Assembly (NCBI GenBank): GCA_021810905.1
Contig: JAJZQH010000003.1
Coordinates: 1,897 to 65,896 of the forward strand
From: a bacterium
GTDB taxonomy: Bacteria > UBA10199 > 2-02-FULL-44-16 > JAAZCA01
Direction: 5' to 3'
DNA length: 64,000 nt
The translations under genes were made by a program, and so were the position numbers. Below the pieces are notes generated by a model. The model was given only the letters and a program-made list of their open reading frames with translations. It did not search any database and was not told the DNA's origin. Shown here piece by piece: positions 1 through 64,000 of the stretch. Positions within the stretch are counted from its first letter, which is position 1. Every line of letters begins with the position of its first letter.

Positions 1-3000
1 AAAAGCAGGCGAAAGAGCGCCGCAAAGAGCACCATAAAGAGGCTCGAATGATTCTCCCGTGCCAGCGCCTTTAGCTTGTGCGCCACATCCTGACTGATGA
101 CAGTTCGATATTGCGCGGTTCTCCTGTCCGCGACGTCTCCTCCCTCACTATCGTGCGGCATCGAGGGGATGAAGAGTTCCGTCTTCTGTAAGGCATCCCT
201 CCAAAAGTCGATTTCAGGCTGTATCAATCTCCTGTCGCTCAGAAATCGGCGGTGCCATTCCGAATAATCACGAAACTGAAGCGAAGGAAGACCTGGCGTA
301 AAGCGCTCGCCGCCGTGTCGAGATCGCAGCATGGCCTCGATTTCGCGCTTCAGATTGTACAAGGACCACCCGTCTCCTATAATATGATTCATCGCGAAGA
401 GGAGATCCGATCCAACATCTCCGTTCTGCACCATGACCGCCCTGAAGAGCGATGGTTCCTCCAAAGCAAAAGCCGCGTCGCCTTCCTTCGCGGCGAGTGC
501 AGCAAACTCCGTCGCTACCTTCTCCCCTCTCTCGTTGGAAAGATCGACCATCCTGAAATGCAGCCGCCCGGTCTCGTGAATCCGCTGAAATACGCAGCCA
601 TCCTCCTCTTCGAACGATGTCCGCAAGCTTTCATGCCTGCGGACGATCAGGCAAAGCAACTCTTGAAGAACATCCGCCTCCACATTGTCGTCGAGATGCA
701 TGGTAAAGACCATGTTCGACGAGGCATCAGCCGGCTCCTCGCGATATCGCCGCCAGATCCTCTTCTGCGCGATGGTAGCATCATAGCGATCACAATCAGA
801 CGCAGGACGGATGATATATCGGCTTGCTCCCTCCCGCCGATTTCTCAACATTTCCGCAAGCGAGGCGATCGTCGGATGAATATAAATCGTCCTGATCCTG
901 AGATCCGCATGGAAGATGCGGTTCACGGCATTCATAACCTGCATCGCCCGCATCGAATGACCGCCGAGATCGAAGAAATCGTCATCTATACCGACTTCCT
1001 CCACACCCAGTTCGCGCTTCCAAATCTCTATCAATTGATTTTCCAATTCATCTTGCGCGCCGCGCCCGCCAGCACGCGGTCTCGTCGCCCCCTCTCGCTC
1101 TCCAGGACGGATCGGCCCTTCACATGTCAGGGCCGCATTCAATTCGCCACACTCGCCGATCCGCAGATCCGGATAATCCAGAATCTCCATGATTATCCGT
1201 TCAAAGGCCGAGACATAAGATCGGACTGTCGCCCCACTGAGTAGATTCGGGGCAAAAGCGAAGGATAAATGCAGTCCGCGCTCAACGTCATGAACGTGCA
1301 ATGCGAGCGGAAATTTCGCCGAGACGAAATCACCTTCTATTTTCTTGAATGAAGCATCCCCTATAAAGAGATGCGTAAAATCATGACTAACCTGACCGAA
1401 CATGACATCAAAGAGCTGCGCATGAGTGGATATTCCGTTCGCGTAAAGCCGGCCGACGAGATATTCAAACTGATACTCAGACCGATCATATCCTTCGAGG
1501 ATCACACCTCGCACACGGCGCATGAACTCACGCCATGTCAGATTCGAGCACATACAAAATCGCAGGGGTAACGTGTTGACGAACAGGCCGACCACTCGAT
1601 CGAACTCCGCGTTTTTACGATCCGTGAAGGGCATGCCGATGGTCACGTCCTTGCCGCCCGCAGCCCTCGAAAGGAGGACCGTCAGCGCCATCATCAATAC
1701 CATGTAGGTCGTCGCAGATTCCTCCTGTGCGAATCGCAGAAGACGCTCCGCGATACCCGAATCGAGATCGAGGGCGATGGACTCTTCTACGCAATCGAAC
1801 GATGAGAGTTGATCCCCCAGGATTGGAAGGGATTTTGTCTTCTCAATATCGCGGCATCGTTCTGACCAATATGCCTCATGCGCGTGTTTTACCGTGCTCT
1901 CGCGCAACCGCTGATGTTCCGAAAAATCTCTATATTGAAATACAGTCTCTGGGAGGATCTTTCCTCGATAGAGCGCATCCAGATCGTGAAAAAGGACGTG
2001 AGCGGACCGATCATCGAAGATGATATGATGCACGTCCATCGCGAGCACCTTCCTCCCGTCATCATATTCGACCAGGGCAAACCTCAAAAGAGGTGCCCTT
2101 TCCAGGCAAAAGGGACGGACGAACCGTTGCAGGGCACGCGTTTCACCATCGATTCGGTCGATTCGAAATGGAACAGATCGATGAATCCGCTGAAGCATGT
2201 TCCCATGCGCCACCTCGAAGGATGTCCTCAACGACTCATGGCGTTCGATCAGCGCCAGCACCGATGATTCGAGTTTCGGTACGTCGATATCGCCCAATAT
2301 CTCGTAAAAGAGAGGGATGTTATATGCGGTACTCTCCGGATGAAGTTGCTGCAGCAGGTAGAATCGGCGCTGAGACGATGACATTTCATAGCTATCGCGG
2401 GACTCGGTTCGATTGATTTCCGAAGTTGTCAAGACGCCATCGGCCGGAATTTTTCGAGCTAATTCCGCAATGCACGGATGTTCGAAGATATCGCCTATGG
2501 AAATCTCGGCGCCGAATTCGTTTCTGACGCGATCAACGATGCGAAGCGCGATCAAGGAATGCCCTCCGAGGTCGAAAAAATCATCGCGGACTCCCGCGCA
2601 TTCCATGCCGAGCTCTTGTCGCCAGATATCCGCCAGACGCAACTCAACGTCACTGCGCGGGGCCTCATATTCGTCATGAAATTCGGAGACCGCTTCCGAA
2701 AGCGCCGCACGATCCACTTTCCCGTGGATCGTGCGCGGTAACCGCGCCAATGACACAAATCTAGAGGGAACCATATAGCGCGGCAACATCTCCAGCATAT
2801 GTCGCCTAAGCTGCGTAACCCTATTATCTCCGTCAAAGACGACATAGGCCGACAGCGTTTTTTCGTCATGGACCGTTTGATTCACGACAACGACGTTTTC
2901 CTTTACCCCGCGATATGCAGCGATGCACTTCTCCACCTCTCCAAGTTCGATTCTATAACCACGCACCTTTACCTGATCATCGCGGCGGCCTATAAAATCG

Positions 3001-4181
3001 ATATCGCCCTCGGGAAGCATTCGCGCAAAATCGCCCGACCGATACATCCGCTCTCCGGGAACGAAAGGATCCGCGGAAAAGCGTTCCGCCGTCAGCCGCT
3101 CGTCATGGAGATATCCGCGTGATACCGCCGCGCCTGCAATATGGATCTCGCCCACTTGTCCGTCGGAAACTCGGAGTCCATCGTCGCCCATGAGATAGAT
3201 GCGCGTATTCGCAACAGGCTTCCCGACGGGGACATTCTCTCCGGGTTTGGGGCCGGTACGATAGCGATACGTCGTAGCGCAGATCGTCGTCTCAGTCGGA
3301 CCGTATGCATTGATGACGATCATTCGCTCATGCATGTCCTGATATCTTTTGAGGACTTCATCCCGGATCGGCTCGACGCCGACGAGAAGTTTTCGAAGTC
3401 GCAGCGTATCACGGGATCCGCTCAGAATCCTCGATACGTCGTCTATAAATCCAGGCGGAATGTACGCAAAAGTGACACCCTTCTCCCGAATCACATGGGT
3501 AAACTCCTCAACATCGTAGCATTGATCGTTCTTGAGCAGGATCAAACGCGATCCATGAAAAAGCGGGAGAAATATTTCGGCAACGCTCACGTCAAACGAG
3601 ATGCTGGCGCCGGCGAGAAAGACATCCGTTTCATCCAGGCGTCCTTCATAGACATCAGCCATGTGATGAATGAAGTTGGCGAGCTGGGCATGCTCGACCA
3701 TCACGCCCTTAGGCTTTCCCGTGGAACCGGACGTATATATGACATAAGCCAAATCGGACGGATCGGGCTGTACCTCCGGTTCCTCGATATCTCCCCGGAG
3801 GAAGAGGGAATCGTCCAGATCGATCACACGATATTCGTCGCTCCATTTCCACAAACTGCAGCTGCCGGACGTCATCACCACGCTCGATCCGCTCTCCTCC
3901 AGAATGCACTCGATACGCTTTCGCGGATTGGCGGAATCGAGCGGCAGATAGGCACCACCCGCCTTCAGGGCGGAAACCATGCCCACGATCATTTCGATCG
4001 ACCGATCGGCGACGATCCCTACGATTACATCGCGCCCGACGCCAAGCCCGCGGAGCCGATTAGCGATACGGCCCGCCCTCTTGTTCAACTCTCCATAGGT
4101 AATCCCTCGATCGCCGCACTCCACCGCTACGGCCTCGGGCCGCATCCTGCCCCACCTGCCGATAGCTTCAAACACCATCAT
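1..4181 (-). CDS. Non-ribosomal peptide synthetase, multi-module (A-T-C-T-C...), 3' end beyond window start (partial)
   Basis: Manual reverse-complement translation, in codon phase with the + shadow ORFs 252..1244 and 3141..4451. Gives canonical motifs: A3 core LAYVIYTSGSTGKPKG (revcomp of ~3719-3763), NAYGPTET, GERMYRSGDFARMLPEGDIDFIGRRDDQVKVRGYRIELGEVE (~2930-3050), LPRTIHGKVDRAAL (~2700). Two PCP motifs DDFFDLGGHS (Ser codons ~2550 and ~952). Two C-domain His motifs MDVHHIIFDD (~2000-2030) and MNHIIGDGWS (~370-395). No in-phase TTA/CTA/TCA codons seen on + strand between 3 and 4214, so the - frame is open to position 1. Absent from ORF track because its stop lies outside the window. ATGATG start at 4181 overlaps the agmatinase stop (ATGA). 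Confidence 0.8.
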   Translation of the reverse strand, partial: MMVFEAIGRWGRMRPEAVAVECGDRGITYGELNKRAGRIANRLRGLGVGRDVIVGIVADRSIEMIVGMVSALKAGGAYLPLDSANPRKRIECILEESGSSVVMTSGSCSLWKWSDEYRVIDLDDSLFLRGDIEEPEVQPDPSDLAYVIYTSGSTGKPKGVMVEHAQLANFIHHMADVYEGRLDETDVFLAGASISFDVSVAEIFLPLFHGSRLILLKNDQCYDVEEFTHVIREKGVTFAYIPPGFIDDVSRILSGSRDTLRLRKLLVGVEPIRDEVLKRYQDMHERMIVINAYGPTETTICATTYRYRTGPKPGENVPVGKPVANTRIYLMGDDGLRVSDGQVGEIHIAGAAVSRGYLHDERLTAERFSADPFVPGERMYRSGDFARMLPEGDIDFIGRRDDQVKVRGYRIELGEVEKCIAAYRGVKENVVVVNQTVHDEKTLSAYVVFDGDNRVTQLRRHMLEMLPRYMVPSRFVSLARLPRTIHGKVDRAALSEAVSEFHDEYEAPRSDVELRLADIWRQELGMECAGVRDDFFDLGGHSLIALRIVDRVRNEFGAEISIGDIFEHPCIAELARKIPADGVLTTSEINRTESRDSYEMSSSQRRFYLLQQLHPESTAYNIPLFYEILGDIDVPKLESSVLALIERHESLRTSFEVAHGNMLQRIHRSVPFRIDRIDGETRALQRFVRPFCLERAPLLRFALVEYDDGRKVLAMDVHHIIFDDRSAHVLFHDLDALYRGKILPETVFQYRDFSEHQRLRESTVKHAHEAYWSERCRDIEKTKSLPILGDQLSSFDCVEESIALDLDSGIAERLLRFAQEESATTYMVLMMALTVLLSRAAGGKDVTIGMPFTDRKNAEFDRVVGLFVNTLPLRFCMCSNLTWREFMRRVRGVILEGYDRSEYQFEYLVGRLYANGISTHAQLFDVMFGQVSHDFTHLFIGDASFKKIEGDFVSAKFPLALHVHDVERGLHLSFAFAPNLLSGATVRSYVSAFERIIMEILDYPDLRIGECGELNAALTCEGPIRPGEREGATRPRAGGRGAQDELENQLIEIWKRELGVEEVGIDDDFFDLGGHSMRAMQVMNAVNRIFHADLRIRTIYIHPTIASLAEMLRNRREGASRYIIRPASDCDRYDATIAQKRIWRRYREEPADASSNMVFTMHLDDNVEADVLQELLCLIVRRHESLRTSFEEEDGCVFQRIHETGRLHFRMVDLSNERGEKVATEFAALAAKEGDAAFALEEPSLFRAVMVQNGDVGSDLLFAMNHIIGDGWSLYNLKREIEAMLRSRHGGERFTPGLPSLQFRDYSEWHRRFLSDRRLIQPEIDFWRDALQKTELFIPSMPHDSEGGDVADRRTAQYRTVISQDVAHKLKALARENHSSLFMVLFAALFRLL

Positions 4182-5113
4182 AATGCGCCGCCCTTCGTGA
4201 CAGAAGTCTTCCCCTCACGATGCACGTTTGCAAAGATTTCGCCGATGATACCGAGGACTGAAGCGATGGTGATGTTGGAGACATCCAACGATGGGGCGAA
4301 TTCCACGATATCGAAGGCGCGCACTGAAATCGGAAGCGACTCGATCATCTTGAGGAGCACGCTTACCGGGATTCCGGCGGCCACGGGCGTTCCCGTTCCC
4401 GGAGCACAGGATGGATCGAGCACATCCACGTCGACCGACACATACAGATGATCGACACGGCGGGAGATATCTTCAACGCCTCGTCGAAATCGCTCCAGCG
4501 CACCAGTATCGAAGAGAAGTTCGTCTGAGGGCAGCTCGTGAATGCCCGTCCGCTTGATATACGGCATCTCCTCCTGTTCATACGCGCGCGTTCCCACCAG
4601 GAGGCAGTCGGTCGGCCTGATCTCCGTCGTTTCAATCGCGCGACGCAGCGCCGATCCATGTGAGAAAGAAAAACCATGATACGTATCGAGTAGATCGGGA
4701 TGCGCGTCGAACCAGATAACACCCGTCCTCCCTCGCTTCGCCACAGCCTTGAGGATAGGATGGGTAACGGAGTGATCGCCCCCTATGGACACAAGCGTTG
4801 AATCCGTCCCGTCAAGGACGGCGGAACAGCTGCATTCTATGGCGTCGAATGTCTTCATCGCATCGAAGGTGGAAACGTCAACATCTCCAATGTCGAGGAT
4901 CCGTATTGACGACAGGTCATCGCCGCGACGGGATGTCGATTTCAACCTCCCAGTCATGGATCGCACTCGCCCGGGCGCAAAAGCGGCGCCACGCTGGCCG
5001 CCGGCTCCTCCGTCGAATGGTATCCCGAGGATGAGCACGTCGGCATCGCCAGGGGAATTCGCTTTTGTCCCCACTCCGTTCCATGCGCCATATCCTTCGG
5101 ATTTTAAAAACAT
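4178..5113 (-). CDS. Agmatinase/arginase-family ureohydrolase
   Basis: ORF 4178..5206 trimmed to ATG at 5113 preceded by GGAGGAATGTT. Ureohydrolase motifs SIGGDHSVTHP, WFDAHPDLL, VSVDVDVLDPSCAPGTGTP. Confidence 0.85.
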   Translation of the reverse strand: MFLKSEGYGAWNGVGTKANSPGDADVLILGIPFDGGAGGQRGAAFAPGRVRSMTGRLKSTSRRGDDLSSIRILDIGDVDVSTFDAMKTFDAIECSCSAVLDGTDSTLVSIGGDHSVTHPILKAVAKRGRTGVIWFDAHPDLLDTYHGFSFSHGSALRRAIETTEIRPTDCLLVGTRAYEQEEMPYIKRTGIHELPSDELLFDTGALERFRRGVEDISRRVDHLYVSVDVDVLDPSCAPGTGTPVAAGIPVSVLLKMIESLPISVRAFDIVEFAPSLDVSNITIASVLGIIGEIFANVHREGKTSVTKGGAL

Positions 5114-5238
5114 AACATTCCTCCTATTCGAGAGCCCGTAACCCCGGACATTGCATGCAGGTCGAGTGTCCCAAAAAACAGCCCCGACAAAACGCTGGCT
5201 GGTCATGCATCATCCATGGGCACACAGTGATATTGCGC

Positions 5239-5823
5239 CTAGGGAATCGGCACAACGTTGAACTGGAACTGGGTCCCATCGACGATCTTCCGTTCAATGC
5301 TGTCAAGATCGCTCACGACTGCACAATAAGACGCCAGCCAATCAAGCGCCCTCTGTTTGTCGCTGTCACGGGTGGAGACCACTCCGTCGGACGGTACGAT
5401 CACATGATAGCCCCGGAAATAAGCATCCGCCGCCGTCGTTTGCACACATATCTGCGTCTGCATACCTGTGATGACGATGGTATCGACACCCAGCACCTTA
5501 AGACGTTCGTCGAGTTTCGTCTCGAAGAACCCGCTATCCTTATTCTTCTCAACGATGATATCACGATCATCGAGGTAGTCCTGTGCTATCATTGCGCCCT
5601 TTGTACCGCGCAGGACGGGCAACACGCCGTTATGAAGCTCCGCGTGGTTGTCGTCCTCGTCATAGATCAGCTGAAGATGGACGATTGGAATATTCATCTC
5701 GCGCATTTTTTTGAGAAAGCGGATCATCGAAGGAGCGAATCGCTCGACCTGCTTGCGGCGCTCTTCATTCTTGTTAATGAGGTCATACTGCAGATCGTTG
5801 GTTAAAATTGCATATCGCGCCAT
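5239..5823 (-). CDS. Isochorismatase-family (cysteine) hydrolase
   Basis: ORF 5239..5895 trimmed to MARYAILTND start (ATG 5823, GGGGAG SD 7 nt upstream). Catalytic-Cys region VITGMQTQICVQTTA typical of the isochorismatase family. Confidence 0.75.
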   Translation of the reverse strand: MARYAILTNDLQYDLINKNEERRKQVERFAPSMIRFLKKMREMNIPIVHLQLIYDEDDNHAELHNGVLPVLRGTKGAMIAQDYLDDRDIIVEKNKDSGFFETKLDERLKVLGVDTIVITGMQTQICVQTTAADAYFRGYHVIVPSDGVVSTRDSDKQRALDWLASYCAVVSDLDSIERKIVDGTQFQFNVVPIP

Positions 5824-5878
5824 TTTGGACTCCCCTAAATATTGAACAACAAATTCGTGCACAATAGCTTCCATTCGC

Positions 5879-7294
5879 TCAGATGGACCGACCAATATTC
5901 CTCTTCATCATTGTTGAAAATCGCGAAAGTCCATCCTTCCAGATTTCGAAAATCTCCTGCTCGTCGAGATATTCTGTTCTGGTCACGGATGGCTGATCTT
6001 CTCGCCAGCTGTCAAAGTTTTCGCCAATAATCGTCAAATGATAGCGTTCGAAATTATGGTAGAGGTCGGTCCCCGGATAAGGCGTCGTGATATAGTACTC
6101 CACGATATCCGCGAGCCCCTCTTCGAGCAGCTTTTCGGCATAGGCGATCGTCCGGTAGGCGGTATCCCTCGATTCGCCAGGCAGCCCAACCATCCAGTAA
6201 AGGAGGACATTCAGCCCGGCATCCTTGGCCATTTTACAGGATGCTCTGATCTGCTCGACTCGAATTCCCTTCCGGATGAGATCGAGTAATTCCTGGTTCG
6301 CACTCTCCGCGCCGTACTTGATGAGCCGGCAATTGCCCTCATGCATCTTTCGGAGGATTCGGGGGGTCACAAGATCGCAACGCGTCTGAGCGATCCATCG
6401 AAAACCCCGGTTCCGCATCTCCATTCCAAACTCCTCCACATAGGAGGGATTCGTCGTGAATGATTCATCGCCGACATAAAGCAGATCTATGTCAAAATAT
6501 TTTCGTAGAAGTTCCGCCTGCGTTACGGTTCGCTCCATACTCTGATACAACGGTTTTCTCCCCTTCCAGATCGTGTCCGCACAATACGCACAGTTATAGG
6601 TACAGCCCCTCGACGTATAGATCCGGGCGAAAGGAATCTGACCGCGATAGATGTCGTTCGGTATGAGATGATATGCCGGCATAGGGAGACGATCGGATAT
6701 GATCGCTTCCTTGCTGAATGGATTTACATTGATCTCACCATCACGTTTCCACGAGATTCCCGGGATACCTCTAAGATCTCCGCCATCATGGAGGCACCGT
6801 AATAGATCTGGCAGGATGAATTCGCCCTCCCCTCTCACAACGATATCGATATCCTCCTCTTCCAGGCATGAGCGATCCGTATAGGACACATGTGGTCCGC
6901 CAAGAACAACGAAGACATCTCGGCCCAGCACTTTTTTGACCAATCGGGAAACGCGAACGGCAACGCTGAAACTATTGGTAAAAGGCGACATGCCAACCAC
7001 ACGAGATGTGACCTGGCTGAGTTCCCTCGCAATGGCATCATAGTCGATGTCGCATCCGGAATAAGATGTGAGATCCAGGACATCTGCGGTCAAGCCTTCG
7101 TGCTCAAGGGTTCCCCCCAACGCGGCAATCCAAAGCGGGAGCTCCTTGATGTCGTAGATCGGGGCTTTTACGAATTTTCCACCGATTCTCCGTTCAAAGA
7201 AATCCCAGTAGACATCATAAAACGCGCTCTCCTCTTTATGAATGAACGGTTTCGCGATCAGCGGAAGCTGGATAAACGTAAAATCACTGTTCAT
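5879..7294 (-). CDS. B12-binding-domain radical SAM protein (class B rSAM, putative methyltransferase)
   Basis: 471 aa. CxxxCxxC cluster motif in YTSRGCTYNCAYCAD about 230 aa in, preceded by an N-terminal Rossmann-like (cobalamin-binding type) domain. ATG at 7294 overlaps hypF stop (ATGA). Confidence 0.8.
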   Translation of the reverse strand: MNSDFTFIQLPLIAKPFIHKEESAFYDVYWDFFERRIGGKFVKAPIYDIKELPLWIAALGGTLEHEGLTADVLDLTSYSGCDIDYDAIARELSQVTSRVVGMSPFTNSFSVAVRVSRLVKKVLGRDVFVVLGGPHVSYTDRSCLEEEDIDIVVRGEGEFILPDLLRCLHDGGDLRGIPGISWKRDGEINVNPFSKEAIISDRLPMPAYHLIPNDIYRGQIPFARIYTSRGCTYNCAYCADTIWKGRKPLYQSMERTVTQAELLRKYFDIDLLYVGDESFTTNPSYVEEFGMEMRNRGFRWIAQTRCDLVTPRILRKMHEGNCRLIKYGAESANQELLDLIRKGIRVEQIRASCKMAKDAGLNVLLYWMVGLPGESRDTAYRTIAYAEKLLEEGLADIVEYYITTPYPGTDLYHNFERYHLTIIGENFDSWREDQPSVTRTEYLDEQEIFEIWKDGLSRFSTMMKRNIGRSI

Positions 7295-9630
7295 GATATT
7301 TCCTCGTCTCCAATCGATGAGCGGCCAAACTGGAGACCCGCGATGATCGCCTGTCCAAGCGACACACCGCCGTCATTGCTCGGAACCCTCGAATGCCTAT
7401 AAACGGAGAACCCGTCGTGCGTGAGAGAGCGGTAACAATGCGAGAGAAGAAATTCATTCATGAAGACACCGCCGCTCAAGACGACCTTCGCAAGCCCATG
7501 CGTGAGCCGGATGCGATGACAAACGTCTCTGACAATATCTACGATCGTTTGATGAAAACGACGGCTGATAACGCCAAGCGAGATGCCACCTCGCACGAGG
7601 AGATCCACGATCTCACGAATCATCGGCCGCATATCAATCATCCCAGAGGATGTTGATTCCATGAAGTCATAAGAGAACGATGTAAATTCATCCTCTCCGT
7701 CCGCCATGATGTATTCGAGTGCCATGGCCGCATGCCCTTCATGGGAAATTGACTCGATCACGCCGATAAGCGCGGAAACAGCATCAAACAAGCGGCCCAT
7801 GCTCGACGTTTGTGGAGAATTGATCCCTTGTTTCGCCATACGCAGAAGGAGATCCAGTTCGTCGCCCTGTCGTTCTCGGATAATCGGCAGGGGGAGTTCA
7901 CGAAGCACGTGCTCATCGTAGATCTGTGAAAGAATACCTATCGCCGTTCTATAGGGATGCTGCACAGCTTTATCTCCACCCGGAAGCGGAAAAGGCCGCA
8001 GGCAGGCAAAACGCTGAAATTGTTCATAACCTCCGACAAGGAACTCACCGCCCCAGATGCTGCCATCGGCGCCGTATCCGGCTCCATCGAAGATGACGCC
8101 GATCACGTCCTCATCCAGGCCATGCTCGCACATACATGAAGCCATATGGGCATGATGATGTTGAACCCTGACCACAGGAAGATGTTCCATTTCCTCGGCA
8201 TAGGCGCTCGTCAGAAAATCCGGATGGAGATCGCATGCTACAAGCTCAGGCGCAATATCATAGCTCGCCCTGATATGATCGATGATCTCACGGAGGAACC
8301 GGTAGATATATTGATTATTGATATTTCCTATATGTTGACTGACGAACATCCTCCTGTCCTTTGTCAGGCATATCGTGTTCTTCAGATCTGCACCGAGCGC
8401 CAACACGGAAGGAAGGGTACGATGGCACATGATCGGATGGGGGGCATATCCGCGCGCTCGGCGGAGTATCTCAACATGATGGCCATCCCCATTCGAGCCC
8501 ATACATCTGACGATCGAATCGTCGATTCTGATATGGATATTGCGGTCATGCGAAAGAAAAAAATCTGCGACGTCTTCGAGCTTCGTCAAGGCATCGTCGT
8601 CATCGCTGATGATCGGCTCATCAACCGCATTGCCGCTTGTGGCCACAAGTGCCGGAAAATGACCCCGGAGCAAGAGATAATGAAGGGGTGTGGAAGCAAG
8701 CATGACTCCGTAGCGACGGTTATCCGGGGCTACAGCCTGGCAAATGAGATCGTTCTTCTTCTTTCGGAGCAAAACGATGGGACGTTGTGGGGAAGCAAGC
8801 AACTGCCGTTCATCCTCCGAAACATGCGCAAAACAACGTACCTTGTCGATTTCGTCGGACATCATCGCAAAAGGCTTGAGGCTGCGCCGCTTCCTCCTGC
8901 GCAACTCGTTGACGGCGTCTTCCTGCGACGGATCAACCATTAAATGATAGCCGCCTAGCCCCTTGACGGCGATAATTAACCCTTGCCGCAGAAAATTCAC
9001 GGTTTCAAGGATGGGATCGCGGGTATCTACCGGCTCGCCATCTCGCCGCTTGAGAAAGAGCTGCGGTCCGCACTTCCAGCACGCATTGGGCTCTGCGTGA
9101 AATCGTCGATCCGACATATCCTCATATTCATCCATGCATTCCTCGCACATCCGGAACACATGCATCGTCGTATTGCACCGATCGTAGGGAATGTCCTTGA
9201 TGATGGAGTATCGAGGCCCACAATTCGTGCAGTTGATGAAAGGGTAACGATGCCGCCGGTCGGCGGGGTCGAAGAGTTCAGACAAACACTCGGAACAGAT
9301 GCTGGCGTCGGGAGAGATGAGTGTTTCGCGTGAGGCATCTTGCCTGCTCTCCAGGATGCGAAACTCCTTATGGAGGCCAGTCGCCTTTTCGACTGAGATG
9401 AGCTTGATCTCATCAACGACGGCCATGGACGGCGCATCGAATTTGAGCTCCTGAATGAATTTCGCGCTTTCCTCCTGCGGCCCTTCAATTTCGACAACCA
9501 CGCCCCGTGAATTGTTGAGGACCCATCCGCGAAGATCGTATTTCTTGGCGACGCGATAGACAAAGGGCCTGAATCCTACTCCCTGTACGATCCCGCTGAT
9601 CAGATATCGGCGCACTTCAAACATGGCCAT
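7291..9630 (-). CDS. hypF: Carbamoyltransferase HypF (acylphosphatase + two Zn fingers + YrdC + Kae1-like domains)
   Basis: 779 aa. N-terminal acylphosphatase motif VQGVGFRPFVYRVA. Two CxxC-x18-CxxC zinc fingers (CSECL...CTNCGPRYS and CEECMDE...CWKCGPQL). YrdC-like and Kae1/HypF C-terminal regions. GGAGG SD upstream of ATG 9630. Confidence 0.85.
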   Translation of the reverse strand: MAMFEVRRYLISGIVQGVGFRPFVYRVAKKYDLRGWVLNNSRGVVVEIEGPQEESAKFIQELKFDAPSMAVVDEIKLISVEKATGLHKEFRILESRQDASRETLISPDASICSECLSELFDPADRRHRYPFINCTNCGPRYSIIKDIPYDRCNTTMHVFRMCEECMDEYEDMSDRRFHAEPNACWKCGPQLFLKRRDGEPVDTRDPILETVNFLRQGLIIAVKGLGGYHLMVDPSQEDAVNELRRRKRRSLKPFAMMSDEIDKVRCFAHVSEDERQLLASPQRPIVLLRKKKNDLICQAVAPDNRRYGVMLASTPLHYLLLRGHFPALVATSGNAVDEPIISDDDDALTKLEDVADFFLSHDRNIHIRIDDSIVRCMGSNGDGHHVEILRRARGYAPHPIMCHRTLPSVLALGADLKNTICLTKDRRMFVSQHIGNINNQYIYRFLREIIDHIRASYDIAPELVACDLHPDFLTSAYAEEMEHLPVVRVQHHHAHMASCMCEHGLDEDVIGVIFDGAGYGADGSIWGGEFLVGGYEQFQRFACLRPFPLPGGDKAVQHPYRTAIGILSQIYDEHVLRELPLPIIRERQGDELDLLLRMAKQGINSPQTSSMGRLFDAVSALIGVIESISHEGHAAMALEYIMADGEDEFTSFSYDFMESTSSGMIDMRPMIREIVDLLVRGGISLGVISRRFHQTIVDIVRDVCHRIRLTHGLAKVVLSGGVFMNEFLLSHCYRSLTHDGFSVYRHSRVPSNDGGVSLGQAIIAGLQFGRSSIGDEEIS

Positions 9631-9652
9631 TTGCGCCTCCGCAATAACGTAT

Positions 9653-10675
9653 TCAGCATAGTCTCGGAAGTTCAGCCCCCTGCAGCAACTGGACGATTTT
9701 TTCCTCCCCGCCTTCGCCGCACATCACGACGTGGCAATCATCACATTCTAACACTTTACCGATGACCGATGCGTGTTCCCCATATCGATGCCGACGGAGC
9801 GTTTCGACAATCCCCTTGCTCGCTCCGGAGGAAGCGAAGATGCAGACATTCCCTTCATTGGCGAGGTAGAGAGGATTTACGCCCAGCATGTCCGCGGCCA
9901 TAACGGTCTCATGCAGGATGGGAAGCCGCACCTGTTCGATGCGCACGCCGAACCCCCCTAGCTGCGAGATCTCGTTTAAGAGCGTTCCCAACCCGCCACG
10001 CGTGATATCGCGCATGCAATGAATACGATTCCCAAACTCTTTCAGCACACCCGCAATCATATCGTTGAGTGGAGCGCAGTCGCTTTGAATCCGCCGTTCG
10101 AACCCCAACCCTTCACGAATTGAAAGTATATGGATGCTGTGATTGCCGAGCTGTCCGGAGATGATGACATCGTCGCCTGGCCGAATGGACGATATCGAAA
10201 GATGTATATCATTAGGCTGAAAAATACCGATGCCGGATGTGTTGATAAAAATCTTGTCGACCTCGCCGCGTTTGACGACCTTCGTATCCCCGGCAACGAT
10301 ATACACTTCCGCCTCCAGTGCCGCGTCACGGATGGAATGCAGGATCTGTTCGAAATCCGAAAGCGGGAAGCCCTCCTCCAGGACGAAGGCGAGCGTCAGG
10401 TACAGCGGCTTGGCGCCGCTAACAGCCAGGTCGTTCACCGTGCCGCAAACGGCGAGCTTACCAATATTCCCGCCGTGAAAAAAAATCGGATCCAGAACAA
10501 AAGAATCGGTGGTGATAGCAATGCGATCGGCCTTCCACTCGAGTACGGTGCTGTCCTCCATCTGGCCTCGGTGGGTCTCACCGAGGCATCGCACGATGAC
10601 ATCTCTGATGAGATCCCCACTCAACTTGCCACCGGTTCCGTGATCGAGCACAATGCGATCTGACAGATAATTCAT
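9653..10675 (-). CDS. hypE: Hydrogenase maturation protein HypE (PurM-like carbamoyl dehydratase)
   Basis: N-terminal VLDHGTGGKLS. PurM-like fold. C-terminus ends ...GAELPRLC with the conserved terminal Cys that carries the thiocyanate in HypE. Track ORF begins at TTG 10693; ATG at 10675 preferred. Confidence 0.85.
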   Translation of the reverse strand: MNYLSDRIVLDHGTGGKLSGDLIRDVIVRCLGETHRGQMEDSTVLEWKADRIAITTDSFVLDPIFFHGGNIGKLAVCGTVNDLAVSGAKPLYLTLAFVLEEGFPLSDFEQILHSIRDAALEAEVYIVAGDTKVVKRGEVDKIFINTSGIGIFQPNDIHLSISSIRPGDDVIISGQLGNHSIHILSIREGLGFERRIQSDCAPLNDMIAGVLKEFGNRIHCMRDITRGGLGTLLNEISQLGGFGVRIEQVRLPILHETVMAADMLGVNPLYLANEGNVCIFASSGASKGIVETLRRHRYGEHASVIGKVLECDDCHVVMCGEGGEEKIVQLLQGAELPRLC

Positions 10676-10867
10676 TTCCAAGCCGCCTATCAATAAAAGA
10701 GCAACGATGGTGCCAAATTTCGCGAGTCACCGGCAAAGCCAGAGATTATACGGTCCGCACAAAATAAGCCCTTCGCAAACATAGTGAGCACAGTGTTACA
10801 CATGCAAAAAAAAAGCAAGGGCAATACAAATGAATTCATATCCCAAACCTTACAGGTCGAAAAGTTA

Positions 10868-10913
10868 ACCGCGCTCAAAAATGAGAGAACGGGAGGGGAC
10901 GTCCCGTTCTCTC
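10868..10913 (-). terminator. Rho-independent terminator hairpin (12-bp stem GAGAGAACGGGA/TCCCGTTCTCTC, 7-nt loop) followed by U-run on - strand
   Basis: Perfect inverted repeat 10883-10894/10902-10913. A-run 10876-10880 on + strand gives a U-tract downstream on the - strand. Lies 3' of small ORF 10935..11228 and upstream of hypE. Confidence 0.5.
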
Positions 10914-10934
10914 AGGTTGAACTGCTTCGAAAAC

Positions 10935-11228
10935 CTATGCCTCTTTAGGCGATCTGTGATAGCGATTCTTACGCTTGCCATCGCGTTGATTGAGCTCATG
11001 ATATATGAAAGTGGACAACGTCTTGATGACTCTCTCTTCCAGGGGGAGGAGATTCTCTCGCGCCAGCTCTCTCTTCCACCTCTTCGATATGCCGCGAAGA
11101 AAGAGGACGATGCGCTCCACCGTGCGGCCGTCCAGGTGTCCGATGCGGACGTCGGCCTTCTGAATCCTGTTATGGTCAAATCTCAGAGGCCTGAAATCAG
11201 CATTCAAGCGCTTCAAGAACGCCTGCAT
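10935..11228 (-). CDS. Hypothetical small protein (97 aa)
   Basis: ORF between lysE-like gene and hypE on same strand. No recognisable motif. Followed by terminator hairpin. Confidence 0.3.
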   Translation of the reverse strand: MQAFLKRLNADFRPLRFDHNRIQKADVRIGHLDGRTVERIVLFLRGISKRWKRELARENLLPLEERVIKTLSTFIYHELNQRDGKRKNRYHRSPKEA

Positions 11229-11300
11229 GAGTCCTGATGCCTTATTCCTCCTGGTCTCATCTTTCGGTAGATGGAAATCGTCCAGGGGCTCGTCTTTCTT

Positions 11301-11939
11301 CTATCGGAAATAGGATGCGATCAACGAGGCTGCGATGAAGGCCATGATGCACCCGATGATGATATCCAGCCACCTCCATACGACGGCTCTCTTCAAGATG
11401 GAAGAGAGAAGGTGCGAGAAGAGCGCCAACGCGGAAAACCAGAGGAGTTCCGCCAGAAAAATGCCGAGGAGAAAGAAGGGCCTTTGAGGGAGAGATAATT
11501 GCCCGCCGACGCTGCCGATCAGGACGATGTTGTCCAACAGCGCATGCGGATTTAACCAGGAGAAGGCGAGAGTCGAGGCGACGATCTTTCCCAACGTAGG
11601 ACCGTTCGGCATGCCTCCGTTTGCGTTGAGGACTTTCGGTCTGATCGCCGACTTGAAGGAGAGGAATCCGTAATACAGGAGAAACAGGGCTCCTCCCCAA
11701 AGGGCGACGTTTTTCACCGTGGGCGAACGGGAAATGAAGAACCCCACGCCGTAGACCCCGGCCACGGCGAGGGAGACGTTCAGGATGATCGAGAGGGCGG
11801 CGATCGTCAGGACGTGTTGACGTTGCAGCCCCTGCCGCAGGACGAACGCATTCTGCGCGCCGATGGCAACGATGAGGCCGAGATTGAGGGCCAGTCCCTG
11901 GGAGAGAGGAGTGAGCGAGCAATCCATCAAGTTCATCAT
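11301..11939 (-). CDS. LysE/ArgO-family amino-acid exporter
   Basis: 212 aa. Six predicted TM helices. LysE-type translocator signature region LNLGLIVAIGAQNAFVLRQGL. Confidence 0.8.
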   Translation of the reverse strand: MMNLMDCSLTPLSQGLALNLGLIVAIGAQNAFVLRQGLQRQHVLTIAALSIILNVSLAVAGVYGVGFFISRSPTVKNVALWGGALFLLYYGFLSFKSAIRPKVLNANGGMPNGPTLGKIVASTLAFSWLNPHALLDNIVLIGSVGGQLSLPQRPFFLLGIFLAELLWFSALALFSHLLSSILKRAVVWRWLDIIIGCIMAFIAASLIASYFR

Positions 11940-11996
11940 AAGCGTATTTTCGAATTTTTCAATATCCGTTCCTTATGGTTCTACTACAATGAATCC

Positions 11997-12872
11997 ATGA
12001 GATACCTCTACGTGATTCTTCTGTTCGCTTTTCTGGTGGCTCCGCTCGCGTCCTGCGGTTCGAGTACGACAACGGTTTTTGATTTGAGAATGGCGCAGAC
12101 GCTGCAGCAATCGCTGGATCGCTCGGTGAGCGAGCTCAACATCCCGGGCGCGGTCATGGCGGTACGCGCGCCCGACGGGTCGATCTGGTCCGGCGCCAGC
12201 GGCTACGCAACGCTCCCCAACTCTGCTCAACCTTCCGGCGTGCGCATGACGACCGACATGCACCTGCGCATTGCCAGCATGATCAAGTCTTTCACTGCCA
12301 CGATGATCCTCCAGCTCGTGGACGAGGGGAAGCTCACGCTCGACGAGACGCTGGATCAGGTCATGGCGCAGTGGTTCGCGCCCGGCGTCATCGACTTCGC
12401 GATACCCTACAGCGACGCCATCACGATCAGGCACCTGCTCGAGATGCGCAGCGGCATGCCGAATTATTCCAATACGCCGGCCTTCTTAGCCCTGCTCGCG
12501 CAGCAGCCGCCGCAGCCGGTGGAAGCGAAGGAGCTCATCCGCATGAGCGTGCAGAGCGCCAATCCTGCTCCATATCCGCCGGACACTCGTATGGAATACT
12601 GCAACACCAACTACATCGTGCTCGGGATGATCGTCGAACAGGTCACGGGCAACCCCTACGCCGTTGAATGGCATCGTCGTCATCACCAACGGCGAACGGG
12701 GCGCACATCCAGAAGCCGGCCGTCACCCCGCACGCTCGATCTTCTGGAACGCGGTCCGGGACGCGGGCATTTATTTGCCATGAGAGCGCATGCGCCTGCT
12801 CAGCATTTTGAGCGAGCGCTTCAATTCGTCGCTGATCTCAACCGGATGAAGACCTGCTTCATTCCCGGATAG
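11997..12872 (+). CDS. Serine hydrolase, beta-lactamase/DD-peptidase-like lipoprotein (possible C-terminal frameshift)
   Basis: Track ORF 11814..12872 trimmed to ATG 11997 (MRYLYVILLFAFLVAPLASCGSS, lipobox LASC). SxxK motif SMIKSF. YxN motif YCNTNY. C-terminal 60 aa are R-rich and atypical. Confidence 0.6.
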   Translation: MRYLYVILLFAFLVAPLASCGSSTTTVFDLRMAQTLQQSLDRSVSELNIPGAVMAVRAPDGSIWSGASGYATLPNSAQPSGVRMTTDMHLRIASMIKSFTATMILQLVDEGKLTLDETLDQVMAQWFAPGVIDFAIPYSDAITIRHLLEMRSGMPNYSNTPAFLALLAQQPPQPVEAKELIRMSVQSANPAPYPPDTRMEYCNTNYIVLGMIVEQVTGNPYAVEWHRRHHQRRTGRTSRSRPSPRTLDLLERGPGRGHLFAMRAHAPAQHFERALQFVADLNRMKTCFIPG

Positions 12873-13805
12873 AGCACCTTGGAGGGCGAGAGCTTCATGC
12901 GCGCGCTGCCCGCGTAATCAACGAGCTTATATGCCATGTCCAGATGCGGGGCATCCGCGGACGTTGAAAACTTCGTGCCCACTCCGAATCCGTCGATCGG
13001 CGCGCCGCGGTCGAGCAATCTTTTGATCTCATATTCGTCGAGGCTGCTGGAGGCGAAGATCTTCACGTTTCTGAGGCCAGCGGCGTCAAGCCGTTCCCTC
13101 GCCGCCTTGGAGAGCGAGAGCAGATTGCCGGAGTCGAGCCGGATGGCATTGATGCGGAAACGTCGTCCGAGCCTTCGGCTCAGTTCGACCACCTTTTCCA
13201 CGCCGCCAATTGTGTCGTAGGTATCGACCAGGATCGTAGAGCCTGGATAGAGACGCGCGAATCGCTCAAAGGCTTCCAGTTCATCGTCGTGCGCCTGGAT
13301 GTAGCTGTGAGCCATGGTCCCGAAGAGCGGAATGCCGAAGATTTTTGACGCGAGCACGTTCGATGTACCGGCGAAACCAGCGAGATAGCCGCTCCTGGCG
13401 GCAAGCAACCCCGCCTCAATTCCGTGCGCGCGCCTCGATCCGAAATCTACGACCGCTCTGCCCAAAGCCGCGCGGACGATGCGCGAGGCCTTTGTGGCGA
13501 TCGCGCTCTGAAAATGGATCTGGTTATGGTGGCGCCGAGGATGAGATGGACCTCAAATCCTTCGCGCAGGCCGTCGAGAACGGTCTCGAATACGCAGACC
13601 TCGAGCACCAGCCCGCAGACCCATAGCCGAGCGACGCCAGCCTTGCGCAGATCAGCGGCGAGAGGGCATCACGTAAAAGCGGAATATTCCTCAATATCGC
13701 TCGCAGCGGCCTTGAGGAGGATCGTGGCGTCGTCAGGGAGATCGACGATGATGAGCGCGTCCGATGTGGCGTGAGTTCTGGAATGAGCCGAGTCATAAAG
13801 TTCAA
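12821..13805 (-). pseudogene. pncB: Nicotinate phosphoribosyltransferase (NAPRT, pncB-like) disrupted by frameshift
   Basis: C-terminal part ORF 12821..13465 has NAPRT motifs VVDFGSRRAHG and GTMAHSY. N-terminal continuation NQIHFQSAIATKASRIVRAAL is in the same frame but cut by TGA near 13540. Upstream NAPRT-like sequence continues in another frame. One missing A in the run around 13512-13516 would restore GATI-NQIHFQ. Confidence 0.55.
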
Positions 13806-13809
13806 TCAA

Positions 13810-14535
13810 TCACCTTGGCGTGAACTGCGAAAGATCGTAGATGCCGAGGCGCTTTTCGATCTCCACTACACGCCCCACTATCCTTTCAAAACCGTTCTCG
13901 CCAAAGAGCGCGTGTTCTTTGTCTTCGAATGCATCGCCCATCTGTTCGTATTCCTCTGCAGTTACTATCGTGCGCAGCGCTGGGAAGAGCACGGTGTCCT
14001 CGCGCGCCTCATGCGGACCATACATACGGATGAACTGATCGAGGGCCTGGGCCAAGGCGCGGCGATCTTGCGGCGCCTTCATCGCACGCGCGTCGGAAAG
14101 CTTGAGGGCAATGTCGGTAAGCTTGCGCCCGGCGCGATGCTGCGCGATCAACACGCCGACGAGATCCACGAGCTTGCCGGCCTTCAGAAATCGAGGGAAG
14201 AGGTGCTCTTCCTCTAGTCTCTCATGATAATCCTCTATGAATGAACGAATGATACCCGCGGCATCAGCGACTGCCGTGGGTTGAAGCTCCTCTCCGGCAT
14301 TGATACGGCGGATCGCCTCTCCGTAGATGAGCAGGATGCGCTTGAGCACTCCATGCTCCCTCATGAGATCCTCAGCCGGCGAGATTTCCTGCAAAGCGTT
14401 CGGACACGGCGATTGCTTCTGCTGGCCCGCCAGTTGCCGTGGCGACGCCGCGCAGACGGCCACTAGAAACGTTGCGCACATCGCCACTGCGGCCTGCACA
14501 AAGATCTTCCGACGTATTTTTTTCAGTCCGCGCAT
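13810..14535 (-). CDS. Secreted hemerythrin-like (HHE cation-binding domain) protein
   Basis: Signal peptide. Repeated H...E motifs: LMREHGVL, EDYHERLEEEHLFP, IAQHRAG, GPHEAREDTVLFP. Confidence 0.7.
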   Translation of the reverse strand: MRGLKKIRRKIFVQAAVAMCATFLVAVCAASPRQLAGQQKQSPCPNALQEISPAEDLMREHGVLKRILLIYGEAIRRINAGEELQPTAVADAAGIIRSFIEDYHERLEEEHLFPRFLKAGKLVDLVGVLIAQHRAGRKLTDIALKLSDARAMKAPQDRRALAQALDQFIRMYGPHEAREDTVLFPALRTIVTAEEYEQMGDAFEDKEHALFGENGFERIVGRVVEIEKRLGIYDLSQFTPR

Positions 14536-14671
14536 GGGATCGCTCCTTGCGAATGCTGATTATGACATGGCAATAATGAAAAATACCAGCTACATTTGTG
14601 AATCAACAAAAAACGATTGCACAGCTGCGCCGCGAGCGGCTAGTGCTGAACGCTCAAGAGGAGCAACATCC

Positions 14672-15838
14672 ATGGTCAAACTCGGCATTGAGAAACTCAT
14701 CGAAGATCCATCCATTCTCAAAGGGAAACGCACGGGGCTCGTGGGCAGCGCCACCAGCGTTGATCGCAATTTTCGATCCGCGGTCGATTTGCTCCACGAC
14801 CATCCCGGCGTCCGGCTCACGACTATCTTCGGCTGTCAGCAGGGATTCTGGGGCGAGACTCAGGACAACATGATCGAGTGGGAATCGTGCAGATATCCAA
14901 TCCACGATCTGCCGCTCTACAGCCTCTACGGCAAGGAGCGCAAGCCGACCGCGAAGATGCTCAAGGACGTGGACGCGCTGGTCTTTGACATCCAGGACGT
15001 GGGCACGAGGATCTACACCTTCATTTGGACGATGGCCAATTGCATGCAGGCATGCGCAGATCTCGGCAAGGAATTCGTCGTCTGCGACAGGCCGAATCCG
15101 ATAAACGGTGTTGCCGTGGAGGGCAACGTCTCGCAGGAGGAATTCGCATCGTTCGTAGCATTATACGCGCTGCCGCTGCGGCACGGGATGACCGTGGGCG
15201 AAATAGCGGAATACGTGAATGGAGAATTCAAGCCGGGCTGCAGGCTCACTGTTATGAAGATGGAAGGATGGAGGAGGGAACAGTGGCTCGATGAGACCGA
15301 CGCGCCGTGGGTAATTCCATCCGCGAACATGCCTACGCTTGAAACCGCGGTCGTTTATCCGGGCACGGTGATCTTCGAAGGGACGAATATCTCGGAGGGC
15401 CGCGGAACGACGAGGCCGTTCGAGTTCGTGGGCGCGCCGTTCATCGACGGATTCAAGCTCGCGGCAATGCTTGAAGGATACAAACTTTCCGGCGTGTTCT
15501 TCAGGCCGTGCTTCTTTTTGCCGACGTTCAGCAAATTCGCCGGTCAAAACTGCGGCGGCGTTCAGCTCCATGTTACCGACCGCGGCGCGTTCCTGCCCGT
15601 CAAGACGGCCCTCGCAATACTCAAGACGATCATGGACCTCTATCCCGGCGAATTCGCGTGGAAGGAGCCTCCTTACGAATACACGTTCGACAAATTGCCC
15701 ATCGACATGATCTTCGGCTGCGATTGGATTAGAAAAGAACTGGAGAAAAAAGCCAGCGTTGAAACCATCCTCGACAGGGCGGAGATAGAGCTGAAAGACT
15801 TCATGCCGCGTAGAGAAAAATATCTGCTGTATCGATGA
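14672..15838 (+). CDS. DUF1343 family protein (NamZ-like exo-beta-N-acetylmuramidase family)
   Basis: Track ORF 14327..15838 trimmed to ATG 14672 (GAGGAG SD). Family-typical length and conserved blocks (VGSATSVD..., DIQDVGTRIYTF, FEGTNISEGRGTTRPFE). Confidence 0.65.
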   Translation: MVKLGIEKLIEDPSILKGKRTGLVGSATSVDRNFRSAVDLLHDHPGVRLTTIFGCQQGFWGETQDNMIEWESCRYPIHDLPLYSLYGKERKPTAKMLKDVDALVFDIQDVGTRIYTFIWTMANCMQACADLGKEFVVCDRPNPINGVAVEGNVSQEEFASFVALYALPLRHGMTVGEIAEYVNGEFKPGCRLTVMKMEGWRREQWLDETDAPWVIPSANMPTLETAVVYPGTVIFEGTNISEGRGTTRPFEFVGAPFIDGFKLAAMLEGYKLSGVFFRPCFFLPTFSKFAGQNCGGVQLHVTDRGAFLPVKTALAILKTIMDLYPGEFAWKEPPYEYTFDKLPIDMIFGCDWIRKELEKKASVETILDRAEIELKDFMPRREKYLLYR

Positions 15839-15873
15839 GGAACAACCTGCTCATCCCTGTTTCTAGATCAAAT

Positions 15874-15902
15874 GAAAAGGGCCGCGATCTGCGGCCCTTT
15901 TC
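15874..15902. terminator. Bidirectional rho-independent terminator between convergent DUF1343 and FKBP genes
   Basis: AAAAGGGCCGC-GATCT-GCGGCCCTTTT. 7-bp GC stem flanked by A-run and T-run. Confidence 0.6.
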
Positions 15903-15929
15903 TATCGCGATTCAGTTCTCGCGCTGAAT

Positions 15930-16340
15930 TTATTTCACGTCCAGTAACTCCACCTCGAAGATCAGATTCGCATTCGGCGGTATGGCGGAACCTGCGCCGC
16001 GCGCGCCATAGCCGAGGTTAGCGGGTATCATGAGCGTGCGCTTTCCGCCCACCTTCATTCCGGCAACGCCCTCATCCCAGCCCTTGATCACCATGCCCGC
16101 GCCGAGTGAAAATGAAAACGGCTTGCCATGATCGAGGGAACTGTCGAACTTCTTGCCCTTCTTGCCGTTCTCGTCGAGCCAGCCGGTGTAGTTGACGAAG
16201 ACTGTCTTTCCGGCCGTGGCCACGGTACCCGTGCCCACCTTCACGTCCTCATAAGAGAGGCCGCTCTTGGTCTTCGTGACGCCCGCAAAGCAGACTGCCG
16301 AGATCGCCATCAACGCCACCGTCATCATCGCGATTTTCAT
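15930..16340 (-). CDS. FKBP-type peptidyl-prolyl cis-trans isomerase (secreted)
   Basis: Track ORF trimmed to MKIAMMTVALMAIS (ATG 16340, GGGGGA SD). FKBP domain GKTVFVNYTGWLDENGKKGKKFDSS...PFSFSLGAGMVIKGWDEG...LIFEVELL. Confidence 0.8.
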   Translation of the reverse strand: MKIAMMTVALMAISAVCFAGVTKTKSGLSYEDVKVGTGTVATAGKTVFVNYTGWLDENGKKGKKFDSSLDHGKPFSFSLGAGMVIKGWDEGVAGMKVGGKRTLMIPANLGYGARGAGSAIPPNANLIFEVELLDVK

Positions 16341-16385
16341 TTGTCCCCCTTTTCTCAAGTTAAAGGAATTCATCATCACAGAGAG

Positions 16386-17618
16386 TCAGCATCCGACCGG
16401 ACATCCGCATACTCCCGGCACGCTCGTGCCTGGCACACTCGTGTCGGGCGGGCATTGCGAATTCGAGGTACAGACCCCGCCAGTGTCGCAGTAGCAGGTA
16501 CAGTCTGTTCCGCCGGTGTTGCCTCCTGTATTGCCGCCGCCCGTGTTTCCGCCTCCACTGCCCGTGGATGCGGGGCATGCCCCCCAGGTGCAACCTGTAC
16601 CGCACTGTTTTGTGCCATCAGGATAGCAGGGCATGTACGAGCCCGGCGTGCACTGATAATCGTTCGGGCACGTGGGAAGTATTGCACCAGGACTGACGAC
16701 GCCGCTCTGTTGTAACGAGCCTGGTGAGATGTAAGTGTTTGCCATAGTGACGAGCCCGCTGCCGTCGTTCATGACCTGGACGGCGCTGTCGAGCGTGTTG
16801 CTGGATACATCAAGCGCCGCGCTCACGCAGGACCCCGCATCTCCGAGCGTGCATTTAAAGACGTCGACTCCCGTAAGAATGCTTCCGGCGTCCCCGAGAT
16901 TTTCGAGCCACGTCTCGTCGCCCATCACCACAGTTGCAGTCGTCACGATGACGCCGGCGCACGGAAGCGCCATTGCGCCGAGGGAGACTGTCGTGGCTAC
17001 ACCGCAGGCGCCTACGGAAATGCCCAGCCCCGCAAACTTGAGCAGCTCCGCGAGGTTTTTGACGTCGGAGTCGCAGGCCGGGAAGCAGGTCGACTTGGTT
17101 GAAGCCGAACTGCTGCTGACGGCACTGGCGCCACCGGCGCCGGTAATTAAGTTCGAGGCTTCCGCGGGAACGCTAACCCTCCTGAACACTTCTACGTAAT
17201 CTGTCGGAACGTAGATCTTCGCGATATCGACCGTCCCCGCGCTCAGGTCCCAGTTGGAGAAGAGAAGGATGAAGTCGCCCATGACCGTCCTGTAAGGCAG
17301 CCCGTCGGCGCCAAAGAAAACCGCCACATTGCCGCCCGTGGCGTTGGTCCAGAGTGCGCCCACAATCTTCTCGGTGGTTCCGCTGGAACCGGGAATCGCA
17401 TTGCTCACCAGCGGGAGGAGCATCTCGCCGTCTTTGTTCACCATAATCGCGCCGAGCGAATCTTTGCTCTGCATCACGGCCGCGACCTCGGGCGTATTTT
17501 CGTTGCTGCCGCTCGTACTCCCAGCGCTCCCGCTTCCGCTCGTTCCGCTGCCTACCGATATGCATGAAACGACAGACGGAAGAAAGCAGAGCATCATCAT
17601 AACCAGTATTTTTCTCAT
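16386..17618 (-). CDS. Cys-rich secreted lipoprotein, unknown function (paralog of 52619..53983)
   Basis: Lipobox LPSVVSC. Gly/Ser/Thr-rich linker. C-terminal Cys-rich GGNTGG repeats. Shares near-identical core KSTCFPACDSD(V/A)KNLAELLKFAGLGISVGACGVATTVSLGAMALPCAGV with 52619..53983. Confidence 0.6.
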   Translation of the reverse strand: MRKILVMMMLCFLPSVVSCISVGSGTSGSGSAGSTSGSNENTPEVAAVMQSKDSLGAIMVNKDGEMLLPLVSNAIPGSSGTTEKIVGALWTNATGGNVAVFFGADGLPYRTVMGDFILLFSNWDLSAGTVDIAKIYVPTDYVEVFRRVSVPAEASNLITGAGGASAVSSSSASTKSTCFPACDSDVKNLAELLKFAGLGISVGACGVATTVSLGAMALPCAGVIVTTATVVMGDETWLENLGDAGSILTGVDVFKCTLGDAGSCVSAALDVSSNTLDSAVQVMNDGSGLVTMANTYISPGSLQQSGVVSPGAILPTCPNDYQCTPGSYMPCYPDGTKQCGTGCTWGACPASTGSGGGNTGGGNTGGNTGGTDCTCYCDTGGVCTSNSQCPPDTSVPGTSVPGVCGCPVGC

Positions 17619-17712
17619 AATCCCTCCTGCACGTTATGCGGCGCCAGATAGCTCATGTCGCAACCATTGTCTAGGTCTGCTTTCAACGGAATCGCAAAAA
17701 AAACGGCCCAAA

Positions 17713-19077
17713 CTATCTCTGCTTCGCGAACATCACCGGCACCTGTATGCCGCCGCCGCTCACGTTCACCTTGAAGCCGCGGTTGGTGGCGCGCGTGATG
17801 AATCCGCCCACGTTGAAGTTGGTGAAGCGCGCACCGTCCCAGTCGTAGTGGACGTAGACGCCGACGTCTGCAATCACGCGCCTGGGTCTGGAGAGAAAAC
17901 CTGCCACGTCAATCGTATTGAGATCGATGCGATCCTGGAGAACCCAGTACTTGTGATCTTTATGAAGTATGCGCGCGAGCCGCGCTGGAATTTTTTTCCC
18001 AACAAATACGTGCTCGCCTCCCATGCCATCAGCGTACTTGAGCACGAGCCTTGAAGGACGATGGAGCGCTTCTTCTTCGTTGCCTCTCAACAATCTCGCA
18101 GGAACGATCGTATCCGCGAGCCTCTCCGCGCGCGCCTCGCCTATGAGGCGCCTGAGAATATTTTTATCCTCGAGCACGGTGAGGATCGTCTTTGGCGCTA
18201 CGAGTCCAGTGATGAACGGACTGTAGTGAGGTGTCTCGGACCGCACGAGGTCGCGGAAGAATCCCGGGGCCTCTTTCAAATCTTTGAGTTCGAAGCTGTA
18301 CGAGAGCTGGAATGCATCCGGAGGCCTTGTATTTGCTCCGATCTGCAGCTTGCCATCCCTGAGACGGACGCATTCGCGCGAGAGGAGTTTGCAATCTTCA
18401 TCGAGCTTCACCTTGAAGGCGGATGGAGAGACGAGCCGCATGTCGAGTCCGATCGCGCGCGCCTTTTTAAGGATCACCTCCTCTTCCCAGTTGTACAGCT
18501 CGTACTGGAAGCGCACGAAACGCCTGCCGAGCCTTCGCATGTTGCGCACTTCGCTCGCGGCGGTATCGAGGCATATCACCTCGCGCCTAAGTATCGGAAA
18601 GAGCTTGAGGATCGTCTCTTGAATGAACGACGAGCGGCCGGTTCCGTCGAAGCCGATATCGTTCACCTCCATGAGCTTCGGCGGATTATCGGGACTGGGC
18701 TTTCCCACCACCGCCATATCGAATCGCAGGCTGCCGATGATGCGCCGCTTTCTGTGCTTGAGCACGCCGAGCTCGCGGATCATATACTCCGAGATAGGCG
18801 TTGGCGGCAGGAGTTCCCTGATCTCGTCGGAAGGCAGCGAGAGAATCCGCATGAGCGATTCGGTGATATCGCGACACGTGCGCCTTATGACCGGAAGATA
18901 CGACGCGGGAAGGATGCGCGGGAGCGCGGAACAATCGTGATCGTTGATGCCGATGAGCCCGGAATCCGCGAACTCGTTCCACAGCTCGGCCTTGAGAGCT
19001 CTGAGGTCGCGCTCCCTGAAGAGCCTCGCGAGCTTCGATGGAAGGGCCTCGTGAAAATGACGGTGTCTTGGAAACAT
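17713..19077 (-). CDS. Hypothetical protein, possibly circularly permuted ATP-grasp superfamily
   Basis: 454 aa. VLKYADGMGGEHVFVGKKI resembles the ATP-grasp glycine-rich loop. No other firm motif. Confidence 0.4.
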   Translation of the reverse strand: MFPRHRHFHEALPSKLARLFRERDLRALKAELWNEFADSGLIGINDHDCSALPRILPASYLPVIRRTCRDITESLMRILSLPSDEIRELLPPTPISEYMIRELGVLKHRKRRIIGSLRFDMAVVGKPSPDNPPKLMEVNDIGFDGTGRSSFIQETILKLFPILRREVICLDTAASEVRNMRRLGRRFVRFQYELYNWEEEVILKKARAIGLDMRLVSPSAFKVKLDEDCKLLSRECVRLRDGKLQIGANTRPPDAFQLSYSFELKDLKEAPGFFRDLVRSETPHYSPFITGLVAPKTILTVLEDKNILRRLIGEARAERLADTIVPARLLRGNEEEALHRPSRLVLKYADGMGGEHVFVGKKIPARLARILHKDHKYWVLQDRIDLNTIDVAGFLSRPRRVIADVGVYVHYDWDGARFTNFNVGGFITRATNRGFKVNVSGGGIQVPVMFAKQR

Positions 19078-19174
19078 GGTGCAACGTATATCTCAACGGC
19101 GGAAATTTTTCACGGATTATCATAATATCAAAACGGGGCGAGTCACCAAGGTCATCCGCCGAGCGATTGCCTCG

Positions 19175-21808
19175 CTACAGCAACTCTCTCAACACGGAAG
19201 CATATGGACCTTTCGCTATCTTTTCGAGGGCCGAATGCGAGAGCCGCCGGATCCTTTCTTTGCTCAAGCCGAGCATGCCTCCCACTTCCTCATGCGTATG
19301 ACCTGCGAGGTGGCATTGGAGCACTATGATTTTTTCCCTGTCGCTCAATCCCGATCCCTCAATCGCCATGTCGAGTTTCGTGATGGCATCGCTTCGAAGC
19401 GCGAGATGATCCGGCCCGACCTCTCCCAAATCGGTCACCCGGCCTTCCAACGTGAAATCACCATCTTCTTCGTCCAGCGGCGCAGAGAAGGAGACTTCCC
19501 GCCTTGCTGCCGCTCCCCGCTGTATCATCATTTTAAAGAGCGTCAACGAGAGCGAACGCTTGACATAGGTCTCAAAACTCGCGATCGAGGGATCATAGCG
19601 TTGCGCCAGCTTGTGGAGCTCAATCCTTCCTGCCTGGAGAAGCGCCCCAAAGCTCATGTTCGCCCCGCCAAACCTTGTCATCACGGAAGAAGCAATGCCC
19701 GCCATCAACGGCTCATAAAAAAAGATCAGGTGATCGAGTGCCTGCCGGTCGCCGGACTTGGCCATCCAGAGGAGAAGCATCTTCTCACGCTGATCCAGAA
19801 ATATTCCGCCGCCGCTCCTTCGCTTTGTCGTTATCGTCGAATAGACGTCCATCCCATAGTGCGAAAACGCCCAATCGATCATCCGCCCTTCACTTTCTGA
19901 ACCGCGCCACAGATTGCGGAGATAACCATAGAGGCCCATCAATCCCGAGTTCCTCTCTCCAACATGCGAGCGAAAATCTCCCTGCACGATGCCAGCTGCA
20001 TCCTTTGCGCCCGCTTCGCACATCATTCCAGCGAGATAAAAAGCAATGACCGAATCAGGCACGCGGCGCCAGCCCGAGAGCTTCCCGCCTCTCCGCTCAG
20101 CCAGACGAAGCTGCAGCGCAAATGGCATTTCTTCGGCTGCGGATACACCACAATAATCCAGGATTTTATCGACTACCACTCTCGAATCGTCAGGTGTCTT
20201 CCTCAGACTAAAATGCGTGTAGAGACCTTTCAGCGATTGACCGATCTCCGGGACGACCGTACTCTCCATCTCGCGACAGGAAACAAACCTAACGTGAGGC
20301 AGGCCATTGAGTTCCTGCACCCTCTCCATAAGGCGCAGAATCGTCGCGAGGGGAACCTTCTCCCACGGCCAATTCCTGTTATATCGCAAACAGAGGCACT
20401 GTTGTTCGTAGGAAAGATCTTCAAACCTCTCAACTCCGAGTTGATCGAGCATGAAATCCAGCGCAGAACCTCCGTAGCCTTCCGGAACCCTGAGCCAATA
20501 ATGTTCAAGCAAGCCTGAGAGCGTCGCGCCGAGCTCATCGAGCACGATCTCATTCAGTTTCTTACCTGGCATCGCCCTCAGATGCGGACATTTCAAACCG
20601 TTCTGCTCGGGTAAGAGTCCTCTGGCTATCTCCAGCAGTTTCACCTGCGTGGAAGCAGGCATTCTTTCCCATTTTATGAGTTCGCACTCTAGAAGACCCT
20701 TCAGCTGCACATCCCAGGGAAGGATCTCAAATGACGGAACGCCCACATCATCAAGCAGTGCATCGATTATTCTGCGGGCCTCTTTTCCCCGGTTGAGATA
20801 ATTATTATACAGTCCAATCAGTGTAGAACTGAGTTCTGGCATTTCGATGTCCCTGAAGTGGTCGAAAGTCAAAAACCTCGGATGCACAACGCCAGCCTCA
20901 TTCGCCAAGCGAAAAAGCAGATGTCGCTTAAGCTCCACGCTAATTTTATCCCAGTGGATACGCTGATAACGCAGCCCGATGAATCTCGCCTGTTCCGCCA
21001 GAGACAATTCCTCAAACCTCTGCACTCCTAAATGATCGAGCATGAAATCCACGATCCCGCCTGCACCGTGTTCGTCCGTCCACATCCGAGAATAATGTTT
21101 GTAAAGCCCTTGGCACTGCGCTTTCCATCCCGGCAACCTCATTTTGAAATGATCGAATCCCAGCAGGCGAGGATGTGGCAGGTTTTGAACCAGCGCCATC
21201 TGCTCGAGTATTCTGACCTGTGCACTGAGAGAGAGATGAGAGACATTCTTAAAGGGAGCGGAATCAACCCGCAACCGGTCGATCTCTGCCTGAATGCGCA
21301 ACTCCTCCATGGGATGATACGTGTATCGAAAGGAGCCGAGTCCGCGGGTCCCGAATTTCAGGCAGATATCAGCTATGGAGACGCTTGCCCCCTCGATCAG
21401 CGCGAGCGCCGATGCGACGAGCATCTTTGCGGGTTCGAAAGAGAGTATTCCCAGGATATGGGCGTCATGCGCGATAATGATCGCGTGAGAGGGAGAGTCA
21501 AAGCCGTGGAGTTTGAGCGCATCGCGCGTCATCGGGCTGCTCTCGTCGACAAAACGCATTGCTTGCCGATCGAGCGCCCTCCGGATCTCGGCCGGCGTCT
21601 GCCGGTGTGATCCATCTCGCTCCCCGTATTCATCCGCGGACGACGGCGTTGCAGAGTGCTCTTCGGTGTCAACGCCGCAGGATTCAAGCTCCTGGGATTC
21701 GGCGCAGGGCGGTATCTCGTCGAGGGCAGCTGTCTCTTCAGCAAGGACTAAGCTCCCCAACAGCTCCAGCTGCGAAGCGAGGTCTCCTGTAGATTGCAGC
21801 GCGGCCAT
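19175..21808 (-). CDS. Sigma-70 family factor (regions 2 and 4) fused to ~690-aa N-terminal extension with five tandem ~100-aa repeats
   Basis: C-terminus: region 2-like DHLIFFYEPLMAGIASSVMTRFGG...ALLQAGRIELHKLAQRYDPSIASFETYVKRSL and region 4 HTH LSDREKIIVLQCHLAGHTHEEVGGMLGLSKERIRRL. N-terminal repeats recur with core (I/A)(V/L)DFMLDxLGVxRFE(E/D)LS. Confidence 0.6.
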   Translation of the reverse strand: MAALQSTGDLASQLELLGSLVLAEETAALDEIPPCAESQELESCGVDTEEHSATPSSADEYGERDGSHRQTPAEIRRALDRQAMRFVDESSPMTRDALKLHGFDSPSHAIIIAHDAHILGILSFEPAKMLVASALALIEGASVSIADICLKFGTRGLGSFRYTYHPMEELRIQAEIDRLRVDSAPFKNVSHLSLSAQVRILEQMALVQNLPHPRLLGFDHFKMRLPGWKAQCQGLYKHYSRMWTDEHGAGGIVDFMLDHLGVQRFEELSLAEQARFIGLRYQRIHWDKISVELKRHLLFRLANEAGVVHPRFLTFDHFRDIEMPELSSTLIGLYNNYLNRGKEARRIIDALLDDVGVPSFEILPWDVQLKGLLECELIKWERMPASTQVKLLEIARGLLPEQNGLKCPHLRAMPGKKLNEIVLDELGATLSGLLEHYWLRVPEGYGGSALDFMLDQLGVERFEDLSYEQQCLCLRYNRNWPWEKVPLATILRLMERVQELNGLPHVRFVSCREMESTVVPEIGQSLKGLYTHFSLRKTPDDSRVVVDKILDYCGVSAAEEMPFALQLRLAERRGGKLSGWRRVPDSVIAFYLAGMMCEAGAKDAAGIVQGDFRSHVGERNSGLMGLYGYLRNLWRGSESEGRMIDWAFSHYGMDVYSTITTKRRSGGGIFLDQREKMLLLWMAKSGDRQALDHLIFFYEPLMAGIASSVMTRFGGANMSFGALLQAGRIELHKLAQRYDPSIASFETYVKRSLSLTLFKMMIQRGAAARREVSFSAPLDEEDGDFTLEGRVTDLGEVGPDHLALRSDAITKLDMAIEGSGLSDREKIIVLQCHLAGHTHEEVGGMLGLSKERIRRLSHSALEKIAKGPYASVLRELL

Positions 21809-21882
21809 GCCTCCCCTTATACGACGCCGCGGAGATATTCAACTACCCATTAAAAATTTCCCGTGCGACCGGTAGGAATTTT

Positions 21883-23010
21883 TCACGGATTATCGGAGCG
21901 CCGTCGTCGGAAATCCTCGAGAAATTCCGCTAGAGGCATTTTGAATTCGCCTGATCCGCCGTTCGCCATCGAGTTCCGCCACATCAATCCAGCAAGGCGC
22001 TGCTGAACGCCCTCGTCCTCTATGACGAGCGCTTCCAGGAGCAGGTTGCGACCGCCTTGCGCGCAGTTCGAGAGAATGAATAAGAGCGGGGCATCATTGC
22101 GCATTTCAAGACGTTCCCGCATCTTTCGCAGATTTGCGAGCAGCGAATTGAAAACCTTCACCGCATTCTTGTTGCCGATGAAGACAATATCGCGGTTCAT
22201 CAAACCGCCCAATCCAGGGGTTTCGCCGGTTTTCAGCCAAAGCTCAAGAGAGCAGCGAAAGCCGTGCTCCCCATAGACCGTCGCAAATCCGGGTCGCAGC
22301 TCAAAGCCCGCGTACCTCATCATCTCGAAGAGCGCTACGTGGAACCCTGGTCTCCACGTATCGTCATCAAAGACGATGAGCATGGAACCGCCTTCCGAGA
22401 TCCGCCTTTCGCATCCGCACAGGAGCTCATGCATCCTGGTGAGGTACATACGATCGAATGTGTGCAGGGGATCCATCTCCCAGTCCATCGCCTCAGGGTG
22501 TACCCACGTCACCAGATCAAAGGTCTCAAGAGAGTCGCCATCATCCGCAAGGCCCTCAATAAATCCGGATTGCACCATCCCACATCCGTCTCCGGCACGG
22601 ACCTGATGAATCTTTCCCTCAGGATCGTCCCCAAGAGCGCACTGAAACTCTTTGAGATTGATCCTGGCGCCCTCCAATTTCCAACTCAAGACATCAAATC
22701 CGATAGTCTTCACGAGACCCGGAAGCGCCAGTCTCATCCCCAAATTCTCGTACCATTTCCCCGCGCCGACCGAAAGTACGGTGCGCGCCTCACACTTCTT
22801 TCCGACTTCCTGATAGAGGAGTATTTGCGCGGTATCGTAATACAATCTTGGGACGAGTTCGTCGGCGCCTCCGCCATTATAGAAATGTTGATAGAGCCTC
22901 AGCAGATCATACCGCTGCGCAGCGACAAGCTGTTCGACCGAGAAGTGATCTCTGCTTGCAGACAGTGCCCGCGGCACTGAGTCCCTCAACTCGATATTTT
23001 TTTGAATCCA
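21883..23010 (-). CDS. Hypothetical protein (start uncertain; track ORF reads through an upstream MITE copy to 23403)
   Basis: Track ORF 21883..23403 includes in-frame translation of the repeat element (ENECSPRQAAGYHRQH...). Likely true start is a GTG/TTG just downstream of the element. Weak Rossmann-like VLSVGAGKW. Confidence 0.4.
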   Translation of the reverse strand, partial: WIQKNIELRDSVPRALSASRDHFSVEQLVAAQRYDLLRLYQHFYNGGGADELVPRLYYDTAQILLYQEVGKKCEARTVLSVGAGKWYENLGMRLALPGLVKTIGFDVLSWKLEGARINLKEFQCALGDDPEGKIHQVRAGDGCGMVQSGFIEGLADDGDSLETFDLVTWVHPEAMDWEMDPLHTFDRMYLTRMHELLCGCERRISEGGSMLIVFDDDTWRPGFHVALFEMMRYAGFELRPGFATVYGEHGFRCSLELWLKTGETPGLGGLMNRDIVFIGNKNAVKVFNSLLANLRKMRERLEMRNDAPLLFILSNCAQGGRNLLLEALVIEDEGVQQRLAGLMWRNSMANGGSGEFKMPLAEFLEDFRRRRSDNP

Positions 23011-23031
23011 TTGCGGGAGTTCAATGAGATG

Positions 23032-23152
23032 GTTCCCCGCAGCTTGCTGCGGGGTTTCCGCCACCATCTCCCTTGAGGGGAGAGGGAAGGGTGAGGGTGA
23101 TCGTCGATGTTGCCGGTGATACCCCGCGGCTTGCCGCGGGGAGCATTCATTT
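23032..23152 (-). repeat. MITE-like ~130-bp repeat element, inverted copy
   Basis: Reverse complement of the element at 46753..46900, 52425..52554 and 55829..55958. Hairpins CCCCGCAGCTTGCTGCGGGG, CTCCCTTGAGGGGAGAG, CCCCGCGGCTTGCCGCGGGG. Confidence 0.75.
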
Positions 23153-23485
23153 TCCGGAGCCGACTGTTCGCGATCGCGCGTGACTGGCAGTCGCGGAGTA
23201 ACCGGCCCAGGCGCGCCACGATATTGATCGCCAACCGCCACATATTCCGACGCCACGTCATTCAGGCATATACCCTGACGGGAATCGGGCAGCGGTATAA
23301 TATCATCGTCGCAGACCACGAACACTTCCTCTGCACCGGATTCCTCTGCAGGCAGCCCGTCTGCCGCGGCCATTACATCGAGATTTAACGGTTTTACGGT
23401 CATATATCTCCTGCCCTGACGACATGGACGTTATCGCAGAATTCCTGAAAAAGTTGCTCGATATTCGCACCCAAATCCGACACTT

Positions 23486-23625
23486 GAATTATCACTCAAA
23501 TCCTCCCTCCCTTGATGGGAGGGAGTTTGAGGGAGGGTGACCATGAAGACTTTCGTCACCCAAGGAATGAGTACCACCCTCTCCCTAACCCTCTCCCATC
23601 AAGGGAGAGGGAATTTTTTGTGTCG
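23486..23625. repeat. Degenerate/variant copy of the stem-loop repeat family
   Basis: Two hairpins CTCCCTCCCTTGATGGGAGGGAG and CCCTCTCCCATCAAGGGAGAGGG, related to the central CTCCCCTCAAGGGAGAG hairpin of the main element. Confidence 0.5.
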
Positions 23626-23695
23626 GATTTCAGCGCAAAAAAACCCGCAACTTCTTCCCGGCTGCAGCCGATACACGCCGTAATCGAGGAATTCA

Positions 23696-25210
23696 ATGAG
23701 CACTACATTCACTCCAGGTATCGGCGGTTTTCCCGGCGTGATTTCGCCGCAGGAAGGCGTGGATAGCGTCATCCTAACCTCTACGGGCGATTATGACTTC
23801 GCCTGCGAACGCCCGGCGGAGGATGCTGCCGGCGGAAATCTCGGACTCATCGCCATCGACCACGCGCTCGAAGATGCCGGATTTGATCCGGAAAAGATCA
23901 GCACCATCTATCGCGGGAAAAAACGCAGGCCTCATCTCGATACTGAACGTACGCGGATCGTGGAAGGAATGCGCGCATTGGGCGCCGGAGAAAAAGGCGC
24001 GGTCATAGGCATCTCCACCACGACCGACGAATATTTCAGATTTGCCCCGCTCGCAAAACTCCTCAGAATGGCGTTTCCGGACGCCACCCTCATCGCGGGC
24101 GGGGCGCACTTCGTGCGCGAGCGCATCGGCGGATTCGCGGACCCGGTAGAGACTGCGCTCATGATGGGGCTGGTTGACGCCGTTGTGGTGGGACACGCGC
24201 AGCCGTTCGTAGACCTGGTCGTCAAGCACGGAGGCAGAATCGAAGAGGTCGATGCGCCTGGCTTCTATCGGCTCGATCCTGTTTCAAAGCGCGTCACGGG
24301 TCGCGGCAAGGGGAAATTTCCCGACCTGAACAAACTCACTCTTCTCTACGATCCGGTGTCGATGGGCATCCGCACGATGCTCGCCGACGGCTGCAGAAAC
24401 GGCTGCAATTTCTGCACGGTGGCGGGCAGGCCGGTCGCGCTCTTCGATCCCGAGATCGTCGTCAGGGACTTAAGCGCCGCACTACTTGAGCATCAGGACT
24501 TTCGCATCTCGCTCTATGATTCCAATCCGCTCGAACCCGCGCTTCGGAATTTCTATCGCAGCGTCTTTCTGGCGCTTGATGAAACAAACCAGTCCCGAAA
24601 ATTCGCCTATATCGATCCTGCCACGCTGGCCCACGATTTTCTGGAATCTCTGAACACCATATCGTTCGGCACGATCTGGTCCTTCAACGCGGGCCGCGAC
24701 GCGGTAACCGAGAAGCAGGCACGCGCGATCGGCACGAGGTATAAAGGAAAATATAAGGACCAGCGGATGCTCGACGCGGAGAAGAAGGCGCTGATCGAAT
24801 TCATCGATGCCATGAAGATGCTGAAAAAGCTCTATCCCGAAGAGCCGCCGTTCGGCCTGATGCTCTCCTATATCGTGACGCCGTTTGAAACCAGGCAGTC
24901 GGCGATGGCGATGTACGAAGAGATGCGCGAGTTCCTGGCGCTGGCCGACAAATCGATCGTGTTCCGCTTCGCCGTGCATGCCCTCAGGCCCTATCCGGGA
25001 ACGACCCTCAGAAATAAATATTCGAGTGTCATCGACATGGAAGAATTCAATTTCCGCCTCGACCTGGGCGACAGGATCTCGCCGTGGAAGAAGGGCGCGG
25101 CCCCAGCCCTCGCCTTTCATCGTGCAGTGACGATGATTCCCCCGGTCAACGATCAGACAGACTACCTCAAGGCCTTCAAGCGCGCCATTAACACTCATCT
25201 TCCCCGGTGA
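23696..25210 (+). CDS. Radical SAM-like protein with N-terminal B12-binding-like domain (paralog of 31766..33244)
   Basis: 504 aa. CxxxCxxC in MLADGCRNGCNFCTVAG. Conserved blocks shared with paralog: SVILTSTGDYDF, LIAGGAHFVRERIGGFADPVETAL, HAQPFVDLVVKHGGR. Confidence 0.6.
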   Translation: MSTTFTPGIGGFPGVISPQEGVDSVILTSTGDYDFACERPAEDAAGGNLGLIAIDHALEDAGFDPEKISTIYRGKKRRPHLDTERTRIVEGMRALGAGEKGAVIGISTTTDEYFRFAPLAKLLRMAFPDATLIAGGAHFVRERIGGFADPVETALMMGLVDAVVVGHAQPFVDLVVKHGGRIEEVDAPGFYRLDPVSKRVTGRGKGKFPDLNKLTLLYDPVSMGIRTMLADGCRNGCNFCTVAGRPVALFDPEIVVRDLSAALLEHQDFRISLYDSNPLEPALRNFYRSVFLALDETNQSRKFAYIDPATLAHDFLESLNTISFGTIWSFNAGRDAVTEKQARAIGTRYKGKYKDQRMLDAEKKALIEFIDAMKMLKKLYPEEPPFGLMLSYIVTPFETRQSAMAMYEEMREFLALADKSIVFRFAVHALRPYPGTTLRNKYSSVIDMEEFNFRLDLGDRISPWKKGAAPALAFHRAVTMIPPVNDQTDYLKAFKRAINTHLPR

Positions 25211-25408
25211 TCGGAAGATCGCTTTCTTCGATAAAGACGCACTCGCAGAGCTCCTTAAATAATTCGACTTGAATTCATTATCAGGGAGTCTAGAATCCGC
25301 CCCATTCATAACCTTTCCCGATTGTTCTCAGCTTAAACGGTTGAACTATGTATGGGCATTCAGGCGTCCAATTGTACGGGTACATGTGGCGAGAGGAGTT
25401 AACGAATC

Positions 25409-27145
25409 ATGCAGAATGCGGGCATATTCTTTGACGTCGCAGAGATCGCATCGTTTCTTGTCATCCTCACCTTACTTGTGAAGCCGCTGGGCGTCTACAT
25501 GGCGCGGGTCTTTGAGGGCGAGAAGGTCCTGCTGAGCCCCGTGATTTCCCCGATAGAGCGGCTCATCTGCCGCATCGCCGGCATCCGACGCGACGACGAG
25601 ATGGACTGGAAGCAATACGCGCTCTCCATGCTCGTCTTCAATGCATTGGGAATCGCCGTGTTACTTGCGATCCTTCTCCTGCAGGGGATGTTACCGCTGA
25701 ACCCGCAGCACCTCCCCGCGTTTTCCTGGGACCTTGCGATCAACACGGCCGTGAGCTTTGTCTCCAATACGAACTGGCAGGCCTACGGCGGCGAATCCGC
25801 CGCGAGTTACGCCACGCAGATGGCGGGCCTCACCGTGCAGAACTTCCTCTCCGCCTCAACCGGCATCGCGGTCGCAATCGCGCTCATCCGCGGGTTCGCG
25901 CGGAGATCGGCGCAGACGATCGGCAACTTCTGGCTCGATATCACAAGATGCGCGCTCTACGTCCTCCTTCCGCTGGCATTCGTATTTTCTATATTTCTCG
26001 TATCGCAAGGCGTGATCCAGAACTTCAGTCAGCCCGTGAAGGCGTCGCTCGTGGAGCAGTATCACTCATCGGAGGAAAAGGTAGTTTCCGAACAGATCAT
26101 CCCGATGGGACCCGTGGCGTCTCAGGAAGCGATCAAGATGCTTGGCACAAACGGCGGCGGTTACTTCAACGCCAACTCCGCGCACCCGTTCGAGAATCCC
26201 ACCCCGCTGACGAATTTTTTTGAAATCCTCATGATGGCGCTCATCGCCGCATCCCTCACCGCTACGTTCGGATACATGGTGGGCGACTCAAAGCAGGGCT
26301 GGGCCATCTATACTGCGATGATGATCATCTTCATCGCCGCGATCGGCATACTCTACTGGGCCGAGGCGAGCGGCAATCCCATACTGCACGGTCTTGGCGC
26401 CTACGGACCGTCGATGGAGGGAAAAGAGGTGCGCATGGGCCTCGGAGGCACAACCCTCTTCAGCGCGACGACCACCGCGGAATCTTGCGGCGCTGTAAAC
26501 GCCATGCACGATTCGCTCACGCCCGTCGGCGGCATGGTCTCGATGACGCTCATGCTCCTGGGAGAGGTGGTGCTGGGCGGCGTCGGCTCCGGCCTCTATA
26601 CCATGCTCGCATTTGCGATCACCGCGGTATTCATAGCAGGTCTCATGATCGGCAGGACGCCGGAGTATCTGGGCAAGAAGATCGAGGTCTTTGAGATCTG
26701 GTCGTCCATGACCACGATCCTCTCCGCGGGAATAGTTGTACTCGTCACCGTGGCTATTGCGCTGAGCACCGAGGCAGGGCTCTCCTCTATCATGAATCCC
26801 GGCGCGCACGGGCTCTCCGAAATCCTCTATGCTTACGCGTCGGCTGCGAATAACAACGGGAGCGCATTCGCCGGGCTCAACGCCAACACAGTCTTCTACA
26901 ATCTGACGACCGCCGCGGCTATGCTCGTGGGGAGGTTCGTACCGGCGGTTGCGGTGCTTGCGCTGTCCGGGTCGCTCGTGAAGAAGAAATACATCCCTCC
27001 GAGCGCCGGCACGCTGCCCACGCACCAGACGGCCTTCGTACTCTGGCTCGTGATCGTGGTGATGATCGTGGGCGCGCTCACGTACTTTCCCGCGTTGTCG
27101 CTGGGTCCGATCATCGAACATATAATAATGAATGGAGTCCGGTGA
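25409..27145 (+). CDS. kdpA: Potassium-transporting ATPase subunit A
   Basis: 578 aa polytopic membrane protein with KdpA-typical N-terminus and selectivity-filter-like TNGGG segments. Immediately upstream of kdpB. Confidence 0.9.
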
Positions 27146-27146
27146 C

Positions 27147-29213
27147 ATGGATATTATTCAGAAAAAATCCCATAAATTTTTTCAAAAGGCGCTCCTCTGG
27201 TCCGCGTTCCTCGATTCGCTCAGGAAGCTCTCGCCCAGGCACCTATTGAGAAATCCGGTCATGCTCGCGGTGGAGCTTGGCAGCGTCGTCACGACCGTGA
27301 ATTTCGTCGTCGGATTTTTTTCCAGACCTGCCGATCCGGCATGGTTCACCGGCCTAGTCTCCGTCTGGCTCTGGCTCACGGTCCTGTTTTCGACTTTCGC
27401 GGAATCGCTCGCCGAGGGCAGAGGCAAGGCCCAGGCCGACTCGCTGCGAAAGACGCGTACGGAGGTAATGGCCAAGAAGTTGAAAAGACCGGAACCCGGC
27501 GCCGAATATTCCCTCGTTCCTTCGGACAAACTCATGAAGGGCGACTTCGTCCTCGTAGAGGCGAACGACCCGATTCCCAGCGACGGCGAAGTGATCGAAG
27601 GCGCCGCGCTCGTGGACGAGTCGGCCGTCACCGGGGAATCGGCGCCGGTCGTGCGCGAATCGGGCGGGGACCGGAGCGCCGTCACAGGCGGCACCAAGGT
27701 CATCTCCAACCACATCATCGTGCGCATAACGGTGGACCCCGGTGAGACGTTCCTCGACAGGATGATATGCATGGTCGAGGGCGCGAAAAGGCGCAAGACG
27801 CCGAACGAAGTCGCGCTCGAAGCGCTCCTCCTCGCAATCACCGTGGTCTTTCTGCTCGTCGTGGTGAATCTCAATCCGCTCTCCGCGTACAGCGCGCACG
27901 TGGCCGGCCGCGGTAGCGCGGTCTCGCTCACGGTGCTCGTCGCGCTCTTCGTCTGTCTCGCGCCGACTACCATCGCTGCGCTGCTGCCGGCTATCGGCAT
28001 CGCCGGAATGGATCGCCTCTTTCAGCGCAACGTGATAGCGCTCTCAGGCAAGGCGATCGAGGCCGCGGGAGACGTGAACGTGCTTCTGCTCGACAAAACC
28101 GGCACGATCACGCTCGGCAACCGGCAGGCGGTGGAATTCACGCCGCTCGGCGAGCACACCGATCACGAAGTCGCGGAGGCGTCGCTCATGGCGTCTCTCA
28201 CGGACGAGACGCCCGAGGGCCGAAGCATCGTCGTGCTCGCAAAGCAGAAGTACAATCTGCGCATGCACGAGATGCCTGCTGGAGCCCGCTCCATCCCGTT
28301 CACCGCGCAGAATCGGATGAGCGGCATCGACGTCGACGGGCAGTCTTATCGCAAGGGTGCGCCCGACTCTATCGCAAAGAGCATCGCGAGTCAGGGAAAG
28401 TCCGTACCCGATGGGCTGGATCGCTGCCTCGCGGATATAGAGGGCACCGGTGGCACACCGCTGGTCGTGATGAAAAATGACGAAGTCATCGGCGTGATCC
28501 ACTTGAAGGACATCGTCAAGGGTGGAATCCAGGAGAGATTCGCGGCGCTGCGCAAGATGGGGATCATGACGACGATGATCACCGGCGACAGCTACCTCAC
28601 CGCAGCCACTATCGCTGCCGAGGCCGGCGTGGACGATTTCCAGGCGCAGGCTAAGCCGGAGCAGAAGCTGCACTGGATACGCGGCTATCAGGCCAACGGA
28701 TACATGGTCGCCATGACAGGCGACGGAACGAACGACGCGCCGGCGCTCGCGCAGGCGGACGTCGCCGTTGCGATGAACACGGGCACGCAGGCCGCACGCG
28801 AGGCCGCCAACATCATCGACCTCGATTCCAATCCCACCAAGCTCATGGATATCGTGGAGATCGGAAAGCAGCTGCTCATGACGAGGGGCTCGCTCACCAC
28901 GTTCAGCATCGCCAACGACATTGCAAAATACTTCGCCATCATCCCCGCGGCGCTCTTCACCATCTATCCGCAACTGGGCGTGCTTGGACTGATGCGCCTG
29001 GCTAACCCGCATACGGCGATACTCTCCGCGGTCATTTTCAACGCGATCGTTATACCGCTGCTCATACCGCTGGCGCTCAAGGGCGTGAAATACCGGCCGA
29101 TGCCCGCGGAGAAGCTTTTGATCTACAACCTGCTCGTCTTCGGTGCGGGCGGCATAATCGCGCCGTTCATAGGCATAAAGCTTATCGACATGGCGATATC
29201 GCTGTTCGTTTGA
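27147..29213 (+). CDS. kdpB: Potassium-transporting P-type ATPase subunit B
   Basis: P-type ATPase motifs [26 protein letters not shown] 27147 after GGAG. Follows kdpA stop by 1 nt. Confidence 0.9.
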
Positions 29214-29223
29214 GGTGAATGAA

Positions 29224-29811
29224 ATGCGAAGAATAAAAACCGCACTGATCCTCTTTGCGCTGCTGGCGATAATAACCGGCGGAATCTATCCGGCGATCGT
29301 TACGCTCGTCGCGCGAACGGCGTTTCCCGCTGCGGCACGCGGCAGCCTGATCTTTGATGCCGGCGGCAACGTGCTCGGTTCCTCGCTCATCGGTCAGCAA
29401 TTCTCGGATGCGAAATACTTCTGGCCGCGGCCATCGTCCACGGCGGATCATCCGTACAACGCGATGGCCTCCGGCGGCTCGCAGCTCGGGCCCACCAATC
29501 CCGAACTCGCCCGCGAAGTATCGGAGAGGATTGACGCGCTGAAGGCCGCCGGCGTCTCCGCGCCCTTTCCTTCGGATCTCGTGACTTCGTCCGCAAGCGG
29601 TCTCGATCCGCACATCTCGCCTGAAGCGGCGCTGGTACAGATACCCCGCGTAGCAAAGGCGCGCGGAATGAACGAAGATGATATTCGCTCGATCGTCTTT
29701 AGAATGATCGAGGATCGGGCGCTGGGATTTATCGGAGCGCCGCGCGTCAACGTGCTTCAGCTCAATATCAAGCTGGGCGACATGGAAGGCAAAGCTTATG
29801 GGAAACGATGA
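29224..29811 (+). CDS. kdpC: Potassium-transporting ATPase subunit C
   Basis: KdpC family, single N-terminal TM helix. Track start GTG 29215; ATG 29224 with GAGGTGA SD preferred. Confidence 0.85.
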   Translation: MRRIKTALILFALLAIITGGIYPAIVTLVARTAFPAAARGSLIFDAGGNVLGSSLIGQQFSDAKYFWPRPSSTADHPYNAMASGGSQLGPTNPELAREVSERIDALKAAGVSAPFPSDLVTSSASGLDPHISPEAALVQIPRVAKARGMNEDDIRSIVFRMIEDRALGFIGAPRVNVLQLNIKLGDMEGKAYGKR

Positions 29812-31729
29812 AGAGAGAAGGCCTGAACCCGAATCGCTATTGGAGCTATCTCGCGAGGAAGAGGGAAAGGATCGCGGCAAGCTCACGATTTATTTCGGCG
29901 CCGCGCCCGGCGTGGGAAAGACCTACTCCATGCTCTCCGACGCCAGGTTGAAGAAGAGGGACGGCGTGGACGTGTTGGTCGGCTACTACGAAGCCCACGC
30001 GCGCCCCGAAACTGAGGCGCTGCTTGAAGGCCAGGAAATAATACCGCCGAGGAAGATTGAATATCGCGGCATGGCTCTCAAGGAGATGGACCTGGAGGCC
30101 ATACTCAAGCGCAAACCCGCGCTCGTGCTCGTGGACGAGCTCGCGCACACTAACGCGCCGGAGTCGCGGCACGTCAAGCGCTACCAGGACGTGGAGGAGC
30201 TTTTGGACGCGGGCATCGACGTCTATGCCACGCTCAACGTCCAACACCTGGAGAGTGTCAGCGACCTCATCTTCCAGATCGCGGGCATCCGCGTGCAGGA
30301 AAAAATTCCGGATACGATCTTTCAGTCCGCCGACGAGGTGAAGCTAGTCGATCTCCCCTACGAGGAGCTGCTCCAGCGGCTCAACGAAGGGAAGGTCTAC
30401 GTGAAAGGGATGGCCGAAGAGGCGCTCCGCCGCTTCTTCCAGCCGAGCAATCTCCTCGCGCTCAGACAGATGGCCATGCGCCTCTCGGCGGGACGCGTTG
30501 ACGAGCGCATGCGCATCTACATGCGCGCTCACGCGATCGCGGGGCCCTGGCCCATCTCCGAACGAATACTCGTGAGCGTCTATGCGAGCCCGTATGCGGA
30601 GCGGCTCGTGCGCTCCACGTTCAGGCTCGCATCCGAAATGAACGCGGAATGGGCGGCTATCTACGTGGAAGGCCCGGAGCACGCCCGCCTCTCGGACGAA
30701 GAAAAACGCTGGCTCGAAAACGCGATGGACATCGCGCGCAAGCTGGGCGCGCAGATCGTCTGGACAAAAGGCGACGATCCGGCCGACGAGATCTCCCGCT
30801 ACGCGCAGAACAACAACGTCACCAAGATCGTCATGGGAAAACCCGGGAGGCTCTGGTTCTTCCCCACCATCGTGCGCAAGATCATGTACCGCACCCGCAA
30901 CATCGACATCTTTCTCTTTGCGAGCGAAGGGAAGGACGAGGTCCGTCCGATTCGCGCGAAGCGGCGGCGCGGTTTCAAACTCCGCAATTATCTTTTGGGC
31001 CTTCTCTCCGTTGCTATCGTATCGGGCATCGGCTTTATGCTGAGGGATGTGATCGGTGAGATGAACATCCTCTTCATGATGCTGCTTCCGGTAATCTGGA
31101 CCGCCATCTACCTCGGGAGGGGCGCTTCGATCATAACGGCTCTGGCAAGCATTGTGGCGTTCGATTTCCTCTTCGTCCACCCCTACTACACCTTTACGGT
31201 CCACGAGATCGGAGACATGATTTCATTTTCAGTGTACCTGATCGTCGCCGTTGTCATCAGCAACCTCGCTTCCAAGCTGCGCTACAGGGTTGGTCTGCTC
31301 GCGCAGAGCGAATCGCGCAGCGTAGCGCTATGCGACGCGAGCAGACATCTCGTCACCGCGCGAAACGTGGATCAGGTACTCTCCCTTCTCATCAACCGCG
31401 TGAAGGCGATCCTTCCGTGCGAGGTCGCGATACTGCTTCCCAGCGGCGCACAGCTCTCGGTGGAGGCGGCGACGCCCGAATTCAAGATCGATCAGAAGGA
31501 GCTCTCCGTCGCAACGTGGGTATGGCTGAACGGCAAGAACGCGGGACAGGCCACCGAGACCCTGCCGCAAGCATGGGCCCACTACCTGCCGATGAGGACG
31601 TCCGACGGGATCAAGGGCGTGCTGGGCGTGCACCTCGACGATCCAAAGGAATTCCTGACGCCCGAGAACGACGCAGTGCTCGACGCGCTAGCGGGCCTCG
31701 GAGCGACGGCGATAGAGAGGATAGGGTAA
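29798..31729 (+). CDS. kdpD: KdpD N-terminal sensor protein (KdpD-N + Usp + TM + GAF), lacking histidine-kinase domains
   Basis: KdpD N-terminal P-loop GAAPGVGKTYSML. Usp-like region. Four TM helices. GAF-like C-terminus. ORF ends after GAF (…GLGATAIERIG) with no HisKA/HATPase. Confidence 0.8.
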   Translation: MGNDEERRPEPESLLELSREEEGKDRGKLTIYFGAAPGVGKTYSMLSDARLKKRDGVDVLVGYYEAHARPETEALLEGQEIIPPRKIEYRGMALKEMDLEAILKRKPALVLVDELAHTNAPESRHVKRYQDVEELLDAGIDVYATLNVQHLESVSDLIFQIAGIRVQEKIPDTIFQSADEVKLVDLPYEELLQRLNEGKVYVKGMAEEALRRFFQPSNLLALRQMAMRLSAGRVDERMRIYMRAHAIAGPWPISERILVSVYASPYAERLVRSTFRLASEMNAEWAAIYVEGPEHARLSDEEKRWLENAMDIARKLGAQIVWTKGDDPADEISRYAQNNNVTKIVMGKPGRLWFFPTIVRKIMYRTRNIDIFLFASEGKDEVRPIRAKRRRGFKLRNYLLGLLSVAIVSGIGFMLRDVIGEMNILFMMLLPVIWTAIYLGRGASIITALASIVAFDFLFVHPYYTFTVHEIGDMISFSVYLIVAVVISNLASKLRYRVGLLAQSESRSVALCDASRHLVTARNVDQVLSLLINRVKAILPCEVAILLPSGAQLSVEAATPEFKIDQKELSVATWVWLNGKNAGQATETLPQAWAHYLPMRTSDGIKGVLGVHLDDPKEFLTPENDAVLDALAGLGATAIERIG

Positions 31730-31765
31730 TGAAGAGTGTCGTTTCCTGCTTTCCCCGTAGGTCCG

Positions 31766-33244
31766 TCATCGCGGCAGGTAGCGGAGGATCGCGTCCTCAA
31801 AGTGCGGCAGATAGTCGTCGAGCCTCATCGGCGCGTCGCGATGTGTGACCTCGCGCATGAACCTGAGCGAAGGGCAGGCGTCTCTCTTCCAGGGCGAGAT
31901 GCCGACGCCATCGTCGCGGTCAAAGTCAAAATCCTCCAAGTCGATCGCGTCCGCGAGCCGCGCGCGCAGCGCCGTTCCCGGATAGGGCATGAGCGCCTGC
32001 ACCGAGAGGCCCACCTCCATTTCCGGCGTCGAGAGATCGAGAAACTCCCGCATATCGTCCAGCATCGCCAACGCGGAATCGCGCGTCATAAAGGGCGTTG
32101 TGATATAGGAGAGCGTGAGTTTCCGGGGGACGGCGGCGCTCGCCTTCCGTCGGCGCAGAAGCATGGCTCCGATGAAATTGCGCAACGCGGTTTTCTCCTC
32201 GTCGAGCGTGTGCTGATCCTTGATCTTTCCAAGGTATTTCGTCCCGATCACCCGCGCGTCCTCTTCCAACACGGCGTCACGGCCGGCGTAGAAATACCAG
32301 CAGCCGTACCTCTCAGCTCTCTCGACGACGCGATAAAAATTCTTCAGGAGCGCCGACGGATCGAGATAGACCGCCTTGAGCGAGCGATCCTCGCCTTCAA
32401 TCCTGTCGAAAATTTCGCGATAGAAGTCGTCGAGGTGCGGTAAGAACGGATTGGAATCCGTGAGAGAGAACGTGTGCACGCCCTCCCGGAGCATGGCCCC
32501 GAGCCCACACGCCACGATGTCAACCGTCAGATTCGGAGGCCGTCTCCCCGTGATGAAGCAGAAGTCGCACCCGTTACGGCACTGATCTGCAAGCATCGTG
32601 ATCACCTCTCCTTCGCCCGCGTCACCGCTGGAGGGGAGCCTCCCGACGCGAGGATAGAACCCTGTGCCGCGGCCCACGACCTTGTGATATACAGGATCGA
32701 GCTGATAAAAGCCGGGTGTCGTGACATCCTCTCTCCTGCCCCGGTGCTTGACGACGAGATCCACGAATCCCTGTGCATGTCCGCACACTGCCGCATCGGC
32801 CAACCCCATGCCGAGCGCCGCCTCGACCGGATCCGCGAATCCGGCGATCCGTTCGCGCACGACGTGCGCTCCGCCGAGGACGATCTGGACGCCGGGAAAG
32901 GCCCGCCTGAGCAGCGGCGAAAGCACGGCAAGGACGTGGTAACGGCTCGATGTCGTGGAGATGCCCATGACCGCGCCCGACTCCGCGGCGCCCGCGCTCC
33001 GGAACGCATCGACGACGGCGCTGCTGCCGCCGGAGAGGTCATAGGGCCGGGATGCGTGGGGCTTCAGGATCACGGCGTCTTTGAACCCCTCAGTGATCAG
33101 GGCCTCTTTTATGGTTTCGAGCCCGAGGTGTTCGGAGGCGGCATCCGCGGGCCTCGCAGGGTCCAGCTCAAAATCGCCGGTCGAGGCGAGGATCACCGAA
33201 CTCACATCCGGCTGCGGCATGATGATGGCAGGGGCCATGGGCAT
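31766..33244 (-). CDS. Radical SAM-like protein with N-terminal B12-binding-like domain (paralog of 23696..25210)
   Basis: 492 aa. CxxxCxxC in MLADQCRNGCDFCFITG. About 45% identity to the 23696..25210 product across the full length. Confidence 0.6.
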   Translation of the reverse strand: MPMAPAIIMPQPDVSSVILASTGDFELDPARPADAASEHLGLETIKEALITEGFKDAVILKPHASRPYDLSGGSSAVVDAFRSAGAAESGAVMGISTTSSRYHVLAVLSPLLRRAFPGVQIVLGGAHVVRERIAGFADPVEAALGMGLADAAVCGHAQGFVDLVVKHRGRREDVTTPGFYQLDPVYHKVVGRGTGFYPRVGRLPSSGDAGEGEVITMLADQCRNGCDFCFITGRRPPNLTVDIVACGLGAMLREGVHTFSLTDSNPFLPHLDDFYREIFDRIEGEDRSLKAVYLDPSALLKNFYRVVERAERYGCWYFYAGRDAVLEEDARVIGTKYLGKIKDQHTLDEEKTALRNFIGAMLLRRRKASAAVPRKLTLSYITTPFMTRDSALAMLDDMREFLDLSTPEMEVGLSVQALMPYPGTALRARLADAIDLEDFDFDRDDGVGISPWKRDACPSLRFMREVTHRDAPMRLDDYLPHFEDAILRYLPR

Positions 33245-33341
33245 ACGGCATTGTTATCGACCGAACCGCAAAATGGTTGCGATGTTTTTTAATGTCCTCT
33301 AGGAAAGATGCTTCTCGAAACCAGTCGAAGGAGAGACTCAC

Positions 33342-33770
33342 ATGACAAGCACATCTGGAAGGATCATCGCCGTCATCACCATCGCCCTCATCGGGCTCTG
33401 CATCTCGCTGGAGCTCTCTGCCAAGGCCCCGGCCGCGGCGGCAGCCGCGCCCAAGGCGCTCTCCATCAAACGCAACATGAAGATCGACGACTGCGCCGCG
33501 CGAGGCATAGTGCAGGATCAAATCCTCTTTATCTACTCTCACTCCTGCCCTTACTGCAAAGAGGCGCTGCCGATCGTCGAACGGGTCGTGAAGAATCACT
33601 CGCTTGAATCGCGATACGTGCCCGTCGACACCCTGACGGACGAGGGGCAGGACAAACTCGCCGGATGGGGCATAGAGGCCTCATACGTCCCGCTCTTGAT
33701 CAAGGATTGCCGCGCCTACGTAGGCTCAAGGGATGAAAAGGAATACGAGCGCATCCTCACGGGCAAATAG
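33342..33770 (+). CDS. Thioredoxin-fold protein with CPYC motif (glutaredoxin/DsbA-like), N-terminal TM/signal
   Basis: YSHSCPYCKEALP active-site motif. Hydrophobic N-terminus. Confidence 0.6.
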   Translation: MTSTSGRIIAVITIALIGLCISLELSAKAPAAAAAAPKALSIKRNMKIDDCAARGIVQDQILFIYSHSCPYCKEALPIVERVVKNHSLESRYVPVDTLTDEGQDKLAGWGIEASYVPLLIKDCRAYVGSRDEKEYERILTGK

Positions 33771-33806
33771 CGTGAGGATGGTTCGTATTCAAAAGCTTGC
33801 AGTCCC

Positions 33807-35480
33807 TCACTGCACGTCGTCGATCGTCTGGATCGGGATCGGGGTGAATGATATCGGCGGCGATGTCAGTTTGTAATCGCTCAGGCAGCTCCAGACCTCC
33901 GGCCGATCGGGAAGTACGTTCGCCGGCGGCAATATATATGGGGAGTTCAGATTGAGAGCCGGTTCCTGTCCCTGCATCTTGACTATCGGCAGGTTCTTCT
34001 GAAGCAATAATTTATATGCCCAATTCGGAACGGAATTAATTTTTTTGGCTGCCGGCTCGAGTGCCACGTTCTGGTTCAGGAGTTGCACCCTCTCTAACAG
34101 TTTTAAAAGTAAATATTTGTGCGGCAGGCAGCCATAGTGAACGAGGTCACTGCCATCCACGAAGATGTCGTGAGGCTGAGGCACATAAACAGCGTAATTC
34201 TTAGCACCTGAATAGACCACGATTGCGGGAATATTGATGCTGCGCAACATATGCGCGAGGAAATGGCTGGACGTTGCGTCGTCTCCTGCTCGCATGGCGA
34301 AAACGAGCTCAAGAGGGGCGTTCAGCGCTCGATCATCCGGACTTGCATACTTATTACTCTGATCAGCGCTATAGTTGCCGCTCTTCTGCACTTGCGAGCA
34401 GTAACTCCTGCCAGGATTGAACTGCTTATATTCCGGCGATATACCCACATAATAGCCGGAATCGGTCATCGTAATATCACCGCCTTGCCCGTGAAGAGCT
34501 ACCTGCGGGTCCACCCATGTGACCTCTTTTTCGATGATGCCCCTTGCGGTCGCGATCACCGGATCTTGCTGATTCAACGCACTGAGCGTCACGGGGAATA
34601 TCTTGTAGGTGTTGAAACCAGCGCCGCGGCAGACCCAGGAACCTTCATCGCTGGTGAATTTCGTATACAGTAGATCAGGCAGTCCAATCACCTTCTTTGA
34701 AGGAATCTGCTTGTTCCACTGATATCCATCGGGGATATTGTTGAAGAAGAAATCGACGAGAGTTGGGTCCCACGTCTTGATAGACCATGGCAATATGACC
34801 GCAGCCTCGACCCAGAACGCGTGTACGATAGAGACGATCCGCTGCCTGCACATCATGTCCTCGGTTCCGCACTTGGCGTCCAATGCCGCGTCGAATGCCG
34901 CTTGTTTGTCACTCGCCTTGTCGAATGGGTTGTACGTGAGGAACAGATCGCGAACGAGATCCAGCGTGCCTTCGGAAGTCAGTTGGGCCTTGAGATTGCT
35001 GAGATTGGAATAAGCGATGATTTCATCAAATTTGCCGTTCATCCACGCATCGTGATCCGCGGCAACTGCCTCAGGTCTGATAAACGCATTCCCCTGATTT
35101 TGCTGGATGAACTGGGCATAACCAAGATTGATTTTGTTGAACGAATGTATTGACGGCGGAGTGACGTTCACCTGCTGATCCACGCAGTGGTTATTCGCAT
35201 CGCATACCTGAGGAGCCGTGCACGTTCCGCACGAGGCGATCGTGCCGCCGCATTCGTCGGGAATATTGTCGCCGCACGTATAGCCCAGGTCCGCGCAGGT
35301 CTTTGGCACGCAACTCTCTGTGGGCGCCGGAGTGGCTTCAGGCAGTTCGCTCACGGTCGGCTCGTTACCAGCGCCGGCAGGCGTTCCCTCCCCGCCGCCG
35401 CTGCAGCCGATCACACCGGCTACGACGAGCGCGATGCAGATGATGAGTGAACCAGCGTATATTGAATATAGTTTCTTCAT
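33807..35480 (-). CDS. Secreted lipoprotein, unknown function
   Basis: Track ORF trimmed to MKKLYSIYAG start (AGGAGG SD). Lipobox VIGCSGG. Cys-rich N-terminal module. No known domain recognised. Confidence 0.5.
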   Translation of the reverse strand: MKKLYSIYAGSLIICIALVVAGVIGCSGGGEGTPAGAGNEPTVSELPEATPAPTESCVPKTCADLGYTCGDNIPDECGGTIASCGTCTAPQVCDANNHCVDQQVNVTPPSIHSFNKINLGYAQFIQQNQGNAFIRPEAVAADHDAWMNGKFDEIIAYSNLSNLKAQLTSEGTLDLVRDLFLTYNPFDKASDKQAAFDAALDAKCGTEDMMCRQRIVSIVHAFWVEAAVILPWSIKTWDPTLVDFFFNNIPDGYQWNKQIPSKKVIGLPDLLYTKFTSDEGSWVCRGAGFNTYKIFPVTLSALNQQDPVIATARGIIEKEVTWVDPQVALHGQGGDITMTDSGYYVGISPEYKQFNPGRSYCSQVQKSGNYSADQSNKYASPDDRALNAPLELVFAMRAGDDATSSHFLAHMLRSINIPAIVVYSGAKNYAVYVPQPHDIFVDGSDLVHYGCLPHKYLLLKLLERVQLLNQNVALEPAAKKINSVPNWAYKLLLQKNLPIVKMQGQEPALNLNSPYILPPANVLPDRPEVWSCLSDYKLTSPPISFTPIPIQTIDDVQ

Positions 35481-35671
35481 GGCAATCCTCCTGGGCAAAA
35501 ACTTCACAATGCTTATAATACAGCAAAGGACGTGCCATTGCGGCAGAAAAAAAAGACAACTGTAATATCAGCAGGTTGTAGAACTCTCGACCCTGGCGGG
35601 ATCACCATCAAATTGAGAATCAGGGCTGCCGGCATTGGATTTTTGACTGATAAATCGGACCGCTCTTCGCC

Positions 35672-37516
<1,845 letters not shown>

Positions 37517-37553
37517 GGATTAAAGTACGGGCAAACTTCGCTCTTCGTCTCCA

Positions 37554-39215
37554 TCACTTTGCGGATGCCACGGCATGGTTGACTATGGCCTGCGCCTCCT
37601 GCTGGATGCGGCGCAGGTGTTCCTCTCCGCGGAAGCTCTCGGCGTAGATCTTGTAGATATTTTCAGTGCCCGACGGACGAGCCGCGAACCACCCGCTCTC
37701 GGCTATCACCTTGAGCCCGCCTATCGGCGCATCGTTGCCCGGCGCGTTCGTGAGGATCTTCTCTATCTTCTCGCCAGCCAGTTCGCCGAGCTTCACCTCA
37801 CGCGGAGAAAGCTTCTTGAGCAGGGCCTTCTGCGCGGGCGTGGCGGGTGCGTCGATGCGGTCGTAGAGCGGTTCGCCGAACTCGCGCGTGAGCTCGCGAT
37901 AGAGCTCGCCGGGGTCGCGCCCCTCTTTCGCCGTCATCTCAGCAGCGAGCAGCGCGGGGATCATTCCGTCCTTGTCAGTGCTCCACGCCCCGCCGTCCAT
38001 TCTCAAAAACGACGCGCCGGCGCTCTCCTCGCCGCCGAAGCCGAGCGAGCCGCCCTGCAGCCCGTCCACGAACCACTTGAAGCCGACCGGAGTCTCGTAG
38101 AGTTTGCGGCCGACCTTTGCAGTCACGCGGTCGATCATGCTGCTCGACACCACGGTCTTGCCCACTGCGGCGTCCTTTCGCCAATTGGGTCTGTTCCTGA
38201 AGAGGTATGAGACCATCACCGCGAGGTATTGGTTCGGCTGCATGAGGCCCGCGCTGCGCGTGACTATGCCGTGCCTGTCGTGATCGGTGTCGCATGCGAA
38301 TGCGATGGCGAAGCGATCCTTGAGTCCGATGAGCCTCTGCATCGTATAGGGAGACGAGGGATCCATGCGGATCTTGCCGTCCCAGTCGACTGTCATGAAA
38401 CCGAACGTCGGGTCCACCACTTCGCTTACGACCGTGAGATCGATCTTGTATCGCTCCGCGATCTGCGCCCAGTAGTGCACGCCCGCGCCGCCAAGCGGGT
38501 CCACTCCCATCTTGATGCCTGCAGCGCGAATTGCCTCCATGTCGATTACGTTTGCGAGGTCATTAGTATATGCGTCTATGTAATCGTACCTGTGCGTGGT
38601 TGCCGCGTGAAGGGACTTCTCGAACGTAATTCTCTTCACTTCCGCAAGCCCGTTTCCAAGAATCTCGTTCGCCTTTGCCTCGATCCACCCGGTAATTGTC
38701 GGATCCGCTGGTCCACCATTCGGCGGATTGTACTTGAAGCCGCCATCAGAGGGAGGATTGTGCGATGGAGTGATCACAATGCCGTCCGCAAGTCCCGTAG
38801 TGCGGCCGCGGTTGTATGTCAGTATGGCGTGGGAGATGGCGGGCGTCGGCGTGTATTCGTCCTTGTCGGAGACCATCGTCTCCACGCCGTTTGCCGCCAG
38901 CACCTCCAGCGCGGTTGCAAACGCGGGCGCCGAGAGAGCGTGCGTATCGACTCCGATGTAGAGCGGGCCGCCGATGTCGTTTTTCCTGCGATACATGCAG
39001 ATCGCCTGCGTGACCGCGAGGATGTGAGACTCGTTGAAGGATCTCTCGAACGACGATCCGCGATGACCGGAGGTCCCGAACAAAACCCTCTGCGCCGCAA
39101 TCTGCGGGTCGGGCTTCTCGGTGTAATATGCAGTGATGAGCTTCGGGATATCCACGAGCATCGACTGCGAAACCGGTTTTCCTGCGAGAGGGCTGACGTT
39201 CATTTTTGGCTCCAT
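37554..39215 (-). CDS. pgm: Phosphoglucomutase (alpha-D-glucose phosphate-specific)
   Basis: Active-site Ser motif FGTSGHRGSS. Mg-binding DTDHDR-like loop (CDTDHDRHGIV). 553 aa. Confidence 0.85.
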   Translation of the reverse strand: MEPKMNVSPLAGKPVSQSMLVDIPKLITAYYTEKPDPQIAAQRVLFGTSGHRGSSFERSFNESHILAVTQAICMYRRKNDIGGPLYIGVDTHALSAPAFATALEVLAANGVETMVSDKDEYTPTPAISHAILTYNRGRTTGLADGIVITPSHNPPSDGGFKYNPPNGGPADPTITGWIEAKANEILGNGLAEVKRITFEKSLHAATTHRYDYIDAYTNDLANVIDMEAIRAAGIKMGVDPLGGAGVHYWAQIAERYKIDLTVVSEVVDPTFGFMTVDWDGKIRMDPSSPYTMQRLIGLKDRFAIAFACDTDHDRHGIVTRSAGLMQPNQYLAVMVSYLFRNRPNWRKDAAVGKTVVSSSMIDRVTAKVGRKLYETPVGFKWFVDGLQGGSLGFGGEESAGASFLRMDGGAWSTDKDGMIPALLAAEMTAKEGRDPGELYRELTREFGEPLYDRIDAPATPAQKALLKKLSPREVKLGELAGEKIEKILTNAPGNDAPIGGLKVIAESGWFAARPSGTENIYKIYAESFRGEEHLRRIQQEAQAIVNHAVASAK

Positions 39216-39402
39216 TATGTACGGGGACCTCTAAGAACCGTCCAGATGCAAGGCGCCCGACTGAGGCCGGCCGAGTCAGACAAGGCGGGAAAACTTCTGC
39301 CAGATGGCAGAAGGCAAACCGCCGCGTCAGTTATCAATCGCCCGCCGCAGGCCGTGCCGATGGAGGGCAACGCAGCAGATGGGCGGTTATTAGAGGTTCC
39401 CC

Positions 39403-40374
39403 TTAAGGACAGAAGGTCATGAGGAACTGCGTATTGCCGGCGCAATTGTGCAGCCCCACGACATCATCATATGAATACGCATACACGCCGCCGGTGCACA
39501 TGCTGTGTATGGCTGCCACGTATTTTGTCGCAGCCACGGGACCCGCGCGGCAGGCGCCCGGGTCGATTGGAGGAGTCGGGCAGCAGTACATCACGGCAGC
39601 GTCGCCCTGCTCGGAGAGGCCCTCGCCGTTGTATCCTGTGTTGTTGGGCCAGTTGAGTTTCTTGCACGGAGAATAGCACCCAAGCGCGGTGTCGGGACTT
39701 GCCGCGTCGAGGACCCTCAGATCCTCGTTGTTATACTCGGGATGCACATCTACCTGTCCCTGGCTTAAGTTCTCGTCGGTCGGGCAGCCGCTTAGATTGA
39801 GGTTTGTGCAGTCGATGGTATTGCAGGAAGAGCAATCCGCGTTGATGCAGGTTGAACCTCCTCCGCCGACGATGGTGACTTTGTAAGGCAAGGAATAACC
39901 GTCGACAGCGCTCGTGTCCCAAGAGGTGATCGGCGGGAGCTTCTGTGCCGGCGCAGAGGGATTCACCGCGCACTGCGTGGGATCGGCATTGGTGCAACCC
40001 CACGTGGCCTCAAATTTGGAATCAATGGGCGGGGCACAGCCTGCTGCCGGGCACGGGTCCGAGCTCTGACCCAACGAGCAGTTCTGGCTGTTGGCATCGC
40101 AACCTGTCTTGGGCCAGAAGCGCGTCGACGCAAGCCCTATATCAGGAATGTTGTAATCCACGTATCCGCCCTTGGCCAATTGAGTGACGGCGGCAGTTCC
40201 GGTGGGCATGTTCGATTGCTGGATCCAGATCGTATAAGAGCAGTTGTTGACGATTCGGAAGAGCGCGGTCTGCGTGGGAAGTCCGCCGCCGCCCCCGCCG
40301 CTGCCGCTTCCTCCTCCACAGCCGAAGCAGAACGCCAATGCGATTATAAGAGACAATGGGCGAAAAATTCTCAT
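39403..40374 (-). CDS. Thaumatin-like (PR-5/osmotin family) lipoprotein
   Basis: Lipobox FCFGCGG. Thaumatin family hallmarks: N-terminal beta-strand FRIVNNCSYTIW, multiple conserved Cys pairs, CCPTPP, GVYAYSYDDVVGLHNC, C-terminal FLMTFCP. Confidence 0.7.
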   Translation of the reverse strand: MRIFRPLSLIIALAFCFGCGGGSGSGGGGGGLPTQTALFRIVNNCSYTIWIQQSNMPTGTAAVTQLAKGGYVDYNIPDIGLASTRFWPKTGCDANSQNCSLGQSSDPCPAAGCAPPIDSKFEATWGCTNADPTQCAVNPSAPAQKLPPITSWDTSAVDGYSLPYKVTIVGGGGSTCINADCSSCNTIDCTNLNLSGCPTDENLSQGQVDVHPEYNNEDLRVLDAASPDTALGCYSPCKKLNWPNNTGYNGEGLSEQGDAAVMYCCPTPPIDPGACRAGPVAATKYVAAIHSMCTGGVYAYSYDDVVGLHNCAGNTQFLMTFCP

Positions 40375-40481
40375 GGTAATATCCCCCTGAGCGGTTCGAC
40401 ACTGTAGAATATGATCGGGGACTATAGACTAATAATTATAGAAATCATCAGGAAAATGACTGGCGAAGTTACACAGGTTCT

Positions 40482-41147
40482 TCAACTCGGCTTGCTGTGG
40501 CGCACATCCCTCCCCTTTGCCGTGAATATCGCGAGTTCCGCGATATTGGTGGAGTGATCCGCCATTCGTTCGAGATAGCGGACGATCGAAGTCGCCGGAA
40601 ACAGCCGGTTCAGATTTTCAGGCTCCTTTTCTGCGCGCTCCAGCAATTCCTTCACGTAATACTCGGTGAGATCGTCCACCACGTCGTCGTTATTGAGCAC
40701 TCCCTCGGCCTTTGCCGCGTTGGAGTTGACGAACGCGTCGATGCTGTCCTTGAGCATCATCTGCACATTGTTCGACATCTGAGTGAGATCGATAGGTGAG
40801 TCCCCGTGCTTCACGATATCTATCACGCGGCTCGCCGTGTTGACGGCTAGGTCCCCCACGCGCTCCAGATCCGTCACTATCTTTAGGCCGCGTGTGATAA
40901 AGCGCAGGTCCCACGCCGCGGGCTGGTAGCGCGCAAGCAGCTCTATGCACTGTTCGTCGATGGATACCTCCAGCGCGTTGACCGCATGATCGCTCTCGAT
41001 TATCTGCTGCGCGAGGGCCGTATCGCGCGAGGCCAGGGCCTTCATGCAATCCGCAACCATCGCCTCAACTTTGGATCCCATGAGCAGGATCTGCTGCTTG
41101 AGCGCCTCGATTGCCTCGTCAAAGTGACGATCGATGTGGTGTTCCAT
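40482..41147 (-). CDS. phoU: Phosphate-specific transport system accessory protein PhoU
   Basis: Two PhoU repeats (…RDTALAQQIIESDHAVNALEV… and …DVVDDLTEYYVKEL…). 221 aa. Immediately downstream of pstB. Confidence 0.9.
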   Translation of the reverse strand: MEHHIDRHFDEAIEALKQQILLMGSKVEAMVADCMKALASRDTALAQQIIESDHAVNALEVSIDEQCIELLARYQPAAWDLRFITRGLKIVTDLERVGDLAVNTASRVIDIVKHGDSPIDLTQMSNNVQMMLKDSIDAFVNSNAAKAEGVLNNDDVVDDLTEYYVKELLERAEKEPENLNRLFPATSIVRYLERMADHSTNIAELAIFTAKGRDVRHSKPS

Positions 41148-41155
41148 GATTCCTC

Positions 41156-41908
41156 CTATCCATAGCGTCCGGATATATAGTCTTCAGTGCGTTCGTCGCG
41201 CGGCGCGGTGAAGAGCTGCGTGGTCTTTCCGAATTCTATGAGTTCGCCGAGCAGCATAAAACCGCAGTCCTCGGAGACGCGCGCGGCCTGCTGCATGTTG
41301 TGCGTAACGATGACGATCGTGTATTCGCTCCTGAGGTCCTGCATCAGCTCTTCGATGTGCGCGGTGGCTATAGGGTCGAGCGCCGAGCACGGCTCGTCCA
41401 TGAGCAGGATCTCGGGCTTTGTGGCGAGCGCCCTCGCGATGCAGAGGCGCTGCTGCTGCTCGCCCGAGAGGGAGAGCGCGCCCGTCTTGAGCTTGTCCTT
41501 GAGATCCTCCCACAGCCCCACTCCCGTGAGGCATTTCTCGACTGTCTCCTCCACCTGCGACCTGTTGCCGATACCGTGGATTCTCATCCCGTAAGCGATG
41601 TTCTCGAAAATGTTCAGCGGAAACGGATTCGGGCGCTGGAAGACCATGCCTACGGTCCTGCGCAACTTGAGGATATCCTCATCGAGCAGCGGGCGACCCA
41701 GCACGCTCACGTCTCCCGTGATGCGCACGCCGGGGATGAGGTCGTTCATGCGGTTGAATACGCGAAGCAAAGTGGACTTGCCGCAACCCGAAGGTCCGAT
41801 GATCGAGGTGATGCGTTTGGGCGCAATGGAGACGGACACGGACTTCAGCGCATGGAAGTCGCCATAGAACAAGTTCAGGTCTGTGCAGGTTATGGAATCC
41901 ATCCTCAT
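41156..41908 (-). CDS. pstB: Phosphate ABC transporter ATP-binding protein PstB
   Basis: Walker [18 protein letters not shown] signature, PstB-typical length 250 aa. Overlaps upstream paralog by 4 nt. Confidence 0.9.
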
Positions 41909-42669
41909 CCAAACTTTCCAGTTACGTAATCCTCGGTGCGTTTGTCGCCCGGGGCGGTGAAGATCTTATTTGTATCGTCTACCTCTATCAGTTTTCCCAT
42001 GAGCAGAAAGGCCGTGCGGTCGCCCACTCGCGCTGCCTGCTTCGTGTTATTCGTGACGAGGATCAGCGTGTGCCTCGCCTTGAGTTCCTTCATCGCCTCT
42101 TCCACCTTTGCGGTGGAGATCGGGTCGAGGCCAGAGCACGGCTCGTCGAACATTATCACTTCGGGGCCCACCGCGAGCGTGCGCGCGATGCAGAGCCTCT
42201 GCTGCTGCCCGCCGGAGAGCTTCACCGCCGAACTGTCGAGCCTGTCCTTGACCTCGTCCCAGAGATAGGAGGCTACGAGCGTCTGCTCCACGAGATCGTC
42301 GGATGCCGATTTTCGAAGCCTGCGCACGAGTCTGGGTCCGAAGAGGATATTGTCGCGTATGCTCATGGGAAGCGGTATCGGCATCGCATAGACCATTCCG
42401 ATGCGCCGCCGCAACTCCTGGACGTCCCTGATTGCAGCCACGTCCTGCCCGCCCAGAAGAACGCTCCCTTCCACCGTGGCGTTGGTGACGCGCTCTATCA
42501 TACGGTTGATCGCCATGAGCAGCGTCGACTTGCCTGAGTTGGCCGGACCGATAATAGAGAGGATTTCGTTCTCCGCGATGTTGAGGGTCACCCCTTGCAA
42601 GGCAACTGCATCGCCGAATCTCACGCTGAGATCCAAAATTTCTATCTTGTTCTTCATGCGCGCCGTCAT
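41905..42669 (-). CDS. pstB: Second PstB-like phosphate ABC transporter ATPase (tandem paralog)
   Basis: Walker [18 protein letters not shown]. 254 aa. Sits between pstA and the other pstB. Confidence 0.85.
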
Positions 42670-43508
42670 GCCGCCCTCCGGCCGCGCATCAAGCGATGCA
42701 TCATCGTGTACGCCGTTATGTTGATGACGAGTATCGTGCAGATAAGGACGGCGGCCGTTGCGTACGCGTTGTCGTTCGATATCCCCTCACGCGCCAGGAT
42801 GTAAAAATGCACGGACATCGTGCGCGCGGAATCGAAGAGCGAGCGCGGCATCTGCACGGCGGAGCCCGCGGTGAATATGACGACTGCGGTCTCTTCTATC
42901 GAGCGGCCGATACCGAGGATTACGCCGGTGAGTACGCCTGGCAGCGCGTACGGAAGCACGGCGCGCGTCACTACCTGCCAGCGCGTAGCGCCGAGCGATG
43001 CGGCCACGTCGCGATAGTTGCGAGGCACCGCGCGCATTGCCTCTTCCGCCGTGCGGATGATGGTGGGCAGCACCATCGCGGCGAGCGAGAGGCCGCCGGA
43101 GATTATCGACCACCCGAAACCCAGCATAACCACGAATAGGATGAAGCCGAAGAGTCCGAATATTATCGATGGAACGCCCGCAAGGCAATTGATGCCGAAG
43201 CGGATCGTCTGCGTGACCTTGCCCTCCTGCGTGTATTCAGCGAGATAGATCGCTGAGGCGATGCCGAGCGGAGCCGCGATACCTATCGCCACGAACACCA
43301 TGAGGATCGTGCCCACGATGGCGGGCAGGATGCCGCCCGCGCGGCCCATATCCAGAATCGGCTCTGTGAGGAATGCCCACGTCACGTGCTTGAGGCCGCC
43401 TACCAGCACGAAGCCTATAACGAAGACGAGCGCCGCAACTGCCGACGCGCACGCGAGCGTGAGTGAAATCTTCGCGATCTTCTGCGTTATGGACGGCGGA
43501 ATGCGCAT
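42666..43508 (-). CDS. pstA: Phosphate ABC transporter permease PstA
   Basis: 280 aa polytopic permease with EAA-like loop. Position after pstC. Confidence 0.85.
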   Translation of the reverse strand: MRIPPSITQKIAKISLTLACASAVAALVFVIGFVLVGGLKHVTWAFLTEPILDMGRAGGILPAIVGTILMVFVAIGIAAPLGIASAIYLAEYTQEGKVTQTIRFGINCLAGVPSIIFGLFGFILFVVMLGFGWSIISGGLSLAAMVLPTIIRTAEEAMRAVPRNYRDVAASLGATRWQVVTRAVLPYALPGVLTGVILGIGRSIEETAVVIFTAGSAVQMPRSLFDSARTMSVHFYILAREGISNDNAYATAAVLICTILVINITAYTMMHRLMRGRRAA

Positions 43509-44390
43509 CTAGAATCGCCTCCTCGCCACGCGCAGCGCCACGGTGTTGAGCGCCATGATGAAGAAGAAGAGGACTATGCCCGTCGCGAAGAGCGCCTCGC
43601 GGTGATCGCCCACCGCGTAACCCATCTCGATGGCGATGTTGGCGGTGAGCGTTCGCACGGAATCGAGTATGGAATGCGGAATCTGCGTGGCGTTGCCGGA
43701 GATCATGATCACGGCCATGGTCTCGCCGACCGCGCGCCCCATGCCGAGGATCACGCCCGCGAGAATGCCGGAACGTGCTGCCGGAAGAATCACTCGCCAC
43801 GCGGTCTGCCACTCCGTCGCCCCGAGCGCGAGCGAGCCTTCCTTGTAGCTCCTGGGCACCGCATGGATCGCGTCGATCGATACGCCCACTATCGTGGGCA
43901 GGATCATGATGGCCAGCACGCAGGAAGCCGCGAGTATCGAAAGCCCCGGCCCACCCAGATGTACTCTAATGATAGGGGCCAGCCACATGACTCCGAGAAA
44001 TCCGTAAACCACCGAAGGGATGCCGGCGAGAAGCTCGATGGCGGGCTTGAGCACTGCGGCGAGCCTGGCCGGAGCAAACTCCGCGAGAAAGACCGCGCAT
44101 GCGACACCAAGCGGCACGCCGAGTATCAACGCCCCTGCGGTAACCCACAGCGATCCTATTATAAAAGGAAGTATGCCGAACTGCCCTTCGAGCGGAGACC
44201 ATATCCTGCCAAAGAGAAAATGGCCGAGCCCGCTCCTGATAATGATCGGCACGCCCTCCTTGAATATAAAGAGGGCAATGAGCGCCAGGATCGCAATCGA
44301 GGAGCACGCGGCGATAAAGAGCAGCTTTGAAATAAATCGATCCATAAGAAAGCTTGTGAGGCAAGCGACGGGATGGAGTATTCTCGGCAC
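43509..44390 (-). CDS. pstC: Phosphate ABC transporter permease PstC
   Basis: 293 aa polytopic permease. Immediately follows pstS and precedes pstA. Confidence 0.85.
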   Translation of the reverse strand: MPRILHPVACLTSFLMDRFISKLLFIAACSSIAILALIALFIFKEGVPIIIRSGLGHFLFGRIWSPLEGQFGILPFIIGSLWVTAGALILGVPLGVACAVFLAEFAPARLAAVLKPAIELLAGIPSVVYGFLGVMWLAPIIRVHLGGPGLSILAASCVLAIMILPTIVGVSIDAIHAVPRSYKEGSLALGATEWQTAWRVILPAARSGILAGVILGMGRAVGETMAVIMISGNATQIPHSILDSVRTLTANIAIEMGYAVGDHREALFATGIVLFFFIMALNTVALRVARRRF

Positions 44391-44510
44391 GCCTTCGTCG
44401 CCTCAGACGCCGGCTCCTCGTCTGCCCTCCGGACGCCGCGTTATTAGAGGCTTAGAAAGCGGCGTCCTCCGAGCGCCGAGAAAACTCCATCCCGTCGCTC
44501 GCCTCCAGAG

Positions 44511-45332
44511 TTATTTTGCTGCTATGAGTCCTTCCTTTTCGAGCGTCTTCTGCGCCTCGTCCGAGAGCATGTAATCGAGGAACGCCTTTGTCTGCGGAGA
44601 CGGTTCGCCCTTGGTGAGCAGGAAGATCGGCCGTGCGAGCGGGTACGATCCATTCTTCACGTTGGTGTCGTTTGCCGGAACTCCGTTATAGGTGAGCGCC
44701 TTGACCTTGTCGTTCACCAACCCGATGGAGACATAGCCGATCGCTGTCGGATCGGAGGCAACTGCCTGACGAACGGTGCCCGTTGAGTTTTGGAAGAGCG
44801 CTGAAGGCGCGAGCTTCGCGCCGACCAGCACCAGCTTGTCAAATGAGCGCCGCGTGCCGCTCCCCTCCTCGCGCGAGATCACGTGGATCGGCGAATCGCT
44901 GCCGCCCAGATCCTTCCAGTTTGCAACTTTGCCGGAGAATACGTCTCGCGCCTGATCGATGGTGAGCGCCTTGATGGAATTCACCGGGTTCACGACGATT
45001 GCTATGCCATCGCGGGCAACGACCGTTGATTTGAGCGCCGCTGCCTCAGGCGGGAGTTCGAGCAGATCCGCCATGCCGATCTGCGCCGCGCCCGAAAGCG
45101 CCGACTGTATGCCCACTGCGGAGCCGCCGCCTTGCACGTTGATCTGCACGTCCTTGTGCGTCTCGCCGTAGCGCTCCGCGAGCTTCTCGGCGAACGGCTG
45201 GAACGCGGTCGAACCGGCCAGGGTAATCGAATTTGCTGATGCGCGCGAGCATCCATTGCTTGCCAACGCGGCGAAGACGAAACCGCAACTCACAAATACA
45301 GCCAGGGCCTTCATTGATATCCTGTTCATGTG
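44511..45332 (-). CDS. pstS: Phosphate-binding periplasmic protein PstS
   Basis: Track ORF trimmed to MNRISMKALAVF. Signal peptide + PstS/PBP-like fold (GSTAFQPFAEKLAERYG, QGGGSAVGIQ). Confidence 0.85.
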   Translation of the reverse strand, partial: HMNRISMKALAVFVSCGFVFAALASNGCSRASANSITLAGSTAFQPFAEKLAERYGETHKDVQINVQGGGSAVGIQSALSGAAQIGMADLLELPPEAAALKSTVVARDGIAIVVNPVNSIKALTIDQARDVFSGKVANWKDLGGSDSPIHVISREEGSGTRRSFDKLVLVGAKLAPSALFQNSTGTVRQAVASDPTAIGYVSIGLVNDKVKALTYNGVPANDTNVKNGSYPLARPIFLLTKGEPSPQTKAFLDYMLSDEAQKTLEKEGLIAAK

Positions 45333-45394
45333 ATGCCTCCGTTTTGTTATCAAGCAATTGAGTAATGAACCAACATGAGTCACATGTTCGAAAT

Positions 45395-45412
45395 TTGTTA
45401 AAAAAATGTTAA
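45395..45412 (-). promoter_or_regulatory. Candidate Pho box (TTAACAT-TTTT-TTAACAA, 7+4+7 direct repeat) upstream of pstS
   Basis: On - strand the sequence TTAACATTTTTTTAACAA has the 11-bp-phased direct-repeat architecture of PhoB sites. Similar TAAC(A/G)AT repeats upstream of porin and phoA. Confidence 0.35.
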
Positions 45413-45442
45413 GGCGGCTTTATCGTCATAAAGCAAGGCATT

Positions 45443-46591
45443 TCATAGATATAACTGCAGCTGGACCCTCGCACGGTGGTCGATCTCTCCCTGAATGAAC
45501 CCCGGCGCTCCACCGGTCGTGACGATATTGGCTGGCCCGTTCACTCCGGCAGTTCCTCCAGCGCCTTTAACGAGTGCTCCGTTGATGAGGGCGCTGTAAT
45601 CCGCCTGAATTTTCAGATTGTGGCCGAAGAAGTAATAGTTGAAACATGCACCGGCTTCATAACCTTTAGTCACGCCTCCGGTGGGAACAACCCCCGCGAA
45701 TCTCCCCGCGACCTCAAAACGCTTTGGAATCAGAAAATAGCCGGCCTCGCCAAGGAAGCCGAACGTGTTTGTCTTTGCAGTGTGGTTCCTCAGGTAGTTG
45801 CCCTCACCATATAGGGAGAATCCCCGATACTGCAGGATGACATCGCTGGTCGTTGCTATTGTCGTGGCCTCGGGAACGGTTCCGCCGAGACGATTGTAGT
45901 TGCCGGCAATACCCACTGCCAGTTTAGGCGTCTCGGAAAAATCCAGATCGCTTATCGTGTAACCGGGCTCACCCAGGATGTTGAAGACAAGTCGGCCGCC
46001 CACAAGAAACATGAGATTGCGATTTGCAGCGTTAATATTGTTTCCGTCGTTAACCGCGAACACCGAATATTCCAGCCACCTGTCAACCGGCTTTCCGTGC
46101 ATCTCAATTCCCAGACCGCGGCCGAACGAGAAGGCCTCGTTGTTTACCGAGCGATCCACGAACTGCAGCTTCGTACTAGAAGTCAGCTCTTCCCTGTTAT
46201 AGGGCGCCTTAAACTGCCCGGCTTTCACTTGAATCCCATGACCGAAGTCATAATTGATGTATGCATCGCGCAGGTTCGGCCCGGTGTAAGCGACTCCAGG
46301 CGAAGCATTGGTCGTTCTGCCGCCCACCGCTTCAAACTGAACTTTGTAAGTAAGCTCTTTTGTGAAGGCATGCCCTGAAAAGATGAGCCGGCCGCGCCTG
46401 ATCTGAAACGAATTCGTCTTGCCGTGTCCTTCGATTGATACGAATTGATACTGCGGTTGCAGTTGGATTCCGAATTTCAATTCAAACTTTCCGTCGTCGG
46501 ATTCGAGCGTCAAGGGCTTATCGGCCCATGCCGCACGCCCTCCGCCGATGATGAACAGCACACCGATCAGCATTATGATAATCTTCCGCAT
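45443..46591 (-). CDS. Phosphate-selective porin O/P family outer-membrane protein
   Basis: Signal peptide. Beta-barrel pattern ending in aromatic residue. Porin O/P family similarity. Located in Pho cluster. Confidence 0.7.
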   Translation of the reverse strand: MRKIIIMLIGVLFIIGGGRAAWADKPLTLESDDGKFELKFGIQLQPQYQFVSIEGHGKTNSFQIRRGRLIFSGHAFTKELTYKVQFEAVGGRTTNASPGVAYTGPNLRDAYINYDFGHGIQVKAGQFKAPYNREELTSSTKLQFVDRSVNNEAFSFGRGLGIEMHGKPVDRWLEYSVFAVNDGNNINAANRNLMFLVGGRLVFNILGEPGYTISDLDFSETPKLAVGIAGNYNRLGGTVPEATTIATTSDVILQYRGFSLYGEGNYLRNHTAKTNTFGFLGEAGYFLIPKRFEVAGRFAGVVPTGGVTKGYEAGACFNYYFFGHNLKIQADYSALINGALVKGAGGTAGVNGPANIVTTGGAPGFIQGEIDHRARVQLQLYL

Positions 46592-46682
46592 CTAACGCTC
46601 CTTTCCTCACATTGAAAGTGCTCGTGATTGACGACGAGGATGACCTGCAGGACTGCGCCACGACCTGGACAATATAGATCAA

Positions 46683-46725
46683 ATCGTTACGAACGCCTTG
46701 TTCGGAAATCGTTAGAAAATTGTTA
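46683..46725 (-). promoter_or_regulatory. Candidate Pho boxes (TAACAAT-TTTC-TAACGAT ... TAACGAT) upstream of porin O/P gene
   Basis: Three TAAC(A/G)AT direct repeats on - strand. First two are 11-bp phased. Confidence 0.35.
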
Positions 46726-46752
46726 ATGCGTGAACTTGTAGCTCATCAAGAC

Positions 46753-46900
46753 AATGAATGCTCCCCGCGGCAAGCCGCGGGGTATCACCGGCAACATCTC
46801 CGATCACCCTCACCCCTGCCTACCGGCAGGCAGGCTTCCCTCTCCCCTCAAGGGAGAGTGGCGGAACCCCCGCAACAAGCTGCGGGGAATCATCTCATTG
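46753..46900 (+). repeat. MITE-like ~130-150-bp repeat element (three stem-loops, imperfect terminal inverted repeats)
   Basis: AATGAATGCTCCCCGCGGCAAGCCGCGGGG...CTCCCCTCAAGGGAGAG...CCCCGCAACAAGCTGCGGGGAATCATCTCATTGA. Copies at 52425..52554, 55829..55958 and inverted at 23032..23152. Confidence 0.75.
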
Positions 46901-46901
46901 A

Positions 46902-48059
46902 CTATCTTTCAAAGAGTGCGGTTGAAATGAGGCGATGTATATCGGTATTTTCGATCGTCCCTGACTTGAAGTGGTCCTTCATGCCAATCGCGAAGAGAGG
47001 GACGTCGACTGCGGTGTGCGCGGCCTCAAGTGAAGCGGGATCGTTCGGATCGAGGACGCGCGGATACGCAGAGTGCGGACCCGTCGCCCACGTGATGATC
47101 GGGTAAAGCCTTCCGTCTGCATCCTCGCCGGCATTTGCGAGGACGCTGCTGCCTGCCTTCGCATAGCCGTTTATCGCAAGTCCGCCGGTTTCGTGATCCG
47201 CCGTCACCAGTATCAGCGCCTTCTCCGGATCCGTCATCGAGGCACCGGCGCGGACAGCGGCGTCGAACTCGATGGTTTCTTCAAACGCGTCGTGCGCCCG
47301 GTTATCATGTTCTGCCTGGTCGATTCGACCGCCCTCGACCATGAGGAAAAATCCTTTTGGATTTTTTGAGAGCCGTTCGATGGCGATCTTCGTCATCTCG
47401 GGGAGCGAGGGCCCTGAATATCCGGACTGCTTTCTCTCGAGCACAAATGGGATATGGCTGTCCGCGAAGCAGCCGACAACCTTTTGATCGATCGGCGCCA
47501 TCTTTATATCCCGCAGATTGTATGCCAGCGTGAAGCCCTTCCTGGTCACTTCATCCTTTGAGAAATATTTACAGCCACCTCCCATTGTCACATCGATCTC
47601 CGAGTCCAGCAGCTGGCCCGCGATTTTTTGCTCCTCGTTGCGATCAGCAACGTGTGCATAAAAACCCGCCGGCGTTGCATGGGTGATGCGAGTAGTGGTG
47701 ACGAGACCCACGGAGAGCCCCATTTTTTTTGCCTCTTCGGCTATCGTTACGAGCCTGTGATTCAGATCGCACCTGGGTCCCAGACCTAGACAACCGTTAT
47801 CGGCCTTGCTTCCGGTAGCCATAGCTGTAATTGCAGCCGCTGAGTCGGTCACCATCTTGTTGTGAGATCCTGTGCGCACGTGAGCGATGAGCGGGAGCTC
47901 ATCAATGAAGAGACCGCCGCGCCGCTCATTCTTATAAAGCCGAGTTGCAGTGATATCCGCGACGCCCATCCCGTCTCCGATGAAGAGGATGACATCTCTC
48001 GCATGAGCGGTTTGCGAGATGAGGCATGCTGCCAGCGCTATTGCAATTTTGAATTTCAT
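46902..48059 (-). CDS. phoA: Alkaline phosphatase
   Basis: Motifs DGMGV, DSAAAITAMATG (active-site Ser), EGGRIDQAEHDN, TADHETGG. Signal peptide. Confidence 0.85.
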   Translation of the reverse strand: MKFKIAIALAACLISQTAHARDVILFIGDGMGVADITATRLYKNERRGGLFIDELPLIAHVRTGSHNKMVTDSAAAITAMATGSKADNGCLGLGPRCDLNHRLVTIAEEAKKMGLSVGLVTTTRITHATPAGFYAHVADRNEEQKIAGQLLDSEIDVTMGGGCKYFSKDEVTRKGFTLAYNLRDIKMAPIDQKVVGCFADSHIPFVLERKQSGYSGPSLPEMTKIAIERLSKNPKGFFLMVEGGRIDQAEHDNRAHDAFEETIEFDAAVRAGASMTDPEKALILVTADHETGGLAINGYAKAGSSVLANAGEDADGRLYPIITWATGPHSAYPRVLDPNDPASLEAAHTAVDVPLFAIGMKDHFKSGTIENTDIHRLISTALFER

Positions 48060-48099
48060 GGTTGTCTCCTTATCCAGTTATTATGAAATAAATATTTTG

Positions 48100-48125
48100 A
48101 ACGTGTAAAAAATTTGTAAGCGTTA
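48100..48125 (-). promoter_or_regulatory. Candidate Pho box (TTAACGC TTACAAA-TTTT-TTACACG) upstream of phoA
   Basis: 11-bp phased TTAC(A)NN repeats on - strand within the 100-bp phoA leader. Confidence 0.3.
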
Positions 48126-48161
48126 ACTCATTGTCGCTGCCCGATCTGGCTCAATGCCGAT

Positions 48162-50009
48162 TCATTTGGCCGCGCTCAACCCGCGCTCCATATCGGGCAG
48201 CATTTTCTTCATCCTGTTCGCCATGAAAAAGGCCTTAAAGAACATCCCCCAGCTGACCAATGAATTCGCAAACAGATTCCACTGCCTCACGATTCTCTCC
48301 GCAACGTTCAAGCCCTCCGTCTCCATCTCTTCGGCGGCCCTGGTATTCTTGGCTATGGCATGCCCGATCTTGATGCTCTCCCACAACTTGCCCATGAATC
48401 CCCTGGAGTCCTTTGACTCAGCCCTTTTTTTACGGGTCGATCTGATCGCCTGCCAAATTTGTCCCATGTTGCGGCCTGCCAGGAATCTCCTTATCGCAGG
48501 GCCTTCTTTCACCATATACTGCAGGAAGAGCAATCCGCCGTACGTTGAAGTGAACAACAGCGCGTGGGGTTCTGTGGCTGGATAGACTGAAACTGCAGTG
48601 CCGATGAGAGATGCGGCTGCGCCTATGCCCAGCGCGTTGACTATATGTTCGGTCGAAAGCTGTCTTGTCCTCTCCGCCACGGTCATTCTGTGCGTTTTTC
48701 CATTCTTCACTTCTACGGTCCCGTTCGGATCGAGACCGCGCAGCCCCCAGTGCTCTTTTAAGTTTCTGATCGTCTTGCCGGCAATCACTCCAAAGCCAAT
48801 GCTCGGAGGGAGCAATGCGAGGAGAAGACCGCCTATGACCAGCGTCTTTGGGACAACAAACGCGTAGTTGGCCCACCGATAAAGCGCCTCTGCGTTCGTG
48901 GATAAGGCGGCAGCGTTGTGTGCCGTCGGCTGAAGTTTTTCCATGGCATCGCTTACATAGGCAGAGTTCTCACGCAGAAAGGAGAAGCGTTCGGGCGCAA
49001 ACAGTGCGGCCCCGAGTATGGCGCTCGAGGCGATGGCCACGGCAAACTTCGGCACACGGGCAATCGCGTTGCCGAGCGAAAAGAGCGCGGCGTTGACGTC
49101 AGGGGTGTTGATCTGTCTGTCCTCTCCCTTTTCCACGGCTGACACGTATTTCTGTTGCTCTGCCTCGAGCATGGATAACCCGCTCTTCGCCTTTGCCCAC
49201 CATCCCAGGATCGACAGCGCAAATGCCCCATTTACCGCAATCGTTCCCGCAATATAACCCGCTTCCCACATGGTTGTGCCCCTGCCGAACAATTGCGCTG
49301 CGCCTATAGCCAGAAGCGTCGCACCTGAACAGACCTTGTCGGCCGTAAACGCCACGTTTCCGAGCAGGTCATAATAGTTTCGGAGATGGAGCTTCGTCCG
49401 CTCATCTTCGCTCAACCTTGTATCTCTGGCGAATGCAGCGGTCGCTGCAATATTGCCTCCGATAGCAAGCAGGTATCGTGCAAGCTTGCCTCCCATATAA
49501 ACATTCGAGTATCCGGCTGATTCGATGTCGATCTGAACCCTCTCAGAAGGGCTGAGGGCATGCCCCATGTGATCGCCGACGAGAAAACGCATCGGGATCG
49601 ACATGACATTTCCGGTATCCTGAGTATGGAGCGGTTCATCCGTGTAGGTGCCGGCCGCAACAAGCGCGCCGCTTATTGCCTCAGCCCTTGCATAATCGCC
49701 GACTGCCGCGGCGGCGCTGGGGACTCCCTGCGTCGACAATCTCCACAATGCCTTTCCGTCGATTCCGCCGTCATGCTGAGATCCTTCCGCAACTGTGGAT
49801 ACAGGGCCAGAGACACCCGACGGAGCAAAGGTTGATGACTGATTTGAAATCGCAGCAGCATCTACTGAGGAAGCGGCCGCAGGGGAAAGGCGGTCATCAA
49901 CGATATCGTCCGCAGTCAGCTCTTCCGTTTCATCAAAAAGAGGCTCCGCAGAAATTGCCGAGCCAAACTGCTCTGCTGAAGCCGTAAGGGAAGCCTGCAC
50001 GCTTACCAT
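48162..50009 (-). CDS. Large hypothetical protein (615 aa) with internal hydrophobic segments, embedded in Pho cluster
   Basis: Long ORF with plausible codon usage. No recognisable domain. Divergent from phoB. Confidence 0.4.
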   Translation of the reverse strand: MVSVQASLTASAEQFGSAISAEPLFDETEELTADDIVDDRLSPAAASSVDAAAISNQSSTFAPSGVSGPVSTVAEGSQHDGGIDGKALWRLSTQGVPSAAAAVGDYARAEAISGALVAAGTYTDEPLHTQDTGNVMSIPMRFLVGDHMGHALSPSERVQIDIESAGYSNVYMGGKLARYLLAIGGNIAATAAFARDTRLSEDERTKLHLRNYYDLLGNVAFTADKVCSGATLLAIGAAQLFGRGTTMWEAGYIAGTIAVNGAFALSILGWWAKAKSGLSMLEAEQQKYVSAVEKGEDRQINTPDVNAALFSLGNAIARVPKFAVAIASSAILGAALFAPERFSFLRENSAYVSDAMEKLQPTAHNAAALSTNAEALYRWANYAFVVPKTLVIGGLLLALLPPSIGFGVIAGKTIRNLKEHWGLRGLDPNGTVEVKNGKTHRMTVAERTRQLSTEHIVNALGIGAAASLIGTAVSVYPATEPHALLFTSTYGGLLFLQYMVKEGPAIRRFLAGRNMGQIWQAIRSTRKKRAESKDSRGFMGKLWESIKIGHAIAKNTRAAEEMETEGLNVAERIVRQWNLFANSLVSWGMFFKAFFMANRMKKMLPDMERGLSAAK

Positions 50010-50153
50010 CGCTGCGTCCTTTCGAAAAACAAGTTGCGCTCGTGACCATGCTTTCTGTAATAATGCTCATGACCTCTCTCACCTGGCGCATTAAGCGCAG
50101 ACGTGCTTTAGGAAGTGATTCGCAATCTGTTAATTATTGGTTAGGAGCGCCGC

Positions 50154-50843
50154 ATGGCTAAACTGAAAGTGCTCGTGGTCGACGACGAGGAAGACCTGCA
50201 GGAACTGCTGCGCTACAATCTCGAAAAAGAGGGCTATTCCGTATCGTGCGTCTCATCGGGTGAAGAGGCTCTCGCCTCTGTCAGAAAAAGCGTGCCGGAC
50301 ATCATCGTTCTGGACCTCATGCTTCCGGGCATGGACGGCTTCGACGTCTGCAGGGCGCTGAAGAAAGAGCAGAAGAGTGCGCGCATTCCTATAGTGATGC
50401 TCACTGCAAAAGGTGAGGACACGGACATCGTAGCCGGGCTCGAACTGGGCGCTGACGACTACGTGACCAAGCCCTTCAGTCCCAGGGTTCTGATAGCGCG
50501 GCTGAGAATGGTGCTGCGCCGCAAGCGCAAGGACGATGCGCCGTCTGCTGCAGAAACGATTGAGATACGAAATCTGACGATAGACCCGCAGCGGCACAGG
50601 GTCTCCATCAAGGGCAGGTCCGTCGAGCTCACCGCGACTGAGTTCGCCCTGCTGCATCACCTGGCCGGCAAACCCGGCTGGGTCTTCACGCGCGGCCAGC
50701 TCATCGATTCGATCAAGGGGAGCGACTACGCCGTGACCGAACGCTCGATAGACGTACAGATCGCCGGCCTCAGAAAAAAACTCGGCGCGGCCGGAGAAAA
50801 TATCGAGACGGTGCACGGCGTCGGCTACAGGTTCAAGGAGTGA
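50154..50843 (+). CDS. phoB: OmpR/PhoB-family response regulator
   Basis: Receiver domain (VVDDEEDL...DLMLPGMDG...K) plus winged-helix trans_reg_C (ELTATEFALLHHLA...VHGVGYRF). Adjacent to phoR-like kinase and pst genes. Confidence 0.85.
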   Translation: MAKLKVLVVDDEEDLQELLRYNLEKEGYSVSCVSSGEEALASVRKSVPDIIVLDLMLPGMDGFDVCRALKKEQKSARIPIVMLTAKGEDTDIVAGLELGADDYVTKPFSPRVLIARLRMVLRRKRKDDAPSAAETIEIRNLTIDPQRHRVSIKGRSVELTATEFALLHHLAGKPGWVFTRGQLIDSIKGSDYAVTERSIDVQIAGLRKKLGAAGENIETVHGVGYRFKE

Positions 50844-50846
50844 GAG

Positions 50847-52274
50847 ATGTCGAGAAAGCGGCTCTTGTGGCAGCTCTATCCTTCGTATCTCGCGATCACG
50901 CTGCTGGCGCTCGTGGCGATCGCGATATACTCGTCCAATGCGTTCAAGCAGCTCTTCTACGAACAGACTCTCTCGGAGCTCACGCATTCGGCCAGGCTCG
51001 TCTCGCAGATCATACTTGGATCCAACGCATGGAGCGAGAAGACCATAGACGCAATATGCAAACAGGCGGCCCAGAACTCATCCAAGAGGATAACCGTAAT
51101 CCTTCCCGACGGCGTCGTCATCGGGGATTCAGAGGAAGATCCGGGTTTGATGGAAAATCACGCTGAGCGGCCAGAGGTGAGCGAGGCGCTCGAGGGCTCC
51201 GTGGGAATAGCCACGCGCCACAGCCGTACGCTGGGCAAGGACATGACCTACGCCGCGATACCGCTCTACAAAAACGACAAGGTGGCGGCAGTCGTGCGCA
51301 CGTCGATGCCAACGCGTTCGCTGTCGGAAGTTATGAGCTCTCTGTATGCGGGCATCGCACTCGAAGCCGTGCTCCTCGCCATCCTCGTTGCGGCGATGCT
51401 CCTCGTCATCTCCAGAAAAATAATCAAGCCGCTGGAGAAGATCCGGATCGGGGCACGCAAATTCCTTGAGGGAGATCTCTCATACCGTTTGAGGGTTCAC
51501 GGTTCCGATGAGGTAAAGGCGCTGGCGACGACGATGAACCAGATGGCGGCCGAGCTGCAGGAACGGATCGAGCGCCTCAAGCAGATGGAGAACACGCGCC
51601 GCGAATTCGTAGCCAACGTCTCTCACGAACTCAAGACGCCGATCACCTCCATCAAGGGGTTTGCGGAGACGCTGCGCGACGGTGCGCTGGACGACCCTTC
51701 GCGCGCGAAGCAGTTCCTGGAGATCATAGCTTCGCATGCCGAGAGGATATCCAATATCATCGAGGACCTTCTGCACCTCTCCCGGATCGAGCAGGTGCAT
51801 GAGGTGCAGCAGATACCGCTGGAGCGCAGCGCGATCAGGGAGATGCTCGAGTCCGCGATCCTCATGTGCGAGACCAAGGCTTCGGAGAAAAAAATTACGC
51901 TGGAGCTATCCTGCGACGCCGGGCTCACGGCCCTCATAAATCCTGCGCTGCTCGAGCAGGCGGTCGTGAACCTCATCGACAACGCGATCAAGTACAGCGC
52001 CGAAGGCGGAAAGGTTTTCATCGAAGCGAAGGACGACGCCTCGGGCATGCGCATCTCCGTGCGCGATTCGGGAGTCGGAATACCGCAGGAACACCTGTCG
52101 CGGATTTTCGAGCGATTCTATCGTGTGGACAAGGGTCGGAGCCGCAAGCTGGGCGGCACCGGCCTGGGGCTCGCGATCGTGAAGCACATCGTGGCTGTGC
52201 ACAACGGACACGTCTCCGTCGAAAGCACCGTGGGTCAAGGGAGCAAATTTACGATCCGCCTGCCGGCCGAATAA
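50847..52274 (+). CDS. phoR: Sensor histidine kinase (PhoR-like)
   Basis: Two TM helices, HAMP-like, HisKA SHELKTPITSIKGF, HATPase_c (GLGLAIVKHIV). Start 4 nt after phoB stop. Confidence 0.85.
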   Translation: MSRKRLLWQLYPSYLAITLLALVAIAIYSSNAFKQLFYEQTLSELTHSARLVSQIILGSNAWSEKTIDAICKQAAQNSSKRITVILPDGVVIGDSEEDPGLMENHAERPEVSEALEGSVGIATRHSRTLGKDMTYAAIPLYKNDKVAAVVRTSMPTRSLSEVMSSLYAGIALEAVLLAILVAAMLLVISRKIIKPLEKIRIGARKFLEGDLSYRLRVHGSDEVKALATTMNQMAAELQERIERLKQMENTRREFVANVSHELKTPITSIKGFAETLRDGALDDPSRAKQFLEIIASHAERISNIIEDLLHLSRIEQVHEVQQIPLERSAIREMLESAILMCETKASEKKITLELSCDAGLTALINPALLEQAVVNLIDNAIKYSAEGGKVFIEAKDDASGMRISVRDSGVGIPQEHLSRIFERFYRVDKGRSRKLGGTGLGLAIVKHIVAVHNGHVSVESTVGQGSKFTIRLPAE

Positions 52275-52424
52275 ACACTTTCGTCAGACGGCGAAGCCGG
52301 AAAACACTCATAATATCAGGATTGGACGGGAGCGATCCGGGGTCTGCGGTCTCCATATCAGGTGAATATTTTCGCTGGCTTTCGATACGAGAGATAGAAT
52401 ATAGACCTGCTTTCAAATGCCGCT

Positions 52425-52554
52425 AATGAATGCTCCCCGCGGCAAGCTGCGGGGTATCATCGGCAACATCTCCGATCACCCTCACCCTTCCCTCTCCCCT
52501 CAAGGGAGAGGGTGGTGGAAACCCCGCAGCAAGCTGCGGGGAATTATCTCATTG
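52425..52554 (+). repeat. MITE-like repeat element copy
   Basis: Near-identical to 46753..46900 and 55829..55958. Confidence 0.75.
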
Positions 52555-52618
52555 ATGCATCAACCGTTGATGCATTGAGGCATTTAACCACCAAGCTGCA
52601 GATAGATGGAGGTGTACT

Positions 52619-53983
52619 ATGAAAAGGGTCATATGCTTGCCGATAGTGCTTCTCGCCTTTGTCCTCGTTTCATGTGTCAGCACTTCAAGCGGCACCAGCA
52701 GCGACAGCGGCACCACCAGCGGAACCTCGTCCACGACGATTCCCGCCAAGGCAGCAGTACTGCACAGCACGCCTCCATTCGGCGGGATCATGGTGGCCGA
52801 CAGTGGAGAGGTGATCCTCCCATTGGTCAGCTCCGACGGCAAGACGATCACCGGCGCCATCTGGAACAGCGAGACCGGCGGCACAGTCACGGTCTATCTC
52901 GATCCTTTGACCCACCTGCCCACCAAGACCATCCTTGGAGATTTCATCTTCCTCTTCTCCAACTGGAACGCGAACGCAGGAACCGTGGACATCGCTGAGA
53001 TCTACGGGCCAGGCAACTTCGTACAGTTGTTCAGGGGTGTGAGCGTCTCCTCGCTCGCGATCGCTAACGCCAATCTGAGTTCCAAAGACATGGCCTCCAA
53101 GTCGACGTGTTTCCCGGCCTGCGACTCCGACGCCAAGAATCTCGCGGAGCTCCTCAAGTTCGCGGGGCTGGGCATATCTGTCGGCGCATGCGGCGTGGCG
53201 ACGACCGTCTCGCTTGGAGCGATGGCGCTCCCGTGCGCCGGCGTTCTCGTGAGCACGGCCATCGCCGTTGTGGATACTGATACGTGGCTGCAGAATCTCG
53301 ACGATGCGGAGAGCATTCTTTCGGTGATCGACGCAGCGCAGTGCGCAACGCTCGATGTGGAGAGCTGCATCAGCACGATCCTCGGAGGTCTGAGCGCCCT
53401 CTTCGACAACGCGAGCAAGGTCGAGACCGCATATGCAGATTTTGAAACGAACGCAGATGCGGCGCTGGCAGATCCTGCCCAGCCGAGCGGCGTCATGCCC
53501 GGAAGTGGAGCTTTGCCGATAGCGGCGACAGGCACCTATGAATGCGATCCGAACGGCTCCATGCTCTATGAACCCTGCCTCACGGGCGGGACGAAGACAT
53601 GCCAGGCCGACTTCACCTATTCCGAATGTCCGAATGCGCCTTCCAGCAGCAGCTCAGGCAGCACCGGAGGAAGTGGAGGTTCCGGCGGAAGCGGCGGCAG
53701 TGGTGGAAGCGGAGGCAGCGGTGGAGGCAGCGGCGGGGCGTGTTCCTACAGCTACGATATTCCCAGCATGAAGTGCCCTGGCGAAACCTGCGTTACGTTT
53801 GCGGCTTGTTGCTCCTCATGTTCCATCAGCTCCTGCGTATCTACTTCTGACGAGCACTGCAACGGGGCGTCCTATTATTACAAGGTGTCAGGCGACCCAA
53901 CGCATTACTCGACCAGCTCGGCGTGTCAGTTGGCAGCTAACTGTGTTTACCAGTGTTTTGGCCAGACGGCCACGTGCAACTGA
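52619..53983 (+). CDS. Cys-rich secreted lipoprotein (paralog of 16386..17618)
   Basis: Lipobox LVSCVS. Shared core KSTCFPACDSDAKNLAELLKFAGLGISVGACGVATTVSLGAMALPCAGV. (GGS)n linker. Cys-rich C-terminus. Confidence 0.6.
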   Translation: MKRVICLPIVLLAFVLVSCVSTSSGTSSDSGTTSGTSSTTIPAKAAVLHSTPPFGGIMVADSGEVILPLVSSDGKTITGAIWNSETGGTVTVYLDPLTHLPTKTILGDFIFLFSNWNANAGTVDIAEIYGPGNFVQLFRGVSVSSLAIANANLSSKDMASKSTCFPACDSDAKNLAELLKFAGLGISVGACGVATTVSLGAMALPCAGVLVSTAIAVVDTDTWLQNLDDAESILSVIDAAQCATLDVESCISTILGGLSALFDNASKVETAYADFETNADAALADPAQPSGVMPGSGALPIAATGTYECDPNGSMLYEPCLTGGTKTCQADFTYSECPNAPSSSSSGSTGGSGGSGGSGGSGGSGGSGGGSGGACSYSYDIPSMKCPGETCVTFAACCSSCSISSCVSTSDEHCNGASYYYKVSGDPTHYSTSSACQLAANCVYQCFGQTATCN

Positions 53984-54002
53984 CCCACCAGGAAATGATT
54001 TG

Positions 54003-54035
54003 AAAAAGGCCACCCTCTGTCCGGGTGGCCTTTTT
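54003..54035 (+). terminator. Rho-independent terminator (AAGGCCACCC-TCTGTCC-GGGTGGCCTT + T5)
   Basis: 10-bp perfect stem, 7-nt loop, TTTTT, 20 nt after lipoprotein stop. Confidence 0.7.
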
Positions 54036-54059
54036 GCGAATGCAAAGAAATCGATTGTT

Positions 54060-54299
54060 TCACTTGTCGGTAATTGACCAGGTTCCGGACGCGGGCTTGT
54101 GCTTGCCGCAGTGCGGGCATTCGTCCGCGCCGTTCCAGAATGGCTTTCCGCAGTAGGGGCACGGCTTGCGCGCGGCCTTGCAATGAGGGCAGCTCGCTGC
54201 AAGGGGATCCAGAAGTTCTCCGCAGAGGTCGCATGAAATCATGGGATCAGCGATCTTCATATGCCCTCCGGATGGAATATTCAGAATATCGTATCGCAT
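54060..54299 (-). CDS. Small double zinc-ribbon protein
   Basis: Four CxxC pairs (CDLCGE...CPHCK...CPYCGK...CPHCGK). 79 aa. Confidence 0.5.
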   Translation of the reverse strand: MRYDILNIPSGGHMKIADPMISCDLCGELLDPLAASCPHCKAARKPCPYCGKPFWNGADECPHCGKHKPASGTWSITDK

Positions 54300-54300
54300 T

Positions 54301-55677
54301 TTATCGCTCCGAAACCATGGGCAAAGCCAGCGCGTTCGCGCCGCTCACCAGGTCTTCATAAGAATCGTCGTCCTGTGTCACACGATCTTCCTCTTCTGGG
54401 AACGAAGACTGACCGGTCCCCGCATCGAAGAGGAGATTTTTTTCATCTTCTCCACCCGCATTTCTCACATCCACTACAGAGTGGCCTGCGTGAAATTTCA
54501 CCTGTTCCACACCTGAATCGAGAGCTGCGATCACGCGCCTGGTTACGCTGTGCAATCTGGCCGGGTCATCGTCCATAATGCGGATGTGCATCGAGCCGAG
54601 AATCGCGAAATTGAGGACAGCGATCGGCGTGAAGAATGGAGCCGCGCCTCCGAAGACGCGATCTGCGTGACGCTGCAGATCGTGATGGCGCGCCTCTTTG
54701 CTCCGGGCGGCAATCAGATACGAATTTTCCATATCGAGCAGCCCCGCCATGCCGTTAAAACCTGTGAACCACGGTTTATCGTAAAGAGATTGAAAGAGCC
54801 GCTGCGGCAGCAGCTCATCAACGGGAAAGATATTGAACGTTTCACTGCGCGCCGCTTCATCCGCCATGAGCATGTAGCCCGCGGCAGCCCGATCGTCAGC
54901 TGCGATCCCCTCCTGGAATTCCAGCTCCGTTCGATCATCGGCAATACCGATTCGAGGCGCTGCGACGCCGAACGCATCGAGAACCGAGTGAACCGCGCGC
55001 GACCATTCGGCTTGAGATAACTCGCCCATCGAGTGCGCGCGCATGAGCTCCATCCTGATCTTCGAATCGCCTGCGGCGCTGGAGATCGTGAGCGGCAGTA
55101 GCAGCGGCCTCTGCACAGGAAAAGCCAGATTCACCGCCTCCATGATATGCTCGTGTCTCACTGCGCCATCAGCAGCCATGAGCAGGATATTATTTCCATA
55201 GTCGAACAGTGCGGTGCGCACTGCAGGCCCGCCAGCTTTCCCGCGCAGAATTTCCGCGAGCTCATGCACCCTCTCACCAGCGTTCCTCAACACGCGCACG
55301 TAGTTGTCGCGGAAAAAAACGTACCTGGAAAGCGCTGCGTATCCGGCAAATACCGATTCCAGACTCATCTCCGCGTTACGATCGCGCAAAAGATATCCGC
55401 GCGCGTCTTCTCGGAACCTGCGCACGGTTGAAATGAGCGCTCCATACTCCCGCGCCTTTGGATCCGCGCTCCTGGAAAGCACGGCATGAAAACGAACGCC
55501 CAACGCCGCGTACGTTTGAAACCGCCTCGGATCTTCCACGGCGCTCAAGAGCACAGCGCGGCTCTGTCCGACCAGAGTCGGATCGTCCTCGACGATGGAC
55601 CTCGCCAGCCCCCTGCCGTGCTCCGTCCTGAGGATGGAAAAATCGTAGCCTGATACCGCGCCGCTGGAATCGTACAT
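54301..55677 (-). CDS. Hypothetical protein (458 aa)
   Basis: Long ORF, start abuts zinc-ribbon gene stop region. No recognised motif. Confidence 0.4.
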   Translation of the reverse strand: MYDSSGAVSGYDFSILRTEHGRGLARSIVEDDPTLVGQSRAVLLSAVEDPRRFQTYAALGVRFHAVLSRSADPKAREYGALISTVRRFREDARGYLLRDRNAEMSLESVFAGYAALSRYVFFRDNYVRVLRNAGERVHELAEILRGKAGGPAVRTALFDYGNNILLMAADGAVRHEHIMEAVNLAFPVQRPLLLPLTISSAAGDSKIRMELMRAHSMGELSQAEWSRAVHSVLDAFGVAAPRIGIADDRTELEFQEGIAADDRAAAGYMLMADEAARSETFNIFPVDELLPQRLFQSLYDKPWFTGFNGMAGLLDMENSYLIAARSKEARHHDLQRHADRVFGGAAPFFTPIAVLNFAILGSMHIRIMDDDPARLHSVTRRVIAALDSGVEQVKFHAGHSVVDVRNAGGEDEKNLLFDAGTGQSSFPEEEDRVTQDDDSYEDLVSGANALALPMVSER

Positions 55678-55828
55678 TCAGATCACCTGTTCGAAAGCCC
55701 TCAGGAAGGCGTATAACGTCAACCCTTACCTCAGAGATAGCAATTTAATAATTTGAATATACACTGTTTTTTGAGATGCTCCAAGTCGCAAATGAATTGA
55801 TGGGCAGAAATAATGCTATCTGTGCGCT

Positions 55829-55958
55829 AATGAATGCTCCCCGCGGCAAGCCGCGGGGTATCACCGGCAACATCGACGATCACCCTCACCCTTCCCTCTC
55901 CCCTCAAGGGAGAGGGTGGCGGAAACCCCGCAGCAAGCTGCGGGGAATCATCTCATTG
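55829..55958 (+). repeat. MITE-like repeat element copy
   Basis: Near-identical to 52425..52554. Lies just 3' of cusA. Confidence 0.75.
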
Positions 55959-56002
55959 ATGGGCCATCTTGACACACGCGGCAGGATGTTTGCTCGAGAA
56001 GA

Positions 56003-59000
56003 TCAGCCTCTGAATTCCCTCTTCTTCCAGAGGAGATAAATTGCGGGGTACACCAGGAGTTCCATCGCGAATGACGTGACGAGTCCGCCTACCATCGGAG
56101 CTGCGATGCGCTTCATCATGTCCGCGCCCGTGCCGATGGACCACATGATCGGGATGAGTCCCATGAATGCGGCCATGACAGTCATCATCTTCGGCCGGAT
56201 TCTTTTCACAGCGCCGTGCACGATCGATTCCTTGAGATCTGAGATATCCTTGAGCATCCCGTTCTTGCGCGCGTCCTCGTGCGCGATGTCGAGATACAGG
56301 AGCATGAAAATGCCGGTCTCCGCATCGAGACCCATGAGCGCGATGAGCCCCACCCATACCGCGATCGACATGTGATAACCCAGGATGTACAGGAGCCAGA
56401 TCGCGCCGATCGCGGAGAACGGAACCGCGAGGAGCACGATCGCGGCCTTGATGCCGGACTTCGTGTTCAGGTAGAGCAGCACGATGATGATGAAGAGCGC
56501 GAGCGGCAACACCACCTTGAGCTTCTCGCGCACGTGCAGCATGTTCTCGTATTGTCCGCTCCACGCGAGCGCGTAACCTGACGGCAGCTCAAGGTTCGCA
56601 TTCACCGCTTTTTTTGCGTCAGATACAAAGCTGCCCACGTCGCGTCCGGCCAGATCTACGTACACATAGCCCGACAGCATTCCGTTCTCGTTTCGAAGCA
56701 TGCTCGGGCCCTGCACCAGGCGAATATCGGCCAGCGCAGCGATGGGCACCTGCGCGCCGTCGGGCGCCGCGACCAGCACGCGCGAGAGCGCGCTCATGTC
56801 GTCGCGAAGTTCCCTGCTGTAGCGCACGTTGATCGGATAGCGCTCTCGCCCTTCCACCGTCGTCGAGACGTTCTCTCCTCCGATGGCCGAGAGGATCGTC
56901 TCTTCCGCGTCGGCAACCGAAATTCCAAGCCGCGCGAGTTCATCACGCTTGAGGTCGAAATCCAGGAAGTATCCGCCTGCGGCGCGCTCCGCGAATACGC
57001 TCCTCGTACCCGGCACGCCCTTGAGTATAGTTTCAAGGCGGCTGCCGATCTTCTCGATTTCCTTTGTATCGTTTCCGAGGATCTTGATTCCTATCGGCGT
57101 GCGTATGCCGGTGGAGAGCATGTCGATGCGCGCCCTGATCGGCATGGTCCACGCGTTGGAGACGCCCGGGAACTGCATGGCCTTGTCCATCTCTGCAACG
57201 AGTTCGTCCCAGCTCAACCTGTCGTTCCAGATATGCCTCAATGGAGCCTTCATTATATCCGGCATCCATGAGTACCATCGTTTTTTTCCACGCCACTCAT
57301 CCATCGGTTTGAGCACGACCGTCGTCTCCATCATCGAAAACGGCGCAGGATCCGTGGAAGTCTCGGCGCGGCCCGCCTTGCCGAAGACCCGCTCTACTTC
57401 TGGAAACGATTTCAATATGCGGTCCTGCTGCTGAAGGAGATTCTGCGCCTCAGTCACCGATATGCCCGGCAGCGTCGTGGGCATGTAGAGGATAGTGCCC
57501 TCGTTCAAAGGCGGCATGAATTCGCTGCCCATCATGACGAACGGCGGGATCGCGGTAAGGAGTAAAACCCCCGCGATCACGATGGTCCTCTTCGGATGTT
57601 TTAATACGAGCCTGCATGCGGGTTCGTAAACTCGGAAGAGCCTCTTGCTCACCGGATGTTTTTCCTCGGCGTAATAGCTGCCGACGAAGACGCGGTTGTA
57701 GATCCAGGAGAGCCAGGCGGGCTTGAAGTTGCGAAAATCCATGCGCGTGAAGAGCATGCGCATCACCGGATCGAGCGTCACCGCGAGGAGCGCGGCGATC
57801 GCCATGGCGAACGTCTTCGAATACGCCAGGGGCTTGAAGAGCCGCCCTTCCTGATCCACGAGCGTGAAGATCGGCAGAAATGCGACTGCGATGACCAGCA
57901 GCGAAAAGAACACGGAGGGCCCGACCTGCTTGAGCGCGTCGAGGCGCACCTGATGGAAGTCTCCCTTGCGGCCGCCGTCCTTCCATTGCTGCAGCTTCTT
58001 GTAGGCGTTCTCCACCTCCACGATCGCGCCGTCCACGAGCACGCCGATGGATATGGCGATTCCCGCGAGCGACATGATGTTCGCGGTGAGCCCCATGAAG
58101 TAGAAGGGTATGAACGCGAGGAGCACCGACAATGGGATCGTGAATATCGGCACAACGGCCGAGGGGATATGCCAGAGAAAGATCAGGATCACTATCGATA
58201 CGATGATCATTTCCTCTATCAGCGTGTCGGTGAGCGTGGAGATCGAACGCAGTATGAGATCCGATCTGTCATATGTGGTGACGAGCGTAACGCCTTTGGG
58301 TAAAGACGGTTCGATCTCCTTGAGCTTCTCCTTCACGCGATCGATCACTCGAAGCGCGTTTTCTCCCTGCCGCATGATCACGATGCCGCCCACCGCGTCG
58401 CCTCTTCCGTCGAGGTCTGCCACGCCGCGCCTGATATCCGGCCCAAGCTCCACGTTGCCGATCTGCCCGATGGTAACCGGCGTGCCGGCTATCGGGTCGG
58501 CGCCGACCGCTATATTCCGGATATCCTCCACGCTCTTTGCGTACCCGCGGCCTCGCACCATGTATTCGCGTCCGGAAAATTCCACGAGGCGGCCGCCGAC
58601 GTCGTTGTTGTTGCGCCTGATCGCCTCCACGACCTGTCCGATCGGGATCTTGTAGGCCGCGAGTTTATTGGGATCCACGCCCACCTGATACTGGCGCACG
58701 AACCCGCCGACGGTCGCAACCTCCGCGACCCCGGGGACCGACTGGAGATAATAACGCAGATACCAGTCCTGATAGCTGCGCAGCCCAGCGAGATCGTTCT
58801 GTCCGGATTCATCCACCAGCGCATACTGAAAAACCCATCCCAGGCTCGTTGCGTCTGGACCGAGTTCCGTGGTCACTCCCTCGGGCAGTCGCGGAGTGAT
58901 CTTGCTCAGATATTCGAGCGCGCGGCTTCGCGCCCAGTATATGTCCGTCCCGTCCTCGAAGATGATGTAGACGTAGGAGAAACCGAAGTCGGAGAAACCG

Positions 59001-59245
59001 CGTATCGCGCGCACCTTCGGCGTGCCGAGCATTGCGGTGACGATCGGATAAGTGACCTGATCTTCGATGATGTCTGGGCTTCGATCCCACCGCGAATAGA
59101 TGATGACCTGCGTATCTGAGAGATCCGGGATCGCATCGAGCGGCACGTTCTTGAGACACCATACCGCGGCAGCTATGGCAGCCGCGGCAAGCATCAGCAC
59201 GACGACCTTGTTCTTCGTCGACGCCTCTATGATGCGTTCAATCAT
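56003..59245 (-). CDS. cusA: Heavy-metal efflux RND transporter, CusA/CzcA (HME) family
   Basis: 1080 aa. 12-TM RND architecture with two large periplasmic loops. HME-family conserved blocks. Confidence 0.9.
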   Translation of the reverse strand: MIERIIEASTKNKVVVLMLAAAAIAAAVWCLKNVPLDAIPDLSDTQVIIYSRWDRSPDIIEDQVTYPIVTAMLGTPKVRAIRGFSDFGFSYVYIIFEDGTDIYWARSRALEYLSKITPRLPEGVTTELGPDATSLGWVFQYALVDESGQNDLAGLRSYQDWYLRYYLQSVPGVAEVATVGGFVRQYQVGVDPNKLAAYKIPIGQVVEAIRRNNNDVGGRLVEFSGREYMVRGRGYAKSVEDIRNIAVGADPIAGTPVTIGQIGNVELGPDIRRGVADLDGRGDAVGGIVIMRQGENALRVIDRVKEKLKEIEPSLPKGVTLVTTYDRSDLILRSISTLTDTLIEEMIIVSIVILIFLWHIPSAVVPIFTIPLSVLLAFIPFYFMGLTANIMSLAGIAISIGVLVDGAIVEVENAYKKLQQWKDGGRKGDFHQVRLDALKQVGPSVFFSLLVIAVAFLPIFTLVDQEGRLFKPLAYSKTFAMAIAALLAVTLDPVMRMLFTRMDFRNFKPAWLSWIYNRVFVGSYYAEEKHPVSKRLFRVYEPACRLVLKHPKRTIVIAGVLLLTAIPPFVMMGSEFMPPLNEGTILYMPTTLPGISVTEAQNLLQQQDRILKSFPEVERVFGKAGRAETSTDPAPFSMMETTVVLKPMDEWRGKKRWYSWMPDIMKAPLRHIWNDRLSWDELVAEMDKAMQFPGVSNAWTMPIRARIDMLSTGIRTPIGIKILGNDTKEIEKIGSRLETILKGVPGTRSVFAERAAGGYFLDFDLKRDELARLGISVADAEETILSAIGGENVSTTVEGRERYPINVRYSRELRDDMSALSRVLVAAPDGAQVPIAALADIRLVQGPSMLRNENGMLSGYVYVDLAGRDVGSFVSDAKKAVNANLELPSGYALAWSGQYENMLHVREKLKVVLPLALFIIIVLLYLNTKSGIKAAIVLLAVPFSAIGAIWLLYILGYHMSIAVWVGLIALMGLDAETGIFMLLYLDIAHEDARKNGMLKDISDLKESIVHGAVKRIRPKMMTVMAAFMGLIPIMWSIGTGADMMKRIAAPMVGGLVTSFAMELLVYPAIYLLWKKREFRG

Positions 59246-60368
59246 GCTTGTGTCCGCCCGTCGTTGCGCCAGCGGCCGCGGATAGCTTTGATTCCGAATC
59301 TATGAGAAACAGCGCCGAGGTGGCGACTGTCTCTCCATCTTTCAGTCCTGACTTCACGACAAAGCTCTCCTTGAGTTCCGGACCCAACTGCACGTCGCGC
59401 GGCACAAAATGCAGCCCCTCGTGCACGACGAAGACCAGTTTTCTTGTCCCGGAATCGATGACCGCTGATTTGGGCACGAGCAACTGCTGACCCAGGTCGT
59501 CATTCAGAAAAGCGGTGACGAACATGTTGGGCTTGAGCATCGCATTCGAATTATCGATTTCGATCCTCGCGCGAACCGTGCGAGTCGCGGGATCCAGCAC
59601 CGGATCGATCGCGCGGATTGTGCCGGTTCCGACGGGCTTGCCGTCCGGCAGCTCTATCGCCGCGCTCTGCCCTGCCTTGACATACGGCAGTTCGCGTTCG
59701 TAGATCGACGCGTAGATCCACGCCTTCTTTCCAGGCAGCACGAGGTTTTCGTCCGGCTTGCCGCGCGCGGAAAGAGCGCCGATCGCATCCGCGCTCATGC
59801 CCATGAGCGCGAGCCTGCGTTTTGCGGCCTGCACGAGGTCTTTGTCGCCGAGACGGCGCGCCTCGATGAGCTCGCGCTGGGCAACTTCCAGATCCGGATC
59901 AAACGCCACGCGGCCCACCGCGCGGATCGCGGCCACTGCAGGGCCCGTGACAACAGGCTCCGTCTTCACTCCGATGAGCTGCTGCCGCGCGCTGTCGATC
60001 ATCACGGTAGCGCGCGCATCCCCGCCCTTTTCAGGGTGAGGCGCCTGCTCCGGCATCTGCATGCCGGGCATCTGCATCGACGTCGGACCACCCGCCCCCG
60101 CGCCCTGCGGGGATTCCTGCTTCGGTTTCTCTTTCACGGGAACGAGGTCCATGCCGCAGATCGGGCACTTGCCCGGCCTGTCGGATATGTATGAGGGATG
60201 CATGGGACAAGTATAAAGTTGCTTCGCCTCCTGCCCTCCGCCTGCGCCGCCGTGACCGTGGCAGGAAGACATGCAGAGAGCAGCAGAGCCGGCCGCCGCG
60301 GCCATGAATGCGATGACTGCAACCGCCGTGACGAAACCTCGCAATGGCGAAGCGTTTGTATTGTTCAT
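59238..60368 (-). CDS. cusB: RND efflux periplasmic adaptor (CusB-like) with N-terminal heavy-metal-binding domain
   Basis: YTCPMHPSYISDRPGKCPICGMDLVP motif. Met-rich MQMPGMQMPE. Membrane-fusion-protein beta-barrel/lipoyl regions. Confidence 0.85.
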   Translation of the reverse strand: MNNTNASPLRGFVTAVAVIAFMAAAAGSAALCMSSCHGHGGAGGGQEAKQLYTCPMHPSYISDRPGKCPICGMDLVPVKEKPKQESPQGAGAGGPTSMQMPGMQMPEQAPHPEKGGDARATVMIDSARQQLIGVKTEPVVTGPAVAAIRAVGRVAFDPDLEVAQRELIEARRLGDKDLVQAAKRRLALMGMSADAIGALSARGKPDENLVLPGKKAWIYASIYERELPYVKAGQSAAIELPDGKPVGTGTIRAIDPVLDPATRTVRARIEIDNSNAMLKPNMFVTAFLNDDLGQQLLVPKSAVIDSGTRKLVFVVHEGLHFVPRDVQLGPELKESFVVKSGLKDGETVATSALFLIDSESKLSAAAGATTGGHKHD

Positions 60369-61657
60369 TTTTCATCCTCCTTCAGAGGCGCGCCGACCGC
60401 GCGTTCGAGGTCGGCAAACGCCTGGGCCGCATCCACTCTAGCCCTTACGTACATGAGCTGCGCGTTGGAGAGGCTGCGGATCGCGTCGACGACGCCCAGA
60501 AAATCGCCGTTGCCGGACGCGTACGCCTCGCGCGAAGAGGCGAGCAACACCCGCGCGCGCGGCAGCACGGTGGCGCCGTAGATCCTCGCCGTCTTCTGCG
60601 CTGCGTTGATGCGCGCATACGCGATCTTCACGTCCGATTCAGCCTTTAACACCGCCGAATCCTTGAGCGACTGCGCGCGTTCCAGCATCGCCTTTGATTC
60701 CTTCACTCCAAATCGCTGTTTGGAGAACGACCATAGAGGCACGGTGATGCCGGCTCGGCCATACCATGCATTCAGCACGCCGGCCGGATTGTCCATGTAA
60801 CCGAGCCGCAGCGTGAGGTCAGGGCCGTACTGGGATTTGGCGAAAGAGAGCTTCGCCCGCTGGGAAAGTATCTCGCTATCCGCTTCAGCGACCTCGGGCC
60901 TCTGCTCCCTCGCCTTTGCGACGAGCTTCTCCACGCCCGCCACATCAGGCGGAGGTGGAGGCTCCGCGAGCTTCACTGAAGGATCGAGAGGTTTTGCCAT
61001 GAGCTTCGAGAGCTCCGCGATAGCGGCGAGGCGATCCTGTTCGATGATCGCGATCTTTCCTTCGATGTCGCCCAGCTCCACGGATGCGCGGACTGGCTCC
61101 GAGACAGGGCCCTTCAAATTTGCATAGGATTCTTCAGCCGAGCCCTTGCCCTGATGGAAGATCGCAAAGGCCTCGTGCTCGATCCTCTCCTCCTCGGAGA
61201 GGCGCCACAGATCCAGGTATGCGCGCTTTACCTGGCGCACGAGTTCCTGCGCCGCGGTCTCCTTGCGCGAGAACGCCGCGTCGGCCGCGCGCTTCTCAGC
61301 CTTGTAGCCGTAGACGAGCTTGGCTGGGAACGGGATCTGTTGCTCACCCATGTACTGTATGGTGCCCTGGGTCACGTCCGCCGTGTTGATCGGCACGCCG
61401 ATGAAATCGACCATGAACTCCGGGTCAGGCGGGCTCGCAGCCTGCGGCGGGCGCGCGCGCGCGGCATCCAGCTCATGCCCCGCGGAGGCGAGGTCCGGAT
61501 TCTCCGCAAGCGCCGCGGCGATAGCGCTGTCCATCGTGAGCGTCTCATCGACGCGGGCCGCACCGCCAGAGGCGGCAGCAAAAGCGAGCGCCATCAACAC
61601 GGCCACGGCTGATGAAACGAGTCTCATCGACAAAAGAGCCTTTCGCGAGGGTGACAA
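60365..61657 (-). CDS. cusC: Outer-membrane efflux protein (TolC/CusC family)
   Basis: Signal peptide. Two TolC-like repeats. Overlaps cusB start by 4 nt. Confidence 0.8.
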   Translation of the reverse strand: MSPSRKALLSMRLVSSAVAVLMALAFAAASGGAARVDETLTMDSAIAAALAENPDLASAGHELDAARARPPQAASPPDPEFMVDFIGVPINTADVTQGTIQYMGEQQIPFPAKLVYGYKAEKRAADAAFSRKETAAQELVRQVKRAYLDLWRLSEEERIEHEAFAIFHQGKGSAEESYANLKGPVSEPVRASVELGDIEGKIAIIEQDRLAAIAELSKLMAKPLDPSVKLAEPPPPPDVAGVEKLVAKAREQRPEVAEADSEILSQRAKLSFAKSQYGPDLTLRLGYMDNPAGVLNAWYGRAGITVPLWSFSKQRFGVKESKAMLERAQSLKDSAVLKAESDVKIAYARINAAQKTARIYGATVLPRARVLLASSREAYASGNGDFLGVVDAIRSLSNAQLMYVRARVDAAQAFADLERAVGAPLKEDEK

Positions 61658-61833
61658 TAAGTGAATTTATAATTTTTTTTGACCGAAATGTCATTATCGA
61701 ACAATTAAACAGCCCCAATCCCGCAAGACTCGTTCCATCGCTCCTTACGAGGCTACGGCAATAGATTGTAGCTGGTGAATGGTGCTGCGAAACGCAGCAG
61801 CGGTGCATGTGCTTGAGCGTACTCTCATATTCG

Positions 61834-62283
61834 TCACCAGAATTCTGGCTTATGAAACGGGCCGTGACGGTCCTCCAAGTTTGGTGAAAACTGAGAGACC
61901 TGAAGAACGCCTTGTCTGATCTTTTTATAAAACGTCGCATACGCGAGAAGTGTTCGGCTCGGGTGTCTATGAGGATTCAGTACGCCGACTCGTTTTCCGA
62001 GCTCCTTTGTCGTGATCCTTATGACCTCGGCAAGATCGGAATCGTTTGAGACGATGACAGCCGTATCGAATCTGTCCTTGTACGCATCGTTGAGCATGTG
62101 AACGGCAAGATTTACATCCGAACCTTTTTCCTCGGTTCGGATGACGCGGACGTATTTCGTTTTACCGCACTCCTTTTCCGCCAGCGGCATCATAACGGGA
62201 TGCGAAAGAAAGTGACCCAATATGATGGAAAGTTGAACCCGTCGATATAGACGCTTGTCCTGCACGGGGATTTGATAAAGCAA
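61834..62283 (-). CDS. NYN/LabA-like nuclease domain protein, apparently N-terminally truncated fragment
   Basis: KGSDVNLAVHMLNDAYKDRFDTAVIVSNDSDLAEVIRI matches the central/C-terminal NYN (PIN-like) block. The canonical N-terminal VFIDxxN strand is absent. Confidence 0.45.
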   Translation of the reverse strand: MLYQIPVQDKRLYRRVQLSIILGHFLSHPVMMPLAEKECGKTKYVRVIRTEEKGSDVNLAVHMLNDAYKDRFDTAVIVSNDSDLAEVIRITTKELGKRVGVLNPHRHPSRTLLAYATFYKKIRQGVLQVSQFSPNLEDRHGPFHKPEFW

Positions 62284-63179
62284 AGGCCGCTTGGAGCGGC
62301 CTCGCGCCCTGCGCCGAAGCGACAGGGGTGGTATCTGAAATTATGATAGCCTTGAGTCCTTCCATTGTCCATGCGGAATTTCTTTTGCATCGAATCTCTC
62401 TCGGCTGTCTGTCGATTCAATTAACAGCAAGGCGCGTGCCAGATACGCGCTGATTGCAACTCCTTGAAAGTCAGCTGATTTATTTTTCGATATTCGGATC
62501 GACTGCAGTGAAACGCAGCAGCACTGCACGAAAACTGGGCAGTTGATCAAACTGGTCGCAATTTGCGACCGGTAGGTTCCCCGCCCTATACAAGCCCCCC
62601 CCCCGCTTGCCTATGGAGTCATTTTTATCCATATTTTTCAATCATATAGCCCGGATTTTCCCTTGTCGCGCTCCTTATAATTATGCTACTTTACCGCAAC
62701 TTGTTCATCCTATCATTATAATGGGGGCACGCAGCATCATTCTCCCCCTTTATAAGGGGGAGTTAGAGGGGGTAGATCCGAGTGAATACAGGGTGCACAG
62801 CGGTGCTCCTCGCGCGAAGCTGGGTGCGGCGGACTCCGTGCTCCGGCAAGTTGCTGCGGAAACGATTTCAGCTCTTCCCTCGTCGCTGGCGCACTTCGCT
62901 CGCTACTCGTCGCCAAAAAGCCGTTGGCGTCATTCGCGACTTGGAGATCCTCCTCTGTCGGCTTCCAAGTCGCGACGCCAATCGGCTTTTTAGCTCCTCA
63001 TACGCTCGTCTCGTAAACGCGCCTTTTACGCTCCTCCGGGAAGAGCTGAAATCGTCCCCGCAGCACATGAACTTCGCACACGGGCCGCACGAACGTAGCG
63101 TTCCGAGTAGAGGCACGCGGCGTGTTGTGCAAGGTTGTTCGCCTTGTAGGTATAAAGAAAGACTTGCCTTGGAGGCAAT

Positions 63180-63572
63180 ATGTCTGAATGGCAACAACAA
63201 TTAATCGCAGACACATTTCAAAATTATCAAAATATGCTAATGCAAATATCACTCTTGCTTGTAACTGGCGGTGTCATCTTACTTTTGACTAAAGAATATA
63301 CAAAAAACTGGAAAATTTTAGGCGTCCTTGGAGTTGCGGTTGCCGTCTTCGGTATCGTCATCAATCATCATATTTATTCACTAATAATTGAGAGGTTAAA
63401 GGTCATCGCGGATAACAAAGGCAGCATTCTATTAGAAACACAACCAAACCAATGTCTGAGCCTTGGCGGCTGGTACGTTTTTCAAATTATTTGTAATAGC
63501 ATTGCCGCAATTATTTTATTCATCATTTTGTTAACGGCAAAGATTGATAGAATCGCCGCCCAAAAGAGGTAA
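63180..63572 (+). CDS. Small membrane protein, low-GC (island gene)
   Basis: 130 aa, three hydrophobic helices. AT-rich codon usage distinct from the rest of the window. AGGCAAT-ATG context. Confidence 0.4.
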   Translation: MSEWQQQLIADTFQNYQNMLMQISLLLVTGGVILLLTKEYTKNWKILGVLGVAVAVFGIVINHHIYSLIIERLKVIADNKGSILLETQPNQCLSLGGWYVFQIICNSIAAIILFIILLTAKIDRIAAQKR

Positions 63573-63574
63573 GT

Positions 63575-64000
63575 ATGGTCAGCCGGATTATTTATATCTG
63601 TGCATTCATTTCATTGGTGGCGCTTACTCTCCAAGCTAGTGAGAAGAATTTTTCAAGTAATTCATTTTTATCTGGAGGCTGGACGCAGCTAGACGGTGCC
63701 AGGGTTGGATTTGATGACATCGTTTCGTTAAAAGACATGCAATTCATTCATTCTGACCGAGAGAGTGTCTCATTGGCGAGTACAAATGCAGGCGCGAAAA
63801 TGAAAAAAGTTGAGATAAAAAATAATTTTGACGGAATATTGACATTCTTCAATTTTTTTATACCTGATGATAGCAAAACGGTGAGAATCTTATTTAGCGA
63901 TACTTGGCCCCTCGCAGATATTTATGTGGATGACCACGGCCCTTTTGGAGGTACTAGTAAAAGCGGTATTGGTTTTATTCACGAGCAGTTTGAGTTAGGA
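63575..64000 (+). CDS. Secreted hypothetical protein, 5' partial view (runs off window end)
   Basis: ATG 63575 3 nt after previous stop. Signal peptide MVSRIIYICAFISLVALTLQA. Open to end of window. Not in ORF track because no stop inside window. Confidence 0.4.
   Translation, partial: MVSRIIYICAFISLVALTLQASEKNFSSNSFLSGGWTQLDGARVGFDDIVSLKDMQFIHSDRESVSLASTNAGAKMKKVEIKNNFDGILTFFNFFIPDDSKTVRILFSDTWPLADIYVDDHGPFGGTSKSGIGFIHEQFELG

What the first reader, a model, noticed from the sequence alone, without database searches (positions are those of the whole stretch)
1..11939. Candidate biosynthetic gene cluster coupling an NRPS to a complete HypE/HypF cyanide-ligand synthesis pair
One DNA strand carries eight genes in close succession: a LysE exporter, a small ORF, hypE, hypF, a class-B radical SAM enzyme, an isochorismatase-family hydrolase, an agmatinase-family ureohydrolase, and a multi-module NRPS. 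Adjacent genes are translationally coupled by ATGA overlaps at hypF/rSAM and agmatinase/NRPS. hypE to hypF has only a 20-nt gap. HypF carbamoylates the C-terminal Cys of HypE, and HypE dehydrates it to a thiocyanate, the CN donor for [NiFe]-hydrogenase. No hydrogenase, hypC or hypD is in the 64 kb. The association with an NRPS, a tailoring rSAM and an ureohydrolase suggests HypEF is repurposed to install a cyano/thiocyanate or carbamoyl-derived group on a peptide natural product. I am not aware of a characterised precedent.
Basis: partly seen in the sequence, partly recalled or inferred. Interest (0 to 1): 0.9.

Follow-up and report, generated by a model that had tools for sequence, protein, structure and literature searches.

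The report
Hydrogenase-free HypE/HypF biosynthetic gene cluster
Two enzymes known only for making the cyanide ligands of nickel-iron hydrogenases sit here in a peptide-synthetase gene cluster, as part of a widespread, uncharacterised cassette (found even in some E. coli, Bacillus and Streptomyces) that seems to use the same chemistry to build a small molecule.

Summary
On the minus strand lie LysE, a doubtful 97-aa ORF, HypE, HypF, a B12-radical SAM enzyme, an isochorismatase-family cysteine hydrolase, an arginase-family ureohydrolase and an NRPS. No hydrogenase or hypA-D was found in the 64 kb.

HypE and HypF belong to a distinct clade. Its HypE members are 51-70% identical across phyla but only 39-44% identical to canonical HypE. 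All 22 examined end in PRLC, not PRIC. This clade is almost always adjacent to the same cysteine hydrolase: 68 of 75 judgeable loci, with no HypD within 10 kb in 85 loci.

E. coli R32_14_1F and the Paraburkholderia phymatum plasmid pBPHY02 carry this cassette in addition to a canonical hyp operon. Common partners are a diaminobutyrate transaminase or an arginase-family enzyme, an NRPS or ATP-grasp ligase, and an exporter. All four close homologues of the window's radical SAM enzyme that I looked up lie in arginase + hydrolase + HypE + HypF clusters.

The product and chemistry are unknown. I infer transfer of a carbamoyl-phosphate-derived CN unit to an amine. I found no characterised precedent, only a passing remark in one 2020 paper.

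The parts
1..4181 (-). NRPS, N-terminal 1393 of 1560 aa. Domain order of the complete protein is A-T-C-T-C, with no thioesterase or reductase domain. The start codon overlaps the ureohydrolase stop (ATGA).
   Evidence: AMP-binding, 2x PP-binding, 2x Condensation. One search gives the full length on GCA_027327785.1 contig DAHVYM010000026.1. One search shows the junction. One search gives the specificity code DVAYLGAICK.
4178..5113 (-). Arginase-family ureohydrolase (311 aa from the ATG that follows AGGAGG; a longer ORF starts at 5206). It is agmatinase-like but scores below the equivalog cutoff.
   Evidence: PF00491, E 4e-64; TIGR01230 162 bits against a cutoff of 174. One search shows the GGDH, DAHPD and DVDVLDP metal motifs. 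It is 42-48% identical to the arginase-family genes of the H. gestii, L094 and S. clavuligerus clusters.
5239..5823 (-). Isochorismatase-family cysteine hydrolase (194 aa). This is the invariant partner of this HypE/HypF clade.
   Evidence: PF00857. Searches show D10, K93 and C126 invariant. One search gives the nearest solved structures: 3hb7, 3eef (N-carbamoylsarcosine-amidase-related), RutB, nicotinamidase and biuret hydrolase. Searches give the synteny.
5879..7294 (-). Class B (B12-binding) radical SAM enzyme (471 aa). The start codon overlaps the hypF stop (ATGA).
   Evidence: One search shows CTYNCAYC. One search lists homologues at 57-60% identity. Searches show that all four looked up lie in arginase + Isoc + HypE + HypF clusters.
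7291..9630 (-). HypF-type carbamoyltransferase (779 aa), complete five-domain architecture.
   Evidence: TIGR00143, 798 bits against a cutoff of 466; 721 bits to 3VTH/3VTI HypF; four CxxC motifs; member of the cassette clade.
9653..10675 (-). HypE-type carbamoyl dehydratase (340 aa from the annotated ATG). The C-terminus is GAELPRLC.
   Evidence: TIGR02124, 421 bits against a cutoff of 252. One search compares it with the solved HypE chains 3vti_C, 2z1t and 2i6r. Searches give the clade and the discriminating columns.
10882..10914 (-). Terminator-like hairpin (13-bp stem, then TTTTT) between the small ORF and hypE. It probably marks the 3' end of a separate LysE transcription unit.
   Evidence: This is a consensus match only.
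10935..11228 (-). 97-aa ORF of doubtful reality. It is called as a gene in the public record but has no domain and no detected relatives.
   Evidence: no family. (called gene). (matches only in the loci cut from the same genome, L001 and L007; none in any other locus).
11301..11939 (-). LysE/ArgO-family basic-amino-acid exporter (212 aa), the candidate exporter of the product.
   Evidence: PF01810; TIGR00948 172 bits and ArgO 156 bits, both below their equivalog cutoffs.

Best explanation
Window bases 1-10675 (continuing about 500 bp beyond base 1), plus the neighbouring LysE exporter, form one version of a widespread, uncharacterised biosynthetic cassette. The cassette is built around a hydrogenase-independent paralogous pair of HypE and HypF and a dedicated cysteine hydrolase.

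Proposed mechanism:
1. HypF makes carbamoyl-AMP from carbamoyl phosphate and carbamoylates the C-terminal cysteine of HypE (PRLC).
2. HypE dehydrates the thiocarbamate, using ATP, to a protein-bound thiocyanate. These two steps are inferred from the complete conservation of both enzymes. They have been shown only for canonical homologues.
3. The activated one-carbon/one-nitrogen unit is not given to a HypC/HypD iron scaffold. With the help of the co-conserved cysteine hydrolase, it goes to a primary amine of a basic amino-acid-like intermediate.
4. In the commonest cassette, that amine is made by a diaminobutyrate transaminase. In the window's version it would be unmasked from a guanidino compound by the arginase-family enzyme.
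5. The result would be an N-cyano (cyanamide), guanidino/cyclic-guanidino or ureido building block.
6. The B12-radical SAM enzyme modifies this block or its precursor. The A-T-C-T-C NRPS joins it to another amino acid. The LysE-type transporter exports the product.

Shown here: the gene content, the separate HypE/HypF clade, the conserved synteny, and co-existence with canonical hyp genes in other genomes. Inferred: every chemical step after HypE, the acceptor and the product.
For: Family assignments and intact motifs.

Separate clade. Cassette HypE proteins are 51-70% identical to one another across Firmicutes, Actinobacteria, Proteobacteria and Myxococcota, but 39-44% identical to the canonical HypE of E. 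coli and P. phymatum. The HypF tree has the same shape. All 22 cassette HypE proteins end GAE[LI]PRLC, whereas canonical and crystallised HypE proteins end PRIC.

Synteny. A scan of 185,579 species genomes with the hydrolase gave 122 relatives. Of the 80 loci kept, 75 were judgeable and 68 have hydrolase -> HypE -> HypF adjacent on one strand.

No hydrogenase context. E. coli HypA, HypB and HypD probes give 0 hits in 85 loci of +/-10 kb, and HypC gives 1. Hydrogenase subunits appear only in Paraburkholderia.

Second copies. P. phymatum pBPHY02 carries hupSL-hypABFCDE and, divergently, ectB-GNAT-hydrolase-hypE-hypF. E. coli R32_14_1F carries hypABCDE-hyc at 1.17 Mb and LysR | hydrolase-hypE-hypF-HAD-MFS at 1.99 Mb. 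That island is present in 17 of 5426 complete E. coli genomes.

Biosynthetic partners:
- A diaminobutyrate-2-oxoglutarate transaminase in 53 of 80 loci, above the TIGR00709 cutoff in all 5 tested.
- NRPS domains in 18 of 80 loci. In Streptomyces the cassette is flanked by NRPS genes on both sides.
- A DdaF-like ATP-grasp ligase and an EamA exporter in Hafnia.
- Arginase + ATP-grasp + MFS in S. clavuligerus.
- LuxCDE + arginine 2,3-aminomutase + agmatinase in a Nannocystaceae genome.

The window's own gene set recurs. Homologues of its radical SAM enzyme at 57-60% identity lie in arginase + hydrolase + HypE + HypF clusters in Heliomicrobium gestii (with ATP-grasp), in a metagenome contig (with an A-T-C-A-T-C NRPS and MFS) and in two further contigs. 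That is 4 of 4 looked up.

The cluster has lower G+C (0.534) than the rest of the window (0.579), and it ends at mobile-element-like genes.
Against: No experiment and no product.

The rest of this genome could not be searched. A canonical hydrogenase that depends on this pair cannot be excluded for this organism.

Only two full-length canonical HypE/HypF pairs (plus three PDB HypE chains for the C-terminus) served as the outgroup.

The role of the cysteine hydrolase is unexplained.

The minimal E. coli island has no amine-generating enzyme, so the acceptor need not be a special amine.

The window's adenylation-domain code (DVAYLGAICK) has no acidic residue of the kind expected for a basic substrate.

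In Paraburkholderia the cassette lies only a few kb from a hydrogenase operon.

The literature library lacks most subscription-journal papers, so a published characterisation could have been missed.
Confidence: 0.62

Rival explanations
1. Carbamoyl-only use. HypF/HypE serve as a carbamoyl carrier. The thiocarbamate on HypE is attacked by an amine to give a ureido (N-carbamoyl) product without any nitrile stage. The cysteine hydrolase, whose relatives hydrolyse N-carbamoyl and ureido compounds, edits or recycles such products.
For: The nearest characterised relatives of the hydrolase act on carbamoyl or ureido groups: an N-carbamoylsarcosine-amidase-related structure, RutB and biuret hydrolase. 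Ureido amino acids are known building blocks of nonribosomal peptides (general knowledge).
Against: HypE stays under strong constraint as a full HypE: TIGR02124 is above its cutoff, and 69 columns are identical in both canonical references and in all 21 cassette sequences. This would be unnecessary for a passive carrier. Simpler carbamoyltransferases (TobZ/NodU type, ornithine-transcarbamylase type) do this job without a HypE (general knowledge).
Confidence: 0.15
2. Small-molecule release. The hydrolase/HypE/HypF trio makes a free one-carbon nitrogen compound (cyanide, thiocyanate, cyanate or cyanamide). This is exported, or is used by the neighbouring enzymes as a diffusible reagent.
For: The minimal E. 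coli island holds only LysR, hydrolase, HypE, HypF, a HAD phosphatase and an MFS transporter, with no amine-generating or ligating enzyme. The trio is the only invariant part of the cassette.
Against: Most loci couple the trio tightly to amino-acid-building and ligating enzymes: diaminobutyrate transaminase in 53 of 80, and NRPS or ATP-grasp in 21 of 80. Two ATP per released cyanide, with a stoichiometric protein carrier, is a costly route.
Confidence: 0.12
3. Maturase for another metalloenzyme. The pair supplies cyanide ligands to a metal centre of a protein other than [NiFe]-hydrogenase, for example in the hydrolase or another cluster enzyme. The NRPS product would then be unrelated to it.
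For: The only proven role of HypE/HypF is metal-ligand synthesis. Arginase-family guanidine hydrolases are known to need Hyp-like nickel chaperones (general knowledge; not tested here).
Against: There is no HypC/HypD-like scaffold in 85 loci. The only invariant partner is a 194-aa cysteine hydrolase with an ordinary Asp-Lys-Cys triad and no metal-site motif. The variable partners share no metalloenzyme.
Confidence: 0.06
4. Coincidence. These are the organism's ordinary hydrogenase-maturation hypE and hypF, which merely lie next to an unrelated NRPS cluster.
For: Both proteins pass the HypE and HypF equivalog models. Best phosphoglucomutase matches are to Syntrophobacteraceae and Verrucomicrobiae MAGs, and I expect many Syntrophobacteraceae to have hydrogenases (general knowledge). 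The rest of the genome was not searchable.
Against: The genes are translationally coupled to the radical SAM enzyme, with the rest of the cluster in tight succession. They belong to the cassette clade, not the canonical one. The same gene set recurs in unrelated organisms. There is no hypC or hypD nearby, whereas in both canonical operons examined hypD is next to hypE and hypC lies within a gene or two.
Confidence: 0.04

Closest known systems
Canonical HypE/HypF of [NiFe]-hydrogenase maturation (E. coli HypE/HypF; the Caldanaerobacter HypE-HypF complex, PDB 3VTI)
   Same: Same two protein families with full domain sets, scoring above the equivalog cutoffs and carrying the C-terminal cysteine. 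The window's HypE scores 270 bits and its HypF 721 bits against the 3VTI chains. The first two chemical steps are presumably the same.
   Different: A separate clade at 39-44% HypE identity, ending PRLC instead of PRIC. Never found next to hypC or hypD. Always found next to a cysteine hydrolase. Co-exists with a canonical set in E. coli and P. phymatum. Embedded in small-molecule clusters.
Tailoring O-/N-carbamoyltransferases of natural-product clusters (TobZ, NodU/CmcH, GdmN type)
   Same: They share the YrdC-like and Kae1-like catalytic modules and carbamoyl-AMP chemistry with HypF, and they occur in biosynthetic clusters (general knowledge; PMC9633730 appeared but I did not read it).
   Different: Those enzymes lack the acylphosphatase and zinc-finger domains. 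They act directly on the small molecule and have no HypE partner, so no dehydration to a nitrile. The window has a complete HypF plus HypE.
Orphan hypE/hypF + ATP-grasp candidate cluster family reported by decRiPPter in Streptomyces (PMC7794033)
   Same: Probably the same cassette. The S. clavuligerus locus has hypE-hypF beside hydrolase-arginase-ATP-grasp-MFS. That paper also noted the absence of other hyp genes and proposed a new function.
   Different: It was mentioned in one paragraph as a possible RiPP cluster. The hydrolase partner, the clade, its distribution and the NRPS versions were not described, and nothing was characterised.
Ectoine-type diaminobutyrate pathways (EctB, then EctA and EctC)
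   Same: The commonest cassette carries an EctB-family diaminobutyrate transaminase. This scores above the EctB equivalog cutoff in Bacillus albus and P. phymatum, the latter also with a GNAT gene.
   Different: No EctC. The hydrolase/HypE/HypF trio takes its place. The window's version has no transaminase at all and has an arginase-family enzyme instead.

Membership tests
HypE (carbamoyl dehydratase, TIGR02124) | PurM-like AIRS N- and C-terminal domains, with an equivalog HMM score above the curated cutoff | tested here: met
   PF00586 and PF02769 both hit. TIGR02124 scores 420.9 bits against a cutoff of 251.6.
HypE (carbamoyl dehydratase, TIGR02124) | C-terminal cysteine in a PR(I/V)C tail, which carries the carbamoyl and cyano group | tested here: met
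   The protein ends ...GAELPRLC. The cysteine is terminal. Leu replaces Ile, as in all 22 cassette sequences.
HypF (carbamoyltransferase, TIGR00143) | Acylphosphatase domain, two zinc fingers, a YrdC-like domain and a Kae1-like domain in one chain | tested here: met
   All five Pfam models hit. TIGR00143 scores 798 bits against a cutoff of 466. Four CxxC motifs are present.
Hyp [NiFe]-hydrogenase maturation system | Genomic association with hypC/hypD (the Fe(CN)2CO scaffold), hypA/hypB and a [NiFe]-hydrogenase | tested here: not met
   None is present in the 64 kb window. HypD, HypA and HypB give 0 hits and HypC gives 1 hit in 85 related loci. The whole genome of this organism could not be searched.
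Hyp [NiFe]-hydrogenase maturation system | The pair is required for hydrogenase activity | not testable with these tools
   This needs genetics. Indirectly, relatives of the cassette co-exist with a canonical hypEF set.
Nonribosomal peptide synthetase cluster | Adenylation, thiolation and condensation domains | tested here: met
   One AMP-binding, two PP-binding and two Condensation domains. Asp235 and Lys517 of the specificity code are present.
Nonribosomal peptide synthetase cluster | A dedicated release domain (thioesterase or reductase) | tested here: not met
   The 1560-aa protein ends with a condensation domain, and no thioesterase gene follows it. Release by the terminal C domain onto an amine is an inference.
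Isochorismatase-like cysteine hydrolases | Asp-Lys-Cys catalytic triad | tested here: met
   D10, K93 and C126 are invariant in the subfamily and align with the triad regions of 3hb7 and 3eef.
Class B (cobalamin-dependent) radical SAM enzymes | N-terminal B12-binding domain plus a CxxxCxxC radical SAM core | tested here: met
   PF02310 and PF04055 both hit, and CTYNCAYC is present. No equivalog cutoff is reached, so the reaction type is unknown.
Ureohydrolases (arginase/agmatinase family) | Binuclear-metal ligand motifs GGDH, DAHxD and DxDxxDP | tested here: met
   All three motifs are present. PF00491 hits at E 4e-64. The agmatinase equivalog scores 162 bits against a cutoff of 174, so the substrate is not assigned.

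The most novel reading that the evidence does not exclude
The S-cyano cysteine on cassette HypE acts as a protein-borne electrophilic cyanating reagent, a biological counterpart of cyanogen bromide. It would convert the omega-amine of diamino acids (2,4-diaminobutyrate, ornithine-like amines) into cyanamide or (cyclic) guanidine groups. That would be a de novo, arginine-independent route to N-C-N functional groups from carbamoyl phosphate. It would be present from E. coli and the Bacillus cereus group to Streptomyces, and would feed NRPS, ATP-grasp and other pathways.
Probability: 0.3. Interest if true: 0.9.

Novelty: new variant of a known kind. Interest (0 to 1): 0.8.

Why it matters
HypE and HypF are textbook single-purpose enzymes. 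Their only established job is to make the cyanide ligands of [NiFe]-hydrogenase.

A conserved, hydrogenase-independent sister pair with its own partner enzyme would open a second biological use of enzymatic thiocyanate chemistry. The hydrolase partner has relatives in 122 of about 185,000 species genomes, and the cassette was confirmed in 68 of 75 judgeable loci. It sits inside NRPS, ATP-grasp and other small-molecule clusters.

It likely leads to natural products with rare cyano, cyanamide, guanidino or ureido groups.

It is directly testable, because culturable carriers exist: Hafnia paralvei ATCC 29927, Bacillus albus, Cohnella faecalis, Heliomicrobium gestii, Streptomyces clavuligerus and 17 sequenced E. 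coli strains.

It also warns that 'hypE/hypF' annotations do not by themselves indicate hydrogen metabolism.

Tried and rejected
- Looking up the Cohnella HypE (P0007) in the contig index failed. The locus was recovered later from the genome scan as L009.
- A naive longest-ORF clustering of all neighbour genes was unreliable in high-G+C actinobacterial loci because of spurious antisense ORFs. I replaced it with probe-based tblastn censuses and a GC3-filtered ORF call.
- Rfam found no riboswitch or other RNA in 1-13000 or upstream of four related cassettes, so there was no guanidine or other ligand clue.
- Taxonomy was not settled. Cluster look-ups returned no names. Phosphoglucomutase gave about 76% identity to Syntrophobacteraceae, Verrucomicrobiae and other MAGs alike. 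Outer-membrane genes show only that the organism is diderm.
- The window's genome was not among the 80 loci kept from the species-representative scan. Its hydrogenase content therefore stays unknown.
- The region upstream of hypE holds no remnant of the short hydrolase paralogue or of the arginase gene found there in sister clusters.
- The adenylation-domain code did not match any code I can recall, so I make no substrate call.
- Eight literature searches found no characterised example.
- My first guess at the position of the canonical hyp operon in E. coli R32_14_1F was wrong, because that genome is numbered in the opposite direction. I corrected this.


Full report
**1. What is in the window**

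Family scans give the following assignments:

| Coordinates | Gene product | Evidence |
|---|---|---|
| 11301-11939 | LysE-family exporter | PF01810 |
| 10935-11228 | 97-aa ORF | no family |
| 9653-10675 | HypE | TIGR02124, 421 bits vs cutoff 252; ends PRLC |
| 7291-9630 | HypF | TIGR00143, 798 bits vs cutoff 466; all five domains |
| 5879-7294 | B12-binding radical SAM enzyme | PF02310 + PF04055 |
| 5239-5823 | isochorismatase-family protein | PF00857 |
| 4178-5113 | arginase-family protein | PF00491 |
| 4181 to beyond base 1 | NRPS | A, T and C domains |

- I read the junctions directly. hypF/radical-SAM and ureohydrolase/NRPS each overlap by ATGA.
- The hypE-hypF spacer is 22 nt and contains GGAGG.
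- The hydrolase and the ureohydrolase are each preceded by a ribosome-binding site.
- The radical SAM enzyme has CTYNCAYC.
- The ureohydrolase has its three metal-ligand motifs, and HypF has four CxxC motifs.

On the public contig (GCA_027327785.1, DAHVYM010000026.1) the NRPS is 1560 aa with the domain order A-T-C-T-C. It has one adenylation domain and no thioesterase. It is followed by small mobile-element-like genes, so the cluster ends there.

A 13-bp terminator-like hairpin at 10882-10914 separates LysE and the small ORF from hypE. The tightly coupled unit is therefore the six genes from hypE to the NRPS.

The cluster has G+C 0.534, against 0.579 for the rest of the window.

**2. No hydrogenase context in the window**

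Pfam scans of the remaining large ORFs found the following:
- Kdp potassium transport genes
- Pst/PhoU phosphate genes
- a phosphate-selective porin
- alkaline phosphatase
- phosphoglucomutase
- two-component systems
- an RND efflux system

tblastn with E. coli K-12 HypA, B, C, D, HycE/G/I and HyaA/B/D found nothing in the window.

**3. The invariant partner is the cysteine hydrolase**

The closest HypE relatives (63-65% identity) sit in quite different neighbourhoods. In each case they lie directly after a gene for the same isochorismatase-family protein and before hypF.

That hydrolase subfamily is very well conserved, at 56-63% identity, with an invariant Asp10-Lys93-Cys126 triad. Its nearest solved relatives are cysteine amidohydrolases acting on carbamoyl, ureido or amide groups. 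It is a narrow subfamily: only 11 clusters at E <= 1e-30 among 1.84 billion representatives.

I scanned one genome per species (185,579 species) with the hydrolase. This gave 122 relatives, of which 80 loci were kept. They come from:
- Solirubrobacterales, Streptomyces and other actinomycetes
- Cohnella and Bacillus albus
- Hafnia, Kalamiella, Photobacterium and Psychromonas
- Paraburkholderia
- a Nannocystaceae MAG

In 68 of 75 judgeable loci the order is hydrolase -> HypE -> HypF on one strand. E. coli HypD, HypA and HypB probes hit none of 85 loci (+/-10 kb), and HypC hit one.

**4. A separate clade that co-exists with canonical Hyp**

- Cassette HypE proteins are 51-70% identical to each other across four phyla.
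- They are only 39-44% identical to the canonical HypE of E. coli and P. phymatum.
- The HypF tree has the same shape.
- All 22 cassette HypE proteins end GAE[LI]PRLC. The canonical and crystallised proteins end PRIC.
- Eight columns discriminate the two groups.
- Even so, 69 columns that are identical in both canonical references are also identical in all 21 cassette sequences. The chemistry of the pair is therefore most simply assumed to be unchanged.

Two cases show directly that the cassette is an extra copy.
- Plasmid pBPHY02 of P. phymatum carries a full hupSL-hypABFCDE cluster. Divergently from it lie ectB-GNAT-hydrolase-hypE-hypF.
- E. coli R32_14_1F carries hypABCDE-hyc at 1.17 Mb. 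It also carries an island, LysR | hydrolase-hypE-hypF-HAD-MFS, beside a tRNA-Asn at 1.99 Mb. That island is present in 17 of 5426 complete E. coli genomes.

**5. The company the cassette keeps**

- **Diaminobutyrate transaminase.** In 53 of 80 loci a class-III aminotransferase is present within 10 kb, usually just after hypF. Five representatives all pass the diaminobutyrate-2-oxoglutarate transaminase family cutoff, and two pass the EctB equivalog cutoff.
- **NRPS.** NRPS domains lie within 10 kb in 18 of 80 loci. In Streptomyces the trio is flanked on both sides by co-oriented NRPS genes, with a 2OG-Fe oxygenase, a GNAT and an SHMT-like enzyme nearby.
- **Hafnia paralvei:** AraC | DdaF-like ATP-grasp - hydrolase - HypE - HypF - transaminase - EamA.
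- **S. clavuligerus plasmid:** DUF3865-hypE-hypF facing hydrolase-arginase-ATP-grasp-MFS.
- **Nannocystaceae MAG:** HypE-HypF-LuxD-LuxC-LuxE-hydrolase-methyltransferase-aminotransferase-arginine 2,3-aminomutase-agmatinase.

The recurring themes are three:
- an enzyme that makes or unmasks a primary amine on a basic amino-acid-like molecule
- an amide-bond-forming enzyme
- an exporter

**6. The window's own version recurs**

The B12-radical SAM enzyme has a small set of homologues at 57-60% identity. All four that I looked up lie in arginase + hydrolase + HypE + HypF clusters:

| Locus | Source | Extra partner |
|---|---|---|
| L093 | Heliomicrobium gestii | ATP-grasp ligase |
| L094 | metagenome contig | A-T-C-A-T-C NRPS and an MFS transporter |
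| L098 | metagenome contig | two glycosyltransferases |
| L099 | metagenome contig | none seen on the contig |

The window's ureohydrolase is 42-48% identical to the arginase-family genes of L093, L094 and S. clavuligerus.

The sister clusters also carry a second, shorter hydrolase paralogue. In the two examined (L093, L094) it has lost the catalytic cysteine. The window lacks it and holds no remnant of it.

The set {ureohydrolase, hydrolase, HypE, HypF, B12-radical SAM} is therefore a conserved core. It presumably makes a building block that variable enzymes (NRPS, ATP-grasp, glycosyltransferases) then elaborate.

**7. Mechanism**

Shown: the families, the clade, the synteny and the paralogy.

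Inferred from canonical biochemistry (established knowledge):
- HypF converts carbamoyl phosphate to carbamoyl-AMP.
- HypF then carbamoylates the terminal cysteine of HypE.
- HypE dehydrates the thiocarbamate, using ATP, to a thiocyanate.

Inferred from context:
- Without HypC/HypD, the activated CN unit is passed to an organic nucleophile.
- The most likely nucleophile is the primary amine supplied by the transaminase (diaminobutyrate) or by the ureohydrolase.
- The product would be a cyanamide, which can go on to a guanidine or cyclic guanidine, or hydrate to a urea.

The role of the cysteine hydrolase is open. It could be a transfer catalyst, a hydrolase of a carbamoyl or cyano adduct, or an editing enzyme.

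In the window, the B12-radical SAM enzyme would modify the building block or its precursor. The A-T-C-T-C NRPS would join it to an amino acid activated by its single A domain. Its specificity code is DVAYLGAICK, checked against GrsA as a ruler. That code is not basic-type and I cannot assign it. The NRPS would release the product through its terminal C domain, and LysE would export it.

**8. Rivals**

- A carbamoyl-only role.
- Release of free cyanide, thiocyanate or cyanamide. The minimal E. coli island favours this.
- Maturation of an unknown metalloenzyme.
- Plain coincidence.

Coincidence is hard to reconcile with sections 3-6.

**9. Novelty**

Eight full-text searches found no characterised example.

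The only mention is one paragraph in the decRiPPter paper. It noted hypE/hypF with an ATP-grasp gene, and no other hyp genes, in Streptomyces, and suggested a new function (PMC7794033).

The library omits most subscription journals, so this is absence of evidence only. NCBI's June 2026 family models still name these proteins as ordinary HypE, HypF and 'isochorismatase family cysteine hydrolase'.

I rate it a new variant of a known kind: known enzymes in a new, conserved, non-hydrogenase role. There is a fair chance of new chemistry.

**10. Limits**

- There are no experiments.
- The outgroup is two canonical HypE/HypF pairs, plus three PDB HypE chains for the C-terminus.
- The organism's taxonomy (a diderm MAG) and its hydrogenase content are unresolved.

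Noticed in passing
window 10882-10914 (minus strand): A perfect 13-bp G+C-rich hairpin followed by TTTTT lies just after the 97-aa ORF and about 200 nt before hypE. It suggests that LysE (and the small ORF) is transcribed separately from the hypE-NRPS operon.
   Followed up: partly
L093 6088-6552; L094 2051-2548; L098 6010-6513; L099 2786-3256: Sister clusters carry a second, shorter isochorismatase-family paralogue directly upstream of hypE. In the two I examined (L093, L094) it has lost the catalytic Cys and the N-terminal Asp motif, so it may be a pseudo-enzyme or adaptor. The window lacks it.
   Followed up: partly
L090 (E. coli NZ_CP074749.1 1988822-1995830): A small genomic island beside tRNA-Asn is present in 17 of 5426 complete E. 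coli genomes. It encodes LysR, cysteine hydrolase, a second HypE, a second HypF, a HAD phosphatase and an MFS transporter.
   Followed up: partly
L091 (P. phymatum pBPHY02 3757-25618): The symbiotic plasmid carries two HypE/HypF sets 13 kb apart. One lies inside hupSL-hypABFCDE. The other lies in ectB-GNAT-hydrolase-hypE-hypF and is followed by an IS4 transposase.
   Followed up: yes
L006 and about 44 Solirubrobacterales loci: In Solirubrobacterales the four-gene module (hydrolase-HypE-HypF-diaminobutyrate transaminase) sits at a conserved chromosomal position next to a class-I tRNA synthetase gene (probably leuS), and in the one locus annotated (L006) close to purine genes. This suggests vertical inheritance across the order rather than a sporadic cluster.
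   Followed up: no
window 39403-40374 (minus strand): A 323-aa protein matches the thaumatin family (PF00314, E 6e-15). I think of this as mainly a eukaryotic family, so it seemed unusual in a bacterium.
   Followed up: no
window 19175-21808 (minus strand): An 877-aa protein whose only recognisable part is a C-terminal sigma-70 region 4. The neighbouring 454-aa and 410-aa proteins have no confident family.
   Followed up: no
window 62001-64000: G+C drops to 0.467 from about 0.60 in the preceding 6 kb. This may be the edge of foreign DNA.
   Followed up: no
window 21883-23403, 33807-35507, 48162-50009, 52619-53983, 54301-55677: Several long ORFs (454-615 aa) have no Pfam match at all.
   Followed up: no
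L050 3234-3292: A selenocysteine insertion element (RF01989, 84 bits) lies at the start of a molybdopterin formate-dehydrogenase-like gene upstream of the Hafnia cassette. It is unrelated to the cassette.
   Followed up: no
L092 15017-15733: In S. clavuligerus a DUF3865 protein is encoded directly upstream of cassette hypE. From memory DUF3865 belongs to the heme-oxygenase-like fold; I did not check this. The Pfam match is weak and below the gathering score (29.9 bits against 31.6).
   Followed up: no

Follow-up and report, generated by a model that had tools for sequence, protein, structure and literature searches.

A complete A-T-C-T-C nonribosomal peptide synthetase without a second adenylation domain, encoded in an operon with a HypE/HypF cassette

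The NRPS gene and its operon

The 64 kb window—the whole stretch of DNA that was analyzed—opens with the distal end of a six-gene operon of about 15 kb, whose last gene encodes a nonribosomal peptide synthetase (NRPS). The intergenic gaps from hypE to the NRPS gene are 22, −4, 55, 125, and −4 nt. In the direction of transcription, the features are as follows:

10882–10914, reverse strand: terminator-like hairpin, 13-bp stem plus T run (L001 3268–3300; sequence)
9653–10675, reverse strand: HypE with C-terminal cysteine, ending ELPRLC (TIGR02124)
7291–9630, reverse strand: HypF carbamoyltransferase, full four-part architecture (TIGR00143, Pfam)
5879–7294, reverse strand: B12-binding radical SAM enzyme, 471 aa (Pfam; orthologs, invariant columns)
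5239–5823, reverse strand: isochorismatase-like cysteine hydrolase isoA, catalytic Cys kept in GMQTQICVQTT (Pfam)
4178–5113, reverse strand: arginase-family ureohydrolase, 311 aa as recorded, ORF open to 5206 (Pfam Arginase, E 4e-64)
1–4181, reverse strand: NRPS gene, first 1393 of 1560 codons, A-T-C-T-C (open frame, Pfam, identical protein P0001)

The hairpin, as judged from its sequence, closes the upstream LysE/97-aa-ORF unit and thereby sets the 5′ limit of the operon that runs from hypE to the NRPS gene.

Starting with the ATG at 4181, the NRPS frame runs through 1393 codons to the edge of the window without a single in-phase stop, just as the first-pass annotation had read it. The remaining two reverse-strand frames over this region contain 56 and 62 stops, and the chance expectation for an open frame of such length is about 9e-30. 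The gene starts with ATGATG, the first ATG of which overlaps the TGA stop of the arginase-family gene upstream (ATGA)—the two genes are translationally coupled. It had also been noticed that the ORF list carries only shadow ORFs on the forward strand here (252–1244, 3141–4451, and others); this is correct, and the NRPS is missing because the listing omits ORFs running off the source.

An identical full-length protein, P0001 (1560 aa; contig DAHVYM010000026.1, assembly GCA_027327785.1), places the stop codon 502 nt past base 1 and thus outside the window, as anticipated. The remaining modules and the TE domain that had been expected beyond the edge did not materialize: P0001 extends just 167 residues further, completing the second C domain, and terminates there, and the full 1560-aa sequence holds neither further modules nor a TE. 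Only small unrelated genes lie downstream on the P0001 contig, a TE or R domain was found neither in the NRPS nor in neighboring genes, and the 64 kb window bears no additional A, T, or C domains besides those of the NRPS. The NRPS is a complete bimodular A-T-C-T-C enzyme of 1560 aa, which departs from the canonical collinear layout of one A domain per elongation module plus release by TE or R.

Domain organization of the NRPS

Pfam detects AMP-binding (residues 10–358, E 7e-81), AMP-binding_C (415–488), two PP-binding domains, and two Condensation domains (E 9e-118), which upholds the initially proposed domain order including a second module without A domain. The individual elements are:

2718–4154, reverse strand: adenylation domain, residues 10–488 (Pfam AMP-binding and AMP-binding_C; TIGR01733)
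2454–2639, reverse strand: carrier T1, residues 515–576, GGHS serine at 539–542 (Pfam PP-binding, motif position)
1149–2399, reverse strand: condensation domain C1, residues 595–1011, LCL-like (Pfam Condensation; 2JGP match)
1050–1148, reverse strand: Gly/Arg/Pro-rich linker from C1 to T2, 33 residues (sequence; comparison with A-T-C-A-T-C relative)
855–1049, reverse strand: carrier T2, approximately residues 1045–1109, GGHS at 1073–1076 (Pfam PP-binding; tblastn of T1)
3–794, reverse strand: terminal C2, in-window residues 1130–1393 of 1130–1560 (Pfam; full sequence; L006 orthology)

The A domain scores 402 bits against TIGR01733 (cutoff 317) and bears the hydrophobic Stachelhaus code DVAYLGAICK, with D235 and K517 in place in an alignment to GrsA-PheA. 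The phosphopantetheine-attachment serine is intact in both carriers, which share 45% identity and are mutually closest relatives—a similarity that fits recognition by one A domain.

The first-pass annotation had considered that the first C-like domain might be of the E or X type. E domains are typically preceded by a carrier with a GGDSI motif; T1, ahead of C1, carries GGHSL instead. The best solved relative of C1 is the TycC PCP-C structure 2JGP (215 bits), whereas the glycopeptide X-domain 4TX2 scores 78 bits; CmnI, at 88 bits, is also among its solved relatives. LCL-like motifs—SSSQRRFYLL at the N terminus, which is of C type, RHESLRTSF, and VGLFVNTLPLR—point the same way, and the E/X assignment was rejected on these grounds. 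Its motifs and structural matches identify C1 as an ordinary condensation domain of the LCL type.

Both unusual active-site motifs were located as described: HHIIFDD in C1 (residues 718–724, window 2010–2030) and NHIIGDGWS in C2 (residues 1265–1273, window 363–389). The G-to-D change in C1 and the change of the first H to N in C2 are rare (each in one of about 356 comparable motifs), and the former could weaken catalysis.

For C2, the best solved relatives are the elongation C domains of Txo2, Txo1, and TycC; VibH was not found among the solved-structure matches. The protein stops a few residues after C2 and has no downstream carrier domain. C2 groups with the C domains of L006, P0121, and P0122 in a clade of terminal or stand-alone C domains from unrelated small NRPS contexts. 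This membership is weak evidence, compatible with release onto a free amine as well as with cyclization.

A relative with a second A domain

The NRPS of locus L006 is arranged A1-T1-C1-A2-T2-C2. The A domain of the window NRPS matches A2 best (369 bits against 259), while C1 matches C1 (168 bits against 97) and C2 matches C2 (291 bits against 97, 35% identity). The terminal C domains have the rare motifs NHxxxDGWS, GYFVDPVIVR, NMTTF, and EYANGIE in common. Judged by these scores, the window NRPS looks like an A-less version of the L006-type NRPS with an orthologous terminal C domain. In the relative, the codes of the two A domains differ (DLFILGCVFK and DAMFIGAICK). Acidic pocket residues are absent from the A codes, and the A substrate is therefore not expected to be a basic or guanidino compound.

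An A domain that is present in the relative and missing here, together with the rare HHxxxDD motif in C1, might indicate that the NRPS is a decaying remnant, inactivated by loss of its second A. However, all 1560 codons are open, and none of the core motifs is lost: A3 and the A10 lysine are present, each carrier has its GGHS serine, and C1 and C2 alike retain the second His and the Asp of HHxxxDG. Moreover, the junction between C1 and T2—the usual site of a second A domain—is a clean linker, in which neither its sequence nor comparison with the relative reveals an A-domain remnant, and A-less C-T-C stretches occur in at least five of the best 150 library matches. Hence, decay is very unlikely, and the 1560-aa enzyme is probably functional.

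The HypEF cassette

The remaining five genes of the operon match their families to different degrees. HypE scores 421 bits against TIGR02124 (cutoff 252) and HypF 798 bits against TIGR00143 (cutoff 466); the Pfam parts of HypF are Acylphosphatase, zf-HYPF, Sua5_yciO_yrdC, and HypF_C. The radical SAM gene, whose first 4 nt coincide with the end of hypF, encodes CxxxCxxC cysteines at C231/C235/C238; every NCBIfam match of its product stays under cutoff, and orthologs are found at 57 to 60% identity. For isoA, matches to RutB and BiuH are weak, and PDB matches are to N-carbamoylsarcosine amidase-related proteins. The arginase-family protein reaches 162 bits against the agmatinase model, under its cutoff of 174, and its best solved relatives are proclavaminate amidinohydrolase, guanidinopropionase, and guanidinobutyrase. 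These closest enzymes release an amine from a guanidino group.

At least five further, distinct loci carry the five genes upstream of the NRPS as a set, with identities of 41 to 58% (L004 from Heliomicrobium gestii, L006–8, L009, L175, and L177). Identities are 54 to 55% for HypE, 45 to 49% for HypF, 57 to 58% for the radical SAM enzyme, 55 to 58% for IsoA, and 41 to 42% for the arginase-family protein; the ELPRLC terminus is common to six of six cassette HypEs. Including a second isochorismatase-like protein, the recurring set reads hypE-hypF-B12-rSAM-isoA-isoB-arginase, and its gene order differs between loci. Its partners elsewhere are an A-T-C-A-T-C NRPS, an ATP-grasp ligase (as in the H. 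gestii locus), glycosyltransferases, or none; two loci are without any ligase, and only two NRPS-bearing instances were found.

The hypE and hypF genes might simply be ordinary [NiFe]-hydrogenase maturation genes adjoining an unrelated NRPS. Both proteins indeed exceed the equivalog cutoffs by far, and HypE keeps the C-terminal PRxC cysteine. On the contrary, no HypA–D or hydrogenase Pfam families occur in the 64 kb window or at loci L004–L009, L175, and L177, while the five-gene set recurs in varied order; 4-nt overlaps tie hypF to the radical SAM gene and the arginase-family gene to the NRPS; and a 2020 genome-mining study noted hypE/hypF with an ATP-grasp gene and without other hyp genes (PMC7794033). 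An unrelated maturation function is thus largely refuted and deserves hardly any credence. The genes hypE-hypF-rSAM-isoA-arginase form a cassette that is conserved without neighboring hydrogenase genes. This context is the most unusual feature of the locus, and the cassette, which appears to be uncharacterized, is its more interesting part compared with the A-less NRPS.

Proposed mechanism

We propose a joint model, to which we give an even chance, in which one A domain loads both carriers and the HypEF cassette makes the amine onto which the dipeptide is released. The single A domain would aminoacylate T1 as well as T2, by analogy to fungal SidD, and C1 would join the two residues to a homodipeptidyl-S-T2. 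As no carrier domain follows C2, the terminal C domain would release the dipeptide onto a free amine, forming an amide—an acceptor role suggested by its position and context. The most likely amine would be one unmasked from a guanidino precursor by the arginase-family enzyme, after tailoring by the radical SAM enzyme and by carbamoyl-to-cyano chemistry of HypF and HypE. A physical link between the products of NRPS and cassette is inferred from their co-transcription. In other lineages, the cassette product might be used alone, or its coupling might fall to an ATP-grasp ligase, to glycosyltransferases, or to an NRPS of the A-T-C-A-T-C type.

Loading of T2 in trans, which the first-pass annotation had named as one of two options, would instead involve an A domain or A-T shuttle encoded elsewhere in the genome and yield a heterodipeptide. 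Bacterial A-less modules served in trans are documented (PMC12400406), and the two different A codes in the relative would fit a heterodipeptide as ancestral product. We consider loading in trans rather unlikely: there is no A domain besides the NRPS's own in the 64 kb upstream or in the 1.7 kb downstream of the gene, T1 has its closest relative in T2 and vice versa, and the operon is compact and self-contained. By analogy to known systems, loading of both carriers by the single A domain is at least as likely as loading in trans.

One building block might also be used iteratively as in SidD, with C2 cyclizing the product to a diketopiperazine or cyclic oligomer; the cassette would then provide no amine but modify or supply something else. 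The domain order equals that of SidD/Nps6 minus the degenerate A domain, and the cassette also exists without an NRPS. Terminal C domains can cyclize, as the fungal CT domains do, or esterify. However, the hydrophobic A code is unlike that for hydroxamate building blocks, translational coupling ties the arginase-family gene to the NRPS, and the C2 clade consists of terminal and stand-alone domains—a weak point, as it fits either release mode. We consider such a cyclization improbable.

For the cassette itself, we tentatively suggest a new pathway, in which the full hypE-to-arginase set including isoB would transfer the CN or carbamoyl group of the HypEF thiocyanate to an organic substrate rather than to iron. 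HypF and HypE would convert carbamoyl phosphate to a protein-bound thiocyanate, by analogy to hydrogenase maturation, and delivery possibly proceeds through the cobalamin of the coupled radical SAM enzyme as a radical cyanation. The product would be a nitrile-, cyanamide-, or guanidine-type amine, which might be decorated by C2 of the NRPS, an ATP-grasp ligase, or glycosyltransferases.

Comparison with known systems

A-less NRPS modules are already known. Fungal SidD/Nps6, and SidC with its T-C modules without A, resemble the window NRPS in ending in a C domain and in having a second module without working A. For SidD, arranged A-T-C-dA-T-C, loading of both T domains by one A domain has been demonstrated (PMC8162485). 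Yet SidD and Nps6 keep a degenerate A vestige where the window NRPS has only its 33-residue linker; they are fungal, use a hydroxamate amino acid, form ester bonds, and cyclo-oligomerize, and no homology to the window NRPS was found beyond generic NRPS domains. The window NRPS is a bacterial, vestige-free counterpart of the SidD layout, with the relative that retains a second A domain as natural paired comparison.

Reportedly, WS9326A biosynthesis also employs A-less C-T modules served in trans. In capreomycin biosynthesis, the bacterial A-less C-T module CmnI is loaded by the A domain of another module (PMC12400406). In both cases the A domain resides on a separate protein, whereas the sole candidate here lies in cis, one module upstream. 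With regard to release, the terminal C domain Kj12C of rhabdopeptide synthetases transfers the peptide to a free amine (PMC6195595); similar to Kj12C and VibH, C2 lacks a downstream carrier and has an intact catalytic His, but no close sequence relationship was found. The window NRPS would thus offer a compact system for one A domain serving two carriers combined with release by a terminal C domain—in an operon small enough for direct heterologous expression.

To our knowledge, the sole established role of HypE and HypF is to make the cyanide ligands of [NiFe]-hydrogenases. As outlined in PMC12130793, carbamoyl phosphate is converted through S-carbamoyl-HypE to HypE-thiocyanate. Both cassette proteins match the family models end to end, with PRLC at the C terminus of HypE in place of the canonical PRIC. 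Unlike in [NiFe] maturation, the HypC/HypD scaffold, HypA/B, and a hydrogenase are absent nearby at all loci, and the HypEF pair is invariably linked to genes for a B12-radical SAM enzyme, an arginase-family enzyme, and two proteins of the isochorismatase-like kind. A further likeness is the Streptomyces cluster from decRiPPter, in which hypE/hypF homologs stand with an ATP-grasp ligase but without the remaining hyp genes; a new function was suggested for it (PMC7794033), and this cluster was mentioned but not characterized. Altogether, the cassette points to a so far unexplored way of making cyano- or carbamoyl-derived metabolites and, if the proposed pathway holds true, it would be the first case in which the cyanide machinery of hydrogenases serves to build a small-molecule natural product.

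Reading frame and full length of the NRPS

On the reverse strand, translation from base 4181 to the window edge gives 1393 codons without an in-phase stop; over the same stretch, 56 and 62 stops interrupt the remaining two reverse frames. The computed chance of a stop-free run of this length is ~9e-30, which bears out the open frame proposed in the first-pass annotation. As was also remarked there, the ORF track lists only antisense shadow ORFs in 1-4181—the listing excludes by design ORFs that run off the sequence end, and hence only plus-strand shadows are left. The gene starts with ATGATG; in the junction ATGA, its first ATG overlaps with the stop codon (TGA) of the preceding gene.

The stop codon indeed lies outside the window. 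A protein record of 1560 aa (P0001; contig DAHVYM010000026.1, GCA_027327785.1) is identical to the window NRPS and supplies the missing 3' end of 502 nt. Its 167 residues outside the window merely complete the second condensation (C) domain, where the protein stops, and only small genes, encoding an HTH_17 protein and a 23S_rRNA_IVP protein, follow up to the contig end. Hence, the further modules and the thioesterase (TE) that had been expected past the window edge do not exist, and the NRPS is complete as A-T-C-T-C with a terminal C domain. That this gene might be a pseudogene is unlikely, as its reading frame and motifs are intact.

Domain architecture

The order read from the sequence—adenylation (A), carrier (T1), C1, T2, C2—is recovered by Pfam, and NCBIfam agrees in identifying an NRPS.

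Domains of the window NRPS (Pfam)
Residues 10-358: AMP-binding, E 7e-81
Residues 415-488: AMP-binding_C
Two stretches: PP-binding
Two stretches: Condensation, E 9e-118

Both carrier domains bear the GGHS serine, and the two unusual C-domain motifs noted previously are located at residues 718-724 (HHIIFDD, C1) and 1265-1273 (NHIIGDGWS, C2). The G-to-D exchange in the HHxxxDG motif of C1 is rare (1 of ~356 motifs among 239 homologues); the motif retains its second His and its Asp. An earlier suggestion that C1 is an E/X-type domain does not hold: the best solved relative is the TycC PCP-C structure 2JGP with 215 bits versus 78 bits for a glycopeptide X-domain, the motifs SSSQRRFYLL, RHESLRTSF and VGLFVNTLPLR are C-type, and the preceding carrier has GGHSL. 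Judged by these features, C1 is a regular condensation domain of the LCL type. C2, with Txo2, Txo1 and TycC as best relatives (100-121 bits), is LCL-like but diverged. Together with L006 (a clostridial-looking contig), P0121 and P0122, the window C2 makes up a small clade whose members are terminal or stand-alone C domains and have NMTTF and (E)(Y/F)xNGIE in common; the rare NHxxxDGWS and GYFVDPVIVR are shared in addition by the window and L006 C2. When T2-C2 alone is compared, the nearest relatives (P0122 and P0123) come from unrelated small NRPS loci that have no cassette of the kind described below.

Alignment to GrsA-PheA yields the specificity code DVAYLGAICK, which is hydrophobic and has no acidic pocket residue; the GrsA sequence gave back its known code DAWTIAAICK. 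Between C1 and T2 lie just 33 Gly/Arg/Pro-rich residues and, hence, no vestige of an A domain. Such an A-less layout is uncommon but recurrent: at least five of the best 150 matches to a C1-T2-C2 query in a library of 1.84 billion proteins—a match list mostly of giant NRPSs—are collinear C-T-C without A (P0381, P0424, P0434, P0501 and P0515).

The operon

A tight operon on the minus strand ends with the NRPS gene.

Genes of the operon
9653-10675, minus: hypE (TIGR02124, 421 bits), with C-terminal ELPRLC
7291-9630, minus: hypF (TIGR00143, 798 bits)
5879-7294, minus: B12-binding radical SAM protein, rSAM (Pfam B12-binding and Radical_SAM)
5239-5823, minus: isoA, isochorismatase-like cysteine hydrolase (Pfam Isochorismatase)
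4178-5113, minus: arginase-family ureohydrolase (Pfam Arginase)
to 4181, minus: NRPS (open frame, Pfam/NCBIfam)

From hypE to the NRPS, the intergenic gaps amount to 22, -4, 55, 125 and -4 nt. The arginase ORF measures 342 aa in the window versus 311 aa for the product in the public record; its nearest relatives are proclavaminate amidinohydrolase, guanidinopropionase and guanidinobutyrase, enzymes that convert a guanidino group into an unmasked amine. The isoA protein weakly resembles the ureido hydrolases RutB, BiuH and carbamoylsarcosine amidases. We rejected a siderophore pathway with an EntB-like isochorismatase on account of this resemblance and of the absence of EntC/EntA/EntE-type genes.

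A strong terminator-like hairpin (10882-10914) lies just 5' of hypE, and neither the window nor the hypE leader contains a match to an Rfam family, riboswitches included; the window is also free of tRNAs. Beyond the hairpin follow, on the minus strand as well, a 97-aa ORF without Pfam match (10935-11228) and a LysE-type exporter (11301-11939), which appear to form a separate transcription unit. The operon product could leave the cell through this exporter, a role that the MFS gene might have in L006.

Operon GC is slightly below that of most of the window (0.53-0.545 vs 0.56-0.63). The HTH_17 (excisionase-like) and 23S_rRNA_IVP (four-helix) genes beyond window base 1 occupy 14917-16401 of L001, the locus covering the operon and this flank, after which the contig ends. 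Together, these features hint at an island that is mobile or was gained by horizontal transfer.

A conserved cassette

Orthologues of the radical SAM protein with 57-60% identity are always accompanied by the same partners.

Loci carrying the cassette, with the shorter isochorismatase-like gene isoB
L004, Heliomicrobium gestii: arginase-isoB-HypE-HypF-rSAM-isoA-ATP-grasp; isoB 6088-6552
L006-8, clostridial-looking contigs: HypF-HypE-isoB-arginase, divergent from 2102-aa A-T-C-A-T-C NRPS-rSAM-isoA-MFS; isoB 2051-2548 (L006)
L009, Logan assembly contig, run SRR33388178: cassette, methyltransferase and glycosyltransferases; isoB 6010-6513
L175, sediment-metagenome contig: cassette alone; isoB 2786-3256
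L177, Logan assembly contig: cassette alone; isoB 3652-4182

Identity to the window proteins is 54-55% for HypE, 45-49% for HypF, 57-58% for rSAM, 55-58% for isoA and 41-42% for arginase, and every cassette HypE ends in ELPRLC. While isoA retains the catalytic Cys, isoB—present at every other cassette locus and not found in the window—carries S, F or M instead and may be a non-catalytic partner. Neither hydrogenase nor hypA-D genes occur near the cassette in any locus or anywhere in the 64 kb window. The notion that hypEF are true hydrogenase genes adjacent to the NRPS by coincidence is hence contradicted by the repetition of the cassette across loci.

A tblastn search over 174 loci found the cassette only at the loci already identified. 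A scan of genome contigs with the rSAM alignment was swamped by generic radical SAM patterns, returning only 26-35% relatives and missing H. gestii, as was a scan of metagenome contigs with the terminal-C alignment by the generic RHESLRTxF pattern. At a further locus (L011, 10001-17551), a relative with 41% identity to the rSAM protein has as neighbours a second B12-rSAM, an AdoMet-decarboxylase/spermine-synthase fusion, an arginase-family gene and a GNAT acetyltransferase. The gene set resembles a cluster for polyamine modification and may be a clue that this rSAM family acts on substrates of polyamine or agmatine type.

Proposed carrier loading and product release

Compared domain by domain, the window A matches the second A domain of the L006 NRPS (A2; 38% identity, 369 bits) better than the first (A1; 259 bits); the codes are DVAYLGAICK for the window A and DAMFIGAICK for L006 A2. 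C1 matches L006 C1 with 168 bits (alternative 97 bits) and C2 matches L006 C2 with 35% identity and 291 bits (alternative 97 bits). Owing to these matches, the window NRPS resembles a version of the L006 enzyme in which a single A2-type domain stands in front and module 2 has none. T1 and T2 are 45% identical to one another and 28-38% to the L006 carriers, a closeness that would weakly fit service by one A domain.

On the established domain set, operon and conserved cassette, a mechanism can be proposed: the single A domain would load both T1 and T2, C1 would make a homodipeptidyl-S-T2, and C2 would pass the chain to a free nucleophile and release the product, since no carrier domain follows downstream. 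This nucleophile would most plausibly be an amine made by the cassette, as the ureohydrolase and NRPS genes are coupled in translation and as other lineages pair the cassette with other "decorating" ligases.

Loading of T2 in trans, with the A domain supplied from another part of the genome, is possible but seems less likely to us; the 64 kb window holds no further A, T or C domain. Carbamoyl loading of T2 by HypF was rejected, since the relative's NRPS has one A per T and L175 and L177 carry the cassette without an NRPS. With the C domain terminal, SidD-like iterative cyclisation is a possible alternative to release by C2 onto a cassette-made amine, and would need no external amine.

Other genes of the window

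The remaining window genes are of housekeeping type: kdp, pst/phoU, phoBR-like genes, alkaline phosphatase, a porin and a Cus-like RND system. The porin and RND/OEP genes suggest a diderm host. A 323-aa protein (39403-40374, minus) matches the thaumatin family (E 6e-15), which is mostly eukaryotic. Nine long ORFs (410-615 aa; within 16386-25210, 31766-35507, 48162-50009 and 52619-55677) match no Pfam family at E <= 1e-5, and an 877-aa ORF (19175-21808) matches only sigma-70 region 4 at its C-terminus; the genome seems poorly covered by known families. A NAPRTase-family ORF of 214 aa (12821-13465, minus; Pfam model positions 3-192 of 239, E 5e-9) partly overlaps an opposite-strand beta-lactamase-family ORF (11814-12872) and may be truncated or miscalled. 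Past the outer-membrane efflux gene, GC drops from ~0.63 to 0.39-0.52 (61500-64000); this stretch bears only short overlapping ORFs and no tRNA or Rfam match, and may represent intergenic or foreign DNA.

Comparison with known systems

The known HypEF chemistry leads from carbamoyl phosphate to HypE-thiocyanate (PMC12130793). We speculate, with some doubt, that it might build an organic nitrile, cyanamide or guanidine unit here, possibly with the B12-radical SAM protein. If true, synthesis of an organic CN or guanidine unit by HypEF would be categorically new: the literature searched contains no characterised HypEF natural-product pathway or HypEF-rSAM-ureohydrolase cassette, only a decRiPPter remark from 2020 on a candidate cluster with hypE/hypF homologues and an ATP-grasp ligase in which other hyp genes are absent (PMC7794033).

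For the NRPS itself, the single features have precedents. A-less modules loaded by upstream A domains are known from SidD/Nps6 (A-T-C-dA-T-C) and SidC (PMC8162485), CmnI of capreomycin is another A-less module (PMC12400406), and the terminal C domain Kj12C transfers a peptide to a free amine (PMC6195595). To the A-less modules and terminal C domains already known, this NRPS adds a new variant: an A-T-C-T-C enzyme from a bacterium, vestige-free and with rare active-site variants.

Follow-up and report, generated by a model that had tools for sequence, protein, structure and literature searches.

The 64-kb window, by which we mean the whole stretch of DNA analysed, contains on its reverse strand an operon in the order hypE-hypF-B12 radical SAM-ISO-arginase-like-NRPS. 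The first two genes encode a HypE paralogue of 340 aa (9653..10675) and a HypF paralogue of 779 aa (7291..9630). A preliminary description had placed this pair at 7291-10693, of which the lower end was correct, whereas the upper end ran 18 nt too far; the longest hypE ORF opens with a TTG at 10693, but the ATG at 10675 is preferred both here and in the deposited annotation. The same description reported ATGA coupling of a radical SAM gene to hypF, and the hypF stop codon was indeed seen to overlap the start of that gene at 7291-7294. The encoded B12-binding radical SAM enzyme (5879..7294, reverse strand, 471 aa; PF02310 and PF04055) carries its CxxxCxxC motif as CTYNCAYC at residues 231-238, which fits the cobalamin-dependent (class B) radical SAM enzymes, and it matched no specific NCBIfam subfamily at cutoff. 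Two genes downstream of hypF, and not singled out in the preliminary description, is a reverse-strand gene for an isochorismatase-family cysteine hydrolase of 194 aa (5239..5823; PF00857), here termed ISO.

The remainder of the operon consists of an agmatinase-like protein of the arginase/ureohydrolase family (4178..5113, reverse strand, 311 aa; PF00491, 217 bits) and a non-ribosomal peptide synthetase (1..4181, reverse strand) that is cut by the window start. The former has intact metal ligands (GGDH at 111, DAHPD at 136 and SVDVDVLDP at 226), and its score of 162.6 bits against the agmatinase model TIGR01230 is just below the cutoff of 174.3, leaving its substrate unassigned. The full-length NRPS is 1560 aa (15450-20132 of locus L001) and has the domain order A-T-C-T-C, based upon Pfam analysis of the deposited gene, with an adenylation domain scoring 402 bits (NCBIfam), GGHS T-domain serines at about residues 541 and 1075, and the C-domain motifs HHIIFDD and NHIIGDG. 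Motif anchoring gave an A-domain code of DVAYLGAICK, in which there is no acidic residue to match a basic side chain; this substrate is likewise unassigned. On the other side of hypE, a strong terminator-like hairpin (10882..10914, reverse strand; 13-bp stem and TTTTT tail, read directly from the sequence) separates the operon from an upstream lysE/small-ORF unit. The LysE-family basic amino acid exporter (11301..11939, reverse strand; PF01810, 124 bits; TIGR00948, 172 bits and below cutoff) is a possible export or self-protection gene immediately upstream, although it cannot be assigned to the cluster with certainty.

Architecture of HypF and HypE

HypF had been described as complete with all four domains, and this was supported by every comparison made. 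Pfam identified an acylphosphatase domain, two zf-HYPF domains, Sua5/YrdC, HypF_C (the Kae1-like carbamoyltransferase) and HypF_C_2, TIGR00143 (carbamoyltransferase HypF) returned 798 bits, far above its cutoff of 466, and HypF of PDB 3vth aligned end to end (E = 2e-215). Both CxxC-x18-CxxC fingers, the acylphosphatase loop, the QHHHAH metal site and the NDGG motif are present. HypE scored 421 bits against TIGR02124 (cutoff 252), has the PurM-like AIRS N- and C-terminal fold (PF00586 and PF02769) and aligns with HypE of PDB 3vti (3vti_C, E = 2e-79); by family, it is predicted to be a PurM-like ATP-dependent dehydratase. The terminal PRLC reported earlier was read directly from the final codons, GAA CTT CCG AGA CTA TGC TGA, which encode ELPRLC and a stop, the cysteine being the last residue. 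No loss of a catalytic residue was found in either protein, so that the pair is catalytically intact, as had been proposed, insofar as this can be judged from sequence; carbamoylation of the HypE C-terminal cysteine by HypF is inferred.

A conserved ISO-HypE-HypF module

ISO orthologues of 50-66 % identity adjoin HypE/HypF in >90 loci, and the ISO-HypE-HypF module was found in >100 loci across Firmicutes, Actinobacteria, Proteobacteria, candidate-phyla (CPR) lineages and plasmids, with annotated examples in Rhizobium, Citrobacter, Streptomyces and Paraburkholderia plasmids. When metagenomes were scanned with ISO as the only seed, HypE was recovered in 29/29 and HypF in 27/29 of the loci that extended ≥4 kb on each side of ISO. 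ISO was the gene immediately upstream of HypE at 71 of the 78 loci, and two proteins (P0440 and P0503) are ISO-HypE fusions with the architecture Isochorismatase+AIRS+AIRS_C and a C-terminal PRLC. The nearest relatives of the window HypE were all located in ISO-HypE-HypF loci. We are therefore highly confident that ISO is the conserved third member of a module and that the hypE/hypF pair is not an orphan. No characterisation of this widespread three-gene module was found in the searchable literature, and it is uncharacterised.

The surroundings of the module vary. Minimal operons occur (LysR beside ISO-HypE-HypF-HAD-MFS), and the module is also contained in Streptomyces NRPS and ATP-grasp clusters. 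Amine-supplying neighbours include a DABA transaminase family protein (TIGR00709, 520 bits; cutoff 402), a DegT-type aminotransferase and arginase-family proteins, and the module neighbours included no metalloprotein partner that recurred. The pairing of ISO with an arginase gene was also seen in loci L008, L016/18, L020 and L100, and in Heliomicrobium gestii (L111) and a metagenome contig (L112) the arginase gene adjoins a degenerate ISO-a copy. The operon of the window recurs in these last two loci, which have in common arginase, HypE, HypF, B12 radical SAM and ISO together with either an NRPS or an ATP-grasp enzyme, and their radical SAM proteins are homologues of 57-58 % identity, encoded next to hypF or ISO. 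HypE, HypF, the B12 radical SAM enzyme, ISO, an arginase-like protein and an amide-forming enzyme thus constitute a conserved cluster family. The radical SAM enzyme, put forward previously as the partner of the pair, is a real and recurring one, but it is specific to this subtype, whereas the universal partner is ISO.

Phylogeny and the PRLC signature

ISO-linked HypE proteins formed their own clade, with ~59 % identity within the clade compared to ~42 % to hypCD-linked HypE. In the neighbour-joining tree the ISO-linked bipartition received a bootstrap of 72; 18 additional replicates recovered the split with L014, a HypE of unknown context, added to it. The HypF tree was less clean, as 59 of 61 ISO-linked HypF proteins fell in one clade, two branched with canonical HypF, and the strict bipartition had a bootstrap of only 4. 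The phylogeny that had been wanting for this pair places HypE apart from hypCD-linked HypE on sequence grounds, with HypF mostly concordant. Conservation of function-related residues in ISO-linked HypF was high, as all eight zinc-finger cysteines and HHHAH were kept in 61/61, and catalytic and metal motifs overall were kept in 58-61 of the 61.

The C-terminus reads PRLC in 74/75 ISO-linked HypE proteins, compared to PRIC in 8/8 canonical HypE, although this canonical reference comprised only eight hypCD-linked or structurally characterised proteins. PRLC also ends 119 of the 120 nearest homologues of the window HypE. Among the best 150 representatives of 50 %-identity clusters, it was found in 11 more distant HypE proteins of unknown context. 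Further HypE residues specific to the ISO clade are L31, T94, A128 and H182, while 68 columns are ≥96 % identical across the ISO-linked and canonical clades, the C-terminal cysteine included. The earlier equation of PRLC with PRIC holds in that the carrier cysteine is kept, but understates the motif, which is a near-diagnostic signature of the ISO-linked clade.

ISO as the constant partner

The predicted catalytic triad of ISO is D10/K93/C126 (motif GMQTQICVQTTAADA), and these three residues were invariant in 65 ISO sequences, as was a second cysteine, C167. ISO-specific invariant motifs (QTQICVQTTAADA and WLxxYCA) and a length fixed at 194 aa further define the family. An AlphaFold2 model (pLDDT 91.6) adopted an isochorismatase-like hydrolase fold, and Foldseek matched it to 3hb7 chains, TrtA and N-carbamoylsarcosine amidase with TM scores of 0.72-0.83. 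The biuret hydrolase BiuH, the triuret hydrolase TrtA, N-carbamoylsarcosine amidase and RutB are the best characterised structural neighbours, with the same fold and the same D-K-C triad, and the substrates of these relatives are ureido/guanidino C-N compounds. However, identity to these enzymes is only 18-30 %, none of the characterised subfamily HMMs tried was matched above cutoff (RutB 51/378 bits, BiuH 48/370, PncA 34/174), and ISO is set apart by its own invariant motifs, fixed length and obligate linkage or fusion to HypE. Whether ISO acts as a relay, a hydrolase or a proofreader is not fixed by subfamily match.

Absence of a hydrogenase context

The reported lack of HypC/HypD and of a hydrogenase around the pair was borne out, as tblastn with Cupriavidus and Parabacteroides references found no HypA/B/C/D, no [NiFe] large or small subunit and no maturation protease in the 64-kb window. 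The Pfam content of the window genes, which otherwise include Kdp, Pst, porin, RND efflux and similar genes, likewise revealed no hydrogenase, HypA/HypB or maturation protease. Very divergent hydrogenase classes could escape the tblastn search, which covers the window only and not the rest of the genome. In the fetched ISO-linked loci, hypC, hypD and hydrogenase genes were absent, except in Paraburkholderia phymatum (L102), where plasmid pBPHY02 carries hupSL-hypABFCDE plus a separate ISO-hypE-hypF, the two lying ~5 kb apart. The ISO-type HypE of this organism shares 43 % identity with the canonical HypE of the same organism, but 53 % with the window HypE. An accessory hydrogenase role in P. 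phymatum is not excluded, given the proximity of the module to the hup genes. With the reservation that the rest of the source genome was outside the search, we consider there to be a strong case that the ISO-HypE-HypF module does not serve hydrogenase maturation.

Discussion

The window HypF and HypE share their domain architecture, catalytic motifs and C-terminal PRxC cysteine with the [NiFe]-hydrogenase proteins of E. coli, T. kodakarensis and the Caldanaerobacter HypEF complex (3VTI), yet they differ in ending PRLC rather than PRIC, in the distinct clade of HypE and in having no hypA/B/C/D or hydrogenase nearby. Unlike the hydrogenase Hyp system, the module has ISO as its constant partner and occurs in NRPS, ATP-grasp and aminotransferase operons. 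A further comparison is with the small-molecule carbamoyltransferases TobZ, NodU and CmcH, YrdC-Kae1 proteins that are homologous to the C-terminal half of HypF and perform carbamoyl phosphate/carbamoyl-AMP chemistry in biosynthetic clusters. In contrast to HypF, these have the small molecule itself as their substrate and lack zinc fingers, an acylphosphatase domain and a HypE-type cysteine carrier/dehydratase. A decRiPPter study of Streptomyces noted a cluster with orphan hypE/hypF and an ATP-grasp gene, and concluded a 'novel function' from the missing other hyp genes (PMC7794033). This is probably the same locus type as that of S. clavuligerus, in which isochorismatase, arginase, ATP-grasp and MFS genes are divergent from DUF3865, hypE and hypF. 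The earlier mention was a passing remark, without the ISO linkage, phylogeny, distribution or mechanism, and in the window cluster an NRPS and a B12 radical SAM enzyme replace the ATP-grasp and DUF3865 genes.

Our data lean towards a hydrogenase-independent HypF/HypE cyanylation machinery that works with ISO inside a small NRPS cluster. The cyanide-making chemistry of HypE/HypF has probably been re-used for building small molecules, because the module is without hydrogenase partners and, in the window, sits inside a small peptide-antibiotic-type cluster. In [NiFe]-hydrogenase maturation, delivery of CN- to a metal is the only established output of HypEF. By inference from that mechanism, HypF would convert carbamoyl phosphate to carbamoyl-AMP and carbamoylate the C-terminal cysteine of the PRLC motif, and HypE would dehydrate this in an ATP-dependent step to a protein thiocyanate (Cys-S-CN). 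The subsequent steps are less certain. The cyano or carbamoyl group would not pass to Fe on HypCD. ISO, belonging to a family that normally acts on ureido compounds by way of S-carbamoyl-type thioester intermediates, would instead transfer it to an amino-acid building block, at a primary amine or guanidine, and the product may be an N-cyano, ureido or guanidino-type unit. In the window, the arginase-like enzyme could be the source of the amine, a part that diaminobutyrate or sugar aminotransferases could play in other subtypes. Tailoring of the modified unit by the B12 radical SAM enzyme might follow in the window, after which the A-T-C-T-C NRPS would couple it and LysE might serve as its exporter. 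In the absence of biochemical data, and with acceptor and product unknown, the transfer of a one-carbon/nitrogen group to a small molecule via the HypE cysteine is an evenly poised inference, and N-cyanation specifically, for which there are again no biochemical data, is no more than a tentative one.

It is highly improbable that the pair are ordinary hydrogenase maturation genes, distant from the hydrogenase and hypCD of the same genome and beside an NRPS by coincidence. Equivalog HMMs do call HypE and HypF, hyp genes are sometimes scattered, and the source genome outside the window was not covered by the search; however, this would have to accommodate a separate HypE clade with its own C-terminal signature, a near-obligatory and sometimes fused ISO, the presence in P. 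phymatum of a complete canonical hyp set beside the module, retention of the HypEF-ISO-arginase-radical SAM-ligase set in unrelated organisms, and translational coupling with the radical SAM gene. A generator of cyanide or thiocyanate would release free CN-/SCN- or supply a CN ligand to a non-hydrogenase metalloprotein, with ISO standing in for HypCD as the factor that releases or reduces, and would be in line with the sole established output of HypEF. One published account describes that output as CN- delivered to a metal in hydrogenase maturation (PMC12130793). The second invariant cysteine of ISO could be accommodated by such a role, and the very diverse contexts, minimal operons included, suit a generic small product. 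We nevertheless find this reading improbable, as there is no recurrent metalloprotein partner among the neighbours and the NRPS/ATP-grasp clusters and amine-forming enzymes fit substrate modification better. In addition, the secondary structure of the model puts C167 immediately ahead of strand 6 and not near C126, which is found at the C-terminal ends of the strands. A two-cysteine reductive relay is unlikely on this inference, which was made without inspection of coordinates.

A relay of the carbamoyl group alone is also unlikely, but deserves some weight. Here, carbamoyl rather than cyano would leave the HypE cysteine, perhaps via a thiocarbamate on ISO Cys126, to give a ureido (N-carbamoyl) product, with the ATP step of HypE used differently or not at all. 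The nearest characterised ISO relatives handle carbamoyl/ureido-type substrates through cysteine thioester intermediates, NRPS products commonly contain carbamoylated amino acids, and the module partners supply amines. A TobZ/NodU-type O/N-carbamoyltransferase would suffice for this without HypE, and HypE retains its full canonical ATP-binding and dehydratase residues, as seen in the near-invariant columns shared by the two clades. The retention of an ATP-consuming dehydratase across the >100 loci suggests that dehydration to S-CN matters.

Cyanylation by HypF/HypE in concert with ISO remains our preferred reading. Its most general form can be offered only as a speculative proposal, namely that ISO-HypE-HypF is a general cyanating/amidinating system, in which a protein thiocyanate derived from carbamoyl phosphate would be used, via ISO, to install an N-cyano, guanidino/cyclic-guanidine or nitrile unit on amines of amino acids, nucleotide sugars or NRPS building blocks. 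If true, this would represent a previously unrecognised route to C≡N-derived groups in many bacterial phyla, and the window cluster would direct the synthesis of an unknown modified peptide as an anaerobic variant, using the B12 radical SAM enzyme, alongside an aerobic variant with a DUF3865 protein.

Results

The window sequence is identical to positions 2221–66220 of contig DAHVYM010000026.1 in GCA_027327785.1. Six tightly packed genes on the minus strand form a single operon: hypE (9653–10675, the longest ORF reaching 10693), hypF (7291–9630), a B12-binding radical SAM gene with its CxxxCxxC motif (5879–7294), an isochorismatase-family cysteine hydrolase gene, referred to here as ISO (5239–5823), an arginase-family gene with intact metal-site motifs (4178–5113) and an NRPS gene that runs from 4181 beyond the window start. 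The NRPS (1560 aa, A-T-C-T-C) has the C-domain motifs HHIIFDD and NHIIGDG, and its A-domain code, obtained by motif anchoring on GrsA numbering, is DVAYLGAICK, with no confident match to any code. A strong, terminator-like hairpin with a 13-bp stem and T-run (10882–10914) marks off the operon from what lies upstream, a 97-aa ORF and the gene for a LysE-family exporter. The 97-aa product, encoded between lysE and hypE (10935–11228, minus strand) and followed by this hairpin, is basic and has no family match.

The preliminary description considered HypF and HypE to be complete, and this was upheld by matches far above the cutoffs of TIGR00143 for HypF (798 bits, cutoff 466; five Pfam domains, all present) and TIGR02124 for HypE (421 bits, cutoff 252), as well as by end-to-end alignment of both proteins with the solved HypE–HypF complex (3VTH/3VTI). 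The PRLC C-terminus of HypE could be read directly from the codons CCG AGA CTA TGC TGA, and the reported coupling of hypF to the radical SAM gene is an ATGA in which the stop of the former overlaps the start of the latter. The lack of a hydrogenase context also stood, as tblastn with Cupriavidus necator and Parabacteroides references found no HypA, HypB, HypC or HypD, no [NiFe] large or small subunit and no maturation protease across the 64 kb. The remaining genes encode Kdp, Pst, a porin, alkaline phosphatase, RND efflux and similar functions, and the porin, OEP and RND genes suggest a Gram-negative-like host. In PADLOC, the radical SAM enzyme had a weak anti-phage defence match, whereas ISO, HypE, HypF and the arginase-like protein had none, and a search of window positions 1–14000 for a riboswitch clue gave no Rfam match at E ≤1.

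Several further observations were made in the window. A nicotinate phosphoribosyltransferase fragment (12821–13465, minus strand) covers only model positions ~150–360 of 451 and is probably a truncated gene; it is abutted and overlapped on the opposite strand by a beta-lactamase-family ORF (11814–12872, plus strand). A 323-aa protein (39403–40374, minus strand) carries a Thaumatin domain (PF00314), a family that is mostly eukaryotic. The segment at 62001–64000 has a GC content of 0.47, against ~0.55–0.60 elsewhere, and may be foreign; an NYN-domain gene lies just before it, at ~61.8–62.2 kb.

The closest HypE homologues (63–65 % identity) were all encoded in the order ISO–HypE–HypF, and no further hyp gene and no hydrogenase gene lay within 10 kb. 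The rest of the neighbourhood differed from locus to locus and included a class-III aminotransferase, an NRPS C-A-T protein and a molybdopterin oxidoreductase. The same order was seen for homologues of ~60 % identity on megabase contigs. Among species-representative genomes, the triad was found in Bacillus albus, Cohnella faecalis, Amycolatopsis, Psychromonas and a Saccharibacteria genome, and in a Deltaproteobacteria MAG it is accompanied by arginase and NRPS genes, as in the window; a Paceibacterota contig was also returned by the scan, although it is too short for hypF to be visible. Annotated plasmids of Rhizobium leguminosarum, Citrobacter freundii, Streptomyces clavuligerus, Streptomyces sp. 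NBC_01361 (within an NRPS cluster) and Paraburkholderia phymatum harboured the module, whereas megablast against E. coli genomes gave no match to the Citrobacter-type module.

In the reverse test, a metagenome scan was seeded with the ISO alignment alone. Where ≥4 kb of flank was available on each side, HypE was present in 29/29 loci and HypF in 27/29, and hypE directly followed ISO in the same orientation at 71 of 78 loci. Two naturally fused proteins from among the HypE family representatives, P0440 (547 aa) and P0503 (521 aa), join an N-terminal isochorismatase domain that keeps the catalytic Cys motif to a C-terminal HypE ending in PRLC, and, as read from their domain architecture, they constitute a Rosetta-stone link between ISO and HypE. 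ISO-linked loci carried no hypA, hypB, hypC, hypD or hydrogenase subunit genes, with the sole exception of P. phymatum, in which a hup operon lies ~5 kb from the module. One soil metagenome contig, Ga0210383_10000007 (loci L016 and L018), encodes ISO, an arginase, a DUF3865-like protein and HypE at 6876–11529; HypF was not detectable within ±10 kb and a plain radical SAM gene lies close by, so that HypF is encoded farther away, or else a different carbamoyl donor is used. An apparent antisense gene family over hypE ('cluster 3') in high-GC loci proved to consist of spurious crude ORF calls, which were replaced by tblastn-based calls. Rfam searches of seven related loci returned only tRNAs and one SECIS element (RF01989, 84 bits; L037, 3234–3292, plus strand), which lies ~7 kb upstream of an ISO–HypE–HypF–aminotransferase module and implies a selenoprotein gene nearby.

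The ISO subfamily is strikingly uniform in length (194 aa) and is represented by no curated NCBIfam model. Its invariants are D10, K93, C126 and the motif GMQTQICVQTTAADA. A second cysteine besides the catalytic C126, C167 (WLxxYCA), is also invariant in all 65 aligned proteins; a reductive relay between the two was judged unlikely, as the position of C167 in the secondary structure of the model is seemingly far from the active site. A shorter ISO paralogue lies directly before hypE in Heliomicrobium gestii (L111, 6088–6552, plus strand) and on a metagenome contig (L112, 2051–2548, minus strand). It lacks the catalytic Cys and Asp (...GMSIETT... and ...GILFQTT...), looks like a pseudo-enzyme from these substitutions and has no counterpart in the window.

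Close homologues of the radical SAM enzyme encoded here are few (51–60 % identity), and the two that were looked up belong to clusters of the same kind. In H. gestii, this comprises an arginase, the degenerate ISO, HypE (PRLC), HypF, the B12 radical SAM enzyme, an intact ISO 57 % identical to that of the window and an ATP-grasp ligase; L112 carries arginase, degenerate ISO, HypE and HypF genes divergent from NRPS, B12 radical SAM, ISO and MFS transporter genes. The radical SAM gene is directly followed by ISO in all three loci, and by gene content and order the window cluster is a member of a conserved cluster family. In a second arginase-type subtype, seen in S. clavuligerus, the Deltaproteobacteria MAG and soil contigs, the place of the radical SAM enzyme is taken by a DUF3865-like protein together with a conserved hypothetical protein of 492 aa; the DUF3865-like proteins (L008, 3353–4210; L016, 9019–9759; L100, 8251–8967) share 49–60 % identity among these loci. 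In other subtypes the arginase and ligase genes are replaced. At least 14 loci have in their stead a gene for a diaminobutyrate–2-oxoglutarate transaminase family protein (TIGR00709, 520 bits, cutoff 402), a candidate-phyla subtype has a DegT/PseC-type aminotransferase along with NUDIX and DUF2797 proteins, and an enterobacterial subtype is arranged as LysR | ISO–HypE–HypF–HAD phosphatase–MFS.

Neighbour-joining inference of 75 ISO-linked HypE sequences and eight references that were hypCD-linked or structurally characterized (Cupriavidus, Parabacteroides, Paraburkholderia, Hymenobacter, Pantoea, Chondrocystis, Caldanaerobacter and Desulfovibrio) placed the ISO-linked proteins in one bipartition with a bootstrap of 72; 18 further replicates recovered the split with the addition of L014, a HypE whose context is unknown. 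Sequences were on average 59 % identical within the ISO-linked clade and 42 % between groups (maximum 48 %). The C-terminus was PRLC in 74/75 ISO-linked proteins and in 119 of the 120 nearest database homologues, and PRIC in all eight canonical ones; among the best 150 representatives of 50 %-identity clusters across the whole HypE family, 11 had PRLC, concentrated at the top of the ranking, and 124 had PRIC. Other clade-specific positions, with the canonical residue in brackets, were L31 (F), T94 (S), A128 (T) and H182 (A). HypF gave a weaker result: 59 of 61 ISO-linked sequences fell in one clade, but strict monophyly was not recovered (bootstrap 4) because the long-branch outliers L058 and L069 fell among the four canonical references. 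Thus, the separate branching raised as a possibility for both proteins was supported for HypE and only in large part for HypF, with distance-based trees that are anchored by just eight canonical HypE and four canonical HypF sequences. The inferred catalytic intactness withstood alignment, as 68 HypE columns, the terminal Cys among them, were ≥96 % identical across both clades, indicating that the catalytic core is retained, and the eight zinc-finger cysteines and HHHAH site of HypF were conserved in 61/61 ISO-linked sequences.

P. phymatum plasmid pBPHY02 carries hupSL with hypABFCDE, and ISO with an additional hypE and hypF lies 15 kb from these genes. The ISO-type HypE is 53 % identical to that of the window versus 43 % to the canonical HypE of its own plasmid, and the corresponding values for HypF are 45 and 34 %; on these identities the paralogy test is clear. 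In the same region (L102 and L106, record positions 3757–25618), an ectB-like transaminase gene, a GNAT gene, ISO, hypE and hypF lie ~5 kb beyond hupS.

Discussion

In hydrogenase maturation, HypF makes carbamoyl-AMP from carbamoyl phosphate and carbamoylates the C-terminal Cys of HypE, the latter dehydrates the adduct to Cys-S-CN at the expense of ATP, and HypCD then transfers the cyanide to iron. Both this role of HypEF and the PRIC motif are summarized in PMC12130793. As the residues for the HypF and HypE steps are all retained and HypCD is missing, the same protein-bound intermediate with a different acceptor is to be expected. HypF and HypE would form a protein-bound thiocyanate, or at least a thiocarbamate, although this chemistry is inferred and has not been demonstrated. 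ISO is the obvious candidate for the hand-over catalyst, since it is obligatorily linked and sometimes fused to HypE and since its family, which includes triuret and biuret hydrolases, N-carbamoylsarcosine amidase and RutB, uses Cys-bound carbamoyl-type thioesters, the very species borne by HypE; its exact role remains an inference. The recurrent accessory enzymes (diaminobutyrate transaminase, sugar aminotransferase and arginase-family ureohydrolases) all generate primary amines, and for this reason an amine or guanidine nitrogen is proposed as the acceptor, which would yield an N-cyano, ureido or guanidino-type unit. Both acceptor and product are inferred. In the window, the B12 radical SAM enzyme would modify this building block and the single-module NRPS would then couple it, with LysE perhaps serving for export.

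A pure carbamoyl relay remains possible, but would leave unexplained the constant retention of an ATP-dependent dehydratase. It is also possible that the module generates free cyanide or donates a ligand to another metalloprotein, yet no recurrent metalloprotein partner appears. That these are ordinary hyp genes, placed remotely from the rest of their set, is contradicted by the clade structure, the linkage and fusion of ISO with HypE, the coexistence with a full hyp set in P. phymatum and the conserved biosynthetic context. Within the preferred reading, a HypE-bound intermediate passed to a small-molecule acceptor, the DUF3865-like and 492-aa proteins may perform an O2-dependent version of the radical SAM step in the arginase clusters of aerobes. 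In the known pair BchE and AcsF, one step is performed anaerobically by a radical SAM enzyme and aerobically by an oxygenase, and a parallel, with radical SAM versions in anaerobes and DUF3865 versions in aerobes, is speculation by analogy.

HypE and HypF are known from textbooks as single-purpose makers of the cyanide ligands of [NiFe]-hydrogenases. Our study points to a large sister clade of HypE, spread over many phyla and plasmids and holding all 120 nearest homologues, that is marked by the PRLC signature, an obligatory cysteine-hydrolase partner and operons with NRPS, ATP-grasp and aminotransferase genes. We rate the enzymes as known and the partner and biological role as new. Full-text literature, paywalled work excluded, yielded only one passing remark on such loci, in the decRiPPter paper (PMC7794033), which noted hypE and hypF homologues with an ATP-grasp gene in the absence of other hyp genes, 'suggesting … a novel function'; this locus is probably of the S. 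clavuligerus type. PMC7285500 does not mention hypE or hypF.

In public annotation, all HypE and HypF proteins of the module are named hydrogenase maturation factors ('hydrogenase expression/formation protein'), which mispredicts hydrogen metabolism, and genome-mining tools fail to recognize the module as biosynthetic. The module is readily testable because it has cultured hosts, namely C. faecalis, B. albus, S. clavuligerus, C. freundii, H. gestii, R. leguminosarum and P. phymatum. A second physiological role for the HypEF machinery would follow, and the module points to new enzymology, in which protein-thiocyanate or thiocarbamate chemistry is employed in small-molecule biosynthesis.
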